Part shown: in pieces, positions 1 to 64,000 of the stretch | How the letters are laid out: each line of letters starts with the position of its first letter | How positions within the stretch are numbered: the stretch's first letter is position 1 | Origin: an uncultured Leptospirales bacterium | Lineage (GTDB): Bacteria; Spirochaetota; UBA4802; UBA5550 | Direction: 5' to 3' | DNA length: 64,000 bases | NCBI GenBank assembly: GCA_964392365.1 | Contig: CAYMPH010000011.1 | Span: 29,851-93,850, forward strand | Made by a program: the position numbers and the translations under genes | The notes under the pieces: generated by a model | Databases searched by the model: none | Seen by the model: only the letters and a program-made list of their open reading frames with translations | Told to the model about the DNA's origin: nothing

Positions 1-499
1 GCTAAAGCCGGGAAATACAGTAAACAGCTCTGTCATGTATGGAGATTTTATAATTCTTGCCGCTGTTTCACTGGTATCAATAAGTACCATATATACAAAA
101 AAAATTATTTCAGATTTTGATCCATATCAGCTTGTCTTATTTCCTATGATATTTTCAGTTTCATTTTACTGGATACTTGCGCTTATTTTTGAAAGCCCTA
201 TGATTTTCAAAATTAATGCAGAAATTATAATTTCAGTTTTGTATCAGAGTATTATTACAGGTTCATTCGGATTTGTAGTATGGAATATTCTCCTTAATAA
301 ATACGGCGCTGTTTCTCTTCACACTTATGTTTTTATTATGCCTGTTGCTGGGGTTTTCTTCAGCTGGCTGATTTTAGGAGAACAGCTTGCGCCTGGAGTT
401 ATAATTACACTTGTACTTGTTTCATTTGGAATAATTATATCTCACATTAAACCCGAAGATCTCCTTTTCTTTCCTTTTAAAAGGGGAGGTAATAAGTGA
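1..499 (+). CDS. DMT/EamA family transporter, 5'-truncated by the window edge
   Basis: Multi-TM protein with EamA C-terminal signature (FIMPVAGVFFSWLILGE). The frame is open upstream of the ATG at 35 back to the window start. Confidence 0.85.
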   Translation, partial: LKPGNTVNSSVMYGDFIILAAVSLVSISTIYTKKIISDFDPYQLVLFPMIFSVSFYWILALIFESPMIFKINAEIIISVLYQSIITGSFGFVVWNILLNKYGAVSLHTYVFIMPVAGVFFSWLILGEQLAPGVIITLVLVSFGIIISHIKPEDLLFFPFKRGGNK

Positions 500-1311
500 A
501 AGGTTTTTTTATTCCGGCATTTTTATTTATTCTGATATCAGCTTCAGCAGCTCAGGAATCTGCAGGCGGAATGCTTTTATCACCTCCGGAAAAAAATTCT
601 CCATTTGGTGTTGATCCTATTATTGTTAAAAGTAAAGAACAGAAGAAATTATTTTTTGAATTGGGTGCCGGGTATAGTTTAAAAATCGGAAATACCAATT
701 CAAATGATATAGATGCAAGTTCTATGATAAAATACAATGACGGACTTTTTGAATTATTAGGTCATGCTGAAATTCATTATGGGGATTTTTCAGGTAAAGT
801 TAGTGAAAATAATTTCAGCTCGTTTCTGAATTTAGATTATTATATTATACCCAGGCTTGAATTCTTTATTTTTTCAAAATTTGAGTATGACAGCATATCC
901 GGAATTGTTTTCAGAAATAATTCCGGAACCGGTCTTAAATTTGTAATCTTTAAAAACTGGTTCTGGCTGATGGATTTAAGTGCAGCTCCTACATTTCAAT
1001 ATGAACTCCGCTCAAATAATACTGAAATTATTGATCCTAGACTTTCATTCAGATACAAGACCAGCCTGCAGCCATTGAAAACAGTTCAGTTTAATTTCAT
1101 ATTATTTTATATTCCAAACATGATTGATTTTTTAAATTACAGGTATGATGTTGATACTTTTATAAAATTCACACTGCTTGAATCTCTGACCGGTATAGGC
1201 ACAGGTCTTTATCTTAATATCGGCTATAAAAGAAAATTCAATTCTATGCCCATTTCAGGAAAACAGAAAGCGGATAATAATTTTTACACAACTCTTTCAG
1301 TTAAGTTTTAA
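496..1311 (+). CDS. DUF481/YdiY-like outer-membrane beta-barrel protein
   Basis: Signal peptide, GNTNS motif after the first strand, alternating beta-strands, C-terminal Phe (LSVKF). Confidence 0.7.
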   Translation: MKGFFIPAFLFILISASAAQESAGGMLLSPPEKNSPFGVDPIIVKSKEQKKLFFELGAGYSLKIGNTNSNDIDASSMIKYNDGLFELLGHAEIHYGDFSGKVSENNFSSFLNLDYYIIPRLEFFIFSKFEYDSISGIVFRNNSGTGLKFVIFKNWFWLMDLSAAPTFQYELRSNNTEIIDPRLSFRYKTSLQPLKTVQFNFILFYIPNMIDFLNYRYDVDTFIKFTLLESLTGIGTGLYLNIGYKRKFNSMPISGKQKADNNFYTTLSVKF

Positions 1312-1620
1312 AAGCAGCTCTATTTTTAATAATGTAAACAAGCTTTAAAAAACACTACTGTTGCAGTTTTTTAATAAAACAGGAGCAATATTTACTGGAA
1401 AATAAAACAAATATTATAATAATGTTATATAAGATGTGAATTTTTTGTTTAGATTTAATTAAAAAATTAAAAACTGTTTGCCAATAATAAGTCTCAATTA
1501 TAATAAGTGAGTAAGTTAATATTTCAGACAATATACTCAAGCAGGAATTTCCTATTGAGTATTGAATTGTTCTTTTAATCTGGTAATTAAAATTATCCGG
1601 CTTTATTGAAGAGGTATATT

Positions 1621-2247
1621 ATGGGATTCAGTTTTTTACCCAAAGAAGAGAAATTCTTTGATCTTTTTGATGATCTCTCGGAAAAGATCGTTACTTCAGC
1701 GCAATATTTTATGGCGATTGTCGAAAAAGGCGATTTTACTGATGAGTCTCTTATGAGAATGCGCCAGCATGAAAATCAGTGCGATGAAATTACTCACGAC
1801 ATAATGAATAAGCTCAATAAAACATTTATTACTCCATTTGACCGCGAAGATATACATTCACTCGCACATGAGCTTGACACAATTGTTGATATAATCCTCA
1901 CAATCACAAACAGAATGAAAATTTATAAAATGTCAGGCCAGGTCGATCAGTACCTTGTTAAATTTTCAGACGTTATTTACAGGGCTGTTCTTGAAATTGC
2001 TAAATCTGTAAATGCTCTGCGTGATCTTAAAAAACCGGATTTGATTCATCAGTACTGTATTGAAGTAAAACAGCTGGAAAATGTAGGCGATCAGATCAGG
2101 GATCATGCAATGGGTGAACTTTTTAATCTAACTGATATGATTCATATAATGAAGTGGAAGGAAATTTATGAGCATGCTGAAAATGTAATTGATCAGTGTG
2201 AAGATGTTGCTAATATTATTTCAACTATTGTAGTGAAGCAGGCGTAA
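1621..2247 (+). CDS. DUF47 (PhoU-like) phosphate transport regulator
   Basis: Motifs FLPKEEKFFDLF, FITPFDREDI and WKEIYE; directly upstream of pit. Start moved to ATG 1621, which has a GAGG RBS. Confidence 0.9.
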   Translation: MGFSFLPKEEKFFDLFDDLSEKIVTSAQYFMAIVEKGDFTDESLMRMRQHENQCDEITHDIMNKLNKTFITPFDREDIHSLAHELDTIVDIILTITNRMKIYKMSGQVDQYLVKFSDVIYRAVLEIAKSVNALRDLKKPDLIHQYCIEVKQLENVGDQIRDHAMGELFNLTDMIHIMKWKEIYEHAENVIDQCEDVANIISTIVVKQA

Positions 2248-2250
2248 GAT

Positions 2251-3231
2251 ATGGAATTATGGATTATTTTTTTAATTGCTCTTGCGCTTCTATTTGATTT
2301 TCTGAACGGATTTCATGACGCTGCGAATTCTATAGCAACTGTTGTATCCACAAGAGTTCTGACGCCTCGCAGAGCAGTTATGTGGGCTGCTTTTTTTAAT
2401 TTTATTGCATTCCTTTTTTTTGGTCTTCATGTTGCAGGCACAATCGGTACAGGTATTGTACATATAGCTTATCTTGATTCAAATATAATATTCGGGACTC
2501 TTATGGGTGCCTGCACATGGAATATTTTAACCTGGTATCTCGGGCTGCCAACCAGTTCTTCTCATGCGTTAATGGGAGGCCTTATCGGATCAGCACTTGT
2601 TAAAGCAGGTCCTCAGGCTCTTGTAGCAGGAGGGATAATAAAGACTGTTGCATTTATTATTATTTCACCGCTTTTTGGAATGCTTCTCGGTTTATTAATA
2701 GGTACTGCTGTATCCTGGGGATTCAGGAAAAAATCCCCTCTCCAGGTGGATCATTTATTCAGGAAAGGGCAGCTTGTTTCAGCTGCTCTTTATAGTCTTG
2801 GGCATGGTGGAAATGATGCCCAGAAAACAATGGGAATAATTGCAGGTTTATTATTCAGTTCCGGATATTTAAAGGGGGAATTCCATATCCCATTATGGGT
2901 AGTTCTTGCATGTCAGGCTGCGATTGCACTTGGTACAATGTTCGGAGGCTGGAGGATCGTTAAAACCATGGGGCAGAAAATTTCCAAGCTCCGTCCGGTT
3001 GACGGTTTCTGTGCTGAAACAGGCGCAGCAGTTTCACTTTTCTTTACTTCGTGGGCAGGAATTCCTGTAAGTACAACTCATACAATTACCGGCTCAATCA
3101 TGGGTGTAGGTTCACTAAAAAGGCTTTCAGCTGTCCGTTGGGGTGTTGCAGGTCAGATTGTCTGGGCGTGGCTTCTCACTATTCCTTGTGTCGCTATTGT
3201 GTCCGCATTCTTTTATTATATCAAAACATAA
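2251..3231 (+). CDS. pit: PiT family inorganic phosphate transporter
   Basis: PiT signatures NGFHDAANSIAT, PTSSSHAL, HGGNDAQK and PVSTTH. Confidence 0.95.
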   Translation: MELWIIFLIALALLFDFLNGFHDAANSIATVVSTRVLTPRRAVMWAAFFNFIAFLFFGLHVAGTIGTGIVHIAYLDSNIIFGTLMGACTWNILTWYLGLPTSSSHALMGGLIGSALVKAGPQALVAGGIIKTVAFIIISPLFGMLLGLLIGTAVSWGFRKKSPLQVDHLFRKGQLVSAALYSLGHGGNDAQKTMGIIAGLLFSSGYLKGEFHIPLWVVLACQAAIALGTMFGGWRIVKTMGQKISKLRPVDGFCAETGAAVSLFFTSWAGIPVSTTHTITGSIMGVGSLKRLSAVRWGVAGQIVWAWLLTIPCVAIVSAFFYYIKT

Positions 3232-3351
3232 CCCTGTATTTCTGGAAAAATTCATTATTATTAATATGATAATTTTTTTTACTTGGAAAAGTATAAAATT
3301 GATATTATTATAAATGAATGAAAAAACTAATAATATATCTGGAGGCTCAAG

Positions 3352-3825
3352 ATGTTTAAAAAAACAGTCTTTAATTTTTCAGTAATTCTTTTTTCAGTAA
3401 TAATTTCCTCTTTAAGTTTCGCAGGAATATTTGATTCGCCAAATCCGGATGATCAGACAGGTCTTGAAAAAAGACCGGCAAATACTGCAAGAATTTATGG
3501 TATAAGCGCTCTTCAAATGGAAGCTATAGTTGAAGTTGACGGCAAAACAGTTAAGGATATTTCTTATGGTTATATTACCATTTATGTAAAACCAGGCAAG
3601 CATTCACTGGTTGTTAAATTGGGAAATAAGCAGACTTTTAAAAATGAAATTACTTTAAAAGCTGATGAGGAATATTTTTTTGTTATTAAGCCTGTTTTAG
3701 GCGGGCAAATGGAATTTGCAGCAGATAAAAGTAAATTTTTTCATTTTTATGATGATTACAGAGGCCGTGCAAAAAATGAAAACCGCAAGCGTGAAAATCA
3801 CGGCATGATTGATCTTTCAAATTAG
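3352..3825 (+). CDS. Secreted hypothetical protein, DUF2846-like beta-sandwich
   Basis: Signal peptide; VDGK..V....YG.....VKPGKH pattern; GGAGG RBS. Confidence 0.55.
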   Translation: MFKKTVFNFSVILFSVIISSLSFAGIFDSPNPDDQTGLEKRPANTARIYGISALQMEAIVEVDGKTVKDISYGYITIYVKPGKHSLVVKLGNKQTFKNEITLKADEEYFFVIKPVLGGQMEFAADKSKFFHFYDDYRGRAKNENRKRENHGMIDLSN

Positions 3826-3843
3826 ATTTAATATAAAGATTTT

Positions 3844-4101
3844 TTGAATTCAGATATTTTAAAATCGCTGCAGGTCATTCCGGGTATCGGAAAATCAATA
3901 TCCGTTGATTTATACGATCTCGGAATTATGTCAGTGAAAGATTTAAACGGAGCTGATCCGGAATTTTTGTTTGATAAGCTCTGTGTAATAAGAAAAGTTA
4001 AAATCGACAGATGCGTTTTGTATACTTTCCGATGTGCAGTTTATTTTGCATCAAATAAAAAGCATGATCCTGAAAAGCTTAAATGGTGGAACTGGAAATA
4101 A
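3844..4101 (+). CDS. Cdd1-like helix-hairpin-helix protein
   Basis: LQVIPGIGKS HhH motif, DRCVLYTFRCAVY and KWWNWK are typical of the Cdd1/'pathogenicity locus' family. Confidence 0.85.
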   Translation: MNSDILKSLQVIPGIGKSISVDLYDLGIMSVKDLNGADPEFLFDKLCVIRKVKIDRCVLYTFRCAVYFASNKKHDPEKLKWWNWK

Positions 4102-4115
4102 AATATCATCATGGT

Positions 4116-4754
4116 TTATTTTTTTTCGTGATGATATTTCCATATTCTCCAGCTGATATATCCAGCAAGTGCCGCGACTATAATTATACCTGCAATCAGG
4201 TTGTATTTTGATAAAATGGCAGCAAAGTTTTTTTTGACCACATCCCAGTTATTCCCAAGCATAAAACCGGCCTGAATCCATATAAAATTCCATGCTCCGG
4301 CACTTATAAGTGAAAGAAAAAAAACTTTCAAAGGACTTAGATTTGAAATTCCGCTTACGATTGATATAACAGAGCGTACTCCTGGCAGAAACCTGTTCCC
4401 GAGAATTACAAAAAAACCATATTTATCGAACCATTTTTCAGCAGCTTTTATGCTCTGGACAGAAAAATATTTATAATCTTTCTGTAAAAAGAATTCCCTT
4501 TCCAGATATCTGCCGAGGAAAAAAAGCGACATGAATCCTATTACGCTTCCTGCAGTAGTAGATATATAAACAAGAGCGTAATTTAATCTGCCGGTACCAA
4601 CCAGGAAAGCGCCGAAAGCTGTTATTGTGTCTCCAGGTATTGGCGGAAATAGATTTTCAACTATAGCACTTAAAAAAAGGAAGAAATATAAAAACAAATC
4701 ACTTTGAGGAAGAAGAATTTCCAGCAGTTTATCTAATATATCTTCCATATTCAA
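4116..4754 (-). CDS. dedA: DedA family membrane protein
   Basis: ENLFPPIPGD and RFLPGVR DedA motifs. Confidence 0.9.
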   Translation of the reverse strand: MNMEDILDKLLEILLPQSDLFLYFFLFLSAIVENLFPPIPGDTITAFGAFLVGTGRLNYALVYISTTAGSVIGFMSLFFLGRYLEREFFLQKDYKYFSVQSIKAAEKWFDKYGFFVILGNRFLPGVRSVISIVSGISNLSPLKVFFLSLISAGAWNFIWIQAGFMLGNNWDVVKKNFAAILSKYNLIAGIIIVAALAGYISWRIWKYHHEKK

Positions 4755-6554
4755 TTACCCTATCCGTTTTTTCAAATTTTCATATTCAGTCATGAGTTCT
4801 TTAGGGAGTCTGTCTCCATATGATTCAAAATATTCTTTTATACCTGGAAGTTCGTTTCTCCATTCGTTAATATCAACATGCAATGCCTCATTAACTTCTG
4901 ATTCAGAAATTTTAAGCCCATTAATATCTATTGAATCTTTCATAGGAAGAAACCCGATTGGAGATTCATCAGCTTTAATATTGCCGCTAACCCGCTCGAT
5001 AACCCATTTTAAAACACGGCTGTTCTCGCCGTAACCCGGCCAGAGCCATTTGCCTTCTTTGGATTTTCTGAACCAGTTTACGTAAAAAATTTTCGGCAGT
5101 TTTGAGCTATCGGATTTTTTACCTGTGTTTATCCAATGTTTGAAATAATCTCCCATATGATATCCGCAAAATGGCAGCATTGCAAATGGATCGCGTCTGA
5201 GATTTCCTACAGCACCTTGCTGTGCTGCAGTAGTTTCACTTGCTACAATAGACCCAAGGAAAACTCCGTGATTCCAGCTGAGAGATTCGTGTATCAGCGG
5301 AACTACGCTTGATCTGCGTCCGCCGAATAAAATAGCGGAAATTGGAACGCCTTTTGGATCCTCCCATGCTGCATCTATTACAGGGCACTGGGATGCAGGA
5401 GCCGTGAATCTCGCATTAGGATGAGATGAAGGCTTAGGAGAAGCAGGAGTCCATTCATTGCCGTTCCAGTCTGTCAGTTTTGCAGGCGGAACATCGGTCA
5501 TCTGCTCCCACCATACATCGTTATCCGGGGTCAGAGCAACATTTGTGAAAATTGAATTTTTATTAAGGGAAAGCATTGCATTAGGATTAGACTGCATGGA
5601 AGTACCGGGTGCAACACCGAAAAATCCGGCTTCAGGATTTATCGCATAGAGTCTGCCGTCTGCGCCGAATTTCATCCACGCAATGTCATCGCCAACGCAC
5701 TCGACTTTCCAGCCGGGAATTGTAGGTATAAGCATTGCAAGATTAGTTTTTCCGCAAGCGCTTGGAAATGCTGCAGCTATATATTTTTTTTCTCCGGTTG
5801 GAGGAGTTATTCCAAGTATAAGCATATGCTCAGCAAGCCAGCCTTCCTCTTTTGCCATAACTGAAGCAATCCTAAGAGCAAAACATTTTTTCCCGAGAAG
5901 AGCGTTTCCGCCGTAACCGCTTCCAAAAGACCAGATCATTTTTTCTTCAGGGAAGTGGGAAATATATTTATTATCCGCATTGCAAGGCCATGGAACATCC
6001 TTTTCGCCCGGCTGAAGAGGTTTGCCTACAGAGTGAAGGCATTTTACAAACTCGCCGTTATCGCCGAGAATGTCCAGAACAGCTTTTCCCATTCTTGTCA
6101 TGATTCTCATATTAACTGCAACATATCCTGAATCGGAAAGTTCAACGCCTATGTGGGAAATGTTTGATCCAAGTGGTCCCATGCTGAAAGGAATAACATA
6201 CATTGTCCGGCCTTTCATACAGCCTTTGTATAAACCCTTGAGAATGCTTTTCATTTCATCCGGGGATTTCCAGTTATTGGTCGGGCCTGCATCATCCTTG
6301 TTTTTTGAGCAGATGAAGGTTCTGTCTTCAACCCTTGCTACATCACCCGGATCTGATTTAGCGTAAAAGCTGTTTGGTTTTTTACTCTCATTAAGTTTGA
6401 TAAATGTGCCGCCTGCAACAAGTTCTGCAGTTATTTTATCATATTCTTCCTGCGAGCCGTTGCACCAGTAAATGCTGGCCGGCTCGCACATTGCAGCCAT
6501 TTCATTCACCCAGTTAATCAGTTTTTTGTTGTTAGTCATGTTTGTATCAGCCAT
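4755..6554 (-). CDS. pckG: Phosphoenolpyruvate carboxykinase (GTP)
   Basis: [39 protein letters not shown] and HPNARF motifs. Confidence 0.98.
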
Positions 6555-7172
6555 TTTGTTATTTTCCTCATTTATATGTTTTAATTAAAAATCTTACTAA
6601 AATTAAGATGCTAAAGTTTTATAAATTTCACCTCAAGCCTGCTTAATAATTTACATCTGTAAATATATTCCTCGAGTGCTCCAGATTTTCTCAGGAGTAT
6701 ATATTTTCTGTTCCTCAATAGATTGATTAAGAGCGGCTGGTGAAAAAAGGATCATGTAAAGAACTAACAGCATTTTGATTTTAATCCATCTAATGCAGAA
6801 GGATAGAATCTATTCCCTAAATTGTGCCTGTTTTTAATCAAGCAAATAACAAAAATATTAAATATTTTTTAGATTTTTTCCTGGTTTTTATATACTTTAT
6901 AATCAGGAATTCCGGTCAAATTCTATGCTTAAATATTGTTTTTTTATAAAAAAATTGATGTGAGATGATCAATTTTTTGTTGATTAATTTAAATTAATAA
7001 GTTCTATATTATTACACTATATTATTAATTAATGGTATTATATTATAGATGCTAAAAAAATTATAAATATTCGCAATTTACAGGGAAATAAACTATTTAA
7101 TCTCGGGAATTTTTTAAAGCTTTTATCTTGAATTCCCTAAAATTATCCCCTAAAGTGAATAAGGAGGATTTA

Positions 7173-8141
7173 ATGAAAAAGATATTTTTACTGATAACAG
7201 CAGCGGCAGTTGCAGCAGCGGTTATTTCATGTTCTAAAAAAGAAGCCCTTGATATGTCACAGGGAGTTATTACATTTACTGCCGGTGAAGTTGCTGTAAA
7301 TGGCGCACCTGCTACAGTGGGAATGCCTATTAAAAAAGCTGACGAGATTAAAACAGGCGATAAATCTATTGCTGTTCTTCAGTTCGGCCAATTGGCTCTT
7401 ATCACCATTAAAAGCAATTCAAAACTCAGAGCTGATAATATTGTGACAAAAAAAGATGCTGAGCAGATTGAACTTTCTCAGTCTGAAGGCTCATCATTCA
7501 GCAAGATTGTTAAAAAAGGTACAGATTATAAAATCAATACACCAACAGCTGTTGCGTCTGTGCGTGGAACTTCCTTTGAGCTTTCAACAACAGGCAGCAA
7601 ATCAAAAATTATCATGCTTACTGGAAATGTGAAGGTTGCTCCTATTATTGACGGAAAAGTTGATATGGATAAGGCTGTTTCAGTTGATGCAGGCCAGACA
7701 ATTGAATCAACAAAAGAAAAGATGACTGTTCCGGAAAAGATAACTGTTGCAGAAAAAGAAAAGCTTGAGCAGTTCGATAAGATATCACTTGTTCCGGATG
7801 TTGAAACAGTCACCATGAAGAAACCTCAGGCTCAAATTGATTCCAAAGATCTGAAAGAAATGGATAAAGCATCAATGATTGTTGTGCCTGAAAATCTTGT
7901 AACTGTAATTATTAAAATTGAAGAGAAAGATCAGCTTAATAAAGAAGAAGTTCAGATGCCGATGACAATTGACGAGCTTTCTAAAAAATACGGACAGCTT
8001 TCAATAGTTTCACTTAAAGACGGCAAGCAGTATATCGGCGCATTCAGCCAGAAAGGCAATCGTATGGAGATCATAACTCTTGGTGGAACAATAACGCTTG
8101 ATCCTGTTAAGGTTGAAAAGATCAGCAGATTTAAGCAGTAA
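7173..8141 (+). CDS. LipL45-like FecR-domain lipoprotein
   Basis: Lipobox VISC, FecR motif TPTAVASVRGTSF and a small C-terminal LKDG beta domain. Start at ATG 7173 with AAGGAGG RBS. Confidence 0.75.
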   Translation: MKKIFLLITAAAVAAAVISCSKKEALDMSQGVITFTAGEVAVNGAPATVGMPIKKADEIKTGDKSIAVLQFGQLALITIKSNSKLRADNIVTKKDAEQIELSQSEGSSFSKIVKKGTDYKINTPTAVASVRGTSFELSTTGSKSKIIMLTGNVKVAPIIDGKVDMDKAVSVDAGQTIESTKEKMTVPEKITVAEKEKLEQFDKISLVPDVETVTMKKPQAQIDSKDLKEMDKASMIVVPENLVTVIIKIEEKDQLNKEEVQMPMTIDELSKKYGQLSIVSLKDGKQYIGAFSQKGNRMEIITLGGTITLDPVKVEKISRFKQ

Positions 8142-8183
8142 AAATTAAAAACGCATAAAATTATATATTGACACATAAGTAAA

Positions 8184-8219
8184 AAAAGCACAGAGATATT
8201 ATTATATTTCTGTGCTTTT
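8184..8219 (+). terminator. Probable intrinsic terminator
   Basis: AAAAGCACAGAGATAT-loop-ATATTTCTGTGCTTTT stem downstream of the FecR lipoprotein gene. Confidence 0.7.
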
Positions 8220-8254
8220 GAATTTGTTTTTCATTTGAAAATAAAGGAAAAATT

Positions 8255-9415
8255 ATGGTGTCAACAACTGTGAAAAAAGTAATTTTATCCGGATTGATAA
8301 TTCTTTCTGCTTCTTTATTATTATCCGCAGCTGAGAAAAAAGATACCCTCGCAAATGTTGCTGTTTTAAACTACATTAATAATACCGGCAGTAGAAACTA
8401 TGAGTGGCTCGAGAGAAGCCTCGGAGATGCTGTATTTGAATCAATGAAAGCTGTTTTTGATTTTAACAGAATCAAGCCTTCTGATGCTGAAAATATTGCT
8501 AAAAGCAGATTAAAACCGGGCAAAAAAGCCTCTTCCGGTGATGTAAATTATATTGCTGATAAAACCAAAGCAGACATTGTTGTTTTCGGCGAGTATGATT
8601 ATGATAAAACAAATAACACGATTTTAATTACAACAAAAATCTATCATGCTTCACGAAATGATATTACAAGTGAAATTAAAACGGATTCAAAAGCTGATAA
8701 TACTCTTTTTCAGGTTGTTGATAAGGTTGCAGGAGAAATTGTAACACATATATCCGTTGTTGCAAAAGAAGATATTGCGAGAATGCTTGAGAATGCAACC
8801 AAGGAAGAGAGAACTAAAAAACTGGCTCAGGCTGCTTATAAAGGAAAAATAACTCTGCAGAGTGCAGAATCTTTAAAAACATTTTCTTCAGTTTATTTTA
8901 CTATAACTCCAATAGTTTCAATTCCGCTTGGGGTTTTAGCTGAGGGTTTTATCACTGGTGTAGGCGCTGGTGTAACAATGACAAATTCGTTTTCTTCATT
9001 TCTGCAGTTCGGCGGTTCAATCAACTGGATTGATCAGATACCTAGCGGAACAAGCACATTCAGTCAGTTCGGTATGATGATGTTTAACTTTCAGGGCTTT
9101 ATAGGACTGAACTGGAATATAAAAAATACAGTTTTCCTGCAGCCGTATTTTCAGGCAGGTGTCGGACTTGAGGCAGCTGCAAAAATGGAGCTGACACCCA
9201 CAGGAGGCAACCCTCCATATAAAAGAACAGATGTTGTAAATACCTATCTTGATGTGCTTGTTACACTGGGTTTTAGAATGCCTATCCGGGCAGGCAGGGA
9301 TGTTTTTGTAACGCCTTTTGTTGAATTCACATACATACCGAATGTAAACCAGAATGCTGTTGCAAGCAGGGTTTTCATGGGACTCATTAATTTTGGTGTT
9401 GGAGTGAGTTTGTAA
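8255..9415 (+). CDS. Outer-membrane protein: TolB-N/FlgO/CsgG-like N-terminal domain plus C-terminal beta-barrel
   Basis: Signal peptide; VAVLNYINNTG..YEWL and ADIVVFGEY resemble the TolB-N/FlgO fold; amphipathic strands end in FGVGVSL. Confidence 0.6.
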   Translation: MVSTTVKKVILSGLIILSASLLLSAAEKKDTLANVAVLNYINNTGSRNYEWLERSLGDAVFESMKAVFDFNRIKPSDAENIAKSRLKPGKKASSGDVNYIADKTKADIVVFGEYDYDKTNNTILITTKIYHASRNDITSEIKTDSKADNTLFQVVDKVAGEIVTHISVVAKEDIARMLENATKEERTKKLAQAAYKGKITLQSAESLKTFSSVYFTITPIVSIPLGVLAEGFITGVGAGVTMTNSFSSFLQFGGSINWIDQIPSGTSTFSQFGMMMFNFQGFIGLNWNIKNTVFLQPYFQAGVGLEAAAKMELTPTGGNPPYKRTDVVNTYLDVLVTLGFRMPIRAGRDVFVTPFVEFTYIPNVNQNAVASRVFMGLINFGVGVSL

Positions 9416-9416
9416 A

Positions 9417-10034
9417 ATGAAGAAAATTATTTTTAGTTTAATTTTGTTCTTTGTTGTAGGATTTTTGTCCTGCTCCATGTGGGACGATGTGGATAAGAAT
9501 GCTGCGTTTGAAATTCCTGTTGCTGAGAACATTAATGTGACAACGGTATTAAATTCAGCTCAATGGGTAGACATTCCATTATTTCTAAAAAATGATAAAA
9601 GCAAAAATTCCGCTAGTCAATATGCAATTAATTTTGTTAAGATTGCAACAAACAAAGATAAAACAAAATTATTATTTTATGTTGAGATGAATGGATCAGC
9701 AAATATTTGGCCTCCATACTATATAATTAATTTATCGAATGATTATACATGCTCAGGATATGTTATTGAGACTACTATAGGTTCAGCTTCCCCTGAATTT
9801 TATGGCAAATTGTGTTCCACTGTAGCAGTGTCTTCAACAATTGGATTGACAACTACTTTAACTGCAGGTTCATCTAGTGCTTATGAAGTATCAATTGATA
9901 TGCCAACAGCAGGCTTTTCTTTAAATAGTTTTTTTTTAGTATCGGTTTATGCATCTAGTGCGGCAATTCCGGCATCAACCCCTGCAAGTTTTACCGGCAG
10001 TTCAACAACTGCCCGCTGGGCTAAACTCAAGTAA
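9417..10034 (+). CDS. Lipoprotein, tandem paralog 1 of 3
   Basis: Lipobox FLSC followed by SMWDDVDK; shares DYxCxG and C-terminal RWxK with the next two genes. Confidence 0.8.
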   Translation: MKKIIFSLILFFVVGFLSCSMWDDVDKNAAFEIPVAENINVTTVLNSAQWVDIPLFLKNDKSKNSASQYAINFVKIATNKDKTKLLFYVEMNGSANIWPPYYIINLSNDYTCSGYVIETTIGSASPEFYGKLCSTVAVSSTIGLTTTLTAGSSSAYEVSIDMPTAGFSLNSFFLVSVYASSAAIPASTPASFTGSSTTARWAKLK

Positions 10035-10038
10035 ATAT

Positions 10039-10656
10039 ATGTTAAAAAAAATAATTATATTATCAGCCTTGTTTTTTATAATAGGAATTTCATCGTGTTC
10101 CATGTGGGATGATGTGGATAAGAATTCCCCATTAATTATTCCTGTAGCTAATATTAATATTATAAGTGGTGGAGTACCAAATCCTTCTCAGTGGAATGAT
10201 GTTCCTGTATTATTTGATATTTTTACTGGAACTGCTATTATGATAAGTCAGGATTTAACCGAAATAAAAATTGCTACAAATTTAACTCATGACATTTTAT
10301 ATTTTAAAATAAAATCAAGTTCTAATATTGATATGACTACAGGCGCTACTGACTTTGTTATATTATTTGCTTCAGATTATAATTGCTCTGGAAAAAAAAT
10401 AATATTATCCTGGAATATGTATAGCATTTTTAACTTATGCGATGTTAATGCTGTTCCAGGAACAAATTATGTACAACCAGTATTATATGCTTCAGGAACA
10501 GGGCCAAATATTTTTGTAGAATTTTTTATTAATTTAAAAGCTACGGGATTAAATCTTCCAAAAAATTTTATGGTAAGTGTATATTCTACAGGGACAGCTT
10601 TTCCTCTATCACCAAATAAATCATCACGTTTTAGATGGGTTAAATTTTCTGATTAA
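10039..10656 (+). CDS. Lipoprotein, tandem paralog 2 of 3
   Basis: Start reassigned to ATG 10039 (MLKKIII...ISSCSMWDDVDK). Confidence 0.8.
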   Translation: MLKKIIILSALFFIIGISSCSMWDDVDKNSPLIIPVANINIISGGVPNPSQWNDVPVLFDIFTGTAIMISQDLTEIKIATNLTHDILYFKIKSSSNIDMTTGATDFVILFASDYNCSGKKIILSWNMYSIFNLCDVNAVPGTNYVQPVLYASGTGPNIFVEFFINLKATGLNLPKNFMVSVYSTGTAFPLSPNKSSRFRWVKFSD

Positions 10657-10676
10657 ATTTGGTTATAAATAAAGCA

Positions 10677-11291
10677 ATGTTGAAAAAAATAATTATTATA
10701 TCAGTTTTGATATTTGTTGTCGGAATTTCATCCTGTTCCATGTGGGATGATGTGGATAAGCACGCTGCGTTTATAATTCCTGTATCAAATATTAATGTTG
10801 GATTTAATACACCGCCTGATCCAACACAATGGAATGATATTCCGGTTTTGTTTAACACTTTTGATGGAAGTGGTATTGCTGATAAAGATCTGACAAATAT
10901 AAATATAGCAACAAATTCAGCATACGACAGGCTTTACATAAATATTTCAGCAAGCTCTTTAATTGATCTTGCTGGAAATTTAACGAGCTATGTGATTTTA
11001 TTTTCAAAAGATTATAATTGTAATGGGAAAAAAATATTAATTATATCTAATAATTATGGAGTATATAATATTTGTGACACAATTTCAATTGCTCCAACTG
11101 ATAACTTTTCTTCAATTTTTTACACAACGCTCAGGGTAAATGCTCCTATTCTGGAAATATCACTTGATGTAAATTCAATTGGGTTAAATTTGTCAAACGG
11201 GTTTCTGCTGAGCATTTATTCTTCTGGAAATATTTTTCCATATCCGCCAAGTAAATCAACATATGCAAGATGGGTAAAATTTCATAATTAA
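10677..11291 (+). CDS. Lipoprotein, tandem paralog 3 of 3
   Basis: Start reassigned to ATG 10677 (MLKKIII...ISSCSMWDDVDK). Confidence 0.8.
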   Translation: MLKKIIIISVLIFVVGISSCSMWDDVDKHAAFIIPVSNINVGFNTPPDPTQWNDIPVLFNTFDGSGIADKDLTNINIATNSAYDRLYINISASSLIDLAGNLTSYVILFSKDYNCNGKKILIISNNYGVYNICDTISIAPTDNFSSIFYTTLRVNAPILEISLDVNSIGLNLSNGFLLSIYSSGNIFPYPPSKSTYARWVKFHN

Positions 11292-11396
11292 AGTATAATC
11301 AGAATTTATTTGGCACTGCATTTATATAAATCAAATGTCTTTTATTAATACTAAATTAAAATTGACACCCCGAACACTCAAATCGAAATTAAAATC

Positions 11397-12407
11397 ATGA
11401 ATGAAATCACTTACGAAGAATCCCTTTCTCTGGAAAATCCTGTATATCTTGATGTGCGCTCGCCTGGAGAATATTCAGAAGATCATATTCCCGGTGCAGT
11501 GAATATTCCGATATTTGATGATGGAGAGCGCAGTGAAGTTGGAACTTTATATAAACAGACAGGCAGAGATAAAGCAATTGTCAGAGGATCAGAAATTGCA
11601 GGCGGGAAACTTGGAGAACTTGTATTAAAAATTTCTTCATACAAAGACCGGGAACTGATTTTTACTTGTGCACGCGGCGGTATGAGATCGGCTGCACTTG
11701 CTTCGCTTGCTGAATCTCTTGGCTTAAAAGTATATAAGCTGAATTCCGGTTATAAAGGATACAGGCATTATATAAATGAAAAGTTTTCAACTGATCCGGT
11801 AATTCCGCCTTTTTATGTAATACAGGGATTAACAGGAACAGGTAAAACTGAAATAATAAATCATATAGAAAACTCAATTGACCTTGAAGGAATGGCAGGC
11901 CACAGAAGTTCCATCTTCGGCGGTATCGGGCTTGAGCAGAACTCGCAGAAAAAATTTGAAACTCTGCTGCTTACAAAAATTTTTGAACTTAACAGCAGGG
12001 ATTATATAGCTATTGAAGGTGAATCAAGAAAAATCGGGAATCTCATTATTCCTGATACGATTCTAAACAGGATGAGAACATCACCTGCTGTTTTAATAGA
12101 AGCTGATATTGAAAGAAGAGCTGAAATTATTCTGAACGAGTATACGAAAATAATTGATAAAGATAAAATTATTGATATAGTAAAAAGCCTTAAAGTGAAA
12201 TTGGGGCAGAAAACCATTGATGAACTGGAATCTCTTATAAGAACAAATGAATATATTCCATTTATAAAAATACTTCTTGAGAAATATTATGATCCGCTAT
12301 ATGAACATTCATTGGCCAAATACAACTATATTGCCAAAGTAAAAAATTCAGATTCAAAAGCTGCAGCTGAAGAAGTTATCAGTTGTATTGGAAAATATAA
12401 GGTATAG
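11397..12407 (+). CDS. selU: tRNA 2-selenouridine synthase
   Basis: Rhodanese domain (DVRSPGEY..DHIPGAVNIP, CARGGMRS) plus P-loop GLTGTGKT, DLEGMAGHRSS, EGESRKIG and YYDPLY. Confidence 0.93.
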   Translation: MNEITYEESLSLENPVYLDVRSPGEYSEDHIPGAVNIPIFDDGERSEVGTLYKQTGRDKAIVRGSEIAGGKLGELVLKISSYKDRELIFTCARGGMRSAALASLAESLGLKVYKLNSGYKGYRHYINEKFSTDPVIPPFYVIQGLTGTGKTEIINHIENSIDLEGMAGHRSSIFGGIGLEQNSQKKFETLLLTKIFELNSRDYIAIEGESRKIGNLIIPDTILNRMRTSPAVLIEADIERRAEIILNEYTKIIDKDKIIDIVKSLKVKLGQKTIDELESLIRTNEYIPFIKILLEKYYDPLYEHSLAKYNYIAKVKNSDSKAAAEEVISCIGKYKV

Positions 12408-12435
12408 GCATCGGAGATCAGGATATAAAAAACTT

Positions 12436-13197
12436 TTAAATATCCGGTGTTTCATATTGATCAATACCTGATTTTATAGCGGCTCTTGATCTGTCCATCA
12501 GTTCCTGCATGTTTTCTTCTGTGTAATTTTTAATATCAATTGGTTTATGAAAAATCAGTTTTGCTTTTCCGGGAAGAAGTTTTAGAGTCTGATTCGGGAG
12601 AATTTTTGATGTATTAATTAATGTTACTGGCAGAATAGGAAGTTGAAATTCCACAGCCAGCCGGAAAGCACCTTTTTTGAATTCACGCATTTCATTTGTA
12701 TTCGACCTTCTTCCTTCCGGAAAAAAAAGTACGGATGTTCCATTGACTAATTTGTCTTTTGCAGCATTGATAGAAGCAATGGCTTTCTCACTGTTGGAAC
12801 GGTCAATGAAAATGTGCCCGATTTTTTCACATCCGATACCAAGGCCTGGAATTTTACGAAGTTCCTGTTTCATTACCCATTTGAAATCTATTCCAATCCA
12901 TCCATATAAAACGATAATATCAAACTGGGTTCTATGGTTTGATATGATTACATATGATTGCTTTGGATCAAAATTCTCTCTGCCTTGCACTGTTACAAAC
13001 ATTGGTGCCAGATATCCTATACAGCGGGCCCATATCACCCCGAAAATACTTCCTAAACGCTGGCTTATAAAACTTGCTGTAAGAGCTGAAAGAGCTCCAA
13101 AAAACAATGTTAGAACTGCAAGTAAAGGAAGATATATAATATATACATATGGCATATATAATATTCTCAGTAATTTATCATATTTTTTATTTATCAT
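12436..13197 (-). CDS. plsC: 1-acyl-sn-glycerol-3-phosphate acyltransferase
   Basis: NHRTQFD (HX4D), FIDR, FFPEGRRS and FKKGAF motifs. Confidence 0.9.
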   Translation of the reverse strand: MINKKYDKLLRILYMPYVYIIYLPLLAVLTLFFGALSALTASFISQRLGSIFGVIWARCIGYLAPMFVTVQGRENFDPKQSYVIISNHRTQFDIIVLYGWIGIDFKWVMKQELRKIPGLGIGCEKIGHIFIDRSNSEKAIASINAAKDKLVNGTSVLFFPEGRRSNTNEMREFKKGAFRLAVEFQLPILPVTLINTSKILPNQTLKLLPGKAKLIFHKPIDIKNYTEENMQELMDRSRAAIKSGIDQYETPDI

Positions 13198-13450
13198 TAT
13201 TAATAACCTCTGTGGGCTGATTTTTTAATTGAATTATATTTACGAAGATCAATTTTTTTTAACTTGCTGATAATTTCCACTATTATTTCAATTATGTTTA
13301 TTTTTTTACATTTTTATATATATATTTATAAAATGGAAACTTTTTTTCAATTAATATTTGTTAAAAATCTTTAAATAAATAGTATTGACATAATAAAGTG
13401 CTTTGAGATTATATTTATGGAATAATTTAAAAATAAAAGGAGATGATTAT

Positions 13451-14017
13451 ATGAAAAAAATATTCTTATTGTCCGCTGTTATACTTTTTACTATCAGCTG
13501 TGGAGGAACCCAATACAAAGATGCCAGTGAAGATACAGGTTCAAGGGAATGGGGTCCAAGAGAAATTAAAACTACAGTAAACAAGATGGTAGGATCTCTA
13601 TACAATAATCTTAAAGATGAGTATAAAAAATCTGTATTTATTCAGGTTAAAAAAATCAGAAATAAAACTGCAGAACATATTGATACTCAGATGCTTGCAA
13701 ATGAGCTTGTAAACAATCTCATCAAGAAAAGAATCCGTTTTATTGATGATACATATAATAAGGAAGCTCTTACTGAAATGGAAAAAGGCATGACAGGCAT
13801 GATCGATCCTGATAGCGCTATTCCAACGGGCGAACTTAAATCTCCAAATCTTTATCTTTTCGGCGAAATTAATGAAAACGTAAGAACTGTTGGCGGGAAA
13901 ACCCTCCAGTATCTTGTTGTAACTTTAAAAGTAACAAGCCTCAGCACTGGAGAGCTTGTATGGCAGGAACAGCAGGAATTCCTGAAATCTACTAAAACGA
14001 ATAAGATTTCTTTTTAA
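13451..14017 (+). CDS. LpoB-like (penicillin-binding protein activator) lipoprotein
   Basis: Lipobox TISC; RNKTAEHID and STGELVW match the LpoB pattern. Start at ATG 13451 with AAGGAG RBS. Confidence 0.75.
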   Translation: MKKIFLLSAVILFTISCGGTQYKDASEDTGSREWGPREIKTTVNKMVGSLYNNLKDEYKKSVFIQVKKIRNKTAEHIDTQMLANELVNNLIKKRIRFIDDTYNKEALTEMEKGMTGMIDPDSAIPTGELKSPNLYLFGEINENVRTVGGKTLQYLVVTLKVTSLSTGELVWQEQQEFLKSTKTNKISF

Positions 14018-14035
14018 TTATTTAATTTTTTAATC

Positions 14036-14063
14036 AGGGGGCATTTTTAATGTCCCTTTTTTT
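14036..14063 (+). terminator. Probable intrinsic terminator/attenuator
   Basis: AGGGGGCATT-ttt-AATGTCCCT followed by a T run. Confidence 0.6.
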
Positions 14064-14086
14064 AATCTCAAATAGGGGGTTTATCC

Positions 14087-15490
14087 ATGCTAAAAAAAAT
14101 ATCTGCATCATTATTGATTTTTTCATCTGCGTTTTATATTTCCTGCGCAACAGTTGACTACCGTACTGTTATGAAGGCCCCTGAAGAGAAATTTTATAGA
14201 GGTGAATATCTTGAAGCTGCAAAAATGCTTCTGCCTGAAGTGAATAAAGAAAGTAAAGATCAGCTCCTTTTTATGATGGAATGCGGTTATATACTTCATG
14301 CCGGCGCTGATTATCAGAAAAGTAATATGGTTCTTCTTCCGGCAGCAAAAGAAGCTAAGGTTGTTCCTATCAGCATTTCACAGCAGGTTGCAGGTTTACT
14401 TACAAACCAGACTGCTACGAATTACAGGGGCGAGGATTTTGAAAAAGTTCTTATTCACATGTTCCTTGGAATTAATTTTCTTAAGCTGAAAGATTTTGAC
14501 AGTGCAAGGGTTGAATTCAAGGCTGTTAATGATGAGCTTGCTAAAGTAAAAGAGGAAACAGGAGCTGCAAAATATAAGCAGAATCTTATGGCAAAATATC
14601 TTACTGCTGTTTCGTACGAAATTATTGGAGATGCAAATAACGATAAGAATGATCTTGAATTTGCATACATTGAATATAAACAGATTTATCAGCTAAGTCC
14701 GGGTCTTGTAACTGTTCAGGCCGATCTTCAGAGACTGGCAAAAAAACTGAATTATATGGATGAGTATCAGGATTGGACCGGGAAATTCGGGAAAAAAGAT
14801 TTCATGGCTGATGATTCAGGGGAATTTATTCTTATTTTTCAGGCAGGTCAGGCTCCGATCAAAGCCACAAGAGGAAAACTCCTTGATGATCATACGATGA
14901 AAGCAGGGATAATGGTTGCATTGAACACAGCTTCACTCGCTGTAGGCGTTACAGCAACTGCAGTTCTTGCAACAATGAAAATTGCAGAAAATCCGATTCC
15001 AAAATTTCTGAGAAGAGGAACTCAGACATCAGCTGTGAGAATTTCATCTGCAGGCGGAGTTCAGCAGACTGTTATTCTTGAAGATATAGAAAATACTGTA
15101 ATAAGAAATTTTGACGATCAGTACCCTGAGCTTTCAAAAAAAGTAGCTGCATCAATTGTTACAAAAGCAATAGTCTCTGTTGCAGCAGGTATAGCAGGCC
15201 AGCAGATTACTAAAGCTGCAGGCGGCGGAAAAGCTTTATCAGCTCTTATTGGATTTGCAGCAGGGCTTGGCACCGGAGCTGCTCTGTTTTCAACAATGAG
15301 ACCGGATTTAAGATGCTGGCATACTCTGCCTGGTAATCTTCAGCTTGGACGGGTATTTTTAAGACCAGGAAAATATGATATAACCCTTGAATATATTGGA
15401 ATGGGCGGGAATGTAATGTCCAGTACAACTTTTCCGGTTGAAATTAAAAAAGGTGAGAAGATATTTCATAATATCAGAACATTGCAGTAA
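14087..15490 (+). CDS. COG3014-family TPR-like lipoprotein
   Basis: Lipobox YISC; YRGEDFEK, ARVEF and DLRCWHTLP motifs; this family commonly neighbours LpoB-like genes. Confidence 0.75.
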   Translation: MLKKISASLLIFSSAFYISCATVDYRTVMKAPEEKFYRGEYLEAAKMLLPEVNKESKDQLLFMMECGYILHAGADYQKSNMVLLPAAKEAKVVPISISQQVAGLLTNQTATNYRGEDFEKVLIHMFLGINFLKLKDFDSARVEFKAVNDELAKVKEETGAAKYKQNLMAKYLTAVSYEIIGDANNDKNDLEFAYIEYKQIYQLSPGLVTVQADLQRLAKKLNYMDEYQDWTGKFGKKDFMADDSGEFILIFQAGQAPIKATRGKLLDDHTMKAGIMVALNTASLAVGVTATAVLATMKIAENPIPKFLRRGTQTSAVRISSAGGVQQTVILEDIENTVIRNFDDQYPELSKKVAASIVTKAIVSVAAGIAGQQITKAAGGGKALSALIGFAAGLGTGAALFSTMRPDLRCWHTLPGNLQLGRVFLRPGKYDITLEYIGMGGNVMSSTTFPVEIKKGEKIFHNIRTLQ

Positions 15491-15495
15491 ATTAT

Positions 15496-17397
15496 ATGAT
15501 TCTTGAAAAAAATATAAATGCCGGAGAAAATCTCAAGCAGGAAGATTTGCAGAAATACTTCCTGCTTGACTGTCTTAATATGCCTGCATGCGTACTTAAT
15601 TTAGAAGGCAATCTTATATATTCAAATAAATCTTTTTCGGATTTTTTCCCTGAAGGTAAAATGGATATCAGGCTTGATTTCGAGCATCCATTTTTCTCTG
15701 AATACAGGAAAAAAGTAGCACAATGCTATTTATCAGCAAAAAACGGCCATTCTAAACAATGTTTTGCAATGATAAATTCCACTGAAGGCAGCCACCTTCC
15801 TGTAGAAGTATTTTTTTTCCCGATATTCGATAACAATACCCAGACCGGAATTGCCTCGGTAATAAATGTTGTTGATCCGAAATCCGCATCAATTGAAAAA
15901 TCCGGTTCCCGTTTAATATTTGAAAGCAGACTTGATTATGATGATATCTATTATGAATTTTCACCGATGAATATTATCAGGCTGAATGAAAAATATGAGA
16001 TTATAAAGCAGAGCAGAACAATTGAATCATCTCTTGGATATACATTTGAGGAACTTACGAAAAATGCTGAGCAGGCATGCAGGATAATTTTTCCTTCTGA
16101 AACCGAAAAAATTTTAAAAGCTGCTGCTGAAATATATTTGGGGAATATACCGTTTCAAAGATTAGGCGAGATAAGAGTTTCTACAAAAAATTCTGAAATA
16201 CTGTTTGTCAATGTTGTAATGTTTCCGGTGCGCACAGCCGGTGATATGAAAGCTATTGATATAGTAATGGATGATATAACAAAATTAAAAATTCTTGAAG
16301 ATAAAGTAAATTCCATGCAGCGGCTTCAGCTTATGGGTGATATCACAATGGGATTTCTGCACAGTTTAAATAATACACTGAATGTTATTTTAAGCAAGTC
16401 GCAGCTTCTTATGCAGATATCAGAAAAAGAAACTGTTACAGACGGCATCCGTTTAATTGAAGAATCCTCTACAAATATCTTCAATCAGATCCGAAGAATT
16501 CAGAATTTTATCGGAGATAAAAGCCTGGTTACAGCAGATAAAACTGAACCGTTTGTGAGCATAATTGAAGATGCTATTGAATTTGCGAAACTCAAACTGA
16601 AGGTTGAAGACAGAGAGAGCAAACGGACTATTAATTTTGAAAGAAAATATTATATCGATTTAAATATTACAGCTGATACCAAGTCTTTCAGAGAAATTAT
16701 CATTTCAATGATTTTGAAAGTATCTGCAGTTATCTCTAAAAAAGGAACTATTAATATTTCAACAAAAGAAAATGCTGATGTATATCTGATAGTGTCTGCA
16801 GATAAAGATATAATACCTGAATCTGCTGTTGTATTTGAAGAAGCTTTGAATGTTTTTTCCGGATTGAATATCCGCCAGGTAGCTGAAAAACTGGGAATAA
16901 AAATTCTTGAAGAGGAATCTCCTACAAGTTATTCGATGAAGGCAATTATTCCAAAACGGCTTGCTTCGAAAAAATCAGTGAATGAATCAAATAACCCGGA
17001 GTTTAAAATCAGAGGCTTTAATATAATGATCGTTGAGGATGAAAAGTATCTGAGGGATATTCTTTTTGAACTTTTTGATAAAATGGGGAATAGAGTATCT
17101 GTTTTTGAAAACGGCAAGGATGCTTTAAAAGCTTATGTGGAAAATCCGTTTGATCTTGTAATTACAGATTATGATATTGAAGGAATAACCGGAATTGAGC
17201 TGGCTGCAAAAATTAAAGATCTGGATGATAATACATCCACAATCCTTTTATCCGGATGGATGCTGAATAATCTTGAAACATATCATAATATAATTGATAT
17301 ATTTATTCCAAAACCGTTCAAGCTAGATGAACTTATTATGCAGATTTCAAAAATTATGAGTGATAAGAAAATAAAGAAAAATTCACAAAAGCAGTAA
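15496..17397 (+). CDS. PAS-PAS-HisKA-(degenerate ATPase)-REC signalling protein
   Basis: H-box GFLHSLNN; intact C-terminal receiver (IVEDE, ITDY, LLSG, PKPF); no recognisable N/G boxes. Confidence 0.75.
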   Translation: MILEKNINAGENLKQEDLQKYFLLDCLNMPACVLNLEGNLIYSNKSFSDFFPEGKMDIRLDFEHPFFSEYRKKVAQCYLSAKNGHSKQCFAMINSTEGSHLPVEVFFFPIFDNNTQTGIASVINVVDPKSASIEKSGSRLIFESRLDYDDIYYEFSPMNIIRLNEKYEIIKQSRTIESSLGYTFEELTKNAEQACRIIFPSETEKILKAAAEIYLGNIPFQRLGEIRVSTKNSEILFVNVVMFPVRTAGDMKAIDIVMDDITKLKILEDKVNSMQRLQLMGDITMGFLHSLNNTLNVILSKSQLLMQISEKETVTDGIRLIEESSTNIFNQIRRIQNFIGDKSLVTADKTEPFVSIIEDAIEFAKLKLKVEDRESKRTINFERKYYIDLNITADTKSFREIIISMILKVSAVISKKGTINISTKENADVYLIVSADKDIIPESAVVFEEALNVFSGLNIRQVAEKLGIKILEEESPTSYSMKAIIPKRLASKKSVNESNNPEFKIRGFNIMIVEDEKYLRDILFELFDKMGNRVSVFENGKDALKAYVENPFDLVITDYDIEGITGIELAAKIKDLDDNTSTILLSGWMLNNLETYHNIIDIFIPKPFKLDELIMQISKIMSDKKIKKNSQKQ

Positions 17398-17417
17398 TGT
17401 ACTGAATAACACTTCTA

Positions 17418-18401
17418 TCACAGAGAATTATTTAATCTTTGAAGATCTTCTTTTTTCCCGATAAAAACAATCACATCATTATATTCAAGCAGCTCGGTTG
17501 GGATTGGATTAAATATCATTCTGCCGTCATGTTTTTTTATCAGAACAATGATCAGGCCGTAATCCCGCCTTAAATTGCTGTCAATAATGTTTTTCCCGTC
17601 AAGTGCAGTTCCCTGCTCAATTTTCAGTTCTTCCATCACTAGGCCGATATTGCTGTCCATTATTGCTATATCAATAAAATCAACAACCGTGGGTCTGATT
17701 AATACCTGAGCCATTCTTTTCCCGCCGATTAAATATGGTGAAACCACTCGGTTAGCTCCGGCTCTTGTCAGTTTAATTTCTGCACTTTCGTCTGAAGCGC
17801 GTGCAAGAATAAAAATATCCGGATTGAGACCTCTTGCTGAAAGCGTGATAAAAACATTATCTGCATCTGAACGCACTGCAGCAACAAATGCCTTGGCATT
17901 AGCTATGCCTGCTTTATTTAAGGTTTCATCTTCTGTGGCATCTGCAGGCAGATATAAATATCTTAAAGCTTCCATCTGTATTATTGCTTCAGCAGTATTA
18001 TCAATAACAACAAATTCTTTATTATATGTTTTGAGTTCTTCGCAGATAAGTGCGCCTATTCTCCCGAAACCGCAGATAATGTAGTGATCCTTCAGTTTTG
18101 AAATTTTATTTTCCACTTTTTTTCTCCCGAAAGTTTTCTTGAACTCACCTTCAACCATAACTCTAAGGGAGTTTCCAATAGCGTATGCCCAAACTGATAC
18201 GCCTAAAATAATGACAAAAATTGTAAAAATTCTTCCTGCATTTGAAAGAGGTTTTACTTCCTGGAAACCAACTGTTGCAATTGTTATTACAGTCATATAA
18301 ACTGCTTCAAGAAGAGTCATGTCTTCAATAAAATAATATCCGGTAATTGACATGATAATTACAGCAATCAGCAATACCAATGGTAATTTAATTTTTTTCA
18401 A
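17418..18401 (-). CDS. Potassium channel with RCK (TrkA-N/TrkA-C) domains
   Basis: Pore TIATVGF, Rossmann ICGFGRIG and a TrkA-C tail. Confidence 0.92.
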   Translation of the reverse strand: MKKIKLPLVLLIAVIIMSITGYYFIEDMTLLEAVYMTVITIATVGFQEVKPLSNAGRIFTIFVIILGVSVWAYAIGNSLRVMVEGEFKKTFGRKKVENKISKLKDHYIICGFGRIGALICEELKTYNKEFVVIDNTAEAIIQMEALRYLYLPADATEDETLNKAGIANAKAFVAAVRSDADNVFITLSARGLNPDIFILARASDESAEIKLTRAGANRVVSPYLIGGKRMAQVLIRPTVVDFIDIAIMDSNIGLVMEELKIEQGTALDGKNIIDSNLRRDYGLIIVLIKKHDGRMIFNPIPTELLEYNDVIVFIGKKEDLQRLNNSL

Positions 18402-18494
18402 TATATAATCCCATTTATTAATTGTATTCTATCGGTTAAATAAAGATAAAGACATATACTTTAATATTATCGGCATTTTCTATGGAGGATTATT

Positions 18495-18884
18495 ATGCAA
18501 AAATTTCTGTCAGACGAATGGTTTATTGAAGTTGAAAAGACTGTTAAAGAATTTACCAATCTTGACATTGCAAAAGCCATGAAAGATGTTATAGTTAATT
18601 TAACACTTACGACCGGATCAGGCGAGGTTGTAATGAGAATTGACCGTGGAATTATTGTAAAAGGGCATTCAGCAAGCGCTGATGTTCAGATGTCTATGCC
18701 TGAAGATTATGCTTACAAACTGCTTGTTCTCGGTGACTGGTCTGTTGGAATGAAAGGTTATGTTGCACGCAAAATTTCTGTATCCGGAAACATGAGAAAA
18801 CTTATTCCTCTTCAGGTTTTTAAGCCTACAAAATCTCAGGATGAGCTGAGAGAGAAAATAAAGTCTTTTACAGAAACCCCCTAA
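18495..18884 (+). CDS. SCP2 sterol/lipid-binding domain protein
   Basis: FLSDEW start and KISVSGNMRKL motif are typical of SCP2-like proteins. Confidence 0.75.
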   Translation: MQKFLSDEWFIEVEKTVKEFTNLDIAKAMKDVIVNLTLTTGSGEVVMRIDRGIIVKGHSASADVQMSMPEDYAYKLLVLGDWSVGMKGYVARKISVSGNMRKLIPLQVFKPTKSQDELREKIKSFTETP

Positions 18885-18903
18885 ATCCCCCTTAGGGGGA
18901 CTT
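18877..18903. repeat. CCCCCTAAATCCCCC-tta-GGGGGACTT REP-like palindrome overlapping the SCP2 stop codon
   Basis: TCCCCC/GGGGGA hairpin between convergent genes; same poly-C/poly-G style as the element at 49073-49199. Confidence 0.6.
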
Positions 18904-18916
18904 AAGTATAGTAAAA

Positions 18917-21900
18917 TCAATGTTTCAGATGTTTCTCAAGAACAGCAGACAGTTCAGCTATGGTAAATGGCTTTCCTATGCTTGCAGTAAAACCGAATGC
19001 TTCCGGATCAGCAATTACCGGATCATCAGCATATCCGCTTATAACAATAATTGGAACTAAAGTATCCATTTCACGTAATGTTGAAATAATTTCTTTTCCG
19101 CCTAAGCCTCCGGGAATTGTTAAATCGAGTATAATTCCTGCTATGGCACGTTTGGCATTATATTCTATATTTAAAAAATCTAGAACCTCCTTTCCTTCTT
19201 TCATTAAAACGCAAGTGTACCCTTGAGTTTTCAGCATTTTATCAAGTGTATTCCGGATAAATTCTTCATCGTCCATTACAATAATCGTTCCGCTTCCTTT
19301 ATGATTAACAGGAGACTTACTTGTAATTAAAGAAGCAGTTTCTTTTGATGCAGGAAGATAGATGTGAAAAGTGCTTCCTTTGGATGGTTCAGATTCAATA
19401 TCCAGTAATCCTTCATGACGGTTTACAATTGAATAAGATGTAGCAAGACCAAGTCCATGTCCTTTAGTTTTGGTTGTAAAAAACGGATCAAAAATATACG
19501 GAATTATTTCTTTAGGTATTCCTATTCCAAAATCCTTTACAGATATTTTCACGTATTTATCTTCCGTTAGAATTGAATGATCTTTATTGCCGTAAGGAAT
19601 ATTTTTTGCTGTAACTTCAATTGTGCCCCCCATGGGCATGGCCTGTTGAGCATTGATTATAATATTGTCAATTACCTGACCAATCTGATTTTTATCAATA
19701 AAGCACGGCCAGAGATCCTGATCAATATCAATTATGTGAGATACATTTGATCCGCTGAGAGCAAATTGTACAGTTTCACGAATAATAGGCAGAAGATGTT
19801 CCGTCTTTCTGATAGGAGCTCCGCCTTTGGAAAATGTCAGCAGCTGATTGGTTAGTGCTCTGGCTCTGTTAATCGTATCAAGAGATTCTTTCAGATACCC
19901 TATGACTTCAGTTTCTTTTGAAGCAGAACTGGCCAGATCAATATATCCGAAAACTCCTCCAAGCAGATTATTAAAATCATGCGCAATACCGCCTGCCAGA
20001 ACTCCCAGAGACTCGAGTTTCTGTAAATTGCGAAGAGCATCTTCAGCATGCTTCCGTTCAGTTATATCGCGGGATACGCCGAGAAATCCGGTCCAAACTC
20101 CCTGAGCATCCCTTATTTTACTTACTACAATTTCCATCATTCGAATTGAACCGTCTTTATGATAAAAATCAAGATCGTAAGTATAAATTTTCCGGGTATC
20201 ACCTCGGCTCTGCTGCTCGAGTACAATTTCTTTTGCAAAGGCATCCTGTACTTTAGATATAGACTCAGGTGTTATCTGCATTGAAATGTTTTTCTGTATC
20301 TGTTCCTGTGGAGTAAATCCGAGAACTGTTTCAATTGAAGGACTTACATATGTAGTGTTAAAATTCATATCCATTGTCCAGATAATATCATTCATATTAT
20401 CTGTTAAAAAACGGTATTTCTCTTCGCTTGAGCGCAATTCTTCCTCAAATCTCTTTCGTTCGGTAATATCCGTTACAACTCCGTTAAACACAATTTCATT
20501 TTCTCTTTGTGAAGGAATTGAATTTCCTGAAAACCAGATTTTATCACCTGAAGGCTTCTGCATTATTCCTTCAAATTTCCATTCTTTTGATTCTTTGACA
20601 GAGTCCAATATAGAATTTATAAAACCTTCCCTGTATTCAGGAAGAACGAGTTCAACAAAACGGTCTAAATATTTTTCTAAAACGGGTTTTAAACCAAGAA
20701 CTTCTTCTGATCTATCACTAATATAATAAAATCCCAGGTCTCCATCCGGTCTTGCATAAAACTGATATACAACACCCGGGAACTGAGTTGTCATTTCACG
20801 CAATAGAGTTTCGCTTTTTTGCAGTTCATCTTCAGCATTTTTACGTATAGTAATGTCTTCAGAAACTCCTTCCATCCAGCCTTTTTCAGGAATAATTTTT
20901 CCGGAAAAACGCATCCAGATTATTGAACCGTCATTTCGAATAAACCTTGTTTCGAAATTGGTGAACTGACCGTTTTCTTTTAAAAGAGAAATCAGAATTT
21001 CTCGGTCTTTAGGTTCAGCATAACGTTCTGCAATATTGAATGGCTTGGATAGCAATTGATTCCTGTTTTCGAATCCGATAAATCTTGCAACACTGTCATT
21101 TGCATCAATAATAAGCCCGGTATTAATATCTGTACGGAATATTCCTATTTGGGTATTTAGAAATAAATTTCTGTACATGTCTTCAGCGGATCTTAAAGCG
21201 TCTTCAATTTTCTTACGTTGAGTTATATCGAGATGTAATCCGACAAGTCCGCTGATAGCTCCGTTATTATTTCGTAATGGATAGGCCCTCAGTAAAATTT
21301 CCAGAGGGGTCCTGTCTTTCCCGAACATTTTAACTTCTCCCTGCCAGTTTTTTCCCTGCATAATTGAATCGAATAATTGTTTTCCAATTGATTTGTCAGC
21401 ATAAACATCAAGAGGATTATCCCCGATATCTCCGAAAAGAAGATTAAAAGCTTCATTCTGATAATAATGTTTTCCATCAGGTGTTGACATTCCGATTGCG
21501 TCTGATGAATATTCAACCAGATCTTTGAATATATGAAGATCCTCTTCTGCTTTTTTGCGCTCAGTTATATCGAGTGTTACTGCAAGTAAAAAGGATGTTC
21601 CGTTAATATCTATAATTACTCCTGATGCAAGGCATGTGATTATACTGCCATCCCTGCAGTGATATTTATTTTCCATATCCAGGAAGGAACCTTTATCTTT
21701 GAGTTCCCTGTAAATATTGTTACGTGTTTCAGTATCAACCCACAGATTTATATCAGCTCCTGTTTTCCCGATTACCTCTTCACGGGTATAGCCGAGAATC
21801 CGCAGAAAACTGTCGTTTACTTCAACAAACTTGCCATCAGGTATAGTACTGGTGGATATAGCTGCCGGTGAGAGCATGAAGAATCGTGATAATTTCTCTT

Positions 21901-22828
21901 CACTTTTTTTTAATTCTTCCTCAATACGTTTGCGTTCATGAATATCAAATATTAGAACAATTATACTTTTGACTTTACCTTTTTCATCAAATTCCGGCAG
22001 GTAATTAATATTAAACCAGCGAAGTTCATTTTTTGCAGGTATAATATTTTCATATTCCACCCTTTGTCCTGATCTGGCACGGTTAATATATGGCAAAGCG
22101 CGTGAAAATGATTCTTCGCCGAGAATATCTTTCACCTGTTTTCCGAATATTTCTTCCGGAGTCATTCCGAAATTTTTTGCAAATACCTTATTTACGAATA
22201 AATACTTCAAGTCATCAGCATCGACGTATGATATCAGGGCAGGGATATTATTAGTAATCATTCGGAGCTGAAGCTCGCTATTAAGAAGAGCCTGCTGAGT
22301 TTTCATCATTTCCTGATTTGTTGATATTAATTCCTCGTTTGTAGCTTCCATTTCCTCCAGTGCTGCGTTCAATTCCTCATTTGCCTGAGCAAGATCATTA
22401 TTTTTTATGATAATCTGCTCTTCATTCTCCCTGGATTTCTTATGCGCTTCAAACAATTCAAATGCCATCTCTATCGATGCACTAAGAACAAAATCACCGG
22501 AGTTTTTAATCACATAACCATAACGGGTGATGCCGCGTACCTTCTCGACTATCTCACGTTCTGAATGTGATGTTATAAAAATAATTGGAATGTTTTTACT
22601 GGATAATATTATTTCTGAAGCTGTTGAACCGTTCATGCCCTTACCAAGGTCAATGTCCATGAGTATAAGATTTATTGATTCGTTTCCGCAGGCAAGTTGA
22701 ACTGCATCTTCTCCGGTTTTAGCAGTAAGAACATCATAGCCGAATTTTTTAACAGTCTGCTCCAGAGCCAGAGATATAATTGCTTCATCTTCGACAAGCA
22801 GAATGGTTTTATTTTTTTTAATGGTCAT
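18917..22828 (-). CDS. Hybrid sensor histidine kinase (REC-coiled coil-multi-PAS-HisKA-HATPase-REC)
   Basis: N-terminal REC, about 6 PAS/PAC repeats (DITERK), H-box GIAHDFNN, N-box INAQQAM, G-boxes DFGIG and GHGLGL, C-terminal REC. Confidence 0.93.
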
Positions 22829-22897
22829 TGAGAATCCTTTGAATTTTCATTCATCTATATTATGCTTGGCGTGACTTAGTAAGCCGTGTTCGGTTTC

Positions 22898-25800
22898 CTA
22901 TAATTCGAATTCCAGAATAACCGTTGTTCCATCTTTACGTTCTATACTTATTGTACCTTTCAGTTCTTGTGTCAGAATCCACACCAATTGAAGACCAAAG
23001 CCGGATGAATTTTCAAAATCAACTGATTCAGGCATGCCAATTCCATTATCATGAATTATTATTGAAACAGTAGAAGTATTTTCCGTTGCAGAAGGTTTCA
23101 AACCGGCAGAAATAGAAATTATTCCTTTTTTTCTTCCGATAAAAGCATATTTCATTATGTTGGTTAAAAGCTCGTTTAATATAATTCCAAGCGGCTGCAG
23201 TCTTTTAGAATCTAAAGTAAAATCGTCAATTTTATTTTTAAGCTTTACAGATTTGCTATTAGGGAAATTTTTTATGATTTCATCAGCAAGATACGGAAGA
23301 TAATCTGAGAGCGATATATTTTGTAAATCCGGAGATTGATATATTTTATTATATAATGCCATCATGCTCTGCACACGGTTTGCTGAATCTTCCAGCGCAT
23401 CAATGGCTGTCTTATCTTTTAATGTGTTTGCCTGAAGAATTAGAAGGCCGTAAATTGTATTCATATTGTTTTTAATGCGGTGGTGAACTTCTCTGAGAAT
23501 CAGTTCTTTTTCTTTAAGCAGTTTTTGAATATTTTCTTCTGATTTTTTCCGATCATTTATGTCGGTGATCATAGCAAAAGAACCTTCTGGTTTGCCATTG
23601 GTGCCGGTAACGGATTTAGCTGAAATGATAGTCCATTGCTTTCCTCCATCTTTTTTCATAATGCAGCGCTCGTAAACTGAATCTTTCCCCTGAGCGCGGA
23701 TTTTCATCTGGGTGTAGTGATCGTTTATTTGATCTGCAGGGAGAAATATTTCGAACTTCTGTCCAATCATTTCTTCAATGGTATAACCAAGCATTGCTGA
23801 CATTTGCTGGCTTATGAATGTTATACTGCCTTCAGTGTCTAAAGAGATTACGCCCTCTATAGCTGTTTCAACAATCTGCTGATATTTTTTCCGGCTTTGG
23901 ATAAGTTCTTCATTAAGCGATTTAAGCTTGTTATTTGTTTCATTCAGCTTTTCATTCTGTATTTTAATTTTATCTTCTGCCTGCTTGCGGTCGGTGATGT
24001 CATCGTAAACCCCAAGAACTCCATAGGCAATTCCTTTGTCATTCCGCAAAGGTATTTTTGTTGTATCAGCCCAGAATCTTGTGCCGTCTGCTTTTTCAGC
24101 CTGTTCAATAATATGCAGTTTCGGTTTATTGTTTTTAATTACGTATTTATCATCAGCTATATATGCTGCTGCATCTTCTTTTAGCCAGGGCATGTCAAAA
24201 TCAGTCTTGCCGATAATATTTTCAGAACTTTTTAATCCTACTGAATCAGCAAAGTTTTTATTGCATCCCAAATAAACACCATTCAAATTTTTCCAGAAAA
24301 CCGATTGAGGAATAGCATTTAATATGTAATTCAGCATTTCCCTGTTTTTATTAAGCAGCTCTTCAGATTTTTTACTTTCCGTGATGTCGCGAACGAGACC
24401 TGTCAGCCTTTTGGATTCTTTATTGATGGTGGCTGAGATAGCCAATGTTTTATTATTATATTCAAAAAGGAATTCATGAAATTCTTTACCCTGAACGAGG
24501 TTTTTTAAATGAGGAATTACATTTAAAATATTTTTTGCAGTTAATAAATCTTTAGCAATATTAATAATATTTTTACCAATAATATTTTCCATTGGAATTT
24601 CAAGGATTTTCTCAAGAGATTTATTGATGGAAATTACTTCTCCTGTAAGTGTTGTATATGCAATACCATCTGAAACTGTATTAAATATATCTTCATATAT
24701 TTCTTCTTTAAACTTCAGCGCTTCCTGTAATTGCTTGCGGTCTGTAATATCATTAAACGTGACAATAAGATTGCTGGATATGAAAGTGGCATACAGCTCA
24801 CAAAAACGAACTGAACCATCTTTGCATGTAATCCTGTATTCACCAGTGTTTACAGGGTTTCCGGTTTTTTGTGCTTTTTCCAGAAATGGTTTCCACCGGT
24901 TAATTACATCCTGCCTGTAATCCGGATCCGGGTACGCTATCTGATACCATTCAGATGCTGTTGGAGCTGTATGACCGAAAAGTGAAAGAGCGCTGCGGCT
25001 CCAGTAGAAAATTTTATCATCCACTAAATCAACTACAGCAACAGGAAAAGGAGTTGCATCAAGAACATTACGGAGTTTTGTCTCACTTTGCTCAAGTTCT
25101 TTCTCGCTTTCAATGAGATTTTCGTTTGTTGATATCAGTTCTTCATTTGCTGCTTCAAGTTCTTCTATCGCTGAGTTAAGTTCTTCATTTGAAGATTGAA
25201 GCTGCTCGTTTTTTATTTTAATTTCTTCATCAATCAGTTTACGTTCAGTAACGTCATAACTTAGAACAGCAATTGATATAACCTTTTTATCTGAATTAAA
25301 AACCGGGGAGTAATTTACGTCAATCCACCTCTTACCGGAAACCAGATCAAAAGAATTTTCATAAGAACTGGATTTGCCTGATCTTACATCATTTATGTAT
25401 TTTAAAGCAAATTGATAATTATCTTCCCCGATAATTTCTTTAATATGGCTTCCGATGATTTTATCACGCGGAATTCCAAATGATTTTTCAAACGAGCTAT
25501 TTACAAATTCGTATTTCAAAGTTTCTGCATTAACGTAAGCAATAAAACCAGGTATGTTATCTGCAAGAGTCATGAATCTATGATTCAACTCCTGCTGTGA
25601 TGTTTCTGCAAGTTTTCTTTCGGAGATATCCTGTATGGACCCGGATATTTTTATTATTTTATTTTTCTCGTAAACAGGTCTTCCAGTTGTATGCACCCAT
25701 CGGTGATTGCCCTTCATAGTAATAAGTTCCAGTTCCAGGTCATAAGATTCACCGAATTCTATAGCGCGCTCAACAGCTTTTGCAATGATTGGTCTTGATT

Positions 25801-27145
25801 CCGGTGCATAGCAATTTAATCCTTCAGGCAGCAGAGGAGCATCATTGTTAATATCAATTTCAAATATGCTGAAGGTTTCATCTGTCCATTCAGGAATTCC
25901 TGTAGTAAGATCAAGTTCCCATCCACCTACTTTTGCGAATTTTCCGGTTTCATTTAGAATGGATATGCTTTTCTGCATAGCCTCTTCATTTTTTTTCTGC
26001 TCAGTTATGTCAGCGATGAAGCAATACCAGACTAAACTCCCATCTGATAATTTTTCTGGTTGTGCACGGAAAAGAAGCCATATGTATTCATTATTAGGCA
26101 GAATGCTTCTGAATTCAAAATCAAATATTTTCATCGTTCCCGCTGATTCCAGTATAGATGATGATAATTTTTCAATATCATCCGGATGAACACTTTTTAG
26201 AAGAAACGATGGATCATTTTGAATCTGATCAGGATTGATACCAAAAACATTAGAAATTTGTTTACTTACAAAAGGAAAGCTGAATTGACCGTCTGGTGTT
26301 ACCTTATATTGAAAAAAGCCTCCCATGACTTTTTCAACAAGATTACTGTAAAGATCGCTGGTTTGTTTTATTTTTTCATTAATTTTTTTATGCTCGGAAA
26401 TATCGCTCATAAGAACAGATCGGCCAATTGAAATTCCATCTTTCTTAATCAGATTGCTGGAAGTGCGAACAAATTTTATCGAGGCGTCCTTGTTAATAAC
26501 TCTAAACTCCCATGGCTCAATTAAACCATTGAGAAATAAAGTATTTCTTTCTAAAAGCATTGGAAGGTCATCAGGGTGGACAAATTCAATGAATTTTTTG
26601 CCGATGAGATCGTCTACCTTGTATTCAGACAGGCGTTCTATTTGCGGGCTGACATAGGTAATGATGTTTTCCGTGTTTAATGTGAATATAACATCATTCA
26701 GGTTCTCAACAAGAAACCGGTATTTTTCTTCTTTTTCCAGAGTCTTTTTATTTGCATTAAAAAGTTTAAACGCCATTTTTATAGAAACATCAAGAATAGT
26801 ATTTCCGGTATTCTTAACTATATATCCGTATGAAGTTATTTTTTCTGTTTTTTCAACTATTTCAGATTCAGTATGGCTTGAAAGAAAAACTACAGGGATA
26901 TCGCGGGTTTTTAAAATAACTAAAGCAGCTTCAGTCCCATCAATGCCTGTACCAAGGTCGATGTCCATGAGTATTAGTTCTATATCTTTATTGCTTAAAG
27001 CAGTCTGAATAGCTTTTTCCCCAGTGTCAGCAGTAACAACATTATAACCGAATTTAACTAATGTTTTTGTTGTAACTATTGATGTAATAGCTTCATCTTC
27101 AACAAGGAGAATAGTTTTTTTATTCTTACTGCTCATATTCTTCAT
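22898..27145 (-). CDS. Sensor histidine kinase (REC-multi-PAS-HisKA_2-HATPase)
   Basis: N-terminal REC, about 8 PAS repeats, EVHHRIKNN (HisKA_2), NELLTNIMKYAF, DNGIG and GFGLQLV. Confidence 0.93.
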   Translation of the reverse strand: MKNMSSKNKKTILLVEDEAITSIVTTKTLVKFGYNVVTADTGEKAIQTALSNKDIELILMDIDLGTGIDGTEAALVILKTRDIPVVFLSSHTESEIVEKTEKITSYGYIVKNTGNTILDVSIKMAFKLFNANKKTLEKEEKYRFLVENLNDVIFTLNTENIITYVSPQIERLSEYKVDDLIGKKFIEFVHPDDLPMLLERNTLFLNGLIEPWEFRVINKDASIKFVRTSSNLIKKDGISIGRSVLMSDISEHKKINEKIKQTSDLYSNLVEKVMGGFFQYKVTPDGQFSFPFVSKQISNVFGINPDQIQNDPSFLLKSVHPDDIEKLSSSILESAGTMKIFDFEFRSILPNNEYIWLLFRAQPEKLSDGSLVWYCFIADITEQKKNEEAMQKSISILNETGKFAKVGGWELDLTTGIPEWTDETFSIFEIDINNDAPLLPEGLNCYAPESRPIIAKAVERAIEFGESYDLELELITMKGNHRWVHTTGRPVYEKNKIIKISGSIQDISERKLAETSQQELNHRFMTLADNIPGFIAYVNAETLKYEFVNSSFEKSFGIPRDKIIGSHIKEIIGEDNYQFALKYINDVRSGKSSSYENSFDLVSGKRWIDVNYSPVFNSDKKVISIAVLSYDVTERKLIDEEIKIKNEQLQSSNEELNSAIEELEAANEELISTNENLIESEKELEQSETKLRNVLDATPFPVAVVDLVDDKIFYWSRSALSLFGHTAPTASEWYQIAYPDPDYRQDVINRWKPFLEKAQKTGNPVNTGEYRITCKDGSVRFCELYATFISSNLIVTFNDITDRKQLQEALKFKEEIYEDIFNTVSDGIAYTTLTGEVISINKSLEKILEIPMENIIGKNIINIAKDLLTAKNILNVIPHLKNLVQGKEFHEFLFEYNNKTLAISATINKESKRLTGLVRDITESKKSEELLNKNREMLNYILNAIPQSVFWKNLNGVYLGCNKNFADSVGLKSSENIIGKTDFDMPWLKEDAAAYIADDKYVIKNNKPKLHIIEQAEKADGTRFWADTTKIPLRNDKGIAYGVLGVYDDITDRKQAEDKIKIQNEKLNETNNKLKSLNEELIQSRKKYQQIVETAIEGVISLDTEGSITFISQQMSAMLGYTIEEMIGQKFEIFLPADQINDHYTQMKIRAQGKDSVYERCIMKKDGGKQWTIISAKSVTGTNGKPEGSFAMITDINDRKKSEENIQKLLKEKELILREVHHRIKNNMNTIYGLLILQANTLKDKTAIDALEDSANRVQSMMALYNKIYQSPDLQNISLSDYLPYLADEIIKNFPNSKSVKLKNKIDDFTLDSKRLQPLGIILNELLTNIMKYAFIGRKKGIISISAGLKPSATENTSTVSIIIHDNGIGMPESVDFENSSGFGLQLVWILTQELKGTISIERKDGTTVILEFEL

Positions 27146-27348
27146 TCCTTCATAAGCATTCTATTATTTTTCAGAACAATTCAGATGACTGAATTATATT
27201 TATGAAATAGTATAGACTGGAGTATAGTAGTAATTCATATTTTATTTAGGTGTAATAAAAAAGTCTATAAAAAAAATAAACCTATGGCGGGCTGCTTTAT
27301 ACATGTAAACTCGATAAATAGTAATTTTTTTATAATTTTTAAAAGTTT

Positions 27349-28929
27349 TCAGGCGAGCATTTTTAATATAGTGAATTTTATTCTGCTTGCTGTCATTATC
27401 CCGCTGACAAGACCGCCTGCCAGTCCCATGGCAGTTGTGTCAATACCAGTCATGAATAATCCTTTAGCTGGAGTAATAACTCTAAGATGAGGATTGCGGA
27501 ATCGTTCAGGTGTGGCTTCAAGTCCATAAATAGCGCCGTTGTTCGATCTGACAAAATGGCTGTTTGAAAGAGGTGTTGATAAATCTGAGTATGCTTCCAT
27601 TTTCATGATATCAGGCATAATGGTTTTCAGGTAGTTTGTGAATTTATTTGTAAGCATTTTTTTAAACTCATTATAATCTTCAGGGCGTTTGCCGAATTTT
27701 GTATTTTTCCATTTAGAGAATTTTTCCCATTCAACAAATGCAATTGCCTCCATGGTATGTGATGATGTATCATTATCTGCATCTTTTAAAGAAGGGAAAG
27801 ATATATACACAATCGGAGGTGTTGGATTTTTTTCAAAATCCCAATACTTTTCCTTTAAGTCCCAGGATGAGTAATACCATCTGTTTTTTGCTTCAGCGCC
27901 AAATTTTTTAATATCGCCCTTGAATCCTACATTGAGGCAGATATATGATGGAGAATTTTTTATTTTATTGATTGAATCACTCCACTTTTTAAGTTTTAAA
28001 TTATCTACACACAGTTTAGTTGTTGCCTTGGCGCCAATACCGCTGATTATTTTTTTACAGAAAATCTGATCGTTGTTAACAAGTTCAACTCCCACAGCTT
28101 TATTTTTATTAAATAATATTTTTTTTACATCAGCCCTGCATATGATTTCTCCGCCGGCCCTGGTAATGGTAAGCAGGAGTCCTTCTGTTATGCTTTTAGA
28201 ACCGCCTGCAGGGAAGAAAGAGCCATTTTTATAATGGTCCAGCACAAGTGAGTGAATTCCAAAAGATGATTCGTTCGGTAGATTGCCGTAGTATCCCATT
28301 TGGGAAGATAATATGGTTTTAAGTTCATCCGGAAAATTATATTTGCTTAGAATCTGTTCAGTTGTTATATTCCACCAGTCTTTATGAAAAATTTTCAAAA
28401 TAAAATTCAGCACAGCTGCTGTTTTTGCGCTGAATCTTTTCATGAAATACATTGGAAGCGATTGCGATGCTGCCTGAATAAGAACGGATTTGTATTTTAA
28501 TATTTTTTCTTTTTCATCAGGAAAAAGTTTAATCAATTCATCGTAATATTTGTCAAGCCCAGCATGTACATTAATTTTTCTATTTGGAAAATTTATCTCT
28601 TCATAAATATTACCTAAGCTTTTCCATACTACTTTTTTCGAGGATAACGATTCGTACATTTTTCTAACAAGTGCATTTTTCTGTACAGTTCCAACTCCAT
28701 GTATTCCTGATTCCCAATTATAACCTTTTCTTGTAAACATGTGAGTCAGGCCGCCGGGTATATAATGCTGTTCCAGCAGCAGAACTTTGTATCCTTTTTT
28801 TGATAATGCTGCACCAGCGCTCATTGAACCTATTCCGGAACCGATTATGAGTACATCCGGATCAGTTAGAGTGATTTCAGGATATGTATGATATAGAATA
28901 TTGTTTTTTATGAATGGCATTACAGACAT
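27349..28929 (-). CDS. Phytoene desaturase/retinol saturase-like FAD-dependent oxidoreductase
   Basis: IGSGIGS..G dinucleotide motif, LEQHYIPGG, FPAGGS and STPLS...GAIYG of the CrtI/RetSat family. Confidence 0.85.
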   Translation of the reverse strand: MSVMPFIKNNILYHTYPEITLTDPDVLIIGSGIGSMSAGAALSKKGYKVLLLEQHYIPGGLTHMFTRKGYNWESGIHGVGTVQKNALVRKMYESLSSKKVVWKSLGNIYEEINFPNRKINVHAGLDKYYDELIKLFPDEKEKILKYKSVLIQAASQSLPMYFMKRFSAKTAAVLNFILKIFHKDWWNITTEQILSKYNFPDELKTILSSQMGYYGNLPNESSFGIHSLVLDHYKNGSFFPAGGSKSITEGLLLTITRAGGEIICRADVKKILFNKNKAVGVELVNNDQIFCKKIISGIGAKATTKLCVDNLKLKKWSDSINKIKNSPSYICLNVGFKGDIKKFGAEAKNRWYYSSWDLKEKYWDFEKNPTPPIVYISFPSLKDADNDTSSHTMEAIAFVEWEKFSKWKNTKFGKRPEDYNEFKKMLTNKFTNYLKTIMPDIMKMEAYSDLSTPLSNSHFVRSNNGAIYGLEATPERFRNPHLRVITPAKGLFMTGIDTTAMGLAGGLVSGIMTASRIKFTILKMLA

Positions 28930-29106
28930 GATAAGCCTCGCGGAGTTCTAAATTATAAATTTCTAATAAAATTAAATGTAAAAAAGTTTGTTAGAAATAT
29001 CAAATTATTATATGAATATTGGAGGGGTTTTTATTAAAATTGTTACATTTTATCTATTTTATATATCATTTTCGCATTTTTTAGGAATTTATTATTACAT
29101 ATTTTA

Positions 29107-29278
29107 AAAACTGACCCTTCGACTCCGCTCAAAGTTCGGTTTTTTGCTGATTGAGAGTAGTCAAAGCCAAAAGAAGGTACTTTTTCAATTGTTTATCATT
29201 AAAGTGCTTTTTATTAAAACCGGCCATTTGACTCCACTCAGGGATCGGTTTATTGCTGGCTGAGCAGAACCGAAGCCA
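29107..29278. repeat. Two degenerate ~63-bp direct repeats of a CTTCGACTCCGCTCAG...CTGAGCGGAGTCGAAG-type REP-like element
   Basis: 29107-29169 and 29216-29278 align end to end (AAAAC...GACTCC.CTCA...CGGTTT.TTGCTG..TGAG...AAGCCA). Confidence 0.7.
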
Positions 29279-29314
29279 GATTGTTAAAAAATAATATTAC
29301 TATGAAAAAAATAA

Positions 29315-29342
29315 TTGACCATCAGCATTAAATTAGTATATT
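29315..29342 (+). promoter_or_regulatory. Possible sigma70-type promoter for the activase gene
   Basis: TTGACC-N16-TATATT; weak evidence given the AT-rich background. Confidence 0.25.
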
Positions 29343-29700
29343 CTAATAAAAGTAATAATAACATTTCTATTAAATCCGTTTATTATTAATCCCTGAAGAT
29401 TTAAATCTGTTTTAAATCTGTTTTAAATATGGTGGAAGAGAGGAAGAGCATTTTTTCCTGCATGATAGTGCTTGAAGCTGAAATAGGTATGGATAATTGA
29501 AGAATAAGTGTTTTATGATTGTAATAAATACAGTAAAAAATAATGGACAAACACCTTAATAATTATTCTGTTGACGTTAAAATGCTCATACAGGAAAACC
29601 GCTTTTATTATCAAACAATTGGTTTTTTAAGAGTATTGCATCATTGTTTTTTTGAATTTTATATAGATGTACATAAAATCTTTTAGTTCAGAGGTGAAAT

Positions 29701-32700
29701 ATGTTTAGTTTAGGCATAAATATGGGATCTTCAAGCGTCAAGGTCGTTCTTCTTGAAGATAAAAAAATAGTATGGCATAAAGTTTCAGAACACGACGGAA
29801 ATTTTTTTGCAGCTCTCACAAACATTTTAACTGAAAATAAGTTTCCGGATAATTTAAAGGCTCTTGTTACCGGAAATGAAGGACGATATCTTCTTAATAT
29901 AAATAATGTTGTTGAATCTGTTTGTATTGAAGAAGCGTTAACCGGAGTAGGCGGCCATAAAGTAGACGCTGTTGTTTCAATGGGCGGTGAAAACCTTGTT
30001 GTTTATTCTATATCTCCGGAAGGAAAAATTATTACTAACTTTTCCGGAAACAAATGCGCTGCAGGAACAGGCGAGTTTTTCAAGCAGCAGTTAGGCCGGA
30101 TGAATATGAAACTTACTGAAATCAATGACATCCCGTCAGATTCAGTGGTAAAGCCGATTTCAACACGATGCTCAGTTTTTATGAAAAGTGACTGTACTCA
30201 TAAATTGAATAAAGGCGAAGCAACCAAGGGAGATATAGTTCTATCACTCAGTGAGGTTATGGCAACCAAGGTTGTGGATTTTCTGTTAAGAGCAAAATTG
30301 AAAAAAGGATCTGTTCTTCTTTCAGGCGGTCTTACAAGAAATAAATACCTTATTCAATTCGTAAAAGAAAAAATGCCGGAAATTGAATTTATTGTTCCGG
30401 AAGAAGCATCATACTTTGAAGCTTACGGCGCAGCAATTTTAGCACAGGACACTGGAAGTACATTCCCTGGAATTGATAAACTTCTGAAAACAAATGCTCT
30501 TGGTTTTGGAAAATTAAAAAGTCTTAAATCTGCAGAAGGCAAGGTTGAGTATCTTCCTTCGAAAAGAGGTCCAATCCGTGCAGACGCAGAATACATTCTC
30601 GGAGTTGACGGTGGATCAACTACAACCAAGGTCGCACTTATTGATATGGCAACAGATGAAATTGTTGCTTCACATTATGGAAGAACACATGGAGACCCTG
30701 TTAAATCCCTGAAAAACTGTTTAATCGAAGTGAAGAAACAGATTAACGAGCAGATCGGCGATAAAAAATTAAAAATAACACTTGCATCAACAACCGGATC
30801 ATCAAGGGAAATTTTAGGGGTATTTCTGGAAACACCTGCTGTATATAATGAAATTATTGCTCACGCTGTTGGAACAACTTACTTCCGTCCTGAGATTGAC
30901 ACCATTTTTGAAATCGGCGGCCAGGATGCGAAATATGTTTATCTGAAAAATAAAGTTCCAATTGATTATGCAATGAACGAAGCATGCTCAGCAGGTACAG
31001 GTTCATTCCTTGAAGAATCCGCATCAGGCGACCTTAATATTAAAAATGTCTGGGAGATCGGCGACATTGCTCTGGAAGCATTATCACCGCTTAAATTCGG
31101 CGAAACATGTTCAGCATTCATAAATTCTGATATCAGAAAAGCTATTCAGTACGGTGCTACACGCGGAGACATCACTGCAGGTATTATTACATCAATAGTT
31201 TCAAATTATCTGAACAGGGTTGTTGGAAACAGAACTATTGGAAAACATATTGTTCTGCAGGGCGGAGTTGCAAAAAACAAAGCAGTACCTCTTGCATTTG
31301 CAATGCTTTTGGATAAAAATATTTTAATACCGCCTGATCCGGAACTTCTCGGGTGCTTTGGAGTTGGAATTCTCGCCAAGCAGAAAATGGAAGACGGTTT
31401 CATCGATAAAGGTGAATTCGATATAGATAAAATTCTCCAATCAGAAATTATTCATGATCGCGAATTTATCTGCAAGGCATGCGACAATTACTGTCCTATA
31501 AAAGTTCTCAGCGTAAACGGTCATAAATACATGTTCGGCGGAAGATGTAATAAATATGCAAACACAAGAAAGAAAAAAGTTATAGATGAATCAAAAGTAT
31601 TCAACTACATAGAAAAAAGAAATGATCTCATGTTCAAGGAATTGGCACCTGAGCCTGCATCACTTGTTAAAAAACGCGACTATGTTATCGGCGTGCCAAT
31701 GGCGTTCTCAATTTATACTTTATGGCCGTTTTATTCATGGTTTTTTCATACACTTGGAATTGAAATCAGACTTTCAAAGGAAATTCTTCACGAAGGTATA
31801 GCCAAGACTGAAAGTGCATATTGTTTTCCTGCTGAAATAGCTCATGGTGCAGTTCAATCATGTATAAATGAGGGTGTTGACTATATTTTTGTTCCGCACT
31901 TCAGGGACATGCCGAGCTATGAGAACGACGTGCACGCTAACTTCTGCCCGATCACCCAGAGTCTTCCATATTATATAAAAAAGGCTTTCACTGATTTTCC
32001 TGAAGACAGATTTTTATCTCCTATTATAAGTTTTAAATACGGTCTTGATAAAGCTCTTGAGGGAATACTTGAAATCGGAAAAGTTTTGAAAATATCAGAC
32101 AGCGAAATAAAGAAAGCTTTTGATGTTGGAAATGCGAAGCAGCAGGAATTCTTTAAAAAATATAAAGAGATCGGCAAAGAAGCGCTTGAAAAAGCAAGAT
32201 CGCTTGATCATCCGGTAATTGCTCTACTCGGAAGGCCGTACAATGCTTTCACGCGTGATGCAAATATGGGTATTCCTTTAAAATTCACAAGCCGCGGATA
32301 TTCAATTATTCCTTTTGATATGCTTCCTATTGAGAGCTCGGAAATATTCGACAATATGTACTGGTACTACGGCCAGCAGGATATGAGAGCTGCAGCGTTT
32401 ATAAAGAATGAAAAAAATCTTTTTATAACATTTATCTCAAACTTCTCCTGCGCACCGGATTCTTTTATGCTTCATTATGTTAAATGGATGATGGGAATGA
32501 AACCGTTTCTGATCCTTGAGCTCGACTCACACTCTGCTGATGCCGGAATTGATACAAGGGTAGAAGCATTTCTCGATATTATAGAAGGCTACAAGTCCAA
32601 ATATGTTGCCGGCGAAGAAGATCGTTATGATAATGGTCTCCGTTTCGTAAATAACGGCAAAGACCGTCTGCATGTATATGACGAAATCAATAAGAAGAAA

Positions 32701-34014
32701 ATTGAAATATTCGGAAATAAAAAAGTCAAGATGCTGCTTTCAAACATGGGCAGACTTTCTACTGAGCTTTTTGCTGCAAGTCTCCGCGGAATTGAGGTTA
32801 ATGCAGAAGCAATGCCTCTGCCTGATACCTACACTCTCCAGCTTGCAAGAAGCAATATGTCCGGAAAAGAATGTCTTCCTTCTCAACTTGTTATAGGTTC
32901 AGCACTTCAGTATCTGATGTCTGATAAATACAGGAAGGATGAAACATATCTGCTTTTTGTGCCTACAACAACAGGCCCTTGCAGAACAGGCCAGTATTAT
33001 ATTTTCTACGAGAATCTTTTTAAAGATATGCGCATGGAAAATGTTGTGGTGGTAACGCTTGGTTCTGAAAATTCATATAATGAGCTTGGGCCTACATTCT
33101 CACAGAAAGCCTGGTGGGCAATGTCAATAGCGGATGCTATGAAAGATGTGGAAACATCTCTCAGAAGCTGTGCGGTTGATCCTACGACAGCTATAGCCAA
33201 ATATGACGAACTCTGGCAGCAGCTTATTGAAATTGCTGAAAAAGATATTTTTAAAGTATTGCCTACACTGAGAAAAATAGCAAATGAGATAGCAAGAATT
33301 CCTCTTAAACATAAGATGGAAGATCAGCCGAAGATTCTTATTGTTGGCGAAATTTATGTTAGAAGGGATGACTTTGCTGTTGATGAGCTTATAAAGCTTC
33401 TGAGTAAAAAGGGCATTATAGGCAAAGTTTCAGGCGTTGGTGAGTGGATTTACTATTGTGACCATACAAGAAAACATGAGCTGAAGAAAAATCTGAAACT
33501 TCTTCCTGTTTATAAACGTGCATTCTCAAAAGAATTTAAGTCGCTTATAGAATGGAAGATTGAGGAAATCTGGAAGCACAATGTAGATAAACAGGTTCTA
33601 AAAGCTTTATCTCCAACAAATCTTATTCCTCACACACCTCATAACATGGAAGAAATTATGGGGAATGCGAATAATAATTTTGTTACAGCAGAGCTTGAAT
33701 CTGAAATTTCAATATCCAGCGGTGTTTCTTATACTGCCATGATGCATGATTTTTCAGGAATTATAAATATTTCACCTTTTGCCTGCTTAATAGGCCGTGT
33801 TATAGAAGGTCTTGTCAGTCCATGGGCGCGTGAAAAGAATTATCCAATGATGTCTATAGAAATAGATGGTGAAACTCTTCCGCCTGTTATTATAAACAAG
33901 CTGGAAATTTTCATGCTGAATGTATTGAGATATCACGGAAAGCTTGATGCGAAAGATCTTGTTGAAAGAATTGATATTAAGGATAATTCGCTCAGCAGAA
34001 GAATTAGCAGATAA
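29701..34014 (+). CDS. Fused acyl-CoA reductase/dehydratase activase (2x BcrAD/BadFG + DUF2229 + reductase); PlsA-PlsR/Ger-type candidate plasmalogen/ether-lipid synthase
   Basis: Two ASKHA ATPase domains (GINMGSSSVK/CAAGTG/RCSVF and GVDGGSTTTK/EIGGQDAK/CSAGTG/CSAF), a Cys linker (CKACDNYC...GGRC), then YCFPAEIAHG, FCP, SCAPD, GKECLP, GPCRTGQY and PFACL. Confidence 0.8.
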   Translation: MFSLGINMGSSSVKVVLLEDKKIVWHKVSEHDGNFFAALTNILTENKFPDNLKALVTGNEGRYLLNINNVVESVCIEEALTGVGGHKVDAVVSMGGENLVVYSISPEGKIITNFSGNKCAAGTGEFFKQQLGRMNMKLTEINDIPSDSVVKPISTRCSVFMKSDCTHKLNKGEATKGDIVLSLSEVMATKVVDFLLRAKLKKGSVLLSGGLTRNKYLIQFVKEKMPEIEFIVPEEASYFEAYGAAILAQDTGSTFPGIDKLLKTNALGFGKLKSLKSAEGKVEYLPSKRGPIRADAEYILGVDGGSTTTKVALIDMATDEIVASHYGRTHGDPVKSLKNCLIEVKKQINEQIGDKKLKITLASTTGSSREILGVFLETPAVYNEIIAHAVGTTYFRPEIDTIFEIGGQDAKYVYLKNKVPIDYAMNEACSAGTGSFLEESASGDLNIKNVWEIGDIALEALSPLKFGETCSAFINSDIRKAIQYGATRGDITAGIITSIVSNYLNRVVGNRTIGKHIVLQGGVAKNKAVPLAFAMLLDKNILIPPDPELLGCFGVGILAKQKMEDGFIDKGEFDIDKILQSEIIHDREFICKACDNYCPIKVLSVNGHKYMFGGRCNKYANTRKKKVIDESKVFNYIEKRNDLMFKELAPEPASLVKKRDYVIGVPMAFSIYTLWPFYSWFFHTLGIEIRLSKEILHEGIAKTESAYCFPAEIAHGAVQSCINEGVDYIFVPHFRDMPSYENDVHANFCPITQSLPYYIKKAFTDFPEDRFLSPIISFKYGLDKALEGILEIGKVLKISDSEIKKAFDVGNAKQQEFFKKYKEIGKEALEKARSLDHPVIALLGRPYNAFTRDANMGIPLKFTSRGYSIIPFDMLPIESSEIFDNMYWYYGQQDMRAAAFIKNEKNLFITFISNFSCAPDSFMLHYVKWMMGMKPFLILELDSHSADAGIDTRVEAFLDIIEGYKSKYVAGEEDRYDNGLRFVNNGKDRLHVYDEINKKKIEIFGNKKVKMLLSNMGRLSTELFAASLRGIEVNAEAMPLPDTYTLQLARSNMSGKECLPSQLVIGSALQYLMSDKYRKDETYLLFVPTTTGPCRTGQYYIFYENLFKDMRMENVVVVTLGSENSYNELGPTFSQKAWWAMSIADAMKDVETSLRSCAVDPTTAIAKYDELWQQLIEIAEKDIFKVLPTLRKIANEIARIPLKHKMEDQPKILIVGEIYVRRDDFAVDELIKLLSKKGIIGKVSGVGEWIYYCDHTRKHELKKNLKLLPVYKRAFSKEFKSLIEWKIEEIWKHNVDKQVLKALSPTNLIPHTPHNMEEIMGNANNNFVTAELESEISISSGVSYTAMMHDFSGIINISPFACLIGRVIEGLVSPWAREKNYPMMSIEIDGETLPPVIINKLEIFMLNVLRYHGKLDAKDLVERIDIKDNSLSRRISR

Positions 34015-34032
34015 TGAAATTTGATGATAAAA

Positions 34033-34067
34033 TAAAAAGCCGGTTGAGATTTCAACCGGCTTTTTTT
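34033..34067 (+). terminator. Bidirectional intrinsic terminator
   Basis: AAAAAGCCGGTTGA-gatt-TCAACCGGCTTTTTTT between convergent genes. Confidence 0.9.
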
Positions 34068-34091
34068 ATGGCTTAATATATTTTTTTTGTT

Positions 34092-34233
34092 TGTCATCCT
34101 CGCGAATGCGGGGATCCAGATTACAGTATAGATTAACCTATAAAGTAAAACTTCTTCGTGCTGTGATAAATAATTACTTGTATCTATTTAAAAAATAAAC
34201 TATATATGGATTCCCGCCTGCGCGGGAATGACA
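34092..34233. repeat. GTCAT...ATGAC REP-like doublet, copy 1
   Basis: TGTCATCCTCGCGAATGCGGGGATCCAG ... TGGATTCCCGCCTGCGCGGGAATGACA; a second copy is at 52157-52221. Confidence 0.85.
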
Positions 34234-34240
34234 GATTTTA

Positions 34241-35275
34241 TCAATACTTCTCTATCACAGGTTTAACCTTGTCGGATTTTAACTTATCTTTAATATCCTG
34301 TCTGCCTTTATTGAACTTATCTGAAATTTCCTGTGTGGCTTTCTGATGTGCTTCTTTTACATTCTGTATAGCTTCGTAATTCATTCTCTGAACTTCCTGA
34401 ACTTTATTCAGCTCGCTTTTTATTCTTTCAAATTCTGTGTATATATTTTCTTTTCTTGATTTGTAATCATTTACTATATCATCAATAGTTAATGCAGCAG
34501 CCTGATTCTGCATCATATCATCCTGAAGCTGTTCTTCAACATTTGAAATTTTATCTCCGGCTTCACTTAACTGATTTTTCTTTTTATTGGTTTTAATTTG
34601 TCCTTCAAGTTTTTGAGTTTCTTTGCCGGCATTTTCGTTTCTTACTTTTAATTTAGAGTTATAATCATCATATTTTTTAACTGCATCTGATGGATTATCC
34701 TCGAAGTTTTTATTCCTTGATTTTCTCCATGTTTCTGAATTTTCATTTGAAGCTTTGGATGGAGCATCACCAAGATTGGTTTCAGACATGTCACCTGATT
34801 CAAGTTTTTTATCACCATAGGGGTTGTTCAGATCAAGCTTTCCCTCATCAAGATCCACATGCGTTTCTCCGGATTTGCAGACAGAAACTTTAAACTCAGT
34901 ACCGCGAACTGAAGCAACAGCAGTTGGTGTGTAAACTTTCTTTTTATTATCTTTACCCATTTTTTTGAAAGTAGCAAATAAATTTCCGGATGAAATGGAT
35001 ACATTTTCAGAATCTTTAATTCCGGCATTGCCGACTGTAACAGTGCTTTTTTCTTTAACAGCAATTTTACTTCCGTCTTTATATGTAATGTCAGCATTTG
35101 ATCCTGATCCTGTTTTTACGATGTCGCCGGATTTAAGATCCATTCCTGATGAAATCTGAATCTGTTTGCCGCTTCTTGTCAGGGAAACATCTCCAATAAA
35201 AAATGATAATTGCGCTGCATTGAGATAAGATGCGCTTAATAGAATCAAAGCTGTAATAGAAAAAATTTTTTTCAT
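34241..35275 (-). CDS. Exported FecR-domain protein with coiled-coil C-terminus
   Basis: Signal peptide, TPTAVASVRGTEF and a charged helical tail. Confidence 0.8.
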   Translation of the reverse strand: MKKIFSITALILLSASYLNAAQLSFFIGDVSLTRSGKQIQISSGMDLKSGDIVKTGSGSNADITYKDGSKIAVKEKSTVTVGNAGIKDSENVSISSGNLFATFKKMGKDNKKKVYTPTAVASVRGTEFKVSVCKSGETHVDLDEGKLDLNNPYGDKKLESGDMSETNLGDAPSKASNENSETWRKSRNKNFEDNPSDAVKKYDDYNSKLKVRNENAGKETQKLEGQIKTNKKKNQLSEAGDKISNVEEQLQDDMMQNQAAALTIDDIVNDYKSRKENIYTEFERIKSELNKVQEVQRMNYEAIQNVKEAHQKATQEISDKFNKGRQDIKDKLKSDKVKPVIEKY

Positions 35276-35303
35276 ACTATACTCCTGGAAATTTTATAAT
35301 TAT

Positions 35304-38300
35304 TTATAGTCCGTTTAAATAAAGCCTTATTGCTGCCCAGTAAGCAGGATGCCTGAATTCCTTTCTGGATTTTAAATATAACTTTGCATTTTCAAAAGAA
35401 GCAATAACATTTTCACCTTCAGATAATTTTTTATAAAATGTGTCTGCAAAAAGACCTGAATTTATATCGCGAACTTTTGGATCGCTAATTACAACTGATT
35501 CAGCTCCACCGGCAGAGGCATAAATTGAAAAATTTGAATAACCGATAGCCTTTAAGGAATTTGAAGATGTATATATAAAGTCTGCTGATTTGATTATATT
35601 AAAAAAATTAACACCATTTATTGACATATTCATTTCAGCCGGATTATAAACAATATTAGACATTATATGGCAGATATTCCCATCAGTTGATAATTTAAAT
35701 CTGCTTTCAGATATTACAGTTTTTTCAAGCTCACAGAATAAATCCGAACAATTGCCGCTGATTAAATTTATTTTCCCTACAGGTTTTATTACCGGATTTA
35801 ATGCTGACAGCAAAGATGAAATATAATATAGTTTATGTGACTCGTCAAGAAAAACTTTTGCACCCATAATCTCATATGGAACTTTTTCAAGATCACTGTC
35901 TGTTATAAAATAAATAGTTTTCTTTGATTTATAATGAATTTCCAGCGGAGAAAAAATTTCATTAATGGCTTTGGATTCTGAATAGGTATTTTTAAATGAG
36001 GAAATTTTTTCTTCATACGAATTAAGTAGAGGTTTTAATTTTTCATAACCGTTATCTAAAACAATTGCAACATTTGAATTATTCCCGATTATCCATGTGA
36101 AAATATTTTTACCGTTTTTAATATTGTATATAATTACGGAATCTGAGGATAATTTTTTCTGTATAGTCTTAATTGGGATTTTTTTAAATAGTCTGGTTGC
36201 CAGAATTTTAGGATATTCAGCAGATAAAAGAAGTGCCTGTGATTCATCTTTTCCGGATAAAAGATCCTCATGTGATTCAGGGATTTTTTTCAAATATGCT
36301 CTTGCAGATATATGTTTTTTTAAGTCAGCATACATTACTGCTTCTTCGTGATTTCCTGTAACCATTTTATAATTTATATATAAATCCAATATTTCAAATA
36401 TGAGCTCTTTCATTTTAAATGAAGGTATGTTTTCTTTATTATCAATAAAATAATTTATTGAATCACTGAAAAGCTTCTCAAATAAATATGCATCTTGTTC
36501 AGATGGATTTTTTAATTTAATAATTTTTAAGTACTCAATTTTTGTTTTAATCAGCCTGGATGCTGTTTTTTCCTCTTCAGATATATCTGTGAGAGATAAG
36601 AATTTATCTAAGCGCTGGTCTGCATTATCACCTTTATCTAGACTTGCTTCAAGCTCTGCAAGAGTCAGCTGCAGTTCTTTCCAGCCTTTATTATCAGGCG
36701 AAAGATTTTTTTCAGCCTTGATAAATGCATCGTATGATTTATCTGTTAAATTTTGTTTCTTAAATCGATTGGCTTTTTCAAGAAAAAGTCTTGCTTTCAA
36801 AATTGGGAAATCCGAATTTTCGGAATTTTTTACAGCTTTATCAATTATTATATCATAATCGGCTGATAATGATTTTGTTTTATCCGTAAATATTATTTTG
36901 TTATCAATAAGGGATAAGAAAAGCCATGAATTTTTATACTTATTGGGTTTTAATTCATCTATTGATTTAATTTCATCATTCAATAAATGAAAAATTATTT
37001 TTTCATAATATGAAGGTCTGTTTTTGCCACTTAATTTTAAAATAAGATCCTGATTTAAATCATTTAAACCTGCTAATTTCAGGTATGATCTGTAAATTAT
37101 TGAAATATTTATTCCTCTAATTTCGCTTTTTAATTTAACGGCAGCTTCAATTTTTTTTAATGATTCATCATATTCATTATTTTTCAGATGAATAACAGCT
37201 TCAATTAATGCTTTTTCTTTGAAATCTGAAAAATCAAGACCTGATTTTGAAATTATATTTTCAGCGCCGGAAATATCTCCGTCTTCAAGCTTAAGTAAAG
37301 ATTTAATAAGAATCGCTTTTTTTGCTTCATCAGATTTATTATTTATTTTTTCTTCTATTGATGAAACTTTATCTGCAAGATTTAATGCCTGTTCAAAATT
37401 TCCGGATCTGAAAGCAAAAACTGTATTTTTTAAAATCAGCACGCTGCTTTTTTCTCTCTCATCCGATTGGATCGGTATAACTTTTTTAATATTAACTGGA
37501 CCTGATAAAGCTATTGAATTTTTATATTTTATCAAATCAATTAAACCGCGGGTGTTTATATCAAAAAGCATATTTGCAGTATCCTCGTCTTTTTCGTATG
37601 ATATAAACATAATATTTTTTATTCCTGAATAAAGCGCTGATTCAAATATGAGCATGAGATCTTCATCATTACTGAAATCAGTTTTCTTTACTAAAAATTT
37701 ATAAGCAGCGCCTGTTTTCGCAAATAGTATTGATGGTTTAAATGGATTGCCGGCAGTATCAATCAGTACTGATGAATTAGCTAAATCAATATCCCATGTG
37801 TCCACATACTCGGCAATATATCCTTCAGCAGTTAATTTTTCCTTTATTATTTTTGATGTTGTAAAAATTTTCTTCATTGAAGATGTAATGGGTGTTAATA
37901 AATTTTTTACTCTTGAAAATGATGGTGTAATAAAATATGTCAGATCAGCATGAATATATTTTCTTACAGAAATAAATGCAGAATCAGCAATAATGAAAAT
38001 TCTTTTTTCTTCCGGTCCGATAAAAGATAATATTTTATTTCCAATCTGATTATCATCAGTTGATGATATAAATTTGTATTGAACTTTCCCATTGCTGATT
38101 TTCCAGGCAAAAATATTCTGCCCTGTTAAATGAAATTTTATTACTGTTTCTTTATTTTCATTTAAATCAGGTGATGATATCTGAATAAAACCAGAGAATA
38201 CAGTCTGATTTTCTGATAAGGTTTTAATAATATTTTTTATTGATAAACTGCTGTCTTTTATCTTTTCATTTAACGAAATTATTTCTTTTGAATCAGGTTC

Positions 38301-41300
38301 TGAACCGGATTCAAGAAGCCTGGAAATCTTATTCCTGTTAGATTCAGCTTCATTATTTTTTACAATAAAAGTTTTATATGCGGATATATCTTCAGCATTG
38401 TTGAAGATTGTTTCCATGGAATAAATTGAAACAAGTCTAGTAAAAGAATATTTTCTTTCTGATATGGAAAATGCCATAGATGGATCTCCCATGGAAATAA
38501 GCAGAGCAGCATATTTATCATACATCTTTTCTATTGTTTTAATGTTTTCAGAAAAATATAATGGTGATGATTCTGCGATATTGGAAGCTTTCTGGAAATA
38601 TTCTGATGCATACATCCGCGAATCTTTGCCTTCTACATTTGATCCTGATTCAGTAAGAAAATCAGCAAGGCTGAAATATGAGCTGAAGAGAAGATCCTGG
38701 TACATATATTTTTCTGCATTATCCTTTGCATCAATATATAATTCATAAGCTTTGCTGAAAGTTCCAATGCGGTTATAACATGCAGCTGTGTTCAGCAGAA
38801 GCTTGATATATAATTTTTTTGATTCAAAATTTTCAGCAGAGTCGAGAGCTTTTTCAAATTTTGAAAGAGCTTTACTGTATAATGAATATAATTCAGTCCC
38901 TTTCTTTAAATATTGTAAGGCGTCTTTCTCGTCAGATGAAGTGATTTTATATGCATCATCATATAACTCGGCTTTATAAAAGTAAAGAACACCTAAAGCT
39001 ATATCAATTTTATAATAAACATTATCCGCATCTTCTTTGATTTTTTTCTTCAGGTCAGCTATATCCTTGTCTCCGACTTTTTTCTCACGGATCTCAGCTT
39101 CTTTTTTAAGTTCTTTTATATCTTCCTTGAATTTATTATCTTCATAGCTCTGTCTGAAAGAATTAATTTTTTCAATAAGCTTATTTATATCATCTTCTGA
39201 AGATTCCATGCTCTGGAGTCTGTTATCAATAAATGTTGCCTGCAGATTAACAAGGTTCATTATAGATGTAAATGCGCCTTCAAGATCGTTTACTTTTGAA
39301 GATGTTGCGTAGTCCCAGGCTTCAGTGAATTGTTTTTTTGATTCTTTGTAATTTTTCAACTTATATAAATAGAATCCTGAATTGTTAAGTGATGCAGTCA
39401 TTGAATCATGTGCTGTTTTAGATTTCATTTTTTTAAGAATTATAATTTTTTTATTTAATGTTTCAACAGCCAGGCTGTAATTTTCCATTAAAGAGTAAAT
39501 TTCCTCTTTCAGTGAAAGGCCATAGAGTTTTTTATCTTTTGTTCCAAGACTTGTGAATATTTTATTATTTCCTATAACTACTGTATCCTGTCCGAGATCG
39601 TATAGTGGAAAAGGATTGAATCCGAATAGTTTTATCTGAACATAATATTTTTCATCAGTATCAGGGTAGGTTTCCAGAAGCTTTTCAGCCTTATCAAGAT
39701 ATGAGAGAGCCTTTTCGAATTCACCGGTTTCCTTATAACAATAGGCAATCTCCTGATAATATCGGGACTTATCAATAGGATATTTTGAGTTTTCAGCAAT
39801 GCCGATAAGTTTTTCATACCAGATTATAGATTCACTGTATTTTTTTTCCATTCTCGTGAACAGCGCCAGATATTTGCTCAAAAGAAATTTCTGTCTTCCG
39901 TATTTGCTGCTTCCGGCAGATAGAGAATCGTAAATGTATATGGCATTCTTCAGTTCTGCCCGAGCTTTTTCATTTTCGCCTAACTGCCAGTAGCAGTATG
40001 CTAGATGATAGTAGAGCATTGCCTCTTCAATCAATGAACCGTATGTTTTTTTATATTTCTGCGATTTTTTGTAATGTACAAGAGCTTGCGGAAAATTCAT
40101 TAATAAGAAATAATTATTTGCTAGATTTAAATGAAGATTACCGTGATTTTCAGGATTGGTGTTTTCATTGTTGGTCATTAATGCTTTATCAAGTATATCA
40201 ATATTTTTTTCCAGAAGATATGGCGGGAATACGCGGCTGATTTTTTTCTCATGCTTGCCGTTATCTTCGTTTCTTTTTATATCTATATACTGGTAAATCC
40301 AGGATTTTAAAATATATGTATCGATAAAAGATTCATCAATAAATTGAGCCCAGTCTATCTGTTCATCAGCCTTTTTAAAATTTTCAATCAGGCCGTATAT
40401 TCCTGCTGTCTGTCCGGCTTCTATCGGCAGGTCTGATTTTTCAGTTAAGATTCCTTTCCTGGTATATATATATCCAAGACCGTATATAAAAGCTTTATCA
40501 AAATTCTGTCTTGCTTCTGCAAGATTTTCCAGGTATTTTTTTTCAAGCAGCAATATGCTTTTTTCGCCTTTTAATATTACATAGGAATCAATATATAAAA
40601 CATGGGCTCTTGAAGAGTATTTGTTATAAACATCTCCAAGGTTTCTGATTTTATTTATATAACTCATAAGGCTTACGTACTTTTCATACATTTGAACAGC
40701 TTCAGGAAAATTTCCATTGTTTTCGGATCTTTCACCTGACTCTTCATAATATTCAACTAGAAACTTGAGCTTATCCCGGAAGTTTTTTTCCTTCCAGACA
40801 TATCTGTATTTTAATGCAGCTGCAGAATAATATTTTTCTGCTTCAGAAAGGTTCTTTTCCTGTAAATATAAATCACCAAGAGTAACAGCATTCCTGTAGA
40901 AAATTATATCAGCCGGATTGGAAATATTTAAAGCTTCAATGAGAATTTTTTTTGCTTCTTCAGTATTGTCTGAGTCGAGAAGAGCCTGACCTTCGATCAG
41001 GTAAAGCAGAGATAGAACTTCCTTGTCTGATTTATATTTATCCTTCAGTTTATGTGAAAATGATATTCTTTCATCAGGGGTCAGTGTTTTTGTTATATCA
41101 ATAAACTGCTTTATAGTTCTGGTTTTTTCAGATGCAGACCCTTTTTTGAATACATCCATTAATATCGGGCTGAAATCTTTTTCGAGAGTTTTATATGTAA
41201 GCTGAAGATATTTTGTCTTAATTATATTTAGCCTGGGATAATCTTTATATTCAGTAATTATTTTGTTATAATACTGCAACGACTTATTATTGGCATCAAG

Positions 41301-42845
41301 CGGATTTGATGATGCAAGCTCAAGGATAAACGGGACGTAATAATTTAAATCCTTATTATGTTTAAATTCTTTAGCATGATTTTCAAGAACATCTGCTGCA
41401 TTTTTATTCAAATTCAAAGCCGATAAATATTCATATACTACCAGAGAAAATTCGTTTCCTTGTTTATGGAATTTATATGCAAGATTCAGAATTTCTGTTT
41501 TTTTATTTTTTTCACCTTTTGAATTGTAAAATATATATGTGTCAGCAAGAGCTTTATATGCATACACCAGCGATATTTTATCTTTACTTTTTCCAAAGTA
41601 ATGGAAAACCATTTCCATTGCAAGAATGTATGATTCCGGATCATTGTAATCATTAAGGTATGATTCAGCAAGATTATATTGTCTCCTGGCTTCATCACGT
41701 TTAGGAATAATTCCTGTATCAGGAATTAAATTAATATTAAAATTTGCAGCTGTATGATCAGTATAAACAATTACTCCTTTTGAAGATTTGCTTTCGAGAA
41801 CAGGAATCCATTTTGAATTGAATGAGGATTTTGATCTTAATGTAAGAGGATATTCGGTTGAATCTGTTAAATTTCTATGAATCAGAACTGCATTGTCATT
41901 CATATCGATTTTGCCGTCACCGTTCGTGTCGGAGTCTATTGCTGTATAAATTATTTCAGATGAGTCAGTTTTATAAGATGGATAAAGTTTAATTGCGCTG
42001 TTTTTAAGAAGAGCTTTTTCTTCGCCTGTTACGGGATCGACTTCATATATATCACCCATGCTTCCGTCTCTGTATGATATAAAAATAATTTTTTTGCCGT
42101 CAGGTGAAAATTTAGGGTGAACCCCGCCCTTAGTCGTGATCTGCTTTTTATTATCGCCGTTTGGATCCATTATCCAGATATTTTCTATTGCCGGTACTGA
42201 TCTTGTTCCTGTTCCGCTTACTGTTGCAGTGTCTTTTGTATTTACTGCCGCTGTTACTGTTTCTGTCCCGGTTTGCGTACTTCTTCTAATTGATGAAAAA
42301 ACTATTTTTCTGCCATCCGGTGACCAGGAAGGTGATGCATCCTTGACTGATGCAAATATTTTTTTAGACCTGCCTTTAACATATGTTAGATTTTTTGAGG
42401 TGGAATCTATAGTAATAGGTCTTGCAAGAGGCAATTCAGCTATTTTAAAAATTTCTTCCGGATCAATACTCGATGAATAAATATCCCCTTCCGGATCCTC
42501 CCTGGTAGATACAAATAGAAGTGTTTTGCCGTCCGGAGAAATAGCAGGTGAAGAATCTTTAGAGGAATGTTTGGTTAAACGTATTGTTTTTATATCTGAT
42601 AGGGATCTGATGTATATATCGAAATTTCCTCTATCCCTGTCTGAGGAATAATACAGATACAATCCATCCTTTGAAATATCGCCTTCAGTTTCAATTGCCT
42701 GTTCAATAGTAAGAGAAATAGGACGTCCGATGTCAGACTGAAAATTTTTATCTATAACATCTTTATAACTGAATAAATTCTTTTTTTCATCACATGAAAC
42801 AGCGAGCATAGATAAAATAAGAAATATATAAACTGAATTTTTCAT
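35304..42845 (-). CDS. Giant lipoprotein: PD40/TolB-like propeller + TPR array + degenerate CHAT domain(s)
   Basis: Lipobox AVSC; PD40 repeats (PAISPDGK, PSWSPDGRKIVF, PKFSPDGKKI); DTNGDGKID Ca-binding-like loop; many TPR-like helices; CHAT-type C-terminus (ITDSDLEKVPYE...HPAYWAA). Confidence 0.8.
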   Translation of the reverse strand: MKNSVYIFLILSMLAVSCDEKKNLFSYKDVIDKNFQSDIGRPISLTIEQAIETEGDISKDGLYLYYSSDRDRGNFDIYIRSLSDIKTIRLTKHSSKDSSPAISPDGKTLLFVSTREDPEGDIYSSSIDPEEIFKIAELPLARPITIDSTSKNLTYVKGRSKKIFASVKDASPSWSPDGRKIVFSSIRRSTQTGTETVTAAVNTKDTATVSGTGTRSVPAIENIWIMDPNGDNKKQITTKGGVHPKFSPDGKKIIFISYRDGSMGDIYEVDPVTGEEKALLKNSAIKLYPSYKTDSSEIIYTAIDSDTNGDGKIDMNDNAVLIHRNLTDSTEYPLTLRSKSSFNSKWIPVLESKSSKGVIVYTDHTAANFNINLIPDTGIIPKRDEARRQYNLAESYLNDYNDPESYILAMEMVFHYFGKSKDKISLVYAYKALADTYIFYNSKGEKNKKTEILNLAYKFHKQGNEFSLVVYEYLSALNLNKNAADVLENHAKEFKHNKDLNYYVPFILELASSNPLDANNKSLQYYNKIITEYKDYPRLNIIKTKYLQLTYKTLEKDFSPILMDVFKKGSASEKTRTIKQFIDITKTLTPDERISFSHKLKDKYKSDKEVLSLLYLIEGQALLDSDNTEEAKKILIEALNISNPADIIFYRNAVTLGDLYLQEKNLSEAEKYYSAAALKYRYVWKEKNFRDKLKFLVEYYEESGERSENNGNFPEAVQMYEKYVSLMSYINKIRNLGDVYNKYSSRAHVLYIDSYVILKGEKSILLLEKKYLENLAEARQNFDKAFIYGLGYIYTRKGILTEKSDLPIEAGQTAGIYGLIENFKKADEQIDWAQFIDESFIDTYILKSWIYQYIDIKRNEDNGKHEKKISRVFPPYLLEKNIDILDKALMTNNENTNPENHGNLHLNLANNYFLLMNFPQALVHYKKSQKYKKTYGSLIEEAMLYYHLAYCYWQLGENEKARAELKNAIYIYDSLSAGSSKYGRQKFLLSKYLALFTRMEKKYSESIIWYEKLIGIAENSKYPIDKSRYYQEIAYCYKETGEFEKALSYLDKAEKLLETYPDTDEKYYVQIKLFGFNPFPLYDLGQDTVVIGNNKIFTSLGTKDKKLYGLSLKEEIYSLMENYSLAVETLNKKIIILKKMKSKTAHDSMTASLNNSGFYLYKLKNYKESKKQFTEAWDYATSSKVNDLEGAFTSIMNLVNLQATFIDNRLQSMESSEDDINKLIEKINSFRQSYEDNKFKEDIKELKKEAEIREKKVGDKDIADLKKKIKEDADNVYYKIDIALGVLYFYKAELYDDAYKITSSDEKDALQYLKKGTELYSLYSKALSKFEKALDSAENFESKKLYIKLLLNTAACYNRIGTFSKAYELYIDAKDNAEKYMYQDLLFSSYFSLADFLTESGSNVEGKDSRMYASEYFQKASNIAESSPLYFSENIKTIEKMYDKYAALLISMGDPSMAFSISERKYSFTRLVSIYSMETIFNNAEDISAYKTFIVKNNEAESNRNKISRLLESGSEPDSKEIISLNEKIKDSSLSIKNIIKTLSENQTVFSGFIQISSPDLNENKETVIKFHLTGQNIFAWKISNGKVQYKFISSTDDNQIGNKILSFIGPEEKRIFIIADSAFISVRKYIHADLTYFITPSFSRVKNLLTPITSSMKKIFTTSKIIKEKLTAEGYIAEYVDTWDIDLANSSVLIDTAGNPFKPSILFAKTGAAYKFLVKKTDFSNDEDLMLIFESALYSGIKNIMFISYEKDEDTANMLFDINTRGLIDLIKYKNSIALSGPVNIKKVIPIQSDEREKSSVLILKNTVFAFRSGNFEQALNLADKVSSIEEKINNKSDEAKKAILIKSLLKLEDGDISGAENIISKSGLDFSDFKEKALIEAVIHLKNNEYDESLKKIEAAVKLKSEIRGINISIIYRSYLKLAGLNDLNQDLILKLSGKNRPSYYEKIIFHLLNDEIKSIDELKPNKYKNSWLFLSLIDNKIIFTDKTKSLSADYDIIIDKAVKNSENSDFPILKARLFLEKANRFKKQNLTDKSYDAFIKAEKNLSPDNKGWKELQLTLAELEASLDKGDNADQRLDKFLSLTDISEEEKTASRLIKTKIEYLKIIKLKNPSEQDAYLFEKLFSDSINYFIDNKENIPSFKMKELIFEILDLYINYKMVTGNHEEAVMYADLKKHISARAYLKKIPESHEDLLSGKDESQALLLSAEYPKILATRLFKKIPIKTIQKKLSSDSVIIYNIKNGKNIFTWIIGNNSNVAIVLDNGYEKLKPLLNSYEEKISSFKNTYSESKAINEIFSPLEIHYKSKKTIYFITDSDLEKVPYEIMGAKVFLDESHKLYYISSLLSALNPVIKPVGKINLISGNCSDLFCELEKTVISESRFKLSTDGNICHIMSNIVYNPAEMNMSINGVNFFNIIKSADFIYTSSNSLKAIGYSNFSIYASAGGAESVVISDPKVRDINSGLFADTFYKKLSEGENVIASFENAKLYLKSRKEFRHPAYWAAIRLYLNGL

Positions 42846-42851
42846 AGCTGT

Positions 42852-43445
42852 TTATTTCTTCCTTTGCCACTGGCCGTTTTTGTCCTGAATCCAGTCATTT
42901 TTAAGAGCTGAATCTGACTGTTCTTCGGCAAAAATTTTCCCCAGTCCGGCAATTATATCATCTTCCGGCTTTTCATTTTTTACATTCTGAACTGCTTTTG
43001 TAAATATGATTTTTCTGGCATTGTTTTCTTCATCAATAACTTTCAGCAGTACATTTTTTTCTGAAGCGGAGTTTTCATATTTATTTATTTTGATATAAGA
43101 AACAAAACCGGTGTTTGCTTCGCCGAGAACACCTTCATCTTTATAACTTCTGATTTTATCATAATGAAATTCCCTGATCTTCATTGCCTTGAAAAGCTCC
43201 GGGTCTGAAGCTGCTGCAGTATTTGACCCTTGAGTTCTCTGAACAGTTGTTCTGATGGAAGATATAACCCACGCATCCTTTTCAAGCTCTTTATATTCTC
43301 CGATAATCTGCCTTTCAATTACAGTTTTTTCTCCGGTAATTTGAATTTTCGGAGGCACTATACCGATAAAGGATGAGCAGCTGCTTAATACTGTGATTAT
43401 AAAAATGAAAAGCAATAATGGAAATTTTTTTATCATATCAATCAC
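42852..43445 (-). CDS. DUF1318 (YdbL-like) lipoprotein
   Basis: Lipobox LSSC; KDEGVLGEANTGF, ENNAR and WIQDKNGQW..K match DUF1318. Confidence 0.8.
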   Translation of the reverse strand: MIDMIKKFPLLLFIFIITVLSSCSSFIGIVPPKIQITGEKTVIERQIIGEYKELEKDAWVISSIRTTVQRTQGSNTAAASDPELFKAMKIREFHYDKIRSYKDEGVLGEANTGFVSYIKINKYENSASEKNVLLKVIDEENNARKIIFTKAVQNVKNEKPEDDIIAGLGKIFAEEQSDSALKNDWIQDKNGQWQRKK

Positions 43446-46215
43446 CTCGTGAAACTTTTCTTAAATATTCCTGAATTGGAATCCGGTCGAATTCCACCTT
43501 GTCTTCTTCAACAGCAATTATTACACCAAGTGTTTTTTTTGTCAAAAGGACTGTTGTATACACAAGACCTTTATCAAGGTTAAAATTAAAGCTTTCAATA
43601 TTCATAGTGTTATCTAAAGCAAACTGGGCGGATCCGAGTTTTGATTTGCCCTTTTCAACACTTAACCCTTTCATGAGGCTGTTTGCAAATTTCTCTCCGA
43701 CTTTATATATATGGATGTAGCCTTTTGCTGTAAGTTCCTTGTTTATATTAACGCCTCTTCCGGAAAAATTAGCGTTTAAAGAAAGAAGCGCATCTTCTCT
43801 TCTATTGAAAGCATCCGGTTCATCAAGCAGACCGATGTTCATGTTGGTGAGATCAGCAGTAATGCTGAATTCCATATTTTCTGTTTTGAAATTTGAAAGA
43901 TTAAAAAGTATATCCTTGCTTGAAAGTGAACCGCCTATAAGATTCGCTTTTAATGATTTAATCTGGAAAACATTTTCCTTGAAATACATTGCTGCTTTTA
44001 AATTGCTGAGATATTCAAATGATAAATCTCTTGCAGGATGTTTTGCCTTGATTGATTTAATTTTAAAGTTAATTTTATCTTTAAACAGATCGCTGTCAAT
44101 AATGCGGCTTTTGCTGTAAGTAAGCATAGTTTCAGATGCGTCTTTACTTTTAAACAGATATTCAAAAGGAAAATCCAGCTCAATTCCTGAAACTGAAATT
44201 TTCTTTGACGGATTTTCAACATTGATATTATTCATAACAATATTTCCGGTAGCTTTTCCTGTTTTAATATCGCCTTTCATCAATGCATTAATTTCCGCTT
44301 TGCCGGAAAGTTTCCATTCGCCGAAACTTTTTGTATTAGGTGCGTCAAGTTTCATTGCTATTGTTATATTGGAATCTGAAATGGGTTTTGTTTTTAAATC
44401 AACATAACCTGCTGCTCTGATTTCCGCTTTTTTCTCCATGCTTCCGATAAAAAGATTTTTTATAGAAAGTCTTTTATCTTTTTTTGCATAGTTGATATTT
44501 CCGGAAAGCGAAGCATCATTAATGGAAAAATCAGGTGATTTCACAATAAAATTAAAACCTGCTGCAATATTATCGCCGATCATTGAAAAATCGGAATTAA
44601 GTGTAATGTATATAGGTTTTTTAAGAGGTATTTTCAAAACCTGTTTTTCTACCCGGTCTGTTACCATTGGAGCAAGTGCGTCTTTTATAAATACAAGTTT
44701 TTCAATATTAACGCTTCCAGATGTTCCGTTTTTAAGAGATACTTTGCTTTTTAAAAGCAGTTCTACAGCATTGACTTTTGTATCAGGATCAAAATATTTT
44801 AAATCAAACGAATTTACTGTTATATCAGAAAAAGAATTATACGAGTCAATGTCAGTGTTCATTGATAGACCATTCGCGCCGGAGGCGCTTCCGGCAAGTG
44901 TGTAGTTGAATCTTGGCGCTGTAAGGCCGAGTTTGATTTTCATGTTCGCGTTTGTTTTACGGACATCAAATATCAGGCTGATGTTTTGAAGATTCGTTTC
45001 AAGATTTTCTGTTTTGAAAAATACGCCCGGAACTGAAAGTTTGCCTGCAATTAAAATGTCTGATACTGAACCGCTGATTGTCATGGGGAAAAGAGATATT
45101 CTGCCGCGGAAACTGGTCTTTTTATTTTTGCTTAAACTGTAATAATAGGGGTAAAGATCATCGAGAACAATATTGCTTTCTGTAACTGCGAGATTGAGAT
45201 ACATGTTGCTCGATGCTTTTGAAATTGTCCCTGCGAGCTTAAGCCAGTTTTTTCCGGCAAAATTTAATGTAAAATGCCCGAGTGTTACCTGATCATTGTA
45301 TGGATTGTAATTCAGATCATAAGATAAAATGAAATTAAGCGGAGCCAGATGCGTATTTTTAAATCTTACAGGAGATTTATATGTTCCGAATTTCAGGGTG
45401 CTTGCAAATTTTGATTCATTTTTATTGTACCCTACATTCATTGATAATATAAGTTCAGGTGATGCTGATGCATCTTTTGATTTAAAAACAACTGAAACAT
45501 TTTCATGCGGATTAAGCGAAACGTTCAGGCTTTTTAACAGTGTTGCTGCTTTTACTGACAGCGGAATTTTTTTGACCGGCGGAATATCCGCTTCAACTGA
45601 CATGGAAATGCTTTCTGCTGAAGCTTCGAATTTTGATGATTTCACATAAACCCTGAGATCATCGAGAATTATTTTTGCATACGCACTGACATTTACAGGA
45701 ATAGATATTTCATCTGAACCGGATTTCTTTTGTTCCGGAGCTGGTTTTTTCTTCTTATCCGGCTTTCCTTCTTTCATTAATTTTGAGAAACTCCAGACGC
45801 CGTTTCTTTCTTCAATGTAAATTCTTGGGCTGTAAATCCCGAGTTCTCCTATTCTCACTACACCTGTAAAAATTTTAAGCAGGCTGTAATCAAGAACAAG
45901 TTTTTTTACTTCAACGAGTTTTGAGTAATCAAACTGTTTGCCGTTTTTGATAGATATATTTTCAATTTTAAAACCGGTAAGAATATTGAACTCCCTGACA
46001 TTTAAAGTAAGAGTTCCTGTTGTAATTGAATTAAATACTGTAACAGCGAGCTTCTCAGTTCTTTCAGCATTAAGGTATAGCCTTGCTGTTATCAAAAAAA
46101 TAATAACAAAAGCAATTATAAAAACAGGTATTCGAATGAGCACTGTTTTTAATGTCTGTATTATTATTTTATGAGATAAAGGCTTTACAGGTTTTATTTT
46201 TTCTTCAACTTCCAT
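43438..46215 (-). CDS. AsmA-like/YdbH-like inner-membrane-anchored beta-groove protein
   Basis: Single N-terminal TM, AsmA-type start (IYSPRIYIEERNGVWSF), long beta-rich body, adjacent to DUF1318 as in ydbH-ynbE-ydbL. Confidence 0.65.
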   Translation of the reverse strand: MEVEEKIKPVKPLSHKIIIQTLKTVLIRIPVFIIAFVIIFLITARLYLNAERTEKLAVTVFNSITTGTLTLNVREFNILTGFKIENISIKNGKQFDYSKLVEVKKLVLDYSLLKIFTGVVRIGELGIYSPRIYIEERNGVWSFSKLMKEGKPDKKKKPAPEQKKSGSDEISIPVNVSAYAKIILDDLRVYVKSSKFEASAESISMSVEADIPPVKKIPLSVKAATLLKSLNVSLNPHENVSVVFKSKDASASPELILSMNVGYNKNESKFASTLKFGTYKSPVRFKNTHLAPLNFILSYDLNYNPYNDQVTLGHFTLNFAGKNWLKLAGTISKASSNMYLNLAVTESNIVLDDLYPYYYSLSKNKKTSFRGRISLFPMTISGSVSDILIAGKLSVPGVFFKTENLETNLQNISLIFDVRKTNANMKIKLGLTAPRFNYTLAGSASGANGLSMNTDIDSYNSFSDITVNSFDLKYFDPDTKVNAVELLLKSKVSLKNGTSGSVNIEKLVFIKDALAPMVTDRVEKQVLKIPLKKPIYITLNSDFSMIGDNIAAGFNFIVKSPDFSINDASLSGNINYAKKDKRLSIKNLFIGSMEKKAEIRAAGYVDLKTKPISDSNITIAMKLDAPNTKSFGEWKLSGKAEINALMKGDIKTGKATGNIVMNNINVENPSKKISVSGIELDFPFEYLFKSKDASETMLTYSKSRIIDSDLFKDKINFKIKSIKAKHPARDLSFEYLSNLKAAMYFKENVFQIKSLKANLIGGSLSSKDILFNLSNFKTENMEFSITADLTNMNIGLLDEPDAFNRREDALLSLNANFSGRGVNINKELTAKGYIHIYKVGEKFANSLMKGLSVEKGKSKLGSAQFALDNTMNIESFNFNLDKGLVYTTVLLTKKTLGVIIAVEEDKVEFDRIPIQEYLRKVSRGD

Positions 46216-46600
46216 ATTGCATCCTTAATTTAAAATGGAATTATAGATTAAGCAATATTAATTTCAAGCAGATATTTTCTGACTCAGCCCTTTTCTACAG
46301 TTGCTTTTTTTAAGTAAAAGAAATGGAAAATAGAGCAGAAATTTACCGGATAGGAAACTGGATTAACCAGATTTAAATATTAAATCATATGCTAATGTCT
46401 GATCATGTTTATTATTTCAGAGTGAACAAAAAAGCAATAACAGGAAGCAGTTCCTTATTAGATGAAAAAATTTAATATATTGACTAAATAAACATTAAAG
46501 GAGAATTTGTTCATAAATATAAATTTTATTATCCAGCAATATATCTATTAGAATTTTTAAATTTTTCAGAATTTAATATTTACGATATAGGTGTAATTCA

Positions 46601-48142
46601 TTGAAAAACTTTATAATTAAGACTATAGTATTTATCCCTCTGTTTCTACTTATTGTAATTCCCCTTAATGCTGAATATCTCTTTCTGAAAGACGGATCAA
46701 TTATTAAAGGCAAAATTGTTTCTGAGACAGCGAATGATGTTGTTATAAGTGATGAGCAGAACAAGGCAGTCGCATATCCTCATAATAAAATTTTGAGGGT
46801 GCTTTATACTGAAATAAATATGGGTAAAATCTATGTGCAGCTGAAAAACGGTGAAAATTTCAGAGGCTATCTAATTGATGAAGACCGGGACACATATACT
46901 TTCAGATATATTATAAATAGGCCTGAAGAATTTACAGTTCAGAGGTCGAAAGTTCTTTTTATAGCTGAAAGAAATCCGTCTGAATTAAAAGGTGAAAGCA
47001 GCTATACTGAAATTTCACTAACCTGGTCTCCTCCGTATGATAAAATGAAATCATATAATATCTATTATAAAAAAAATAAAAATGATAAGTATATAATTGC
47101 TGATAAAGCATGGAAGAATTCATTTAATCTTAAAGGCCTTAATAACTTCACTAAATATATTATAATGGTAACAGGTGTAGATGATACTGGAGTTGAAACC
47201 ACACCAAGTAATGAAATAGAAATATCGACATTAGCCAAAGTTGATGTTGAACTTAAAAATGGAAAAACATTAAAAACAAATCTTGTTGCTGAGGACTGGG
47301 AAAAATATACTTTCCGCAACAATATAAGAAAGGTTGAAGATTTCACAGTAAAGCGTGCAGATGTTCTTTTTATTACAGAGCGTTTCCCTTCCGGTTTGAA
47401 GGGTAATGCTGATTTTAACACTATCTCACTTAAATGGATTGAGCCGTATGATTCTGTGAATGAATACAAAATTTATATTAAGAAAAAGGGTGAGGATTAT
47501 AAACCTGTTTCAACAACAGGAAATAATTCAAAAACAGTTAAAGGTCTTGCAGCAAATACAGAATATACTTTAAAGGTAACAGGCATACTTAAAAATAAAA
47601 CTGAAACTGCGCCGAGTAATGAAATTAAAGTGATAACTGGATTAGAGAAACCTCAAGAAAAAAATTTACTCCCATCAGGCATAAGGATTGCTTATATGCT
47701 GGGAATTCCTTTTACTTTACCGCAGAGAAATATCTACTCTAATCTTCATGGAGTGGATTTGACTTATTCTTATTTTTTCAGCGACTATATATCAATTAAA
47801 ACAGGTGTTAATTTTATAATTGGAATGCAGCCTATAGAAAACGCGACAACAGTTCAAAGTGCGTTAAATATCGGTGTGAATTTTGGTTTTCCGATCAAAG
47901 ATTTTATATATCCATATACAGGAGTTTCTGTAAGAGGATTGTGGCTGCATGAAGAATGCAGAGGAAGGATTATGGATTTCGGCGGTATTGGAGTTGACTG
48001 GAATCTTGGAATTGCTTTTACAATTGTAAAGTTTTTCGGTCTATATGCTGAATACACATTAGGCTGGTCTGCTGCTCTTGACAAATCCACAACAGATATA
48101 AGTTCAATGTCAATAAAAGCTGGCATATTCTTTAGATTTTAG
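46601..48142 (+). CDS. Outer-membrane protein with repeated small beta domains, two Fn3 domains and a C-terminal beta-barrel
   Basis: Signal peptide; LKDG/LKNG domains x3; Fn3 motifs (LTWSPP..YNIYY..GL...TKY; LKWIEP..YKIY..GLAANTEY); ends AGIFFRF. Confidence 0.75.
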   Translation: MKNFIIKTIVFIPLFLLIVIPLNAEYLFLKDGSIIKGKIVSETANDVVISDEQNKAVAYPHNKILRVLYTEINMGKIYVQLKNGENFRGYLIDEDRDTYTFRYIINRPEEFTVQRSKVLFIAERNPSELKGESSYTEISLTWSPPYDKMKSYNIYYKKNKNDKYIIADKAWKNSFNLKGLNNFTKYIIMVTGVDDTGVETTPSNEIEISTLAKVDVELKNGKTLKTNLVAEDWEKYTFRNNIRKVEDFTVKRADVLFITERFPSGLKGNADFNTISLKWIEPYDSVNEYKIYIKKKGEDYKPVSTTGNNSKTVKGLAANTEYTLKVTGILKNKTETAPSNEIKVITGLEKPQEKNLLPSGIRIAYMLGIPFTLPQRNIYSNLHGVDLTYSYFFSDYISIKTGVNFIIGMQPIENATTVQSALNIGVNFGFPIKDFIYPYTGVSVRGLWLHEECRGRIMDFGGIGVDWNLGIAFTIVKFFGLYAEYTLGWSAALDKSTTDISSMSIKAGIFFRF

Positions 48143-48151
48143 AGGTGATGT

Positions 48152-48769
48152 ATGAAAAATTTATATTTATTATTTATTGGATTAATTCTGTTTGCAGGGT
48201 GCGATTATAATTATCTTGATATATCGAAAACGTACAATCTTCGTGATAGAGGTCCTGCTGGTGGATGGATATTTTATATAAATCCAAATTATAAAACTGA
48301 CGGGTGGAAGTATCTGGAAGCTGCGACTGTTTCAAATGAATATATGAATATACAAAGTGGAACTTATAGCGGTATAGCAACTGGTATTACCGATAGTAAA
48401 GTTGGAGCAGGTAAATCAAATACTTTGAAAATTGTAGCTTGGTTAAATAATAATTCAGATGATACCTGGGGGGATGTTACTAATCGTACAAATCGTGCTG
48501 CATATATTTGCTATAATCTTGAAGTTGTAAATAATGGCATAAGTTATAAAGACTGGTTTTTGCCTTCAAAAGATGAACTCTCTTTAATGTATAATAATCT
48601 TCATTTAGCAGGTATAGGAAATTTCGAAACTTCTATACAACGTGTTTATTGGACCTCTACAGAAGATACTAATACAAATGCATATCAACAATGGTTCGGT
48701 TCTGGTCCAGGTAGTTATACTATTATTAAAACAAATAATGGTAGAGTTCGTGCGATAAGACGTTTTTAA
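48152..48769 (+). CDS. Lipoprotein with DUF1566/Lcl (C-type lectin-like) C-terminal domain
   Basis: Lipobox FAGC; GPAGGWIFY, DWFLPSKDEL, YWTSTE and terminal VRAIRRF. Confidence 0.8.
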   Translation: MKNLYLLFIGLILFAGCDYNYLDISKTYNLRDRGPAGGWIFYINPNYKTDGWKYLEAATVSNEYMNIQSGTYSGIATGITDSKVGAGKSNTLKIVAWLNNNSDDTWGDVTNRTNRAAYICYNLEVVNNGISYKDWFLPSKDELSLMYNNLHLAGIGNFETSIQRVYWTSTEDTNTNAYQQWFGSGPGSYTIIKTNNGRVRAIRRF

Positions 48770-48962
48770 TTTTTTTATTTATATACTTTTTTTTGTAAGA
48801 AAAAGTTTGTTCTGTTACATTTCAGAAACCGGCTTTTTAATGCAGACATTCTTTTTATTCAATTTCAGTTCTAGTTTAATTTTCAGAATTTATCCGGGGT
48901 CAGAGCAAGGTTTTATTTATTATATTTATTTTTATTGCAGAGAATTTTAAACCTGCGACATG

Positions 48963-48996
48963 CGAGTAGTGGTTCAAAATTTTGAACCACTACTCG
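48963..48996. repeat. Perfect 34-bp palindrome, GTAG-type REP-like
   Basis: CGAGTAGTGGTTCAAAA|TTTTGAACCACTACTCG. Confidence 0.85.
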
Positions 48997-49072
48997 ATAC
49001 GAATCTACATATTTTTTCCCTCATTAAATTTTTTAAATTTTTCCATTCCGATCGTATTAATAGTGTAGGGAC

Positions 49073-49199
49073 GCAATCCCCCGGCTCTTCGAGCCTTTCC
49101 CCCTTGGTAAGGGGGGCTGTTCCGCTCAAGGGAATTGTTTTCCTTCGAGTAAAACCCCCTTACCAAGGGGGAAGATCGCTACGCGATCCGGGGGATTGC
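49073..49199. repeat. Multi-branched palindromic element upstream of the DUF559 nuclease
   Basis: 12-bp terminal IR (49073-84/49188-99), 19-bp inner IR (49097-115/49155-73) and three side hairpins. Confidence 0.85.
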
Positions 49200-49224
49200 T
49201 TCAAACTCCCCTAAAGGAATACCT

Positions 49225-49587
49225 ATGAAAGAATCACAATATTTTCTAAATTACAACCGTAAGCACGTCAAGCGATCACGTGAGCTCAGAAAAAACATGA
49301 CACGTGCTGAATGCAAAATATGGTATGAATATCTGAGGCATCTTCCTGTTAGAGTTTTGCGTCAGCGGCCAATTGATAATTTCATAGTGGATTTTTACTG
49401 TGCATCCCGGAAGATTATTATTGAAATAGACGGTGAAATTCATTCAACTATCCATGCAAAAGAGTATGATGATTTTCGTACCAGTGTACTTGAAGGTTAT
49501 GGTCTAAAAGTAATTCGTTTTACGAATAATGAAGTTCTGAATAATTTTGAATATGTATGCGGAATTTTAGATAGAATATTGTTGTAA
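49225..49587 (+). CDS. DUF559 (Vsr-like) endonuclease
   Basis: RELRKNMT.AE..IW, RQRPIDNFIVDFYC, IEIDGEIH, YD..RT..LE..G.KVIRFTN. Confidence 0.92.
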   Translation: MKESQYFLNYNRKHVKRSRELRKNMTRAECKIWYEYLRHLPVRVLRQRPIDNFIVDFYCASRKIIIEIDGEIHSTIHAKEYDDFRTSVLEGYGLKVIRFTNNEVLNNFEYVCGILDRILL

Positions 49588-49834
49588 AAACGCAAACCTC
49601 TAATCTGCCTGAATTATAATAAATTTTTATTTTAATCCGGAATCAATCAAAAATAATACTTTGAAAAACAGTTTTTATTATGTATATTTACATTACTGAA
49701 TAATCCGAAAAGCTGAATTTCTTAAATTACCCGGAAAACGAGCTTATCAAAAAAAGTATTAAATTAGTAATGAATATATATGTATTCCTATTGGCATTGT
49801 TAAAATAATATCTGCATAATCTGGAGAAGAATTT

Positions 49835-50731
49835 ATGAAATACGATATTGACAAGAATATAATTGAATCTCTGCTTACTCTTGCATCTGTAATTGAAGCG
49901 CGCGATGTTTATACCGGAGGCCATACCTGGAGAGTGAGCCAGTATGCTTCAATGCTTACAAAAAAACTCGGACTTTCAAAAGACGAGATTTTTCTTTCTT
50001 CACTTGGCGGAATGATTCACGATATAGGAAAAGTTGGAGTTCCGGATGCGATCCTGAATAAAAAAGGGCCTCTTGACGATCAGGAATATGAAATAATAAA
50101 AAATCATCCGAAAATCGGAAATACAATTATTGAAAAGCATCCGCTGTATGATCTTGTTCAGATGTCTGTAAACGAGCACCATGAGAGACTTGATGGTAAG
50201 GGATACCCTTCTGCTACAACCGAACAATCTATCTATGGAAAAATTATCAGTATCAGCGACGCTTTCGATGCAATGACCAGCACCAGGTCATATAGAAAAG
50301 GCATGAGCAAGGAAAAAGCGTGCGAGCTTATTTCGGAAGCAACAGAAACCCAGTTCGATAAAAAACTGACGGATGTATTAATATCCATGTCTTCTAAAGG
50401 AGAATTTGACTCAATTATAGGTTATGCAGGAGAAAACAAGAAAATGCTTCAGTGCCCGGAGTGCGGCCCTATAGTTGTTCCTCCGGATACTCTTGCAACA
50501 GGTGAGGAAGTAACCTGTCCGAACTGCATGACTCATTTTGTAGCTCACAGGGGAATGGATTCTTTTGAGCTTGAATTTACTGATAAAAAATCAACAGTAT
50601 ATATTCCAAAATCGGATGATGACTGTATTATTCATTTTATGGGGAATATCCCGAAGAAAATAAGGGCAAATTGTATAGAGAATTGTAAAGCCAGCAGGAA
50701 AAGTTATTTTTTTCATCACGCTGAATTATAA
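49835..50731 (+). CDS. HD-GYP phosphodiesterase with C-terminal zinc ribbon
   Basis: HT.RV, HDIGK, HHERLDGKGYP and DAFDAMTS; then CPEC...CPNC. Confidence 0.88.
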   Translation: MKYDIDKNIIESLLTLASVIEARDVYTGGHTWRVSQYASMLTKKLGLSKDEIFLSSLGGMIHDIGKVGVPDAILNKKGPLDDQEYEIIKNHPKIGNTIIEKHPLYDLVQMSVNEHHERLDGKGYPSATTEQSIYGKIISISDAFDAMTSTRSYRKGMSKEKACELISEATETQFDKKLTDVLISMSSKGEFDSIIGYAGENKKMLQCPECGPIVVPPDTLATGEEVTCPNCMTHFVAHRGMDSFELEFTDKKSTVYIPKSDDDCIIHFMGNIPKKIRANCIENCKASRKSYFFHHAEL

Positions 50732-50843
50732 ATATGTATACTCACAGCCGGATAGGAATTGTTCGTATTCTTGTAATTTTGGAGAATTACAGTTTTATAA
50801 TATATAAGCAGAAATACATATTAAATAAAGTTACAATAAACAA

Positions 50844-51416
50844 ATGAACGAAACAATTCATGAAAATAAAACTTTCACTAAAGATGATTATTCAGATAAT
50901 GATTTATCAGGCAGGGAATTTGATTCATGCATATTTGTTAACTGCAATTTTTTTAAATGTGATTTATCTTACAGTGACTTTATAGATTGCAGGTTTGAAG
51001 ACTGTAATTTCAGCATGGTTAAGTTCAACGATACCGGATTAAAAAATGTCACTTTCGCGGACTGTATGCTGCGCGGCATTGATTTTACTAAATGTAAGGA
51101 CTTCCTGCTTGCTTTTAGTTTTGATAAATGCATTTTAGATTATTCAAGTTTTCATAAGAAAAAAATAAATAAAACAATATTTAAAGAATGCTCGTTAAAA
51201 GAAATTGATTTTTCTTATGCAGACTTAACATCATCAATCTTTAATAATTGCGATTTAATGAGAGCCGTCTTTCAGCATACAAATCTGGAAAAAGCAGATT
51301 TTCGAACATCAGATAATTACTCTATTGATCCTGAAACAAATAGATTAAAAAAAGCAAGATTTTCTTATTCCGGAGTTATTGGTTTATTGGATAAATATCA
51401 GATAATAATTGAATGA
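50844..51416 (+). CDS. Pentapeptide repeat protein
   Basis: Continuous A(D/N)L/F-type pentapeptide repeats (CDLSY, CNFSM, ADLTS, ADFRT). Confidence 0.9.
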   Translation: MNETIHENKTFTKDDYSDNDLSGREFDSCIFVNCNFFKCDLSYSDFIDCRFEDCNFSMVKFNDTGLKNVTFADCMLRGIDFTKCKDFLLAFSFDKCILDYSSFHKKKINKTIFKECSLKEIDFSYADLTSSIFNNCDLMRAVFQHTNLEKADFRTSDNYSIDPETNRLKKARFSYSGVIGLLDKYQIIIE

Positions 51417-51462
51417 TAAAATTATTATATCTGGAACATGCAGATAAATTTATCTAGTTCAG

Positions 51463-52044
51463 TTATTTTTCTGTTCCCTTGATTTTTTCCATTATATTTT
51501 TACTGTGATTTATAATAATAAAAATAAAAATTGATGCAGCACCTGCAATTTCAAAATTATTATATCCTGTTGCGCCAAGCATACCTAAAGTAAGAACAGC
51601 AATCATAAAAAATGAAGCTAAAAATGGAATACGCGCTACAAAATATAATATAACCCATAATTGAGCTGCAGCTGCAGCTGCATATGGATTGACTATTGTT
51701 GAGAATCCGAGAAAATTAGCAACTCCTTTGCCTCCGCGGAATCCATGAAATACAGGGAATCTGTTACCGAATATAAGTGCAAGTCCAACCCAGGAAATAT
51801 AACCGGCAGGAAGAAAAGTTACACACGCAAAAGCAACAGCGCATGATCTGCCCATATCCAGAAGAAATACAATCGATGCCCATAATAAACCAGCCTGCCT
51901 GTACACATTTGTAACTCCTGCATTTCCGCTGAATTTATCTCTGGGGTCGCCCAGTTTGAGTATTTTAAAGGTCAGTATTGAAAAATTTATAGAGCCTGCG
52001 AGGTAGGCTCCGAGAATAAATATTGCATATATTTTTAAATCCAT
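51463..52044 (-). CDS. plsY: Glycerol-3-phosphate acyltransferase PlsY-like
   Basis: YLAGSINF, SGNAGVTNVYR, LDMGR and FRGGKGVA motifs. Start reassigned to ATG 52044 (AGGTGA RBS). Confidence 0.85.
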   Translation of the reverse strand: MDLKIYAIFILGAYLAGSINFSILTFKILKLGDPRDKFSGNAGVTNVYRQAGLLWASIVFLLDMGRSCAVAFACVTFLPAGYISWVGLALIFGNRFPVFHGFRGGKGVANFLGFSTIVNPYAAAAAAQLWVILYFVARIPFLASFFMIAVLTLGMLGATGYNNFEIAGAASIFIFIIINHSKNIMEKIKGTEK

Positions 52045-52064
52045 TGTATCACCTGATTGATTTT

Positions 52065-52090
52065 GTTCATCTCGGCTCCGCTCGATGAAC
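52065..52090. repeat. GAGCGGAG-family REP-like hairpin (minus orientation)
   Basis: GTTCATC-TCGGCTCCGCTC-GATGAAC; same core as the 29.1-kb repeats and 52288-52310. Confidence 0.6.
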
Positions 52091-52156
52091 AGATATTTAA
52101 TTGTAGCATTTAACGAAATAACTAGCGCTAATAAATTCAACAGAAATTAGTTTTTT

Positions 52157-52221
52157 TGTCATCCCCGTGAAAACGGGGATCCAGACTACAAAAATGGATT
52201 CCCGCCTTCGCGGGAATGACA
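52157..52221. repeat. GTCAT...ATGAC REP-like doublet, copy 2
   Basis: TGTCATCCCCGTGAAAACGGGGATCCAG-actacaaaaa-TGGATTCCCGCCTTCGCGGGAATGACA. Confidence 0.85.
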
Positions 52222-52281
52222 GATTAAAATCCACAACTCAGGAAAACCTTCACCCGTTTTTTATTTAGGAGAGGGTGAACA

Positions 52282-53787
52282 TTAACGCTGGTCGAGCGGA
52301 GACGAGACCACAGTAAATAAATGATTCATATATTCAAAATGCGCTGCTTCGTATATATTATCTTTAAATCTGAATCTGCTTATATTTTTTCCTGTTTCAA
52401 CAATAACTGCTTCTTTCCAGGCATCTGCAAGATTTGATCTGAAAGCTTTTACTGCACATTCCTTTACAGACCATATTCTAAGTGATGCTTTATTTTTATT
52501 ATCTGATTTTTCCACCAGTATAATTTCATCTTCATTCATAAAAGTGGATTTTGTTTTGTTTACTCTGTCTGATATTTCTTCAACATCAACGCCGATGAAT
52601 CCATTGCCTGCCAATGCAATTGCAAATCTTGAATCATGCGAAACACTGCAATTCATTTCAATACTGTTTCCGCAGATTGGAAAATTATCTGAATCTACAG
52701 TATTGATCTTTTCAGGAGAAATATTATAATCATTTGAAAGTTTTCTTGTGAGAATTTTACACGCAAGTCTTGCTGATGTGAAACTTTTTATCCTTTTTTC
52801 TAACATGGATTTTGATCTTTCAAGTTCAATGTCAGAAAAAGTTTTTCCTGAGAACGGGGCATCCTTTCCGACTTCTACAAGTGAATAGCCTGCATAATGC
52901 AGCAGAAAATCATTTAATCTTTTTTCATCAGAAATACCATTAGAAATCCATTCTGGTGCTTTCAGTTTCCCTGCAGTTACATCCGACATTTTCAAATTTG
53001 AAACTGATTCCATTAGAATCCCGTCCATGCTGTAAATGTAAATATTATAATAGTTTGTATTTTTTTCAGTACTTACAGGAATAATTCTTGTGTGATATAA
53101 TCCGTTTTTTTCAGTCTGATGATATATGGTTCTGTTTTCGAATCCTACGGGAAATCCGGTAAATCCGCTGTATCTCTGCCCCCAGACGCATGCTATATGA
53201 AAAGCAGCATCAAGAGGAAACGGCGATCCAAGAGGTCCGGGAAAAAATTCTGCTGTTCCTCCTGAAATTGTTCCCATAGCTCCGCTTCGGGAAATATAAA
53301 TTTTATCTACTGCATTTCTGAAGCTTTTAAGAAATGGAACAAGTTCTTCATATAGTTTATCCGGCGATATTTCTGTAACAGGCCCTTCAATAATGCACGC
53401 TGTATCAAGCGGTATGGATTTTGTTTCATTAATTTTTAAATTAAAAATAACTTTCGCATTTTCGACTTTCCGTTTTATAGAACCGTCTTTTGATGATTTA
53501 ATTGTGGATATAGTTGCAGAAATTTCTGTGTCAGAAAAATTAAAATCTGCAATTGCTTCGAGAGTTTTCTGATCAGGAGTTATCTCAATGAACCTGCTGA
53601 ATGCGGCAGAGGTTATTGTATTGATATTAATATCAGGCATAATGCTTTGAAGTGCTGATGCGAGAAACTGCATTTCTTCAACAGCAGGAACAACAATTTT
53701 GCCGTTGAACTGATGGTCTTTGATATAATTTCTTATATCAATTTTCAGCGGCATAGATTTAGTATTTACTGAGGAAATGTTTTCCAT
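52282..53787 (-). CDS. PKS-type dehydratase fused to Sfp-type 4'-phosphopantetheinyl transferase
   Basis: DH motifs DHQFNGKIVVP (HxxxGxxxxP) and LDAAFH; PPTase motifs SVSHD, IGVDVE and WSVKECAVKA. Confidence 0.8.
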   Translation of the reverse strand: MENISSVNTKSMPLKIDIRNYIKDHQFNGKIVVPAVEEMQFLASALQSIMPDININTITSAAFSRFIEITPDQKTLEAIADFNFSDTEISATISTIKSSKDGSIKRKVENAKVIFNLKINETKSIPLDTACIIEGPVTEISPDKLYEELVPFLKSFRNAVDKIYISRSGAMGTISGGTAEFFPGPLGSPFPLDAAFHIACVWGQRYSGFTGFPVGFENRTIYHQTEKNGLYHTRIIPVSTEKNTNYYNIYIYSMDGILMESVSNLKMSDVTAGKLKAPEWISNGISDEKRLNDFLLHYAGYSLVEVGKDAPFSGKTFSDIELERSKSMLEKRIKSFTSARLACKILTRKLSNDYNISPEKINTVDSDNFPICGNSIEMNCSVSHDSRFAIALAGNGFIGVDVEEISDRVNKTKSTFMNEDEIILVEKSDNKNKASLRIWSVKECAVKAFRSNLADAWKEAVIVETGKNISRFRFKDNIYEAAHFEYMNHLFTVVSSPLDQR

Positions 53788-54245
53788 AATTCAACTGTTT
53801 TCGGGTCAACAGCAACGGGCATTCCTGAAAGATTTAATGCGCAGTGTCTTGTATGACCTGAACAGATCAGTTTGTAATTATCAGCATGAGTTATTATATA
53901 GTCAAATCTTAAGCGTACTCTTTCAAGTGCAACAGGCCTTGTATGAACGTACATTTTATCGTCATAGTATAGCGGAAAATAAAAATCAATTCCAAGATCA
54001 ATAATAGGATAAACGTATCCGCTGTCTTCGATTTCTTTGTATGGGTATGCAGAGTCTCTCATGAGAGAGGCGCGGCCGTGTTCAAAATATCTTAAATAGT
54101 TTGCGTGATAAACAACCTGGGATCTGTCTGTATCTGCATAGAGAGTTCTGTATTCGCATCTGTGCCAGACAAGGCCTGTTGTTTTGTCGCGCATGTAAAT
54201 ACTGTCGCCGTTTATCGGTTCCGGTATAAATGGTTTTGGTTTCAA
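53766..54245 (-). CDS. YbgC/FadM-type acyl-thioester hydrolase
   Basis: YADTD...VVYHANYLRYFEHGR hot-dog thioesterase motif. Confidence 0.9.
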   Translation of the reverse strand: MKPKPFIPEPINGDSIYMRDKTTGLVWHRCEYRTLYADTDRSQVVYHANYLRYFEHGRASLMRDSAYPYKEIEDSGYVYPIIDLGIDFYFPLYYDDKMYVHTRPVALERVRLRFDYIITHADNYKLICSGHTRHCALNLSGMPVAVDPKTVELWKTFPQ

Positions 54246-55511
54246 TTAAGGCCTCCTGAATACAACGCAGCAGTTTGTTCCGCCGAATCCGAACGCGTTT
54301 GACAAAAAAATATCGTAATCAGATTTTCTCGCATTATTGGGAACAACATCAATATTGTCAAATGCAGGATCCGGAATATGATTTATAGTAGGAAGAATAT
54401 ATCCTTTGTTCATTGCTTCAATCGAGAATGCAGCTTCAATTGCTGCAGCTGCTCCGAGCGTATGGCCAATCTGAGATTTGTTTGATGATACAGGAATTTT
54501 TGAAATATTTTTTCCGAATACTGTTCTCAGGCACTCAACCTCGGTTTCATCACCGCGCGCTGTTGATGTACCGTGCGCATTTACATATTGTATATCTTCA
54601 GGCTGAAGTTCCGCATCAAAAATAGAATCATTGATTGACCGGATTATTGTTTCAGGATTCGGTCGGATAAAATGATGCGCATCTGAAGTCCATCCTATTC
54701 CGAGAACTTCAGCCTTTGGCGTGAGCCCGTGCGCTTTAACTGCTTCCTCAGCTGCAAGAACCAGAACTCCCGCACCTTCGGATAAAATGAATCCCTTCCT
54801 GTCTATGCTGAATGGACGTGATGCCTGGCCCGGATCGCTGAATGCGCGGTCTGTTTCCTTTACTTTAAAGGTGGCATTCATGTTTTCAAAGCCGTGTATG
54901 ATTTCAGGCAGGATGCAGGTATCGACTCCGCCTGCTAAAACAAAATCGCAGTCCCCGTCTCTTATCATGCGTGAACCGATTCCGATTGCGTGATTACCTG
55001 AAGCGCAGGCTCCCTGTGGTGAAAAAATGGGGCCTGTAAATCCAAGCAGCATTCCTGCTTTGCCTGATGGAAGATTTGAACAGAGATTAGGCAGCAGATA
55101 CGGGCTTACTTTTAGATGACCTTTTTTAGTCAGGTTATCCATTGCTGTTCTGTATGCGTCTGATCCGTTGAGAGCTGATCCTATAAGGCATGCAGTTCTC
55201 GGCGCAGTTTGTGGGTTCATTTCAATCCCGGAGTTTTCAAGCGCTTCTTTGCATACTGCCATGGTAAGCAGAACGAACATCGCATTCCAGTGGTAGATTT
55301 CCTTTTCATCAGCAAAGCCGAGCTTGTGCGGGTCCCATTCCGGAATTTCACCTACAATGCTGCTCGAAGCATTAATTTTGCATCTTGTAATTTTGCTGAA
55401 GCCTGCTTCGCCGTTAAGTGCTCTGGCAAAAGATTTATCAAAAGTAGAGCCAAGAGGCGTTGCTGCTCCATAGCCTACAATAAAAACGCGTCTGTTTTTC
55501 GGTGCTCTCAT
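54246..55511 (-). CDS. FabF-like beta-ketoacyl-ACP synthase
   Basis: Catalytic GACASG, HGTST and GHTLG; SNAFGFGG. Confidence 0.93.
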   Translation of the reverse strand: MRAPKNRRVFIVGYGAATPLGSTFDKSFARALNGEAGFSKITRCKINASSSIVGEIPEWDPHKLGFADEKEIYHWNAMFVLLTMAVCKEALENSGIEMNPQTAPRTACLIGSALNGSDAYRTAMDNLTKKGHLKVSPYLLPNLCSNLPSGKAGMLLGFTGPIFSPQGACASGNHAIGIGSRMIRDGDCDFVLAGGVDTCILPEIIHGFENMNATFKVKETDRAFSDPGQASRPFSIDRKGFILSEGAGVLVLAAEEAVKAHGLTPKAEVLGIGWTSDAHHFIRPNPETIIRSINDSIFDAELQPEDIQYVNAHGTSTARGDETEVECLRTVFGKNISKIPVSSNKSQIGHTLGAAAAIEAAFSIEAMNKGYILPTINHIPDPAFDNIDVVPNNARKSDYDIFLSNAFGFGGTNCCVVFRRP

Positions 55512-55524
55512 TTATGTCAAATTC

Positions 55525-56772
55525 CTAATTTACTTTTTTAAAAACTATACAGGAGTTACAGCCTCCGAAACCGAAGGAATTTTTCAACAAAAATTCCTGT
55601 GAGACCTTTCTCGCGCCTTCAGATACACAGTCAATTGCAATTTCAGGATCAGGCGTGTAATTTATCGTAGGGAGAAGAATATCATTCTTCATTCCGTGCA
55701 TTGCAAAAATAGATTCTATTGCGCTTGAAGCTCCCATTGAATGGCCGATTAAAGACTTGTTGGCTGATACCGGCGGTATTTTATCTCCGAAAATGCTGGT
55801 AAGAGCATCGTATTCGATTTTGTCTCCGATTTTTGTGGAGGTGCCGTGAGCGTTCACTGCATCTATATCCGCTGAAGATATTCCTGCTTTCGAAATTGAT
55901 TCGCTTATGCATCTTGATACAGTTGCGAGATTCGGAGCTACAAAATGATTTGCATCAGAAGTCATGGAATAACCGGCAATTTCAATTTCATATTTTATTC
56001 CGTGGGCTTTTGCATATTCTTCTGAGCATATGATAATTGCACCTGATCCCTCTGATATAATAAAACCTTTTCTATCAATAGAAAAAGGCCTGCTTGCTTT
56101 TTTGGGATCATCATCCGGTACGCCAGGTTTTGATTTGAAAGCCCCGTTCATTGTTGCAAATCCGGCAACTATAGGCTCAACAAGGCACGCATCAACTGCA
56201 CCGCAGATTACTGCATCTGCCATATTATTTTCAATCAGCATTGATCCTATTATCATTGAAGTGGCGCCTGTTGCACACGCGGTTATTGTTGATGTAATGG
56301 GGCCAGTAGCTCCGGTTAAAATAGAAACTTTTCCGCCAATCATGTTTATGCAGGAATTGGGATTTGTAAACGGGTGAGGAAGTTTTCCGGACGCTATCAT
56401 TTTTCTGTCCGCATTTAATACTGCATCTAAACCGCCGACTGCAGTACTGAATGTAATGCCGATTCTATGTGCGTTTTCAGGAGTGATTTCAATTGAGCTG
56501 TTTTTCAGAGCGCGGAAAGCAGTTAGCATTCCATATTTAAAAATTGGAGCTGTCCAGTGTGCCATTTCACGAGGTCTTAAAAACGGATAAGGATCGACAT
56601 CAATTTCCTGAATCTCTCCGGCAATCTTTACCGGGAACTCATCATTATATTCAAACCGTGTGAGTTTACCTATACCGCTTTCGCCATTCAGGGCTCTATC
56701 CCAGGCTGGAAGAAAATCATTGCCGAGTGATGATACAGCATCGTATCCGGCAATTACGACTTTTTTTTTCAT
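55525..56772 (-). CDS. FabF-like beta-ketoacyl-ACP synthase
   Basis: Catalytic TACATG, HGTST and GHSMG; KNSFGFGG. Confidence 0.93.
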   Translation of the reverse strand: MKKKVVIAGYDAVSSLGNDFLPAWDRALNGESGIGKLTRFEYNDEFPVKIAGEIQEIDVDPYPFLRPREMAHWTAPIFKYGMLTAFRALKNSSIEITPENAHRIGITFSTAVGGLDAVLNADRKMIASGKLPHPFTNPNSCINMIGGKVSILTGATGPITSTITACATGATSMIIGSMLIENNMADAVICGAVDACLVEPIVAGFATMNGAFKSKPGVPDDDPKKASRPFSIDRKGFIISEGSGAIIICSEEYAKAHGIKYEIEIAGYSMTSDANHFVAPNLATVSRCISESISKAGISSADIDAVNAHGTSTKIGDKIEYDALTSIFGDKIPPVSANKSLIGHSMGASSAIESIFAMHGMKNDILLPTINYTPDPEIAIDCVSEGARKVSQEFLLKNSFGFGGCNSCIVFKKVN

Positions 56773-56781
56773 CTGGAGATT

Positions 56782-57780
56782 CTACCAGGGAATAAATTTA
56801 TAGAGCTTGGCAAACATTTCATAAACCTCAATCCAGTTCTGAAGGTCTTCTGTTGTTCTGATATGGTCTCTTTTGTTGACCATAATCCAGCTCATTGTAG
56901 CAGCACCGTCTTTACATGTTGTGCAGTCCCTTGTTTCCGATGTGCAGCATCTATGCGTTGTTTTAAGATCCGATGCATATCTGATAAATCTGATAAGCCT
57001 TTTCGGCTGCGGATCTCTCTTGTCGAATGATTCAGTTACAGAAGGGCACTCATTCCAGCCGAACGGCCGTCCAAGCATTTTACCTTCTGTGATAACTTTA
57101 TGATAATATTTAGATGATATAACCGTGTCAGGATATTTGTCGAGCATTGCGTCCATTTCGTTTTTTACATTTAGAAGCTGTTCTGTTGTCCATGAAAAAC
57201 CATCCACGCTTTCATCGTTTGATAACAGCTGCATATGCACTTTGAGTCCTGCATCGCGGATTTTTTTAATTACAGTTTCAGTTTTGCCTATCTGCCTTGG
57301 TGTAATTGTGTACAGATAATATGTGTACTGATCGCCTTCATAGTTTTTTCTGGAAGTGCCGAATGTATTTTTCCCGCGGAGAACAATCTCATCCTCTTCA
57401 TCGCCCCAGAGTGAAATTCCAACCATCATGTCAGGAAATCTGTCGCGCGGGACTTTTATTATGCCGTTCGTTGCGCAGTATGTAGGAAGTTTTTTGTAGA
57501 AAGCTTCAACTCTGTCGAGATATAGTGTTGGCTCGCCGCCAATAAGAATAGCAAGATTTACTCCGCGTTCTTTTTCCTTGTCAATAAATTCATCCCATTT
57601 GTTTATATCAGGCTCATCTTCTCCAACCTTGTGCTCGTTTGAAGAAAAGAAAAAACATCCCTTGCACCTGAGATTGCATTTATTTGTTAAATCGTAGATA
57701 GAACTTCTGATATTAAGCTTCGATATATTTTTATATCTGTCGTGCCATTCTTTATTTAAAAGTGAACTGACTGTTACCAT
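56782..57780 (-). CDS. Radical SAM protein (paralog B)
   Basis: CNLRCKGC, GGEP, TNG; C-terminal CPS...CC.....C..C. Confidence 0.9.
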   Translation of the reverse strand: MVTVSSLLNKEWHDRYKNISKLNIRSSIYDLTNKCNLRCKGCFFFSSNEHKVGEDEPDINKWDEFIDKEKERGVNLAILIGGEPTLYLDRVEAFYKKLPTYCATNGIIKVPRDRFPDMMVGISLWGDEEDEIVLRGKNTFGTSRKNYEGDQYTYYLYTITPRQIGKTETVIKKIRDAGLKVHMQLLSNDESVDGFSWTTEQLLNVKNEMDAMLDKYPDTVISSKYYHKVITEGKMLGRPFGWNECPSVTESFDKRDPQPKRLIRFIRYASDLKTTHRCCTSETRDCTTCKDGAATMSWIMVNKRDHIRTTEDLQNWIEVYEMFAKLYKFIPW

Positions 57781-57798
57781 TAATTACCCTCTGTATTA

Positions 57799-58881
57799 TT
57801 AAAGTTCCCGGCCTGGAGCCGGAATTAGTTTATTGCAAAGATTCTTCCCTTTTTCATATCCCATAACCCATACTGCAAGATATGTATCAACAAAATCAAG
57901 CCATGATCTGAATTGATCCGGATTGGCTGCATGCCTGTAAAGTCTTGCAGTAACAACAGCGCTTGCTGCAGCATAGTGCCTGCAGTCAGGGCAGTCTGTA
58001 TCCGGAACGCAGCAAGCAACATCACGGTCCCAGGAAAGATCGGCCCTGTACTGCCTGAATGATCTTCCAAGACCAATATCTTCAGAAGGATTCATTCTCG
58101 GATATGAACAGCTGTAAAGATCATGTAATCCGTCTTTTGATGTATGTGCTATAATATTATAATATGAAAAAAGTACATTATCCGGGTATTTTTCAAGAAC
58201 ATCTGTCATTGCTTTACGTACAGCAAGCAACGTTTTTTCAGTGTGTCTCAGATGACCTGTATATCCGACAGGTGAGGAAAACATATTGAATGTAATTTTA
58301 CAGTTATTGGCTGCAATTATTTCCATTACTTCATATATTTCATTAACATTTTCGCTTGTGAAGGTATATACAAATACTGCTCTCGGATCGTCTTTGTAGT
58401 TTTCAATCTGTTTAATAAGTAGATTTTTAGCATTGCGTATTCTATCGCTGGATGAGTCGTTTCCCCATACAGAAATATGAAGTTTGTATCCGACAGATTC
58501 AGAAATTTTTTTAAAGCCGTTTGTTGCAATGCTGCCAAGAGGCATTTCATCATAGCATGCCTGTAAAATATCAGGAACAAGTGAAGGCTCAGCTCCTGCA
58601 AGAACAACATATGTTATGCCGCGAGCTTTTTCCTCTTTCATCAGTGCGCGCCATGCTTCGGGATCGTTGTTTTCTTTTGCGAACTGTTTGTCACCCTCGA
58701 AATAATAACAGCCGTTGCAGCGGATGTTGCACCTGTTGGTCATGTCATAGGTTGTTTCTCTGAGGAAGAAAAATTTTCTAACCTTCTCCCATCTTTCCCT
58801 TATCTCCGGATCTTTTAAAAGATCTGAAAATTTCCATTTTTCAGTTTCAGGCAGAGTTGTTTTTTCAATTTTTGAATTCAT
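57799..58881 (-). CDS. Radical SAM protein (paralog A)
   Basis: CNIRCNGC, GAEP, TNG; C-terminal CSY...CC.....C..C. Start reassigned to ATG 58881, just after the ACP stop. Confidence 0.9.
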   Translation of the reverse strand: MNSKIEKTTLPETEKWKFSDLLKDPEIRERWEKVRKFFFLRETTYDMTNRCNIRCNGCYYFEGDKQFAKENNDPEAWRALMKEEKARGITYVVLAGAEPSLVPDILQACYDEMPLGSIATNGFKKISESVGYKLHISVWGNDSSSDRIRNAKNLLIKQIENYKDDPRAVFVYTFTSENVNEIYEVMEIIAANNCKITFNMFSSPVGYTGHLRHTEKTLLAVRKAMTDVLEKYPDNVLFSYYNIIAHTSKDGLHDLYSCSYPRMNPSEDIGLGRSFRQYRADLSWDRDVACCVPDTDCPDCRHYAAASAVVTARLYRHAANPDQFRSWLDFVDTYLAVWVMGYEKGKNLCNKLIPAPGREL

Positions 58882-58888
58882 TTTTTTA

Positions 58889-59140
58889 TCAGGATATTTT
58901 TTCTTTAATATAATCAGCGATTTTGGAAACTGTTGAAAGTTTTGGATAATCGTCTTCATCTATTGTTATGCTGAATTCATCCTGTAAAACCAGTACAACT
59001 GTGGTAAGATCCATGCTGTCAATTCCCAGCTCATCAACAAGGTCAAGATCAACTTTAAATGTATCAGCAGTTGTATCTTCAAGCTTGAGCTCATCAATAA
59101 GAATTTGTGCAACCTTAAGCTGAATTTCTTTTTTATCCAT
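58889..59140 (-). CDS. Acyl carrier protein
   Basis: Acidic 83-aa protein with ELGIDSMD phosphopantetheine site; GGAGG RBS. Confidence 0.95.
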   Translation of the reverse strand: MDKKEIQLKVAQILIDELKLEDTTADTFKVDLDLVDELGIDSMDLTTVVLVLQDEFSITIDEDDYPKLSTVSKIADYIKEKIS

Positions 59141-59182
59141 TTTAAATAATCCTCCAGAATATTATAACATAATGCTTTATTT

Positions 59183-59539
59183 TTAATTTAAAGTTTCAAG
59201 AATTCCGCTGCAGGCCAGTTCGTCTTTCACATGTATTTTAAAATTGTAAATATCCGGGTTTTCAGAATTCCTTTTTATACTGATATTAATTTCTTCATCA
59301 GGTGAAATAAGCCTTCGAAATCTAACACGCCTTATTGATTTTATCTTTATATCAGTATTGCCTTTAAATGATTCGTGATTTTGAATAGCCTCAAACACCA
59401 TTGCGGTTTGAGCTATTCCAGGCAGTATCGGCTTATCATCAAAATGGCCGTCAAACCATAAAGAATTTCCCCCGGTTTCAGCTGTTGATGAAAATTCAAG
59501 GCCGCTAATTTCATTTATTTCTGATAATTTATGCCACAT
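59183..59539 (-). CDS. FabA/FabZ-like (ApeI-like) 3-hydroxyacyl-ACP dehydratase
   Basis: WFDGHF..KPILPG motif and VRFRRLISP. Confidence 0.8.
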   Translation of the reverse strand: MWHKLSEINEISGLEFSSTAETGGNSLWFDGHFDDKPILPGIAQTAMVFEAIQNHESFKGNTDIKIKSIRRVRFRRLISPDEEINISIKRNSENPDIYNFKIHVKDELACSGILETLN

Positions 59540-59646
59540 TTTTCAGACATTAATCCAAAAAGCAAAATTTATACAGCTTATTGTAAATCCGGTAGAGGGG
59601 CTTGAGTGTCAACAAAAAAAAAGAGGACATGATTTAAAAAAATTTA

Positions 59647-61107
59647 TTATTTCTTTTTTATAGCTTTTGCTTCAATAAGCATTCCGCCGTTGATAATAGA
59701 ACGGAACAAATGCCCTGATACTTTAATATCTGAAAATCCGGCTTGTTTCATATATCTCCTGATTTCCCGGCTGCTCCTTGCCCTGAGCCATACTCCCTGC
59801 CTCAATGCATTCCCGATTTGGACAAAAAATCTGAATATAGACCTGCGGGAGGTTATAAAATATATTACGCCACCGGGTTTTAATGATAAATATGCTTTAC
59901 TGATTATTCCTTCAAGATCATAAATATATTCAAGTGCGGAAAACGAGCAGATTGCATCATATTTTTTATCAGAATTAAATTCCTCGATATCTGTAACAAC
60001 AGTTGTGATATTTTTTATTTTATTCTGATCAGCTTTGTTTCTAAGGACATTAAGCATGTTTGATGATATATCAGCCGCAAATACCTGTTTAACTTTTTTT
60101 GCAATTGGCAGAGTGAACCTGCCTGTTCCTGCGCCAAGTTCAAGGACTGTAAAATTCTTTTTTAAATCTGATTCAAATGAAGTTAAAAAAAGTTCCCATT
60201 CTTTCTGTCTTGCAGGTGAAACAGAAACTTTAGATTGCTCAGTATCATAATTCTGGCCAAGATCGTCATAAAAAGCTTCAGCAGGATTTTTGCTTTTTTT
60301 CTTCCCGGTCATTATTTCTCTGCCTGTAAGTTCAGACAAAGGAACTATATTGAAATTTTTATTTTTTATACCAAAAATCAGTTTTTCAAATTCAGATATC
60401 AAATAATCCGCAGTGGAGTTCTTTGGAAATGTATCATGAAGGAGAATAATATCCCGGGCTTTAACTTTTTTTAAAATTTTACCTGATAAATTTTTAATCT
60501 TTCTATTGCCTATGTCGCAGGCTTTAACGCTGAAATTTACGCAGAATAAATTTTCTTCAATGAGCAATTTCCACAATCTCGGGCTTGTTATTCCAACAGG
60601 AGGCCTGAAAGCGCGGGTTTCAACTCCGAAAGATTTAATGACATTGCAGGCTTTATTTATTTCAGATTCAAGCTCCCGGTAGGATTTCAGCATTATAAAA
60701 GGATTATGGCTGTATGTATGATTGCAGATTTCATGACCGTCTTTTAAAATATTCCGTATAATCTCAGGATGTTTTTCCGCATTTATTCCGGTAACGAAAA
60801 ATGATGCTTTCAGGCTGTGTTTTTTTAAAAGTTTTAAAACAAGCGGGGTTATAACCGGATCAGGCCCATCATCAAAGGTAAGAGAAACCGAATCAGGAAG
60901 TATGCCTTTGCTTGTAACAGGAAGAAAAAAGCTTGTGCGCGGAAAAAATGGAGCAGCTGCGCAAATAATAATAAACAGTACAAGTGGAATAAAGAAATAT
61001 TCCGGAGCAATAAACAGAAGAGCTGCTGCAGTCTGGAATGCTCCAATGCCGAAAAGATGAGCAGGAGCAAGAGGAAATATAAGTGGACCTTTTTTTAAAT
61101 TTTTCAT
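59647..61107 (-). CDS. Membrane-anchored polysaccharide deacetylase fused to class I SAM methyltransferase
   Basis: NodB motifs TFDDGP, NHTYSH, FRPPVG and ILLHD; methyltransferase motifs LELGAGTG, DIS..ML and LKPGG. Confidence 0.85.
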   Translation of the reverse strand: MKNLKKGPLIFPLAPAHLFGIGAFQTAAALLFIAPEYFFIPLVLFIIICAAAPFFPRTSFFLPVTSKGILPDSVSLTFDDGPDPVITPLVLKLLKKHSLKASFFVTGINAEKHPEIIRNILKDGHEICNHTYSHNPFIMLKSYRELESEINKACNVIKSFGVETRAFRPPVGITSPRLWKLLIEENLFCVNFSVKACDIGNRKIKNLSGKILKKVKARDIILLHDTFPKNSTADYLISEFEKLIFGIKNKNFNIVPLSELTGREIMTGKKKSKNPAEAFYDDLGQNYDTEQSKVSVSPARQKEWELFLTSFESDLKKNFTVLELGAGTGRFTLPIAKKVKQVFAADISSNMLNVLRNKADQNKIKNITTVVTDIEEFNSDKKYDAICSFSALEYIYDLEGIISKAYLSLKPGGVIYFITSRRSIFRFFVQIGNALRQGVWLRARSSREIRRYMKQAGFSDIKVSGHLFRSIINGGMLIEAKAIKKK

Positions 61108-62453
61108 TGGATGAGCAATTCCCAGAGAGGGCCTGTGTGCCCTCTTCTGTACATTTTTTCTGTTATGCGCTTTGTTTTATCTCCGCCGGAACCTACTATC
61201 CAGTTCTGTTTTTCGCCTTTTTTTTCTGTTACAATCCGTATTATTTCTTCAGTAGAAATATGATTTGACTGATAATAAACCGGATTAAGCAAATCATCGC
61301 TTTCTTTTATCATACCCTCGGACAATGCAATATCATACAACGCTGTATGTGGATAAATTCTTATGCCGCAGAAAAAAAACAGCACTGTTTTAAATAGTTT
61401 TTCTGCATTGGAAAGTGTTTCATCTAAAGTTTCACGGGTTTCGCCAGGACCTCCGAGCAGAAGGTAATGAGCAGTATAGAGATCCGCTTTAACAGCAGAT
61501 TCGTGAGCTTTGAAAACATCAGCAGTTTTAAATGGTTTTCTATATGCAGCAAGCATCCTGTCTGAAAGAGATTCTGTTCCGAATTCTACGTGAGATAAAC
61601 CGGCTTTTTTCATCAGAAAATAATAGTCTTCAGGAGGTACGGTAGGAGCGAAAAATGCTCCCCAGGGAATTGACACGCCTGCTTTGATGAAAGAATCTGC
61701 GACATCTCTGCTGTGTCCATAGTCTGAATTAAAAGCTGAATCTGTAATAAAGAAATATTTCGCGCCCGCATTTTGAATCTGGAGAACGGTCTTTGCAACA
61801 TCATCCGGCGGAATAATTCTCTGTGCTGAGCCTTCAATATGAGGGTATGTGCAGTATACGCATTTGAACGGGCATCCGCGTTTTGACTGAATGTTGAGCA
61901 TTCCGCCTTTTAACAGATAAAATGCCGCGTGCTGCGAATCGCCGGGGTTTGCTCTTGTGAATGAAGATTTCCACGGAGAAGGTATTTCTCCTTTCTGCCC
62001 GTTTGAAATTATTCCAGGAATACTGATCTTCGTTACATTTTTTTCGAGGGAATCAAGGAGAAGAGAAAATTTTTCACCTTCACCTATTACTCCATAATCC
62101 GCTCCGACCGCATTAAGTATTTTATCCGGGAAAATTGTGTATCCGCTTCCGCCCAGTACAACTGGAGAATTTGTATTTTTCTTTGTTTCTTCAACAAGCT
62201 TTTTGTATTCATCTATGAATCCAAGCGGGGAAGATGAATCTGTGTTATCCACATTCCTGATTGAAATGCCTACAACATCAGGTTTGAATGATATTATTTC
62301 AGACGAAAGATTTTCATAATTCTGCACAATATTCATGTCTATTATTTTGACATTATGCTTTTTGGAAATTGAAGCAGCAACATAATCCAGCCCAAGCGGA
62401 TAAACCGGGTAAGGGGCTGCAAGCCTGTTAGCTGATATAAGCAGTACTTTCAT
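61104..62453 (-). CDS. Cobalamin-binding radical SAM protein, lipid-biosynthesis type
   Basis: N-terminal B12-binding domain (PYPVYPLGLDY, GISIRNVDN, VLGGSG, GEGE) and RGCPFKCVYC; resembles TIGR04072 from memory. Confidence 0.85.
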   Translation of the reverse strand: MKVLLISANRLAAPYPVYPLGLDYVAASISKKHNVKIIDMNIVQNYENLSSEIISFKPDVVGISIRNVDNTDSSSPLGFIDEYKKLVEETKKNTNSPVVLGGSGYTIFPDKILNAVGADYGVIGEGEKFSLLLDSLEKNVTKISIPGIISNGQKGEIPSPWKSSFTRANPGDSQHAAFYLLKGGMLNIQSKRGCPFKCVYCTYPHIEGSAQRIIPPDDVAKTVLQIQNAGAKYFFITDSAFNSDYGHSRDVADSFIKAGVSIPWGAFFAPTVPPEDYYFLMKKAGLSHVEFGTESLSDRMLAAYRKPFKTADVFKAHESAVKADLYTAHYLLLGGPGETRETLDETLSNAEKLFKTVLFFFCGIRIYPHTALYDIALSEGMIKESDDLLNPVYYQSNHISTEEIIRIVTEKKGEKQNWIVGSGGDKTKRITEKMYRRGHTGPLWELLIQ

Positions 62454-62456
62454 AGA

Positions 62457-64000
62457 TTATTTTTTATTAAATATTTCAACTGCAGATATGAAACCGCCGA
62501 ATCCCAGTAGAAGTATTCCTTTGCCGTTTAAATCAATACCTGCGCATTTTACATTATTCACCATTGATAATAATGCGCCCGGAACAGATTCATTTCTTAC
62601 AAATCTTGATGCAAATGCAGCTGCTGCAGATGAAGAAGCTGAATATTCGCCTGTAAATTTTCTATATCTGACAATGCTTCCTTTATATTTTGTAATATTA
62701 ATAAACTGAGTCAGCTGCTTTTCTCCGGACTCATTATAGCAAGCAGGTATCCCGACGAATAAGGCCTTATATTCATTCCTGATCCTGTCAACTCCGCCCA
62801 GTTCTCTTATCAGAGAAAGAGCCCAATCTGGATTATTATATGAAATCTGATGATATGCCTGATTTAAATAAACGCCTGGGCTCTCGCTCATCTCAAGGCA
62901 AAATGCTCCGCCTCCGTCTGAATGAATGTCATCCATTGATGAGGATTTATCGAACATGGCTGTATATTTTTCGTGATACTCTTCAGCAGCAATAAGAAAA
63001 GATTTCGATCCCTGTTCTGCAAGCAGGCTTGCAGAAAGAAGTGCCTGATAAAATGAGCAGTCACTTCCTGTTACAGTAATGCACGGGCCTTTGGATTTAT
63101 ATTTGATAGCAAGAAGACCTGCTGGAGAATTATGAACAGAACCCACAAAATCAGTAGGGCTGACGAATTTCTCTTTTGTAGTGAAAAGGCTGTCTATGAA
63201 ATCATGGGTTTCAGTTAAAGGGCCCCAGTCTGTGCCGAAATAAATTGAATCAGGAGAAGAGTCCAGGCCGGAATCTTTCATGGCATCTTCAGCAAGTGAA
63301 AAAGTAATTTTTGAAAGGCGCTTCATTCTTCTTGCTTCGCGCGGATTGAATTTTTTCATGAGTTCAGTATCCGGGAATAGGCCTTTTATATTTTCACCGG
63401 AAGATATTTTATTAATGGAAGCGTTAAGATCACCGGCTCCAGTAAGGCACGATGCTCCGATTATTCTTAATGCGGGAAGTTTCCTTGATTGTTTTCCGCT
63501 TTCAAACATTCCGGGTTTTGCTATAACAGCAGATGCATTATTGCCGCCGAAACCGAGAGAGTTTGATAATACTGTATTTATATTTTTATTCTGCAGATTT
63601 AAAACGGGATTGATTCCCAGGCTTGAATCAGGATTAACACACCCTGTATTTGCAGGAATAAATCCTTCTTTAATTGCAATAGTGCTTATAACAGCTTCAA
63701 TGGCTCCTGAGGCGCCGAGTGAATGCCCGATCAGGCCTTTAATTGATGAAAGAGGCGGAATATTGTTTCCGAATAATCTTAAAACTGCAGCTGCTTCAGA
63801 CCTGTCATTATCAATAGTTCCGGTTCCATGCAGATTTATATAATCAATTGAAGAAGTCTCAATTCCGGAATCAAGCAGTGCTTTTTCCATTGCTGAAAAA
63901 GCTCCTTCACCATCCGGATGAGGCTGTGCAGGGTGATATGCATCACAGGAAAGGCCTCCGCCTAAAATTTCTGCAATTGCATTATCCGGTTTTTTCTCAA
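62457..64000 (-). CDS. Beta-ketoacyl synthase fused to a chain-length-factor-like domain; 5' end beyond the window
   Basis: Frame open to the window end (...GGGLSCDAYHPAQP...). KS motifs HGTGT, GHSLG and SLGFGG, then a second thiolase-fold domain (RRMKRLSK, SPTDFVGSVHN) lacking the catalytic Cys. Confidence 0.85.
   Translation of the reverse strand, partial: EKKPDNAIAEILGGGLSCDAYHPAQPHPDGEGAFSAMEKALLDSGIETSSIDYINLHGTGTIDNDRSEAAAVLRLFGNNIPPLSSIKGLIGHSLGASGAIEAVISTIAIKEGFIPANTGCVNPDSSLGINPVLNLQNKNINTVLSNSLGFGGNNASAVIAKPGMFESGKQSRKLPALRIIGASCLTGAGDLNASINKISSGENIKGLFPDTELMKKFNPREARRMKRLSKITFSLAEDAMKDSGLDSSPDSIYFGTDWGPLTETHDFIDSLFTTKEKFVSPTDFVGSVHNSPAGLLAIKYKSKGPCITVTGSDCSFYQALLSASLLAEQGSKSFLIAAEEYHEKYTAMFDKSSSMDDIHSDGGGAFCLEMSESPGVYLNQAYHQISYNNPDWALSLIRELGGVDRIRNEYKALFVGIPACYNESGEKQLTQFINITKYKGSIVRYRKFTGEYSASSSAAAAFASRFVRNESVPGALLSMVNNVKCAGIDLNGKGILLLGFGGFISAVEIFNKK

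Follow-up and report, generated by a model that had tools for sequence, protein, structure and literature searches.

The window analysed here comprises 64,000 nucleotides of a contig from an uncultured Leptospirales bacterium, and analysis of open reading frames together with Pfam and NCBIfam searches places twelve genes on the minus strand between positions 51463 and 64000 (Table 1), as the first-pass annotation had claimed from the letters alone. The contig continues past the 64-kb edge and the operon extends 909 bp further: the KS-CLF gene ends at 64646, which completes a protein of 729 aa, and is followed on the contig by a thirteenth gene encoding ACP1. Intergenic spacing lies between -22 and +107 nt throughout the operon except ahead of PlsY, where a spacer of 141 nt contains a terminator-like hairpin (52217-52198). 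Hairpin and gap set PlsY apart from the remaining operon here, which counts against the explanation that we favour below. The start of radical SAM a (rSAMa) is probably the ATG at 58881, since the longer ORF would overlap ACP2, and the true start of PlsY probably lies near 52044. No enoyl reductase is encoded among the operon genes, and none came up in the searches made, a further point against that explanation.

Table 1. Genes of the operon in order of transcription, with positions in the window (ACP1 and the end of KS-CLF on the contig beyond it).
Feature	Position	Strand or placement	Evidence
ACP1, 86 aa, first operon gene	64649-64909, outside window	upstream of KS-CLF	PP-binding 40.8 bits
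KS-CLF fusion, 729 aa	62457..64000, on to 64646 (contig)	(-)	Pfam, NCBIfam, PDB
B12-binding radical SAM, TIGR04072 family	61104..62453	(-)	NCBIfam, Pfam
Membrane-anchored CE4 esterase (polysaccharide-deacetylase-type) + class I SAM methyltransferase fusion	59647..61107	(-)	Pfam
Small single-hotdog dehydratase, FabZ/ApeI-like	59183..59539	(-)	Pfam, motif, PDB
ACP2	58889..59140	(-)	PP-binding 40.1 bits
Radical SAM a	57799..58881 (longest ORF to 58959)	(-)	Radical_SAM 30.9 bits
Radical SAM b	56782..57780	(-)	Radical_SAM 34 bits
FabF-like ketosynthase a	55525..56772	(-)	Pfam, TIGR03150
FabF-like ketosynthase b	54246..55511	(-)	Pfam, TIGR03150
YbgC/4HBT-type thioesterase	53766..54245	(-)	4HBT_2, TIGR00051
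PKS-type double-hotdog dehydratase (1-281) + Sfp-type PPTase (about 365-495)	52282..53787	(-)	ACPS, motifs
PlsY-family glycerol-3-phosphate acyltransferase	51463..52140	(-)	PF02660 115.6 bits

The full KS-CLF fusion matches the Pfam families ketoacyl-synt (112 bits), Ketoacyl-synt_C (97.5 bits) and Ketoacyl-synt_2 (47.4 bits), and its closest NCBIfam models are the aryl-polyene (APE)-type PRK09184 and PRK09185, both under their cut-offs (287 bits against 407 for PRK09185, the top model). The part inside the window gives 98 bits for Ketoacyl-synt_C and 48 bits for Ketoacyl-synt_2. The Cys/His/His residues are present in the KS half as C143, H283 and H318; the CLF half has neither the Cys nor the two His, the catalytic Cys being replaced by Asp and the second His by Glu, and lacks the HGTG motif. 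The nearest PDB entries are 9s5h_B (210 bits) and Iga11 (6kxd_A) for the KS half and Iga12 (6kxd_B), 6qsp_B and 9s5h_C for the CLF half. The entry 9s5h appears to be an anammox FabF heterodimer, and 6qsp, like 6qsr, is presumably an APE protein. Both free ketosynthases, KSa and KSb, possess intact Cys-His-His triads and reach 356 and 374 bits, respectively, against TIGR03150 (cut-off 493.75), and the PDB structures nearest to KSa are canonical FabFs. The phosphopantetheine serine is kept in ACP1 (DSI) and conserved over 57 sequences in ACP2 (DSM).

The B12-binding radical SAM enzyme (B12 rSAM) scores 407 bits against the NCBIfam model TIGR04072 'rSAM_ladder_B12' (cut-off 360), with 65 bits for Pfam B12-binding and 68 bits for Radical_SAM. 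Its CxxxCxxC motif at 194/198/201 is invariant across 81 sequences, and it is 50-62% identical to homologues from Desulfobacterota and Spirochaetota. The second-tier NCBIfam families are mostly methylases (Trp 2-C-MT, PhpK, HpnR, MCR Gln C-MT), and the matches further include BchE and BzaD. The scores of rSAMa and rSAMb in Table 1 compare with a Pfam Radical_SAM cut-off of 29.5 bits. rSAMa carries CxxxCxxC at 77/81/84 (long-ORF numbering) and an invariant C-terminal CCx5CxxC in 50 sequences; its identity is 59-73% between phyla and 29% to rSAMb. The latter is the best-conserved protein of the cluster (72-82% identity between phyla) and has CxxxCxxC at 35/39/42 and an invariant CCx6CxxC. The closest solved folds to its AF2 model (pLDDT 87.1) are SPASM/twitch-type radical SAM enzymes, including anSMEcpe (E 1.7e-10, TM 0.53), BlsE (TM 0.59) and SkfB. 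A fourth radical SAM gene lies elsewhere in the host genome and beside the cluster in other genomes.

The deacetylase-methyltransferase matches Polysacc_deac_1 (100 bits) and Methyltransf_25 (67 bits), and its CE4 motifs TFDDGP, NHxxxH, RPPxG and LHD are kept in 31 sequences. Deacetylase homologues mostly stand alone (about 270 aa); among the 32 loci with the gene, 6 have it fused to the methyltransferase. The PDB matches of the fusion at E<=1e-5 do not include AmxMT1 (8HD2). The small dehydratase matches FabA (27.9 bits) and, under the cut-off, ApeI-like (23.1 bits), keeps the active-site motif GHFxxxPILPGIA in 58 sequences and finds 3esi, FabZs and 6qsr_A in the PDB; in these searches the dehydratase is not close to amxFabZ, nor the methyltransferase to AmxMT1. 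The thioesterase matches 4HBT_2 (47.6 bits) and TIGR00051 above its cut-off (78.7 against 68.7 bits), with the motif DTDRS..VYH kept in 34 sequences and 58-76% identity between phyla. The dehydratase-PPTase matches ACPS (39.5 bits) and, under the cut-off, PS-DH (19.4 bits), keeps DHxxxGxxxxP and LGSPFxLDaaxH in 33 sequences and has PS-DH and ACPS+PS-DH clusters as Atlas neighbours. Its homologues mostly consist of the dehydratase only; the PPTase is fused in L024, L028, L067, L041 and G046.

We compared 61 genomes of the host order, that of the host itself (G000) included, and fetched 80 loci, of which 34 have full 10-kb flanks. Among these 34, homologues were found of ACP1 in 30, KS-CLF in 20, the dehydratase in 23, ACP2 in 25, rSAMa and rSAMb in 22 each, KSa in 23, KSb in 21, the thioesterase in 20, the dehydratase(-PPTase) in 18 and PlsY in 8. 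The operon layout is shared by G001 from the same genus, and dozens of genomes from Desulfobacterota and Spirochaetota repeat the gene order. As unrelated genomes show the same gene order, the arrangement is beyond chance, and because the TIGR04072 cut-off is passed and the order recurs so widely, the operon adds a member to an already recognised kind. Relatives of the B12 rSAM are encoded in at least 541 species genomes. A spirochaete host had been considered unexpected: the spirochaete is confirmed (FlaA), but it is not exceptional, given that TIGR04072 is above cut-off in 11 of the 61 host-order genomes and that the cluster is present in four MAGs that NCBI labels as Spirochaetota; rSAMb (at least 78% identity) occurs in 13 of the 61. 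The host-order copies of the B12 rSAM fall in at least three places of a quick tree.

PlsY remains below the TIGR00023 cut-off (94.9 against 137.2 bits), and the motifs SGNAGxTNVYRQ and FHxFRGGKGVA are kept in 15 sequences. The host genome encodes FakA and two DegV proteins, and PlsX was not found in it (96.8% complete). Since the PlsY substrate is an acyl-phosphate and PlsX is missing from the genome, a Fak step is required; the earlier proposal of loading onto glycerol-3-phosphate thus keeps its dedicated PlsY and gains a step. PlsY occurs in 15 of the 61 genomes, 14 of which also have the B12 rSAM or rSAMb, and in all 14 genomes having either of these; in the fifteenth, G002, PlsY adjoins LPLAT and LolA-like genes. 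DegV/FakB is present in 14 genomes (the PlsY set minus G018, which is 63% complete), LolA-like in all 15 PlsY genomes plus one weak match, and LPLAT at E<1e-50 in 12. That PlsY, DegV/FakB and LolA-like are almost confined to carriers of the system supports a dedicated route from the thioesterase via Fak to PlsY, and PlsY behaves as a part of the system, as had been claimed. PlsY follows the dehydratase gene in 14 of the 80 loci, and as it lies beside the cluster in so few of the full-flank loci (8/34), many carriers must use another exit.

Further genes are scattered in the host genome and cluster-adjacent in others: a ketoreductase (KR), a further dehydratase, LolA-like, LPLAT, GT2, LpxL-like, MMPL, an aromatic ammonia-lyase and an AMP-ligase/FabD; Fak is also located away from the operon. 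C8 carries a FabG-type KR and a hotdog dehydratase, and homologues of the C8 dehydratase, FabG and LolA-like genes diverge from ACP1 in 37, 35 and 30 of the 80 loci, respectively. The order ammonia-lyase, thioesterase, Fak, GT2, MMPL, LpxL-like adjoins the B12 rSAM in L077, L086 and L089, and the same order without MMPL is present in C4 of the host genome. The lyase (PF00221, 508 bits), directly upstream of thioesterase-DegV-GT2-LpxL-like, is about equally similar to histidine ammonia-lyases and to Tyr/Phe lyases/mutases. The AMP-ligase adjoins FabD and has homologues in 7 of the 80 loci. The relative G046 has the complete set on a single contig, with a FakA-FakB fusion, GT2, MMPL-MT, LpxL-like, LolA-like, FabG and dehydratase. 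The link of the C8, C28, C4, C3 and C1 loci to the operon consists of synteny elsewhere and co-occurrence in related, non-independent genomes. As the accessory genes dispersed here are cluster-adjacent elsewhere, the overall architecture is aryl-polyene-like. Hence, the notion of a self-contained ACP pathway holds in part: the system is accessory and largely self-contained, but KR, dehydratase, LolA-like, LPLAT, GT2, Fak and others are encoded elsewhere.

The suggested kinship with anammox putative ladderane loci and with Desulfobacterota loci is real, judging from TIGR04072 and the available parts of two anammox gene inventories (PMC4790861, PMC2649909). As far as these parts extend, the Kuenenia clusters kuste3603-3608, kuste2802-2805 and kuste3335-3352 have in common with the system a TIGR04072 B12 rSAM, a dedicated ACP, a FabZ-type dehydratase, an active and a dead KS, an adjacent non-B12 rSAM pair, several FabF paralogues, a PPTase, a polysaccharide-deacetylase-like protein, a SAM methyltransferase, FabG, a phenylacetyl-CoA-ligase-like enzyme and a glycosyltransferase; orthology rests on TIGR04072, the match to 9s5h with its presumed identity and these partial gene lists. 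Unlike in the anammox clusters, KS and CLF are fused here, the PDH-like flavoprotein is missing, thioesterase, PKS-type dehydratase, PlsY, Fak and LolA-like belong to the system, and the host lies outside the anammox bacteria. The antiSMASH 'ladderane' BGCs of non-anammox bacteria and the Desulfotalea psychrophila loci represent the same class as the operon, and the fetched loci of this antiSMASH class are 50-82% identical to it, protein for protein. Compared with that class, our copy has the deacetylase-methyltransferase fusion, the minority-form dehydratase-PPTase fusion, a terminal PlsY and accessory modules dispersed on several contigs. Such clusters occur in Desulfobacterota, Myxococcota and other phyla and are expressed, their function being unknown (PMC9902471).

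With APE/flexirubin clusters and Iga11/Iga12 (ishigamide) the system shares a KS with a PF13723-type CLF, small hotdog dehydratases, a FabG-like KR, two ACPs, a 4HBT thioesterase, methyltransferase, LPLAT, GT2, LolA-like, an MMPL exporter and a possible aryl-acid supply. It differs in its three or four rSAMs, the CE4 esterase, two extra canonical-looking FabFs, the PKS-type dehydratase and Fak plus PlsY. In the FakA/FakB-PlsY route of Firmicutes, a fatty-acid kinase phosphorylates the free acid and PlsY uses the acyl-phosphate; the host genome likewise combines FakA, two DegV proteins and PlsY without PlsX. In contrast to Firmicutes, the route here is apparently an accessory module travelling with the biosynthetic cluster in a lineage otherwise without PlsX, PlsY and Fak, and FakA and FakB are fused in relatives.

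We favour, with a probability of roughly 0.6, the reading that the operon is the core of an accessory type II PKS/FAS lipid pathway spread over several loci, of the 'ladderane' kind (antiSMASH, TIGR04072) and with APE-like architecture. Around the observed gene identities, intact catalytic motifs, conserved gene order and co-occurring parts, we infer the sequence of reactions, what the radical SAM enzymes do and the product as follows. The fused PPTase would activate the two ACPs, and KS-CLF with the C8 FabG-type ketoreductase and hotdog dehydratase would build a short or unsaturated chain on ACP1, primed by malonyl-ACP decarboxylation or with an acid activated by the AMP-ligase; both operon dehydratases would act during this phase. 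In the available part of a preprint, malonyl-ACP is decarboxylated by the anammox FabF2/FabFmut pair, a heterodimer resembling KS/CLF (bioRxiv 10.64898/2026.05.19.726425). The B12 rSAM and the paired auxiliary-cluster enzymes rSAMa and rSAMb may change the ACP-bound chain at unactivated carbons, candidate reactions being C-methylation, C-C bond formation or desaturation, and the two FabF-like KSs would elongate it on ACP2. The 4HBT thioesterase would free the acid, the fatty-acid kinase (FakA with DegV/FakB) would convert it to the acyl-phosphate and PlsY would esterify it to glycerol-3-phosphate. LPLAT or LpxL-like acyltransferases and GT2 could complete the lipid, with a LolA-like carrier and the MMPL pump as putative means of outer-membrane delivery. 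In agreement with the first-pass annotation, which knew of no characterised product for this architecture, the literature that we found describes none for such clusters; a look-up of RNA runs likewise returned none.

That the operon is instead the housekeeping fatty-acid synthase of the organism, with a general PlsY, is a reading to which we give next to no weight. FabF, AcpP, FabZ and FabH were not found above cut-offs in the host genome, the cluster KSs are its top FabF matches, and of its just two PlsY-family genes the cluster copy is the better match; a search for separate housekeeping fabF, acpP and plsY thus yielded no canonical FabF or AcpP and one other PlsY-family gene. However, the cluster KSs stay under the FabF cut-off, and the host order largely lives without type II FAS, PlsX and PlsY: a FabF-like gene at E<=1e-60 is absent from 41 of the 61 genomes and a canonical FabF is present in 2, which bears out the proposed accessory status. 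The system is patchy (11-15/61 genomes) and its B12 rSAM scattered in the quick tree, three rSAMs, a CE4 esterase and a KS-CLF are included, an enoyl reductase is lacking from the operon, and the genus also encodes a fully reducing type I FAS/PKS of 2820 aa that includes a thioesterase. It also seems unlikely that the B12 rSAM is a C-methyltransferase and the cluster a source of methyl-branched (e.g. mid-chain methylated) fatty acids for phospholipids. The runner-up methylase families and the FabF-like elongation, thioesterase and PlsY would suit such a product; Desulfobacter and anammox bacteria both typically contain 10-methylhexadecanoic acid, and the cluster occurs in a MAG labelled 'uncultured Desulfobacter' (L021). 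Some B12 rSAMs are not methylases, though, as the BchE and BzaD matches illustrate, and two or three further rSAMs, the CE4 esterase, KS-CLF, LolA-like, GT2 and MMPL would be left unexplained.

Conceivable, if rather doubtful, is an aryl-polyene/flexirubin-like pigment, a reading that narrows the favoured lipid pathway down in starter and product: an MIO-lyase would deaminate an aromatic amino acid, the AMP-ligase would activate the acid, KS-CLF, KR and dehydratases would extend it to a polyene, rSAMs and methyltransferase would decorate it, and acyltransferases, LolA-like and MMPL would anchor it in the outer membrane. The KS with its PF13723 CLF, the PRK09184 and PRK09185 models, the 6qsp, 6qsr and Iga11/12 matches, the set of LolA-like, GT2, LPLAT, LpxL-like, MMPL, 4HBT thioesterase, KR and dehydratase pair, the lyase module with its order kept in three loci and the FabD-adjacent AMP-ligase all argue for it. 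Yet both models stay under their cut-offs, the lyase is about as close to histidine ammonia-lyases as to Tyr/Phe lyases/mutases and its module is cluster-adjacent in only 3 of the 80 loci, and two intact FabF-like KSs with a Fak-PlsY exit better suit a fatty-acid-like chain; we know of no APE cluster with radical SAMs, an extra FabF pair or PlsY. Genuine ladderane lipids with concatenated cyclobutanes, like those of anammox bacteria, are highly improbable, even though the system shares the hallmark B12 rSAM family with these bacteria and the ACP/KS/dead-KS/dehydratase/rSAM set matches the three Kuenenia clusters in the available part of PMC4790861. The operon lacks the PDH-like flavoprotein of anammox Cluster I, and the closest counterpart in the genome lies elsewhere, at only 25% identity (such a gene is present in G046 and in 5 of the 80 loci); small dehydratase and methyltransferase are not near their anammox counterparts, and the family spans the many species of ordinary anaerobes counted above. 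Moreover, ladderanes are stated to be restricted to anammox bacteria (PMC9902471, PMC13459092), and D. psychrophila has related loci yet no ladderanes according to the available part of PMC2649909. The 'ladderane-like' product once suggested for this operon therefore lacks specific support.

On the favoured reading of an accessory lipid pathway, the operon is the spirochaete copy of a widespread anaerobe pathway that probably places a radical-SAM-modified acyl chain on glycerol phosphate. What is new here is its setting in a host order poor in type II FAS, PlsX and PlsY, the co-occurrence of PlsY, Fak and LolA-like genes, and a pathway that extends past the operon.

Open reading frame calling places twelve genes on the minus strand at 51463-64000, and the Pfam and NCBIfam assignments agree with the gene list of the first-pass annotation, which had described twelve co-oriented genes of a radical-SAM-rich type II FAS/PKS cluster ending in PlsY. 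Contig sequence beyond the window slightly extends this list: the fusion of ketosynthase and chain-length factor (KS-CLF) is completed to 729 aa, with an active ketosynthase joined to a CLF-like half, and a thirteenth gene encodes the acyl carrier protein ACP1. The thirteen genes include a B12-binding radical SAM enzyme (B12 rSAM), a pair of non-B12 radical SAM enzymes (rSAMa and rSAMb) and two FabF-like ketosynthases (KSa and KSb); the table lists them in order together with further features of the host genome. Intergenic gaps range from -22 to 107 nt, with the exception of 141 nt ahead of PlsY. The terminator-like hairpin within this spacer is a hint only, since shuffled sequences yield 1.9 +/- 1.4 such sites and four were found in the region. 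A divergent LysM gene lies upstream of the operon, and its downstream neighbour is a convergent pentapeptide-repeat gene. No enoyl reductase was identified among the genes assigned to the system.

Genes of the operon and further features of the host genome. Positions refer to the window (G000:C11:29851-93850) unless a contig of the host genome (G000:C) or a fetched stretch of it (L) is named. Loci: number with the gene among the 34 of the best 80 loci that have both 10-kb flanks complete, each ORF being assigned from its top BLASTP match (>=30% identity).
Feature	Position	Strand	Loci	Remarks
ACP1	64649-64909	-	30	86 aa; precedes KS-CLF, outside the window
KS-CLF		-	20	
B12 radical SAM		-		
CE4 deacetylase-methyltransferase		-	16	
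Small hotdog dehydratase (DH)		-	23	
ACP2		-	25	
rSAMa		-	22	
rSAMb		-	22	
KSa		-	23	
KSb		-	21	
4HBT thioesterase		-	20	
PKS-type DH fused to PPTase		-	18	count of DH(-PPTase)
PlsY		-	8	
Terminator-like hairpin	52217-52198			
925-aa ORF	43438-46215	-		no Pfam family matched
513-aa protein	46601-48142	+		a pair of fibronectin type III domains; outer-membrane beta-barrel domain at the C terminus
Two more radical SAM genes	L001:4347-5935	+		about 2.3-3.9 kb past the window end, just beyond the LysM gene; one QueE-like (TIGR04349, 223 bits, under the 300 cut-off), the other 292 aa, weak matches to HpnJ and B12-rSAM cores, without a B12 domain
YhgA-like transposase	L001:7566-8444			near the upstream side of the operon
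Second, divergent PlsY-family gene	L001:17152-17934 = G000:C11:109002-109784	+		about 17 kb past the window end; 260 aa, PF02660 87 bits, 30% identical to the cluster PlsY, altered motifs; FakA about 7 kb further on
Type I megasynthase, 2820 aa	G000:C4:83397-91859 (L099:3397-11859)	-		KS-AT-DH-MT-ER-KR-ACP-TE, animal-FAS-like domain order; followed by an Sfp-type PPTase and a biotin carboxylase/BCCP protein
AMP-binding enzyme, ACP, class I/II aminotransferase	G000:C2:18345-21782 (L096:4346-7783)			in a row
Hotdog DH, FabG, LolA-like	G000:C8			
ACP-KS-LPLAT	G000:C28			adjoins the cluster in 4-6 loci (45-71% identity), a count limited by the 10-kb flanks
Aromatic amino-acid lyase, 4HBT thioesterase, DegV, GT2, LpxL-like acyltransferase	G000:C4, first site			in a row
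IS200-like transposase	G000:C4:166420-166989 (L133:2420-2989)			directly after the lyase-thioesterase-DegV-GT2-LpxL-like module
Second B12-like radical SAM	G000:C4, second site			74% identical to a protein of the related genome G046; occurs in 30 of 80 loci
MMPL homologue	G000:C3			
AMP-ligase beside FabD	G000:C1			homologues in 7 loci

The Cys-His-His residues are kept in the KS half of the fusion (C143/H283/H318) and in both KSa and KSb, and the CLF half carries neither the catalytic cysteine nor the two histidines. Conservation across homologues extends to the phosphopantetheine serines, the histidine motifs of the dehydratases, the aspartate motif of the thioesterase, the full set of CE4 motifs and those of PlsY. 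rSAMa and rSAMb each possess a CxxxCxxC motif and an invariant C-terminal CCx5-6CxxC, the latter of which points to a putative auxiliary cluster. A Foldseek search with the predicted structure of rSAMb (pLDDT 87.1) matched nothing more specific than generic enzymes of the SPASM/twitch type, anSME, BlsE and SkfB among them, and gave no functional lead; a search of the Atlas returned uncharacterised radical SAM clusters only.

The B12 rSAM matches TIGR04072 (NCBIfam 'rSAM_ladder_B12, lipid biosynthesis B12-binding/radical SAM protein') over the full length (1-443 of 443) with 407 bits (406.6 bits by genome search), above the cut-off of 360; the next-best NCBIfam families are mostly C- or P-methylases, with BchE and BzaD also among them. 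Its family comprises at least 4807 clusters (90% identity) with E<=1e-20 out of 8000 scored candidates, and 541 of 593 matched stretches from one-genome-per-species contigs encode a relative. The best 80 loci belong mostly to Desulfobacterales and Syntrophales/Smithella, with four Spirochaetota MAGs in addition, and tblastn with the thirteen proteins demonstrated that the entire operon order is kept in these loci, with identities of about 72-82% for rSAMb, 57-75% for the ketosynthases and 58-76% for the thioesterase. The proposed kinship with anammox and Desulfobacterota loci is borne out by the above-cut-off TIGR04072 match and by the published gene inventories. Among the loci, KS and CLF are usually fused (median 722 aa), the methyltransferase is fused to the deacetylase in 6 of the 32 loci having a deacetylase gene, and fusion of the PPTase to the dehydratase is a minority form. 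Paralogous B12 radical SAM proteins scoring 273-335 bits on TIGR04072, under the cut-off of 360, were seen in the host-order genomes G007, G040, G017, G030, G035, G018, G006 and G027; G017 and G030 possess rSAMb and PlsY but only such a paralogue, which may stand in for the TIGR04072 enzyme in certain variants of the system.

Several genes on other contigs of the host genome have homologues that adjoin the cluster elsewhere. Those of the dehydratase, FabG and LolA-like protein on contig C8 divergently adjoin ACP1 in 37, 35 and 30 of the best 80 loci, with FabG being 62-68% identical, while the order lyase, thioesterase, fatty-acid kinase (Fak), GT2, MMPL-methyltransferase and LpxL-like acyltransferase adjoins the B12 rSAM in three of the fetched loci (L077, L086 and L089). 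The transposases on C4 and near the operon are consistent with a scattering of the parts of the system in this genome.

This extended inventory invites comparison with aryl-polyene (APE) systems. The CLF partner of the ketosynthase matches Ketoacyl-synt_2 (PF13723), an APE feature, with 47.4 bits (cut-off 25). The NCBIfam models PRK09184 (ACP) and PRK09185 (KS), which we take to stand for APE clusters, were both under their cut-offs with 63.2 bits versus 70 and 287.3 bits versus 407. A KR, a DH pair, a LolA-like carrier, an MMPL exporter, an LPLAT, a glycosyltransferase and a thioesterase are all present in the host genome, but on other contigs; their homologues adjoin the cluster in other genomes. 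With the roles that we assume for the APE genes, the parts held in common comprise KS/CLF, KR, dehydratases, two or three ACPs, thioesterase, methyltransferase, LPLAT, GT2, LolA-like and MMPL proteins, and possibly an aryl starter. The host genome has an MIO-type lyase and an AMP-ligase, and the lyase scores about equally well against histidine, tyrosine and phenylalanine lyases and mutases of known structure. By analogy, the whole inventory resembles APE systems to which a Fak-PlsY exit, additional FabFs and radical SAM enzymes would have been added.

With the anammox clusters the operon has in common a dedicated ACP and an active ketosynthase paired with a catalytically dead CLF-like one, here ACP1 and KS-CLF. 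In PDB searches, the KS half was closest to 9s5h_B (210 bits), followed by Iga11, and the CLF half to Iga12, 6qsp_B and 9s5h_C. We take 9s5h to be the anammox FabF heterodimer. The small dehydratase and the methyltransferase were not close to amxFabZ or AmxMT1 in such searches. For ACP1 and ACP2 the best solved relatives were 9ls6, an ACP, and 6lvt; a link of these entries to the anammox ACP was not found, the entry code being absent from PMC9821293. According to a 2026 preprint (10.64898/2026.05.19.726425), FabF2 and FabFmut of anammox bacteria form a KS/CLF-like heterodimer, which decarboxylates malonyl-ACP. Genes of the kinds found here recur in the published Kuenenia lists (PMC4790861, PMC2649909), which name ACPs, FabF together with a non-canonical FabF, SAM radical enzymes with and without B12, FabZ, FabG, an ACP synthase, SAM methylases, a polysaccharide-deacetylase-like protein, a phenylacetyl-CoA ligase, a glycosyltransferase and phytoene desaturases. 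To judge from these lists, the strongly conserved adjacent pair of non-B12 radical SAM enzymes, with FabF paralogues, may correspond to kuste3342/3343. The phytoene-dehydrogenase-like flavoprotein that adjoins the B12 rSAM in anammox Cluster I, in contrast, is missing from the operon, where just 3 nt separate KS-CLF from B12 rSAM. Such a protein lies between these two genes in G046 and was found in 5 of the 80 loci; the best match to the G046 protein in the host genome is 25% identical and located at another site. The 'ladderane-like' option named by the first-pass annotation receives no specific support.

Literature searches on TIGR04072, and on ladderanes in connection with aryl polyenes, B12, Desulfobacterota or spirochaetes, turned up no paper assigning a product to such clusters. 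AntiSMASH 'ladderane' clusters are described as expressed, with unknown function, in Desulfobacterota and other non-anammox phyla (PMC9902471), and a 2026 review places the radical SAM chemistry still at the proposal stage (PMC13459092). The locus therefore belongs to a cluster kind that is known and named, but uncharacterised.

An obvious alternative would be that the operon simply serves as the housekeeping fatty acid synthase of its host, whose genome is 96.8% complete. It contains one FabD and a FabG near the cut-off (295.9 bits versus 297.75), but no FabF (373.7 and 356.2 versus 493.75 bits), AcpP (44.6 versus 70.45), FabZ (32 versus 155) or FabH (119 versus 292) above the equivalog cut-offs. 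Canonical FabF occurs in only two of the 61 genomes of the host order, the host included, and 41 of the 61 are devoid of any FabF-like gene at E<=1e-60. Since these four are lacking above cut-off in the host and FabF-like genes in most of its order, the operon is not a housekeeping FAS, and the lineage is mostly without one; this agrees with the accessory, ACP-based pathway initially proposed. The megasynthase on C4 may supply ordinary fatty acids in this spirochaete devoid of type II FAS; as the housekeeping FAS of the lineage it was dismissed because close copies are restricted to the host and G001 among the 61 genomes. The gene row on C2 bears some resemblance to starter modules for sphingolipids or aminolipids in bacteria.

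A recent transfer of the operon was likewise considered. Its GC content of 0.389 exceeds that of the genome (0.357); this deviation is mild, with 5.8% of equal-sized windows being as high, and GC3 is host-like, so that a recent transfer is not supported. Host-order B12 rSAM copies fall into at least three separate places of a quick tree (SH-aLRT support only, midpoint root), which suggests several acquisitions. A search for sequencing runs listed four DNA runs from a single study and none of RNA. That the host is a spirochaete is confirmed by three matches to the flagellar sheath protein FlaA, which was found in none of 14 control genomes, and is less surprising than had been supposed, as TIGR04072 is above cut-off in 11 of the 61 genomes of the order.

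The cluster PlsY matches PF02660 with 115.6 bits (cut-off 24.1) and conserves the SGNAG.TN and H.FRGGKG motifs, while TIGR00023 gives 94.9 bits versus a cut-off of 137.2. Judged from these matches it belongs to the PlsY family, possibly with another substrate than canonical PlsY. The second PlsY-family gene of the host, 17 kb from the B12 rSAM gene, is confined to this genus among the 61 genomes. In these genomes, which are related and hence not independent samples, rSAMb (at >=78% identity) occurs in 13, PlsY in 15, DegV/FakB in 14 and LPLAT (E<1e-50) in 12; the LolA-like protein is found in the same 15 PlsY genomes plus one weak match. PlsY is present in 14 of the 14 genomes with B12 rSAM or rSAMb, in line with the claim of a dedicated PlsY at the end of the pathway. 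The sole further PlsY genome, G002, holds PlsY, LPLAT and the LolA-like gene in a stretch of about 4 kb. DegV occurs in every PlsY genome except G018 (63% complete), and the other 46 genomes contain neither PlsY nor DegV. G046 encodes a FakA-FakB fusion (Dak2, FakA_M and DegV) inside the supercluster, and the host has FakA on the contig of the operon and two DegV genes.

PlsY enzymes use acyl-phosphate, and PlsX was not found in the host genome with either of two models. The simplest reading is therefore a route from thioesterase over Fak to PlsY, in which the thioesterase would free the acid, Fak would phosphorylate it and PlsY would move the acyl group from acyl-phosphate onto glycerol-3-phosphate. 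Such a route would thus make thioesterase and PlsY parts of one system in a genome lacking PlsX.

The locus touches two standing questions, ladderane synthesis and the role of 'ladderane-type' clusters outside anammox bacteria; according to published accounts, none of the enzymes of the pathway has been linked to a product. It adds one more carrier, a spirochaete, and interest attaches to the class of clusters and the picture of a portable lipid module rather than to the copy described here. The system is far larger than the usual cluster call, is APE-like and brings along export genes and a Fak-PlsY-acyltransferase exit of its own, and from these traits a membrane-bound glycerolipid product is predicted. 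Tentatively, with a probability of about 0.3, we propose that TIGR04072-marked clusters, which occur in hundreds of anaerobe species, make an undescribed class of radical-SAM-tailored, possibly aryl-primed acyl glycerolipids. Their chain would be cross-linked, closed into rings or methylated at several positions, would be brought into the envelope through the portable thioesterase/FakAB/PlsY/LPLAT route and reach the outer membrane via the LolA-like and MMPL proteins, and anammox ladderane synthesis would be a specialised offshoot of an APE-like ancestor pathway. A spirochaete lineage without type II FAS can acquire an entire lipid-making module, and the comparison supplies candidate genes for study in cultivable Desulfobacterota; candidate carriers are Desulfonema limicola and Desulfocapsa sulfexigens (L083, a MAG label). 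If the offshoot reading is true, ladderane synthesis itself would become open to study in cultivable non-anammox carriers.
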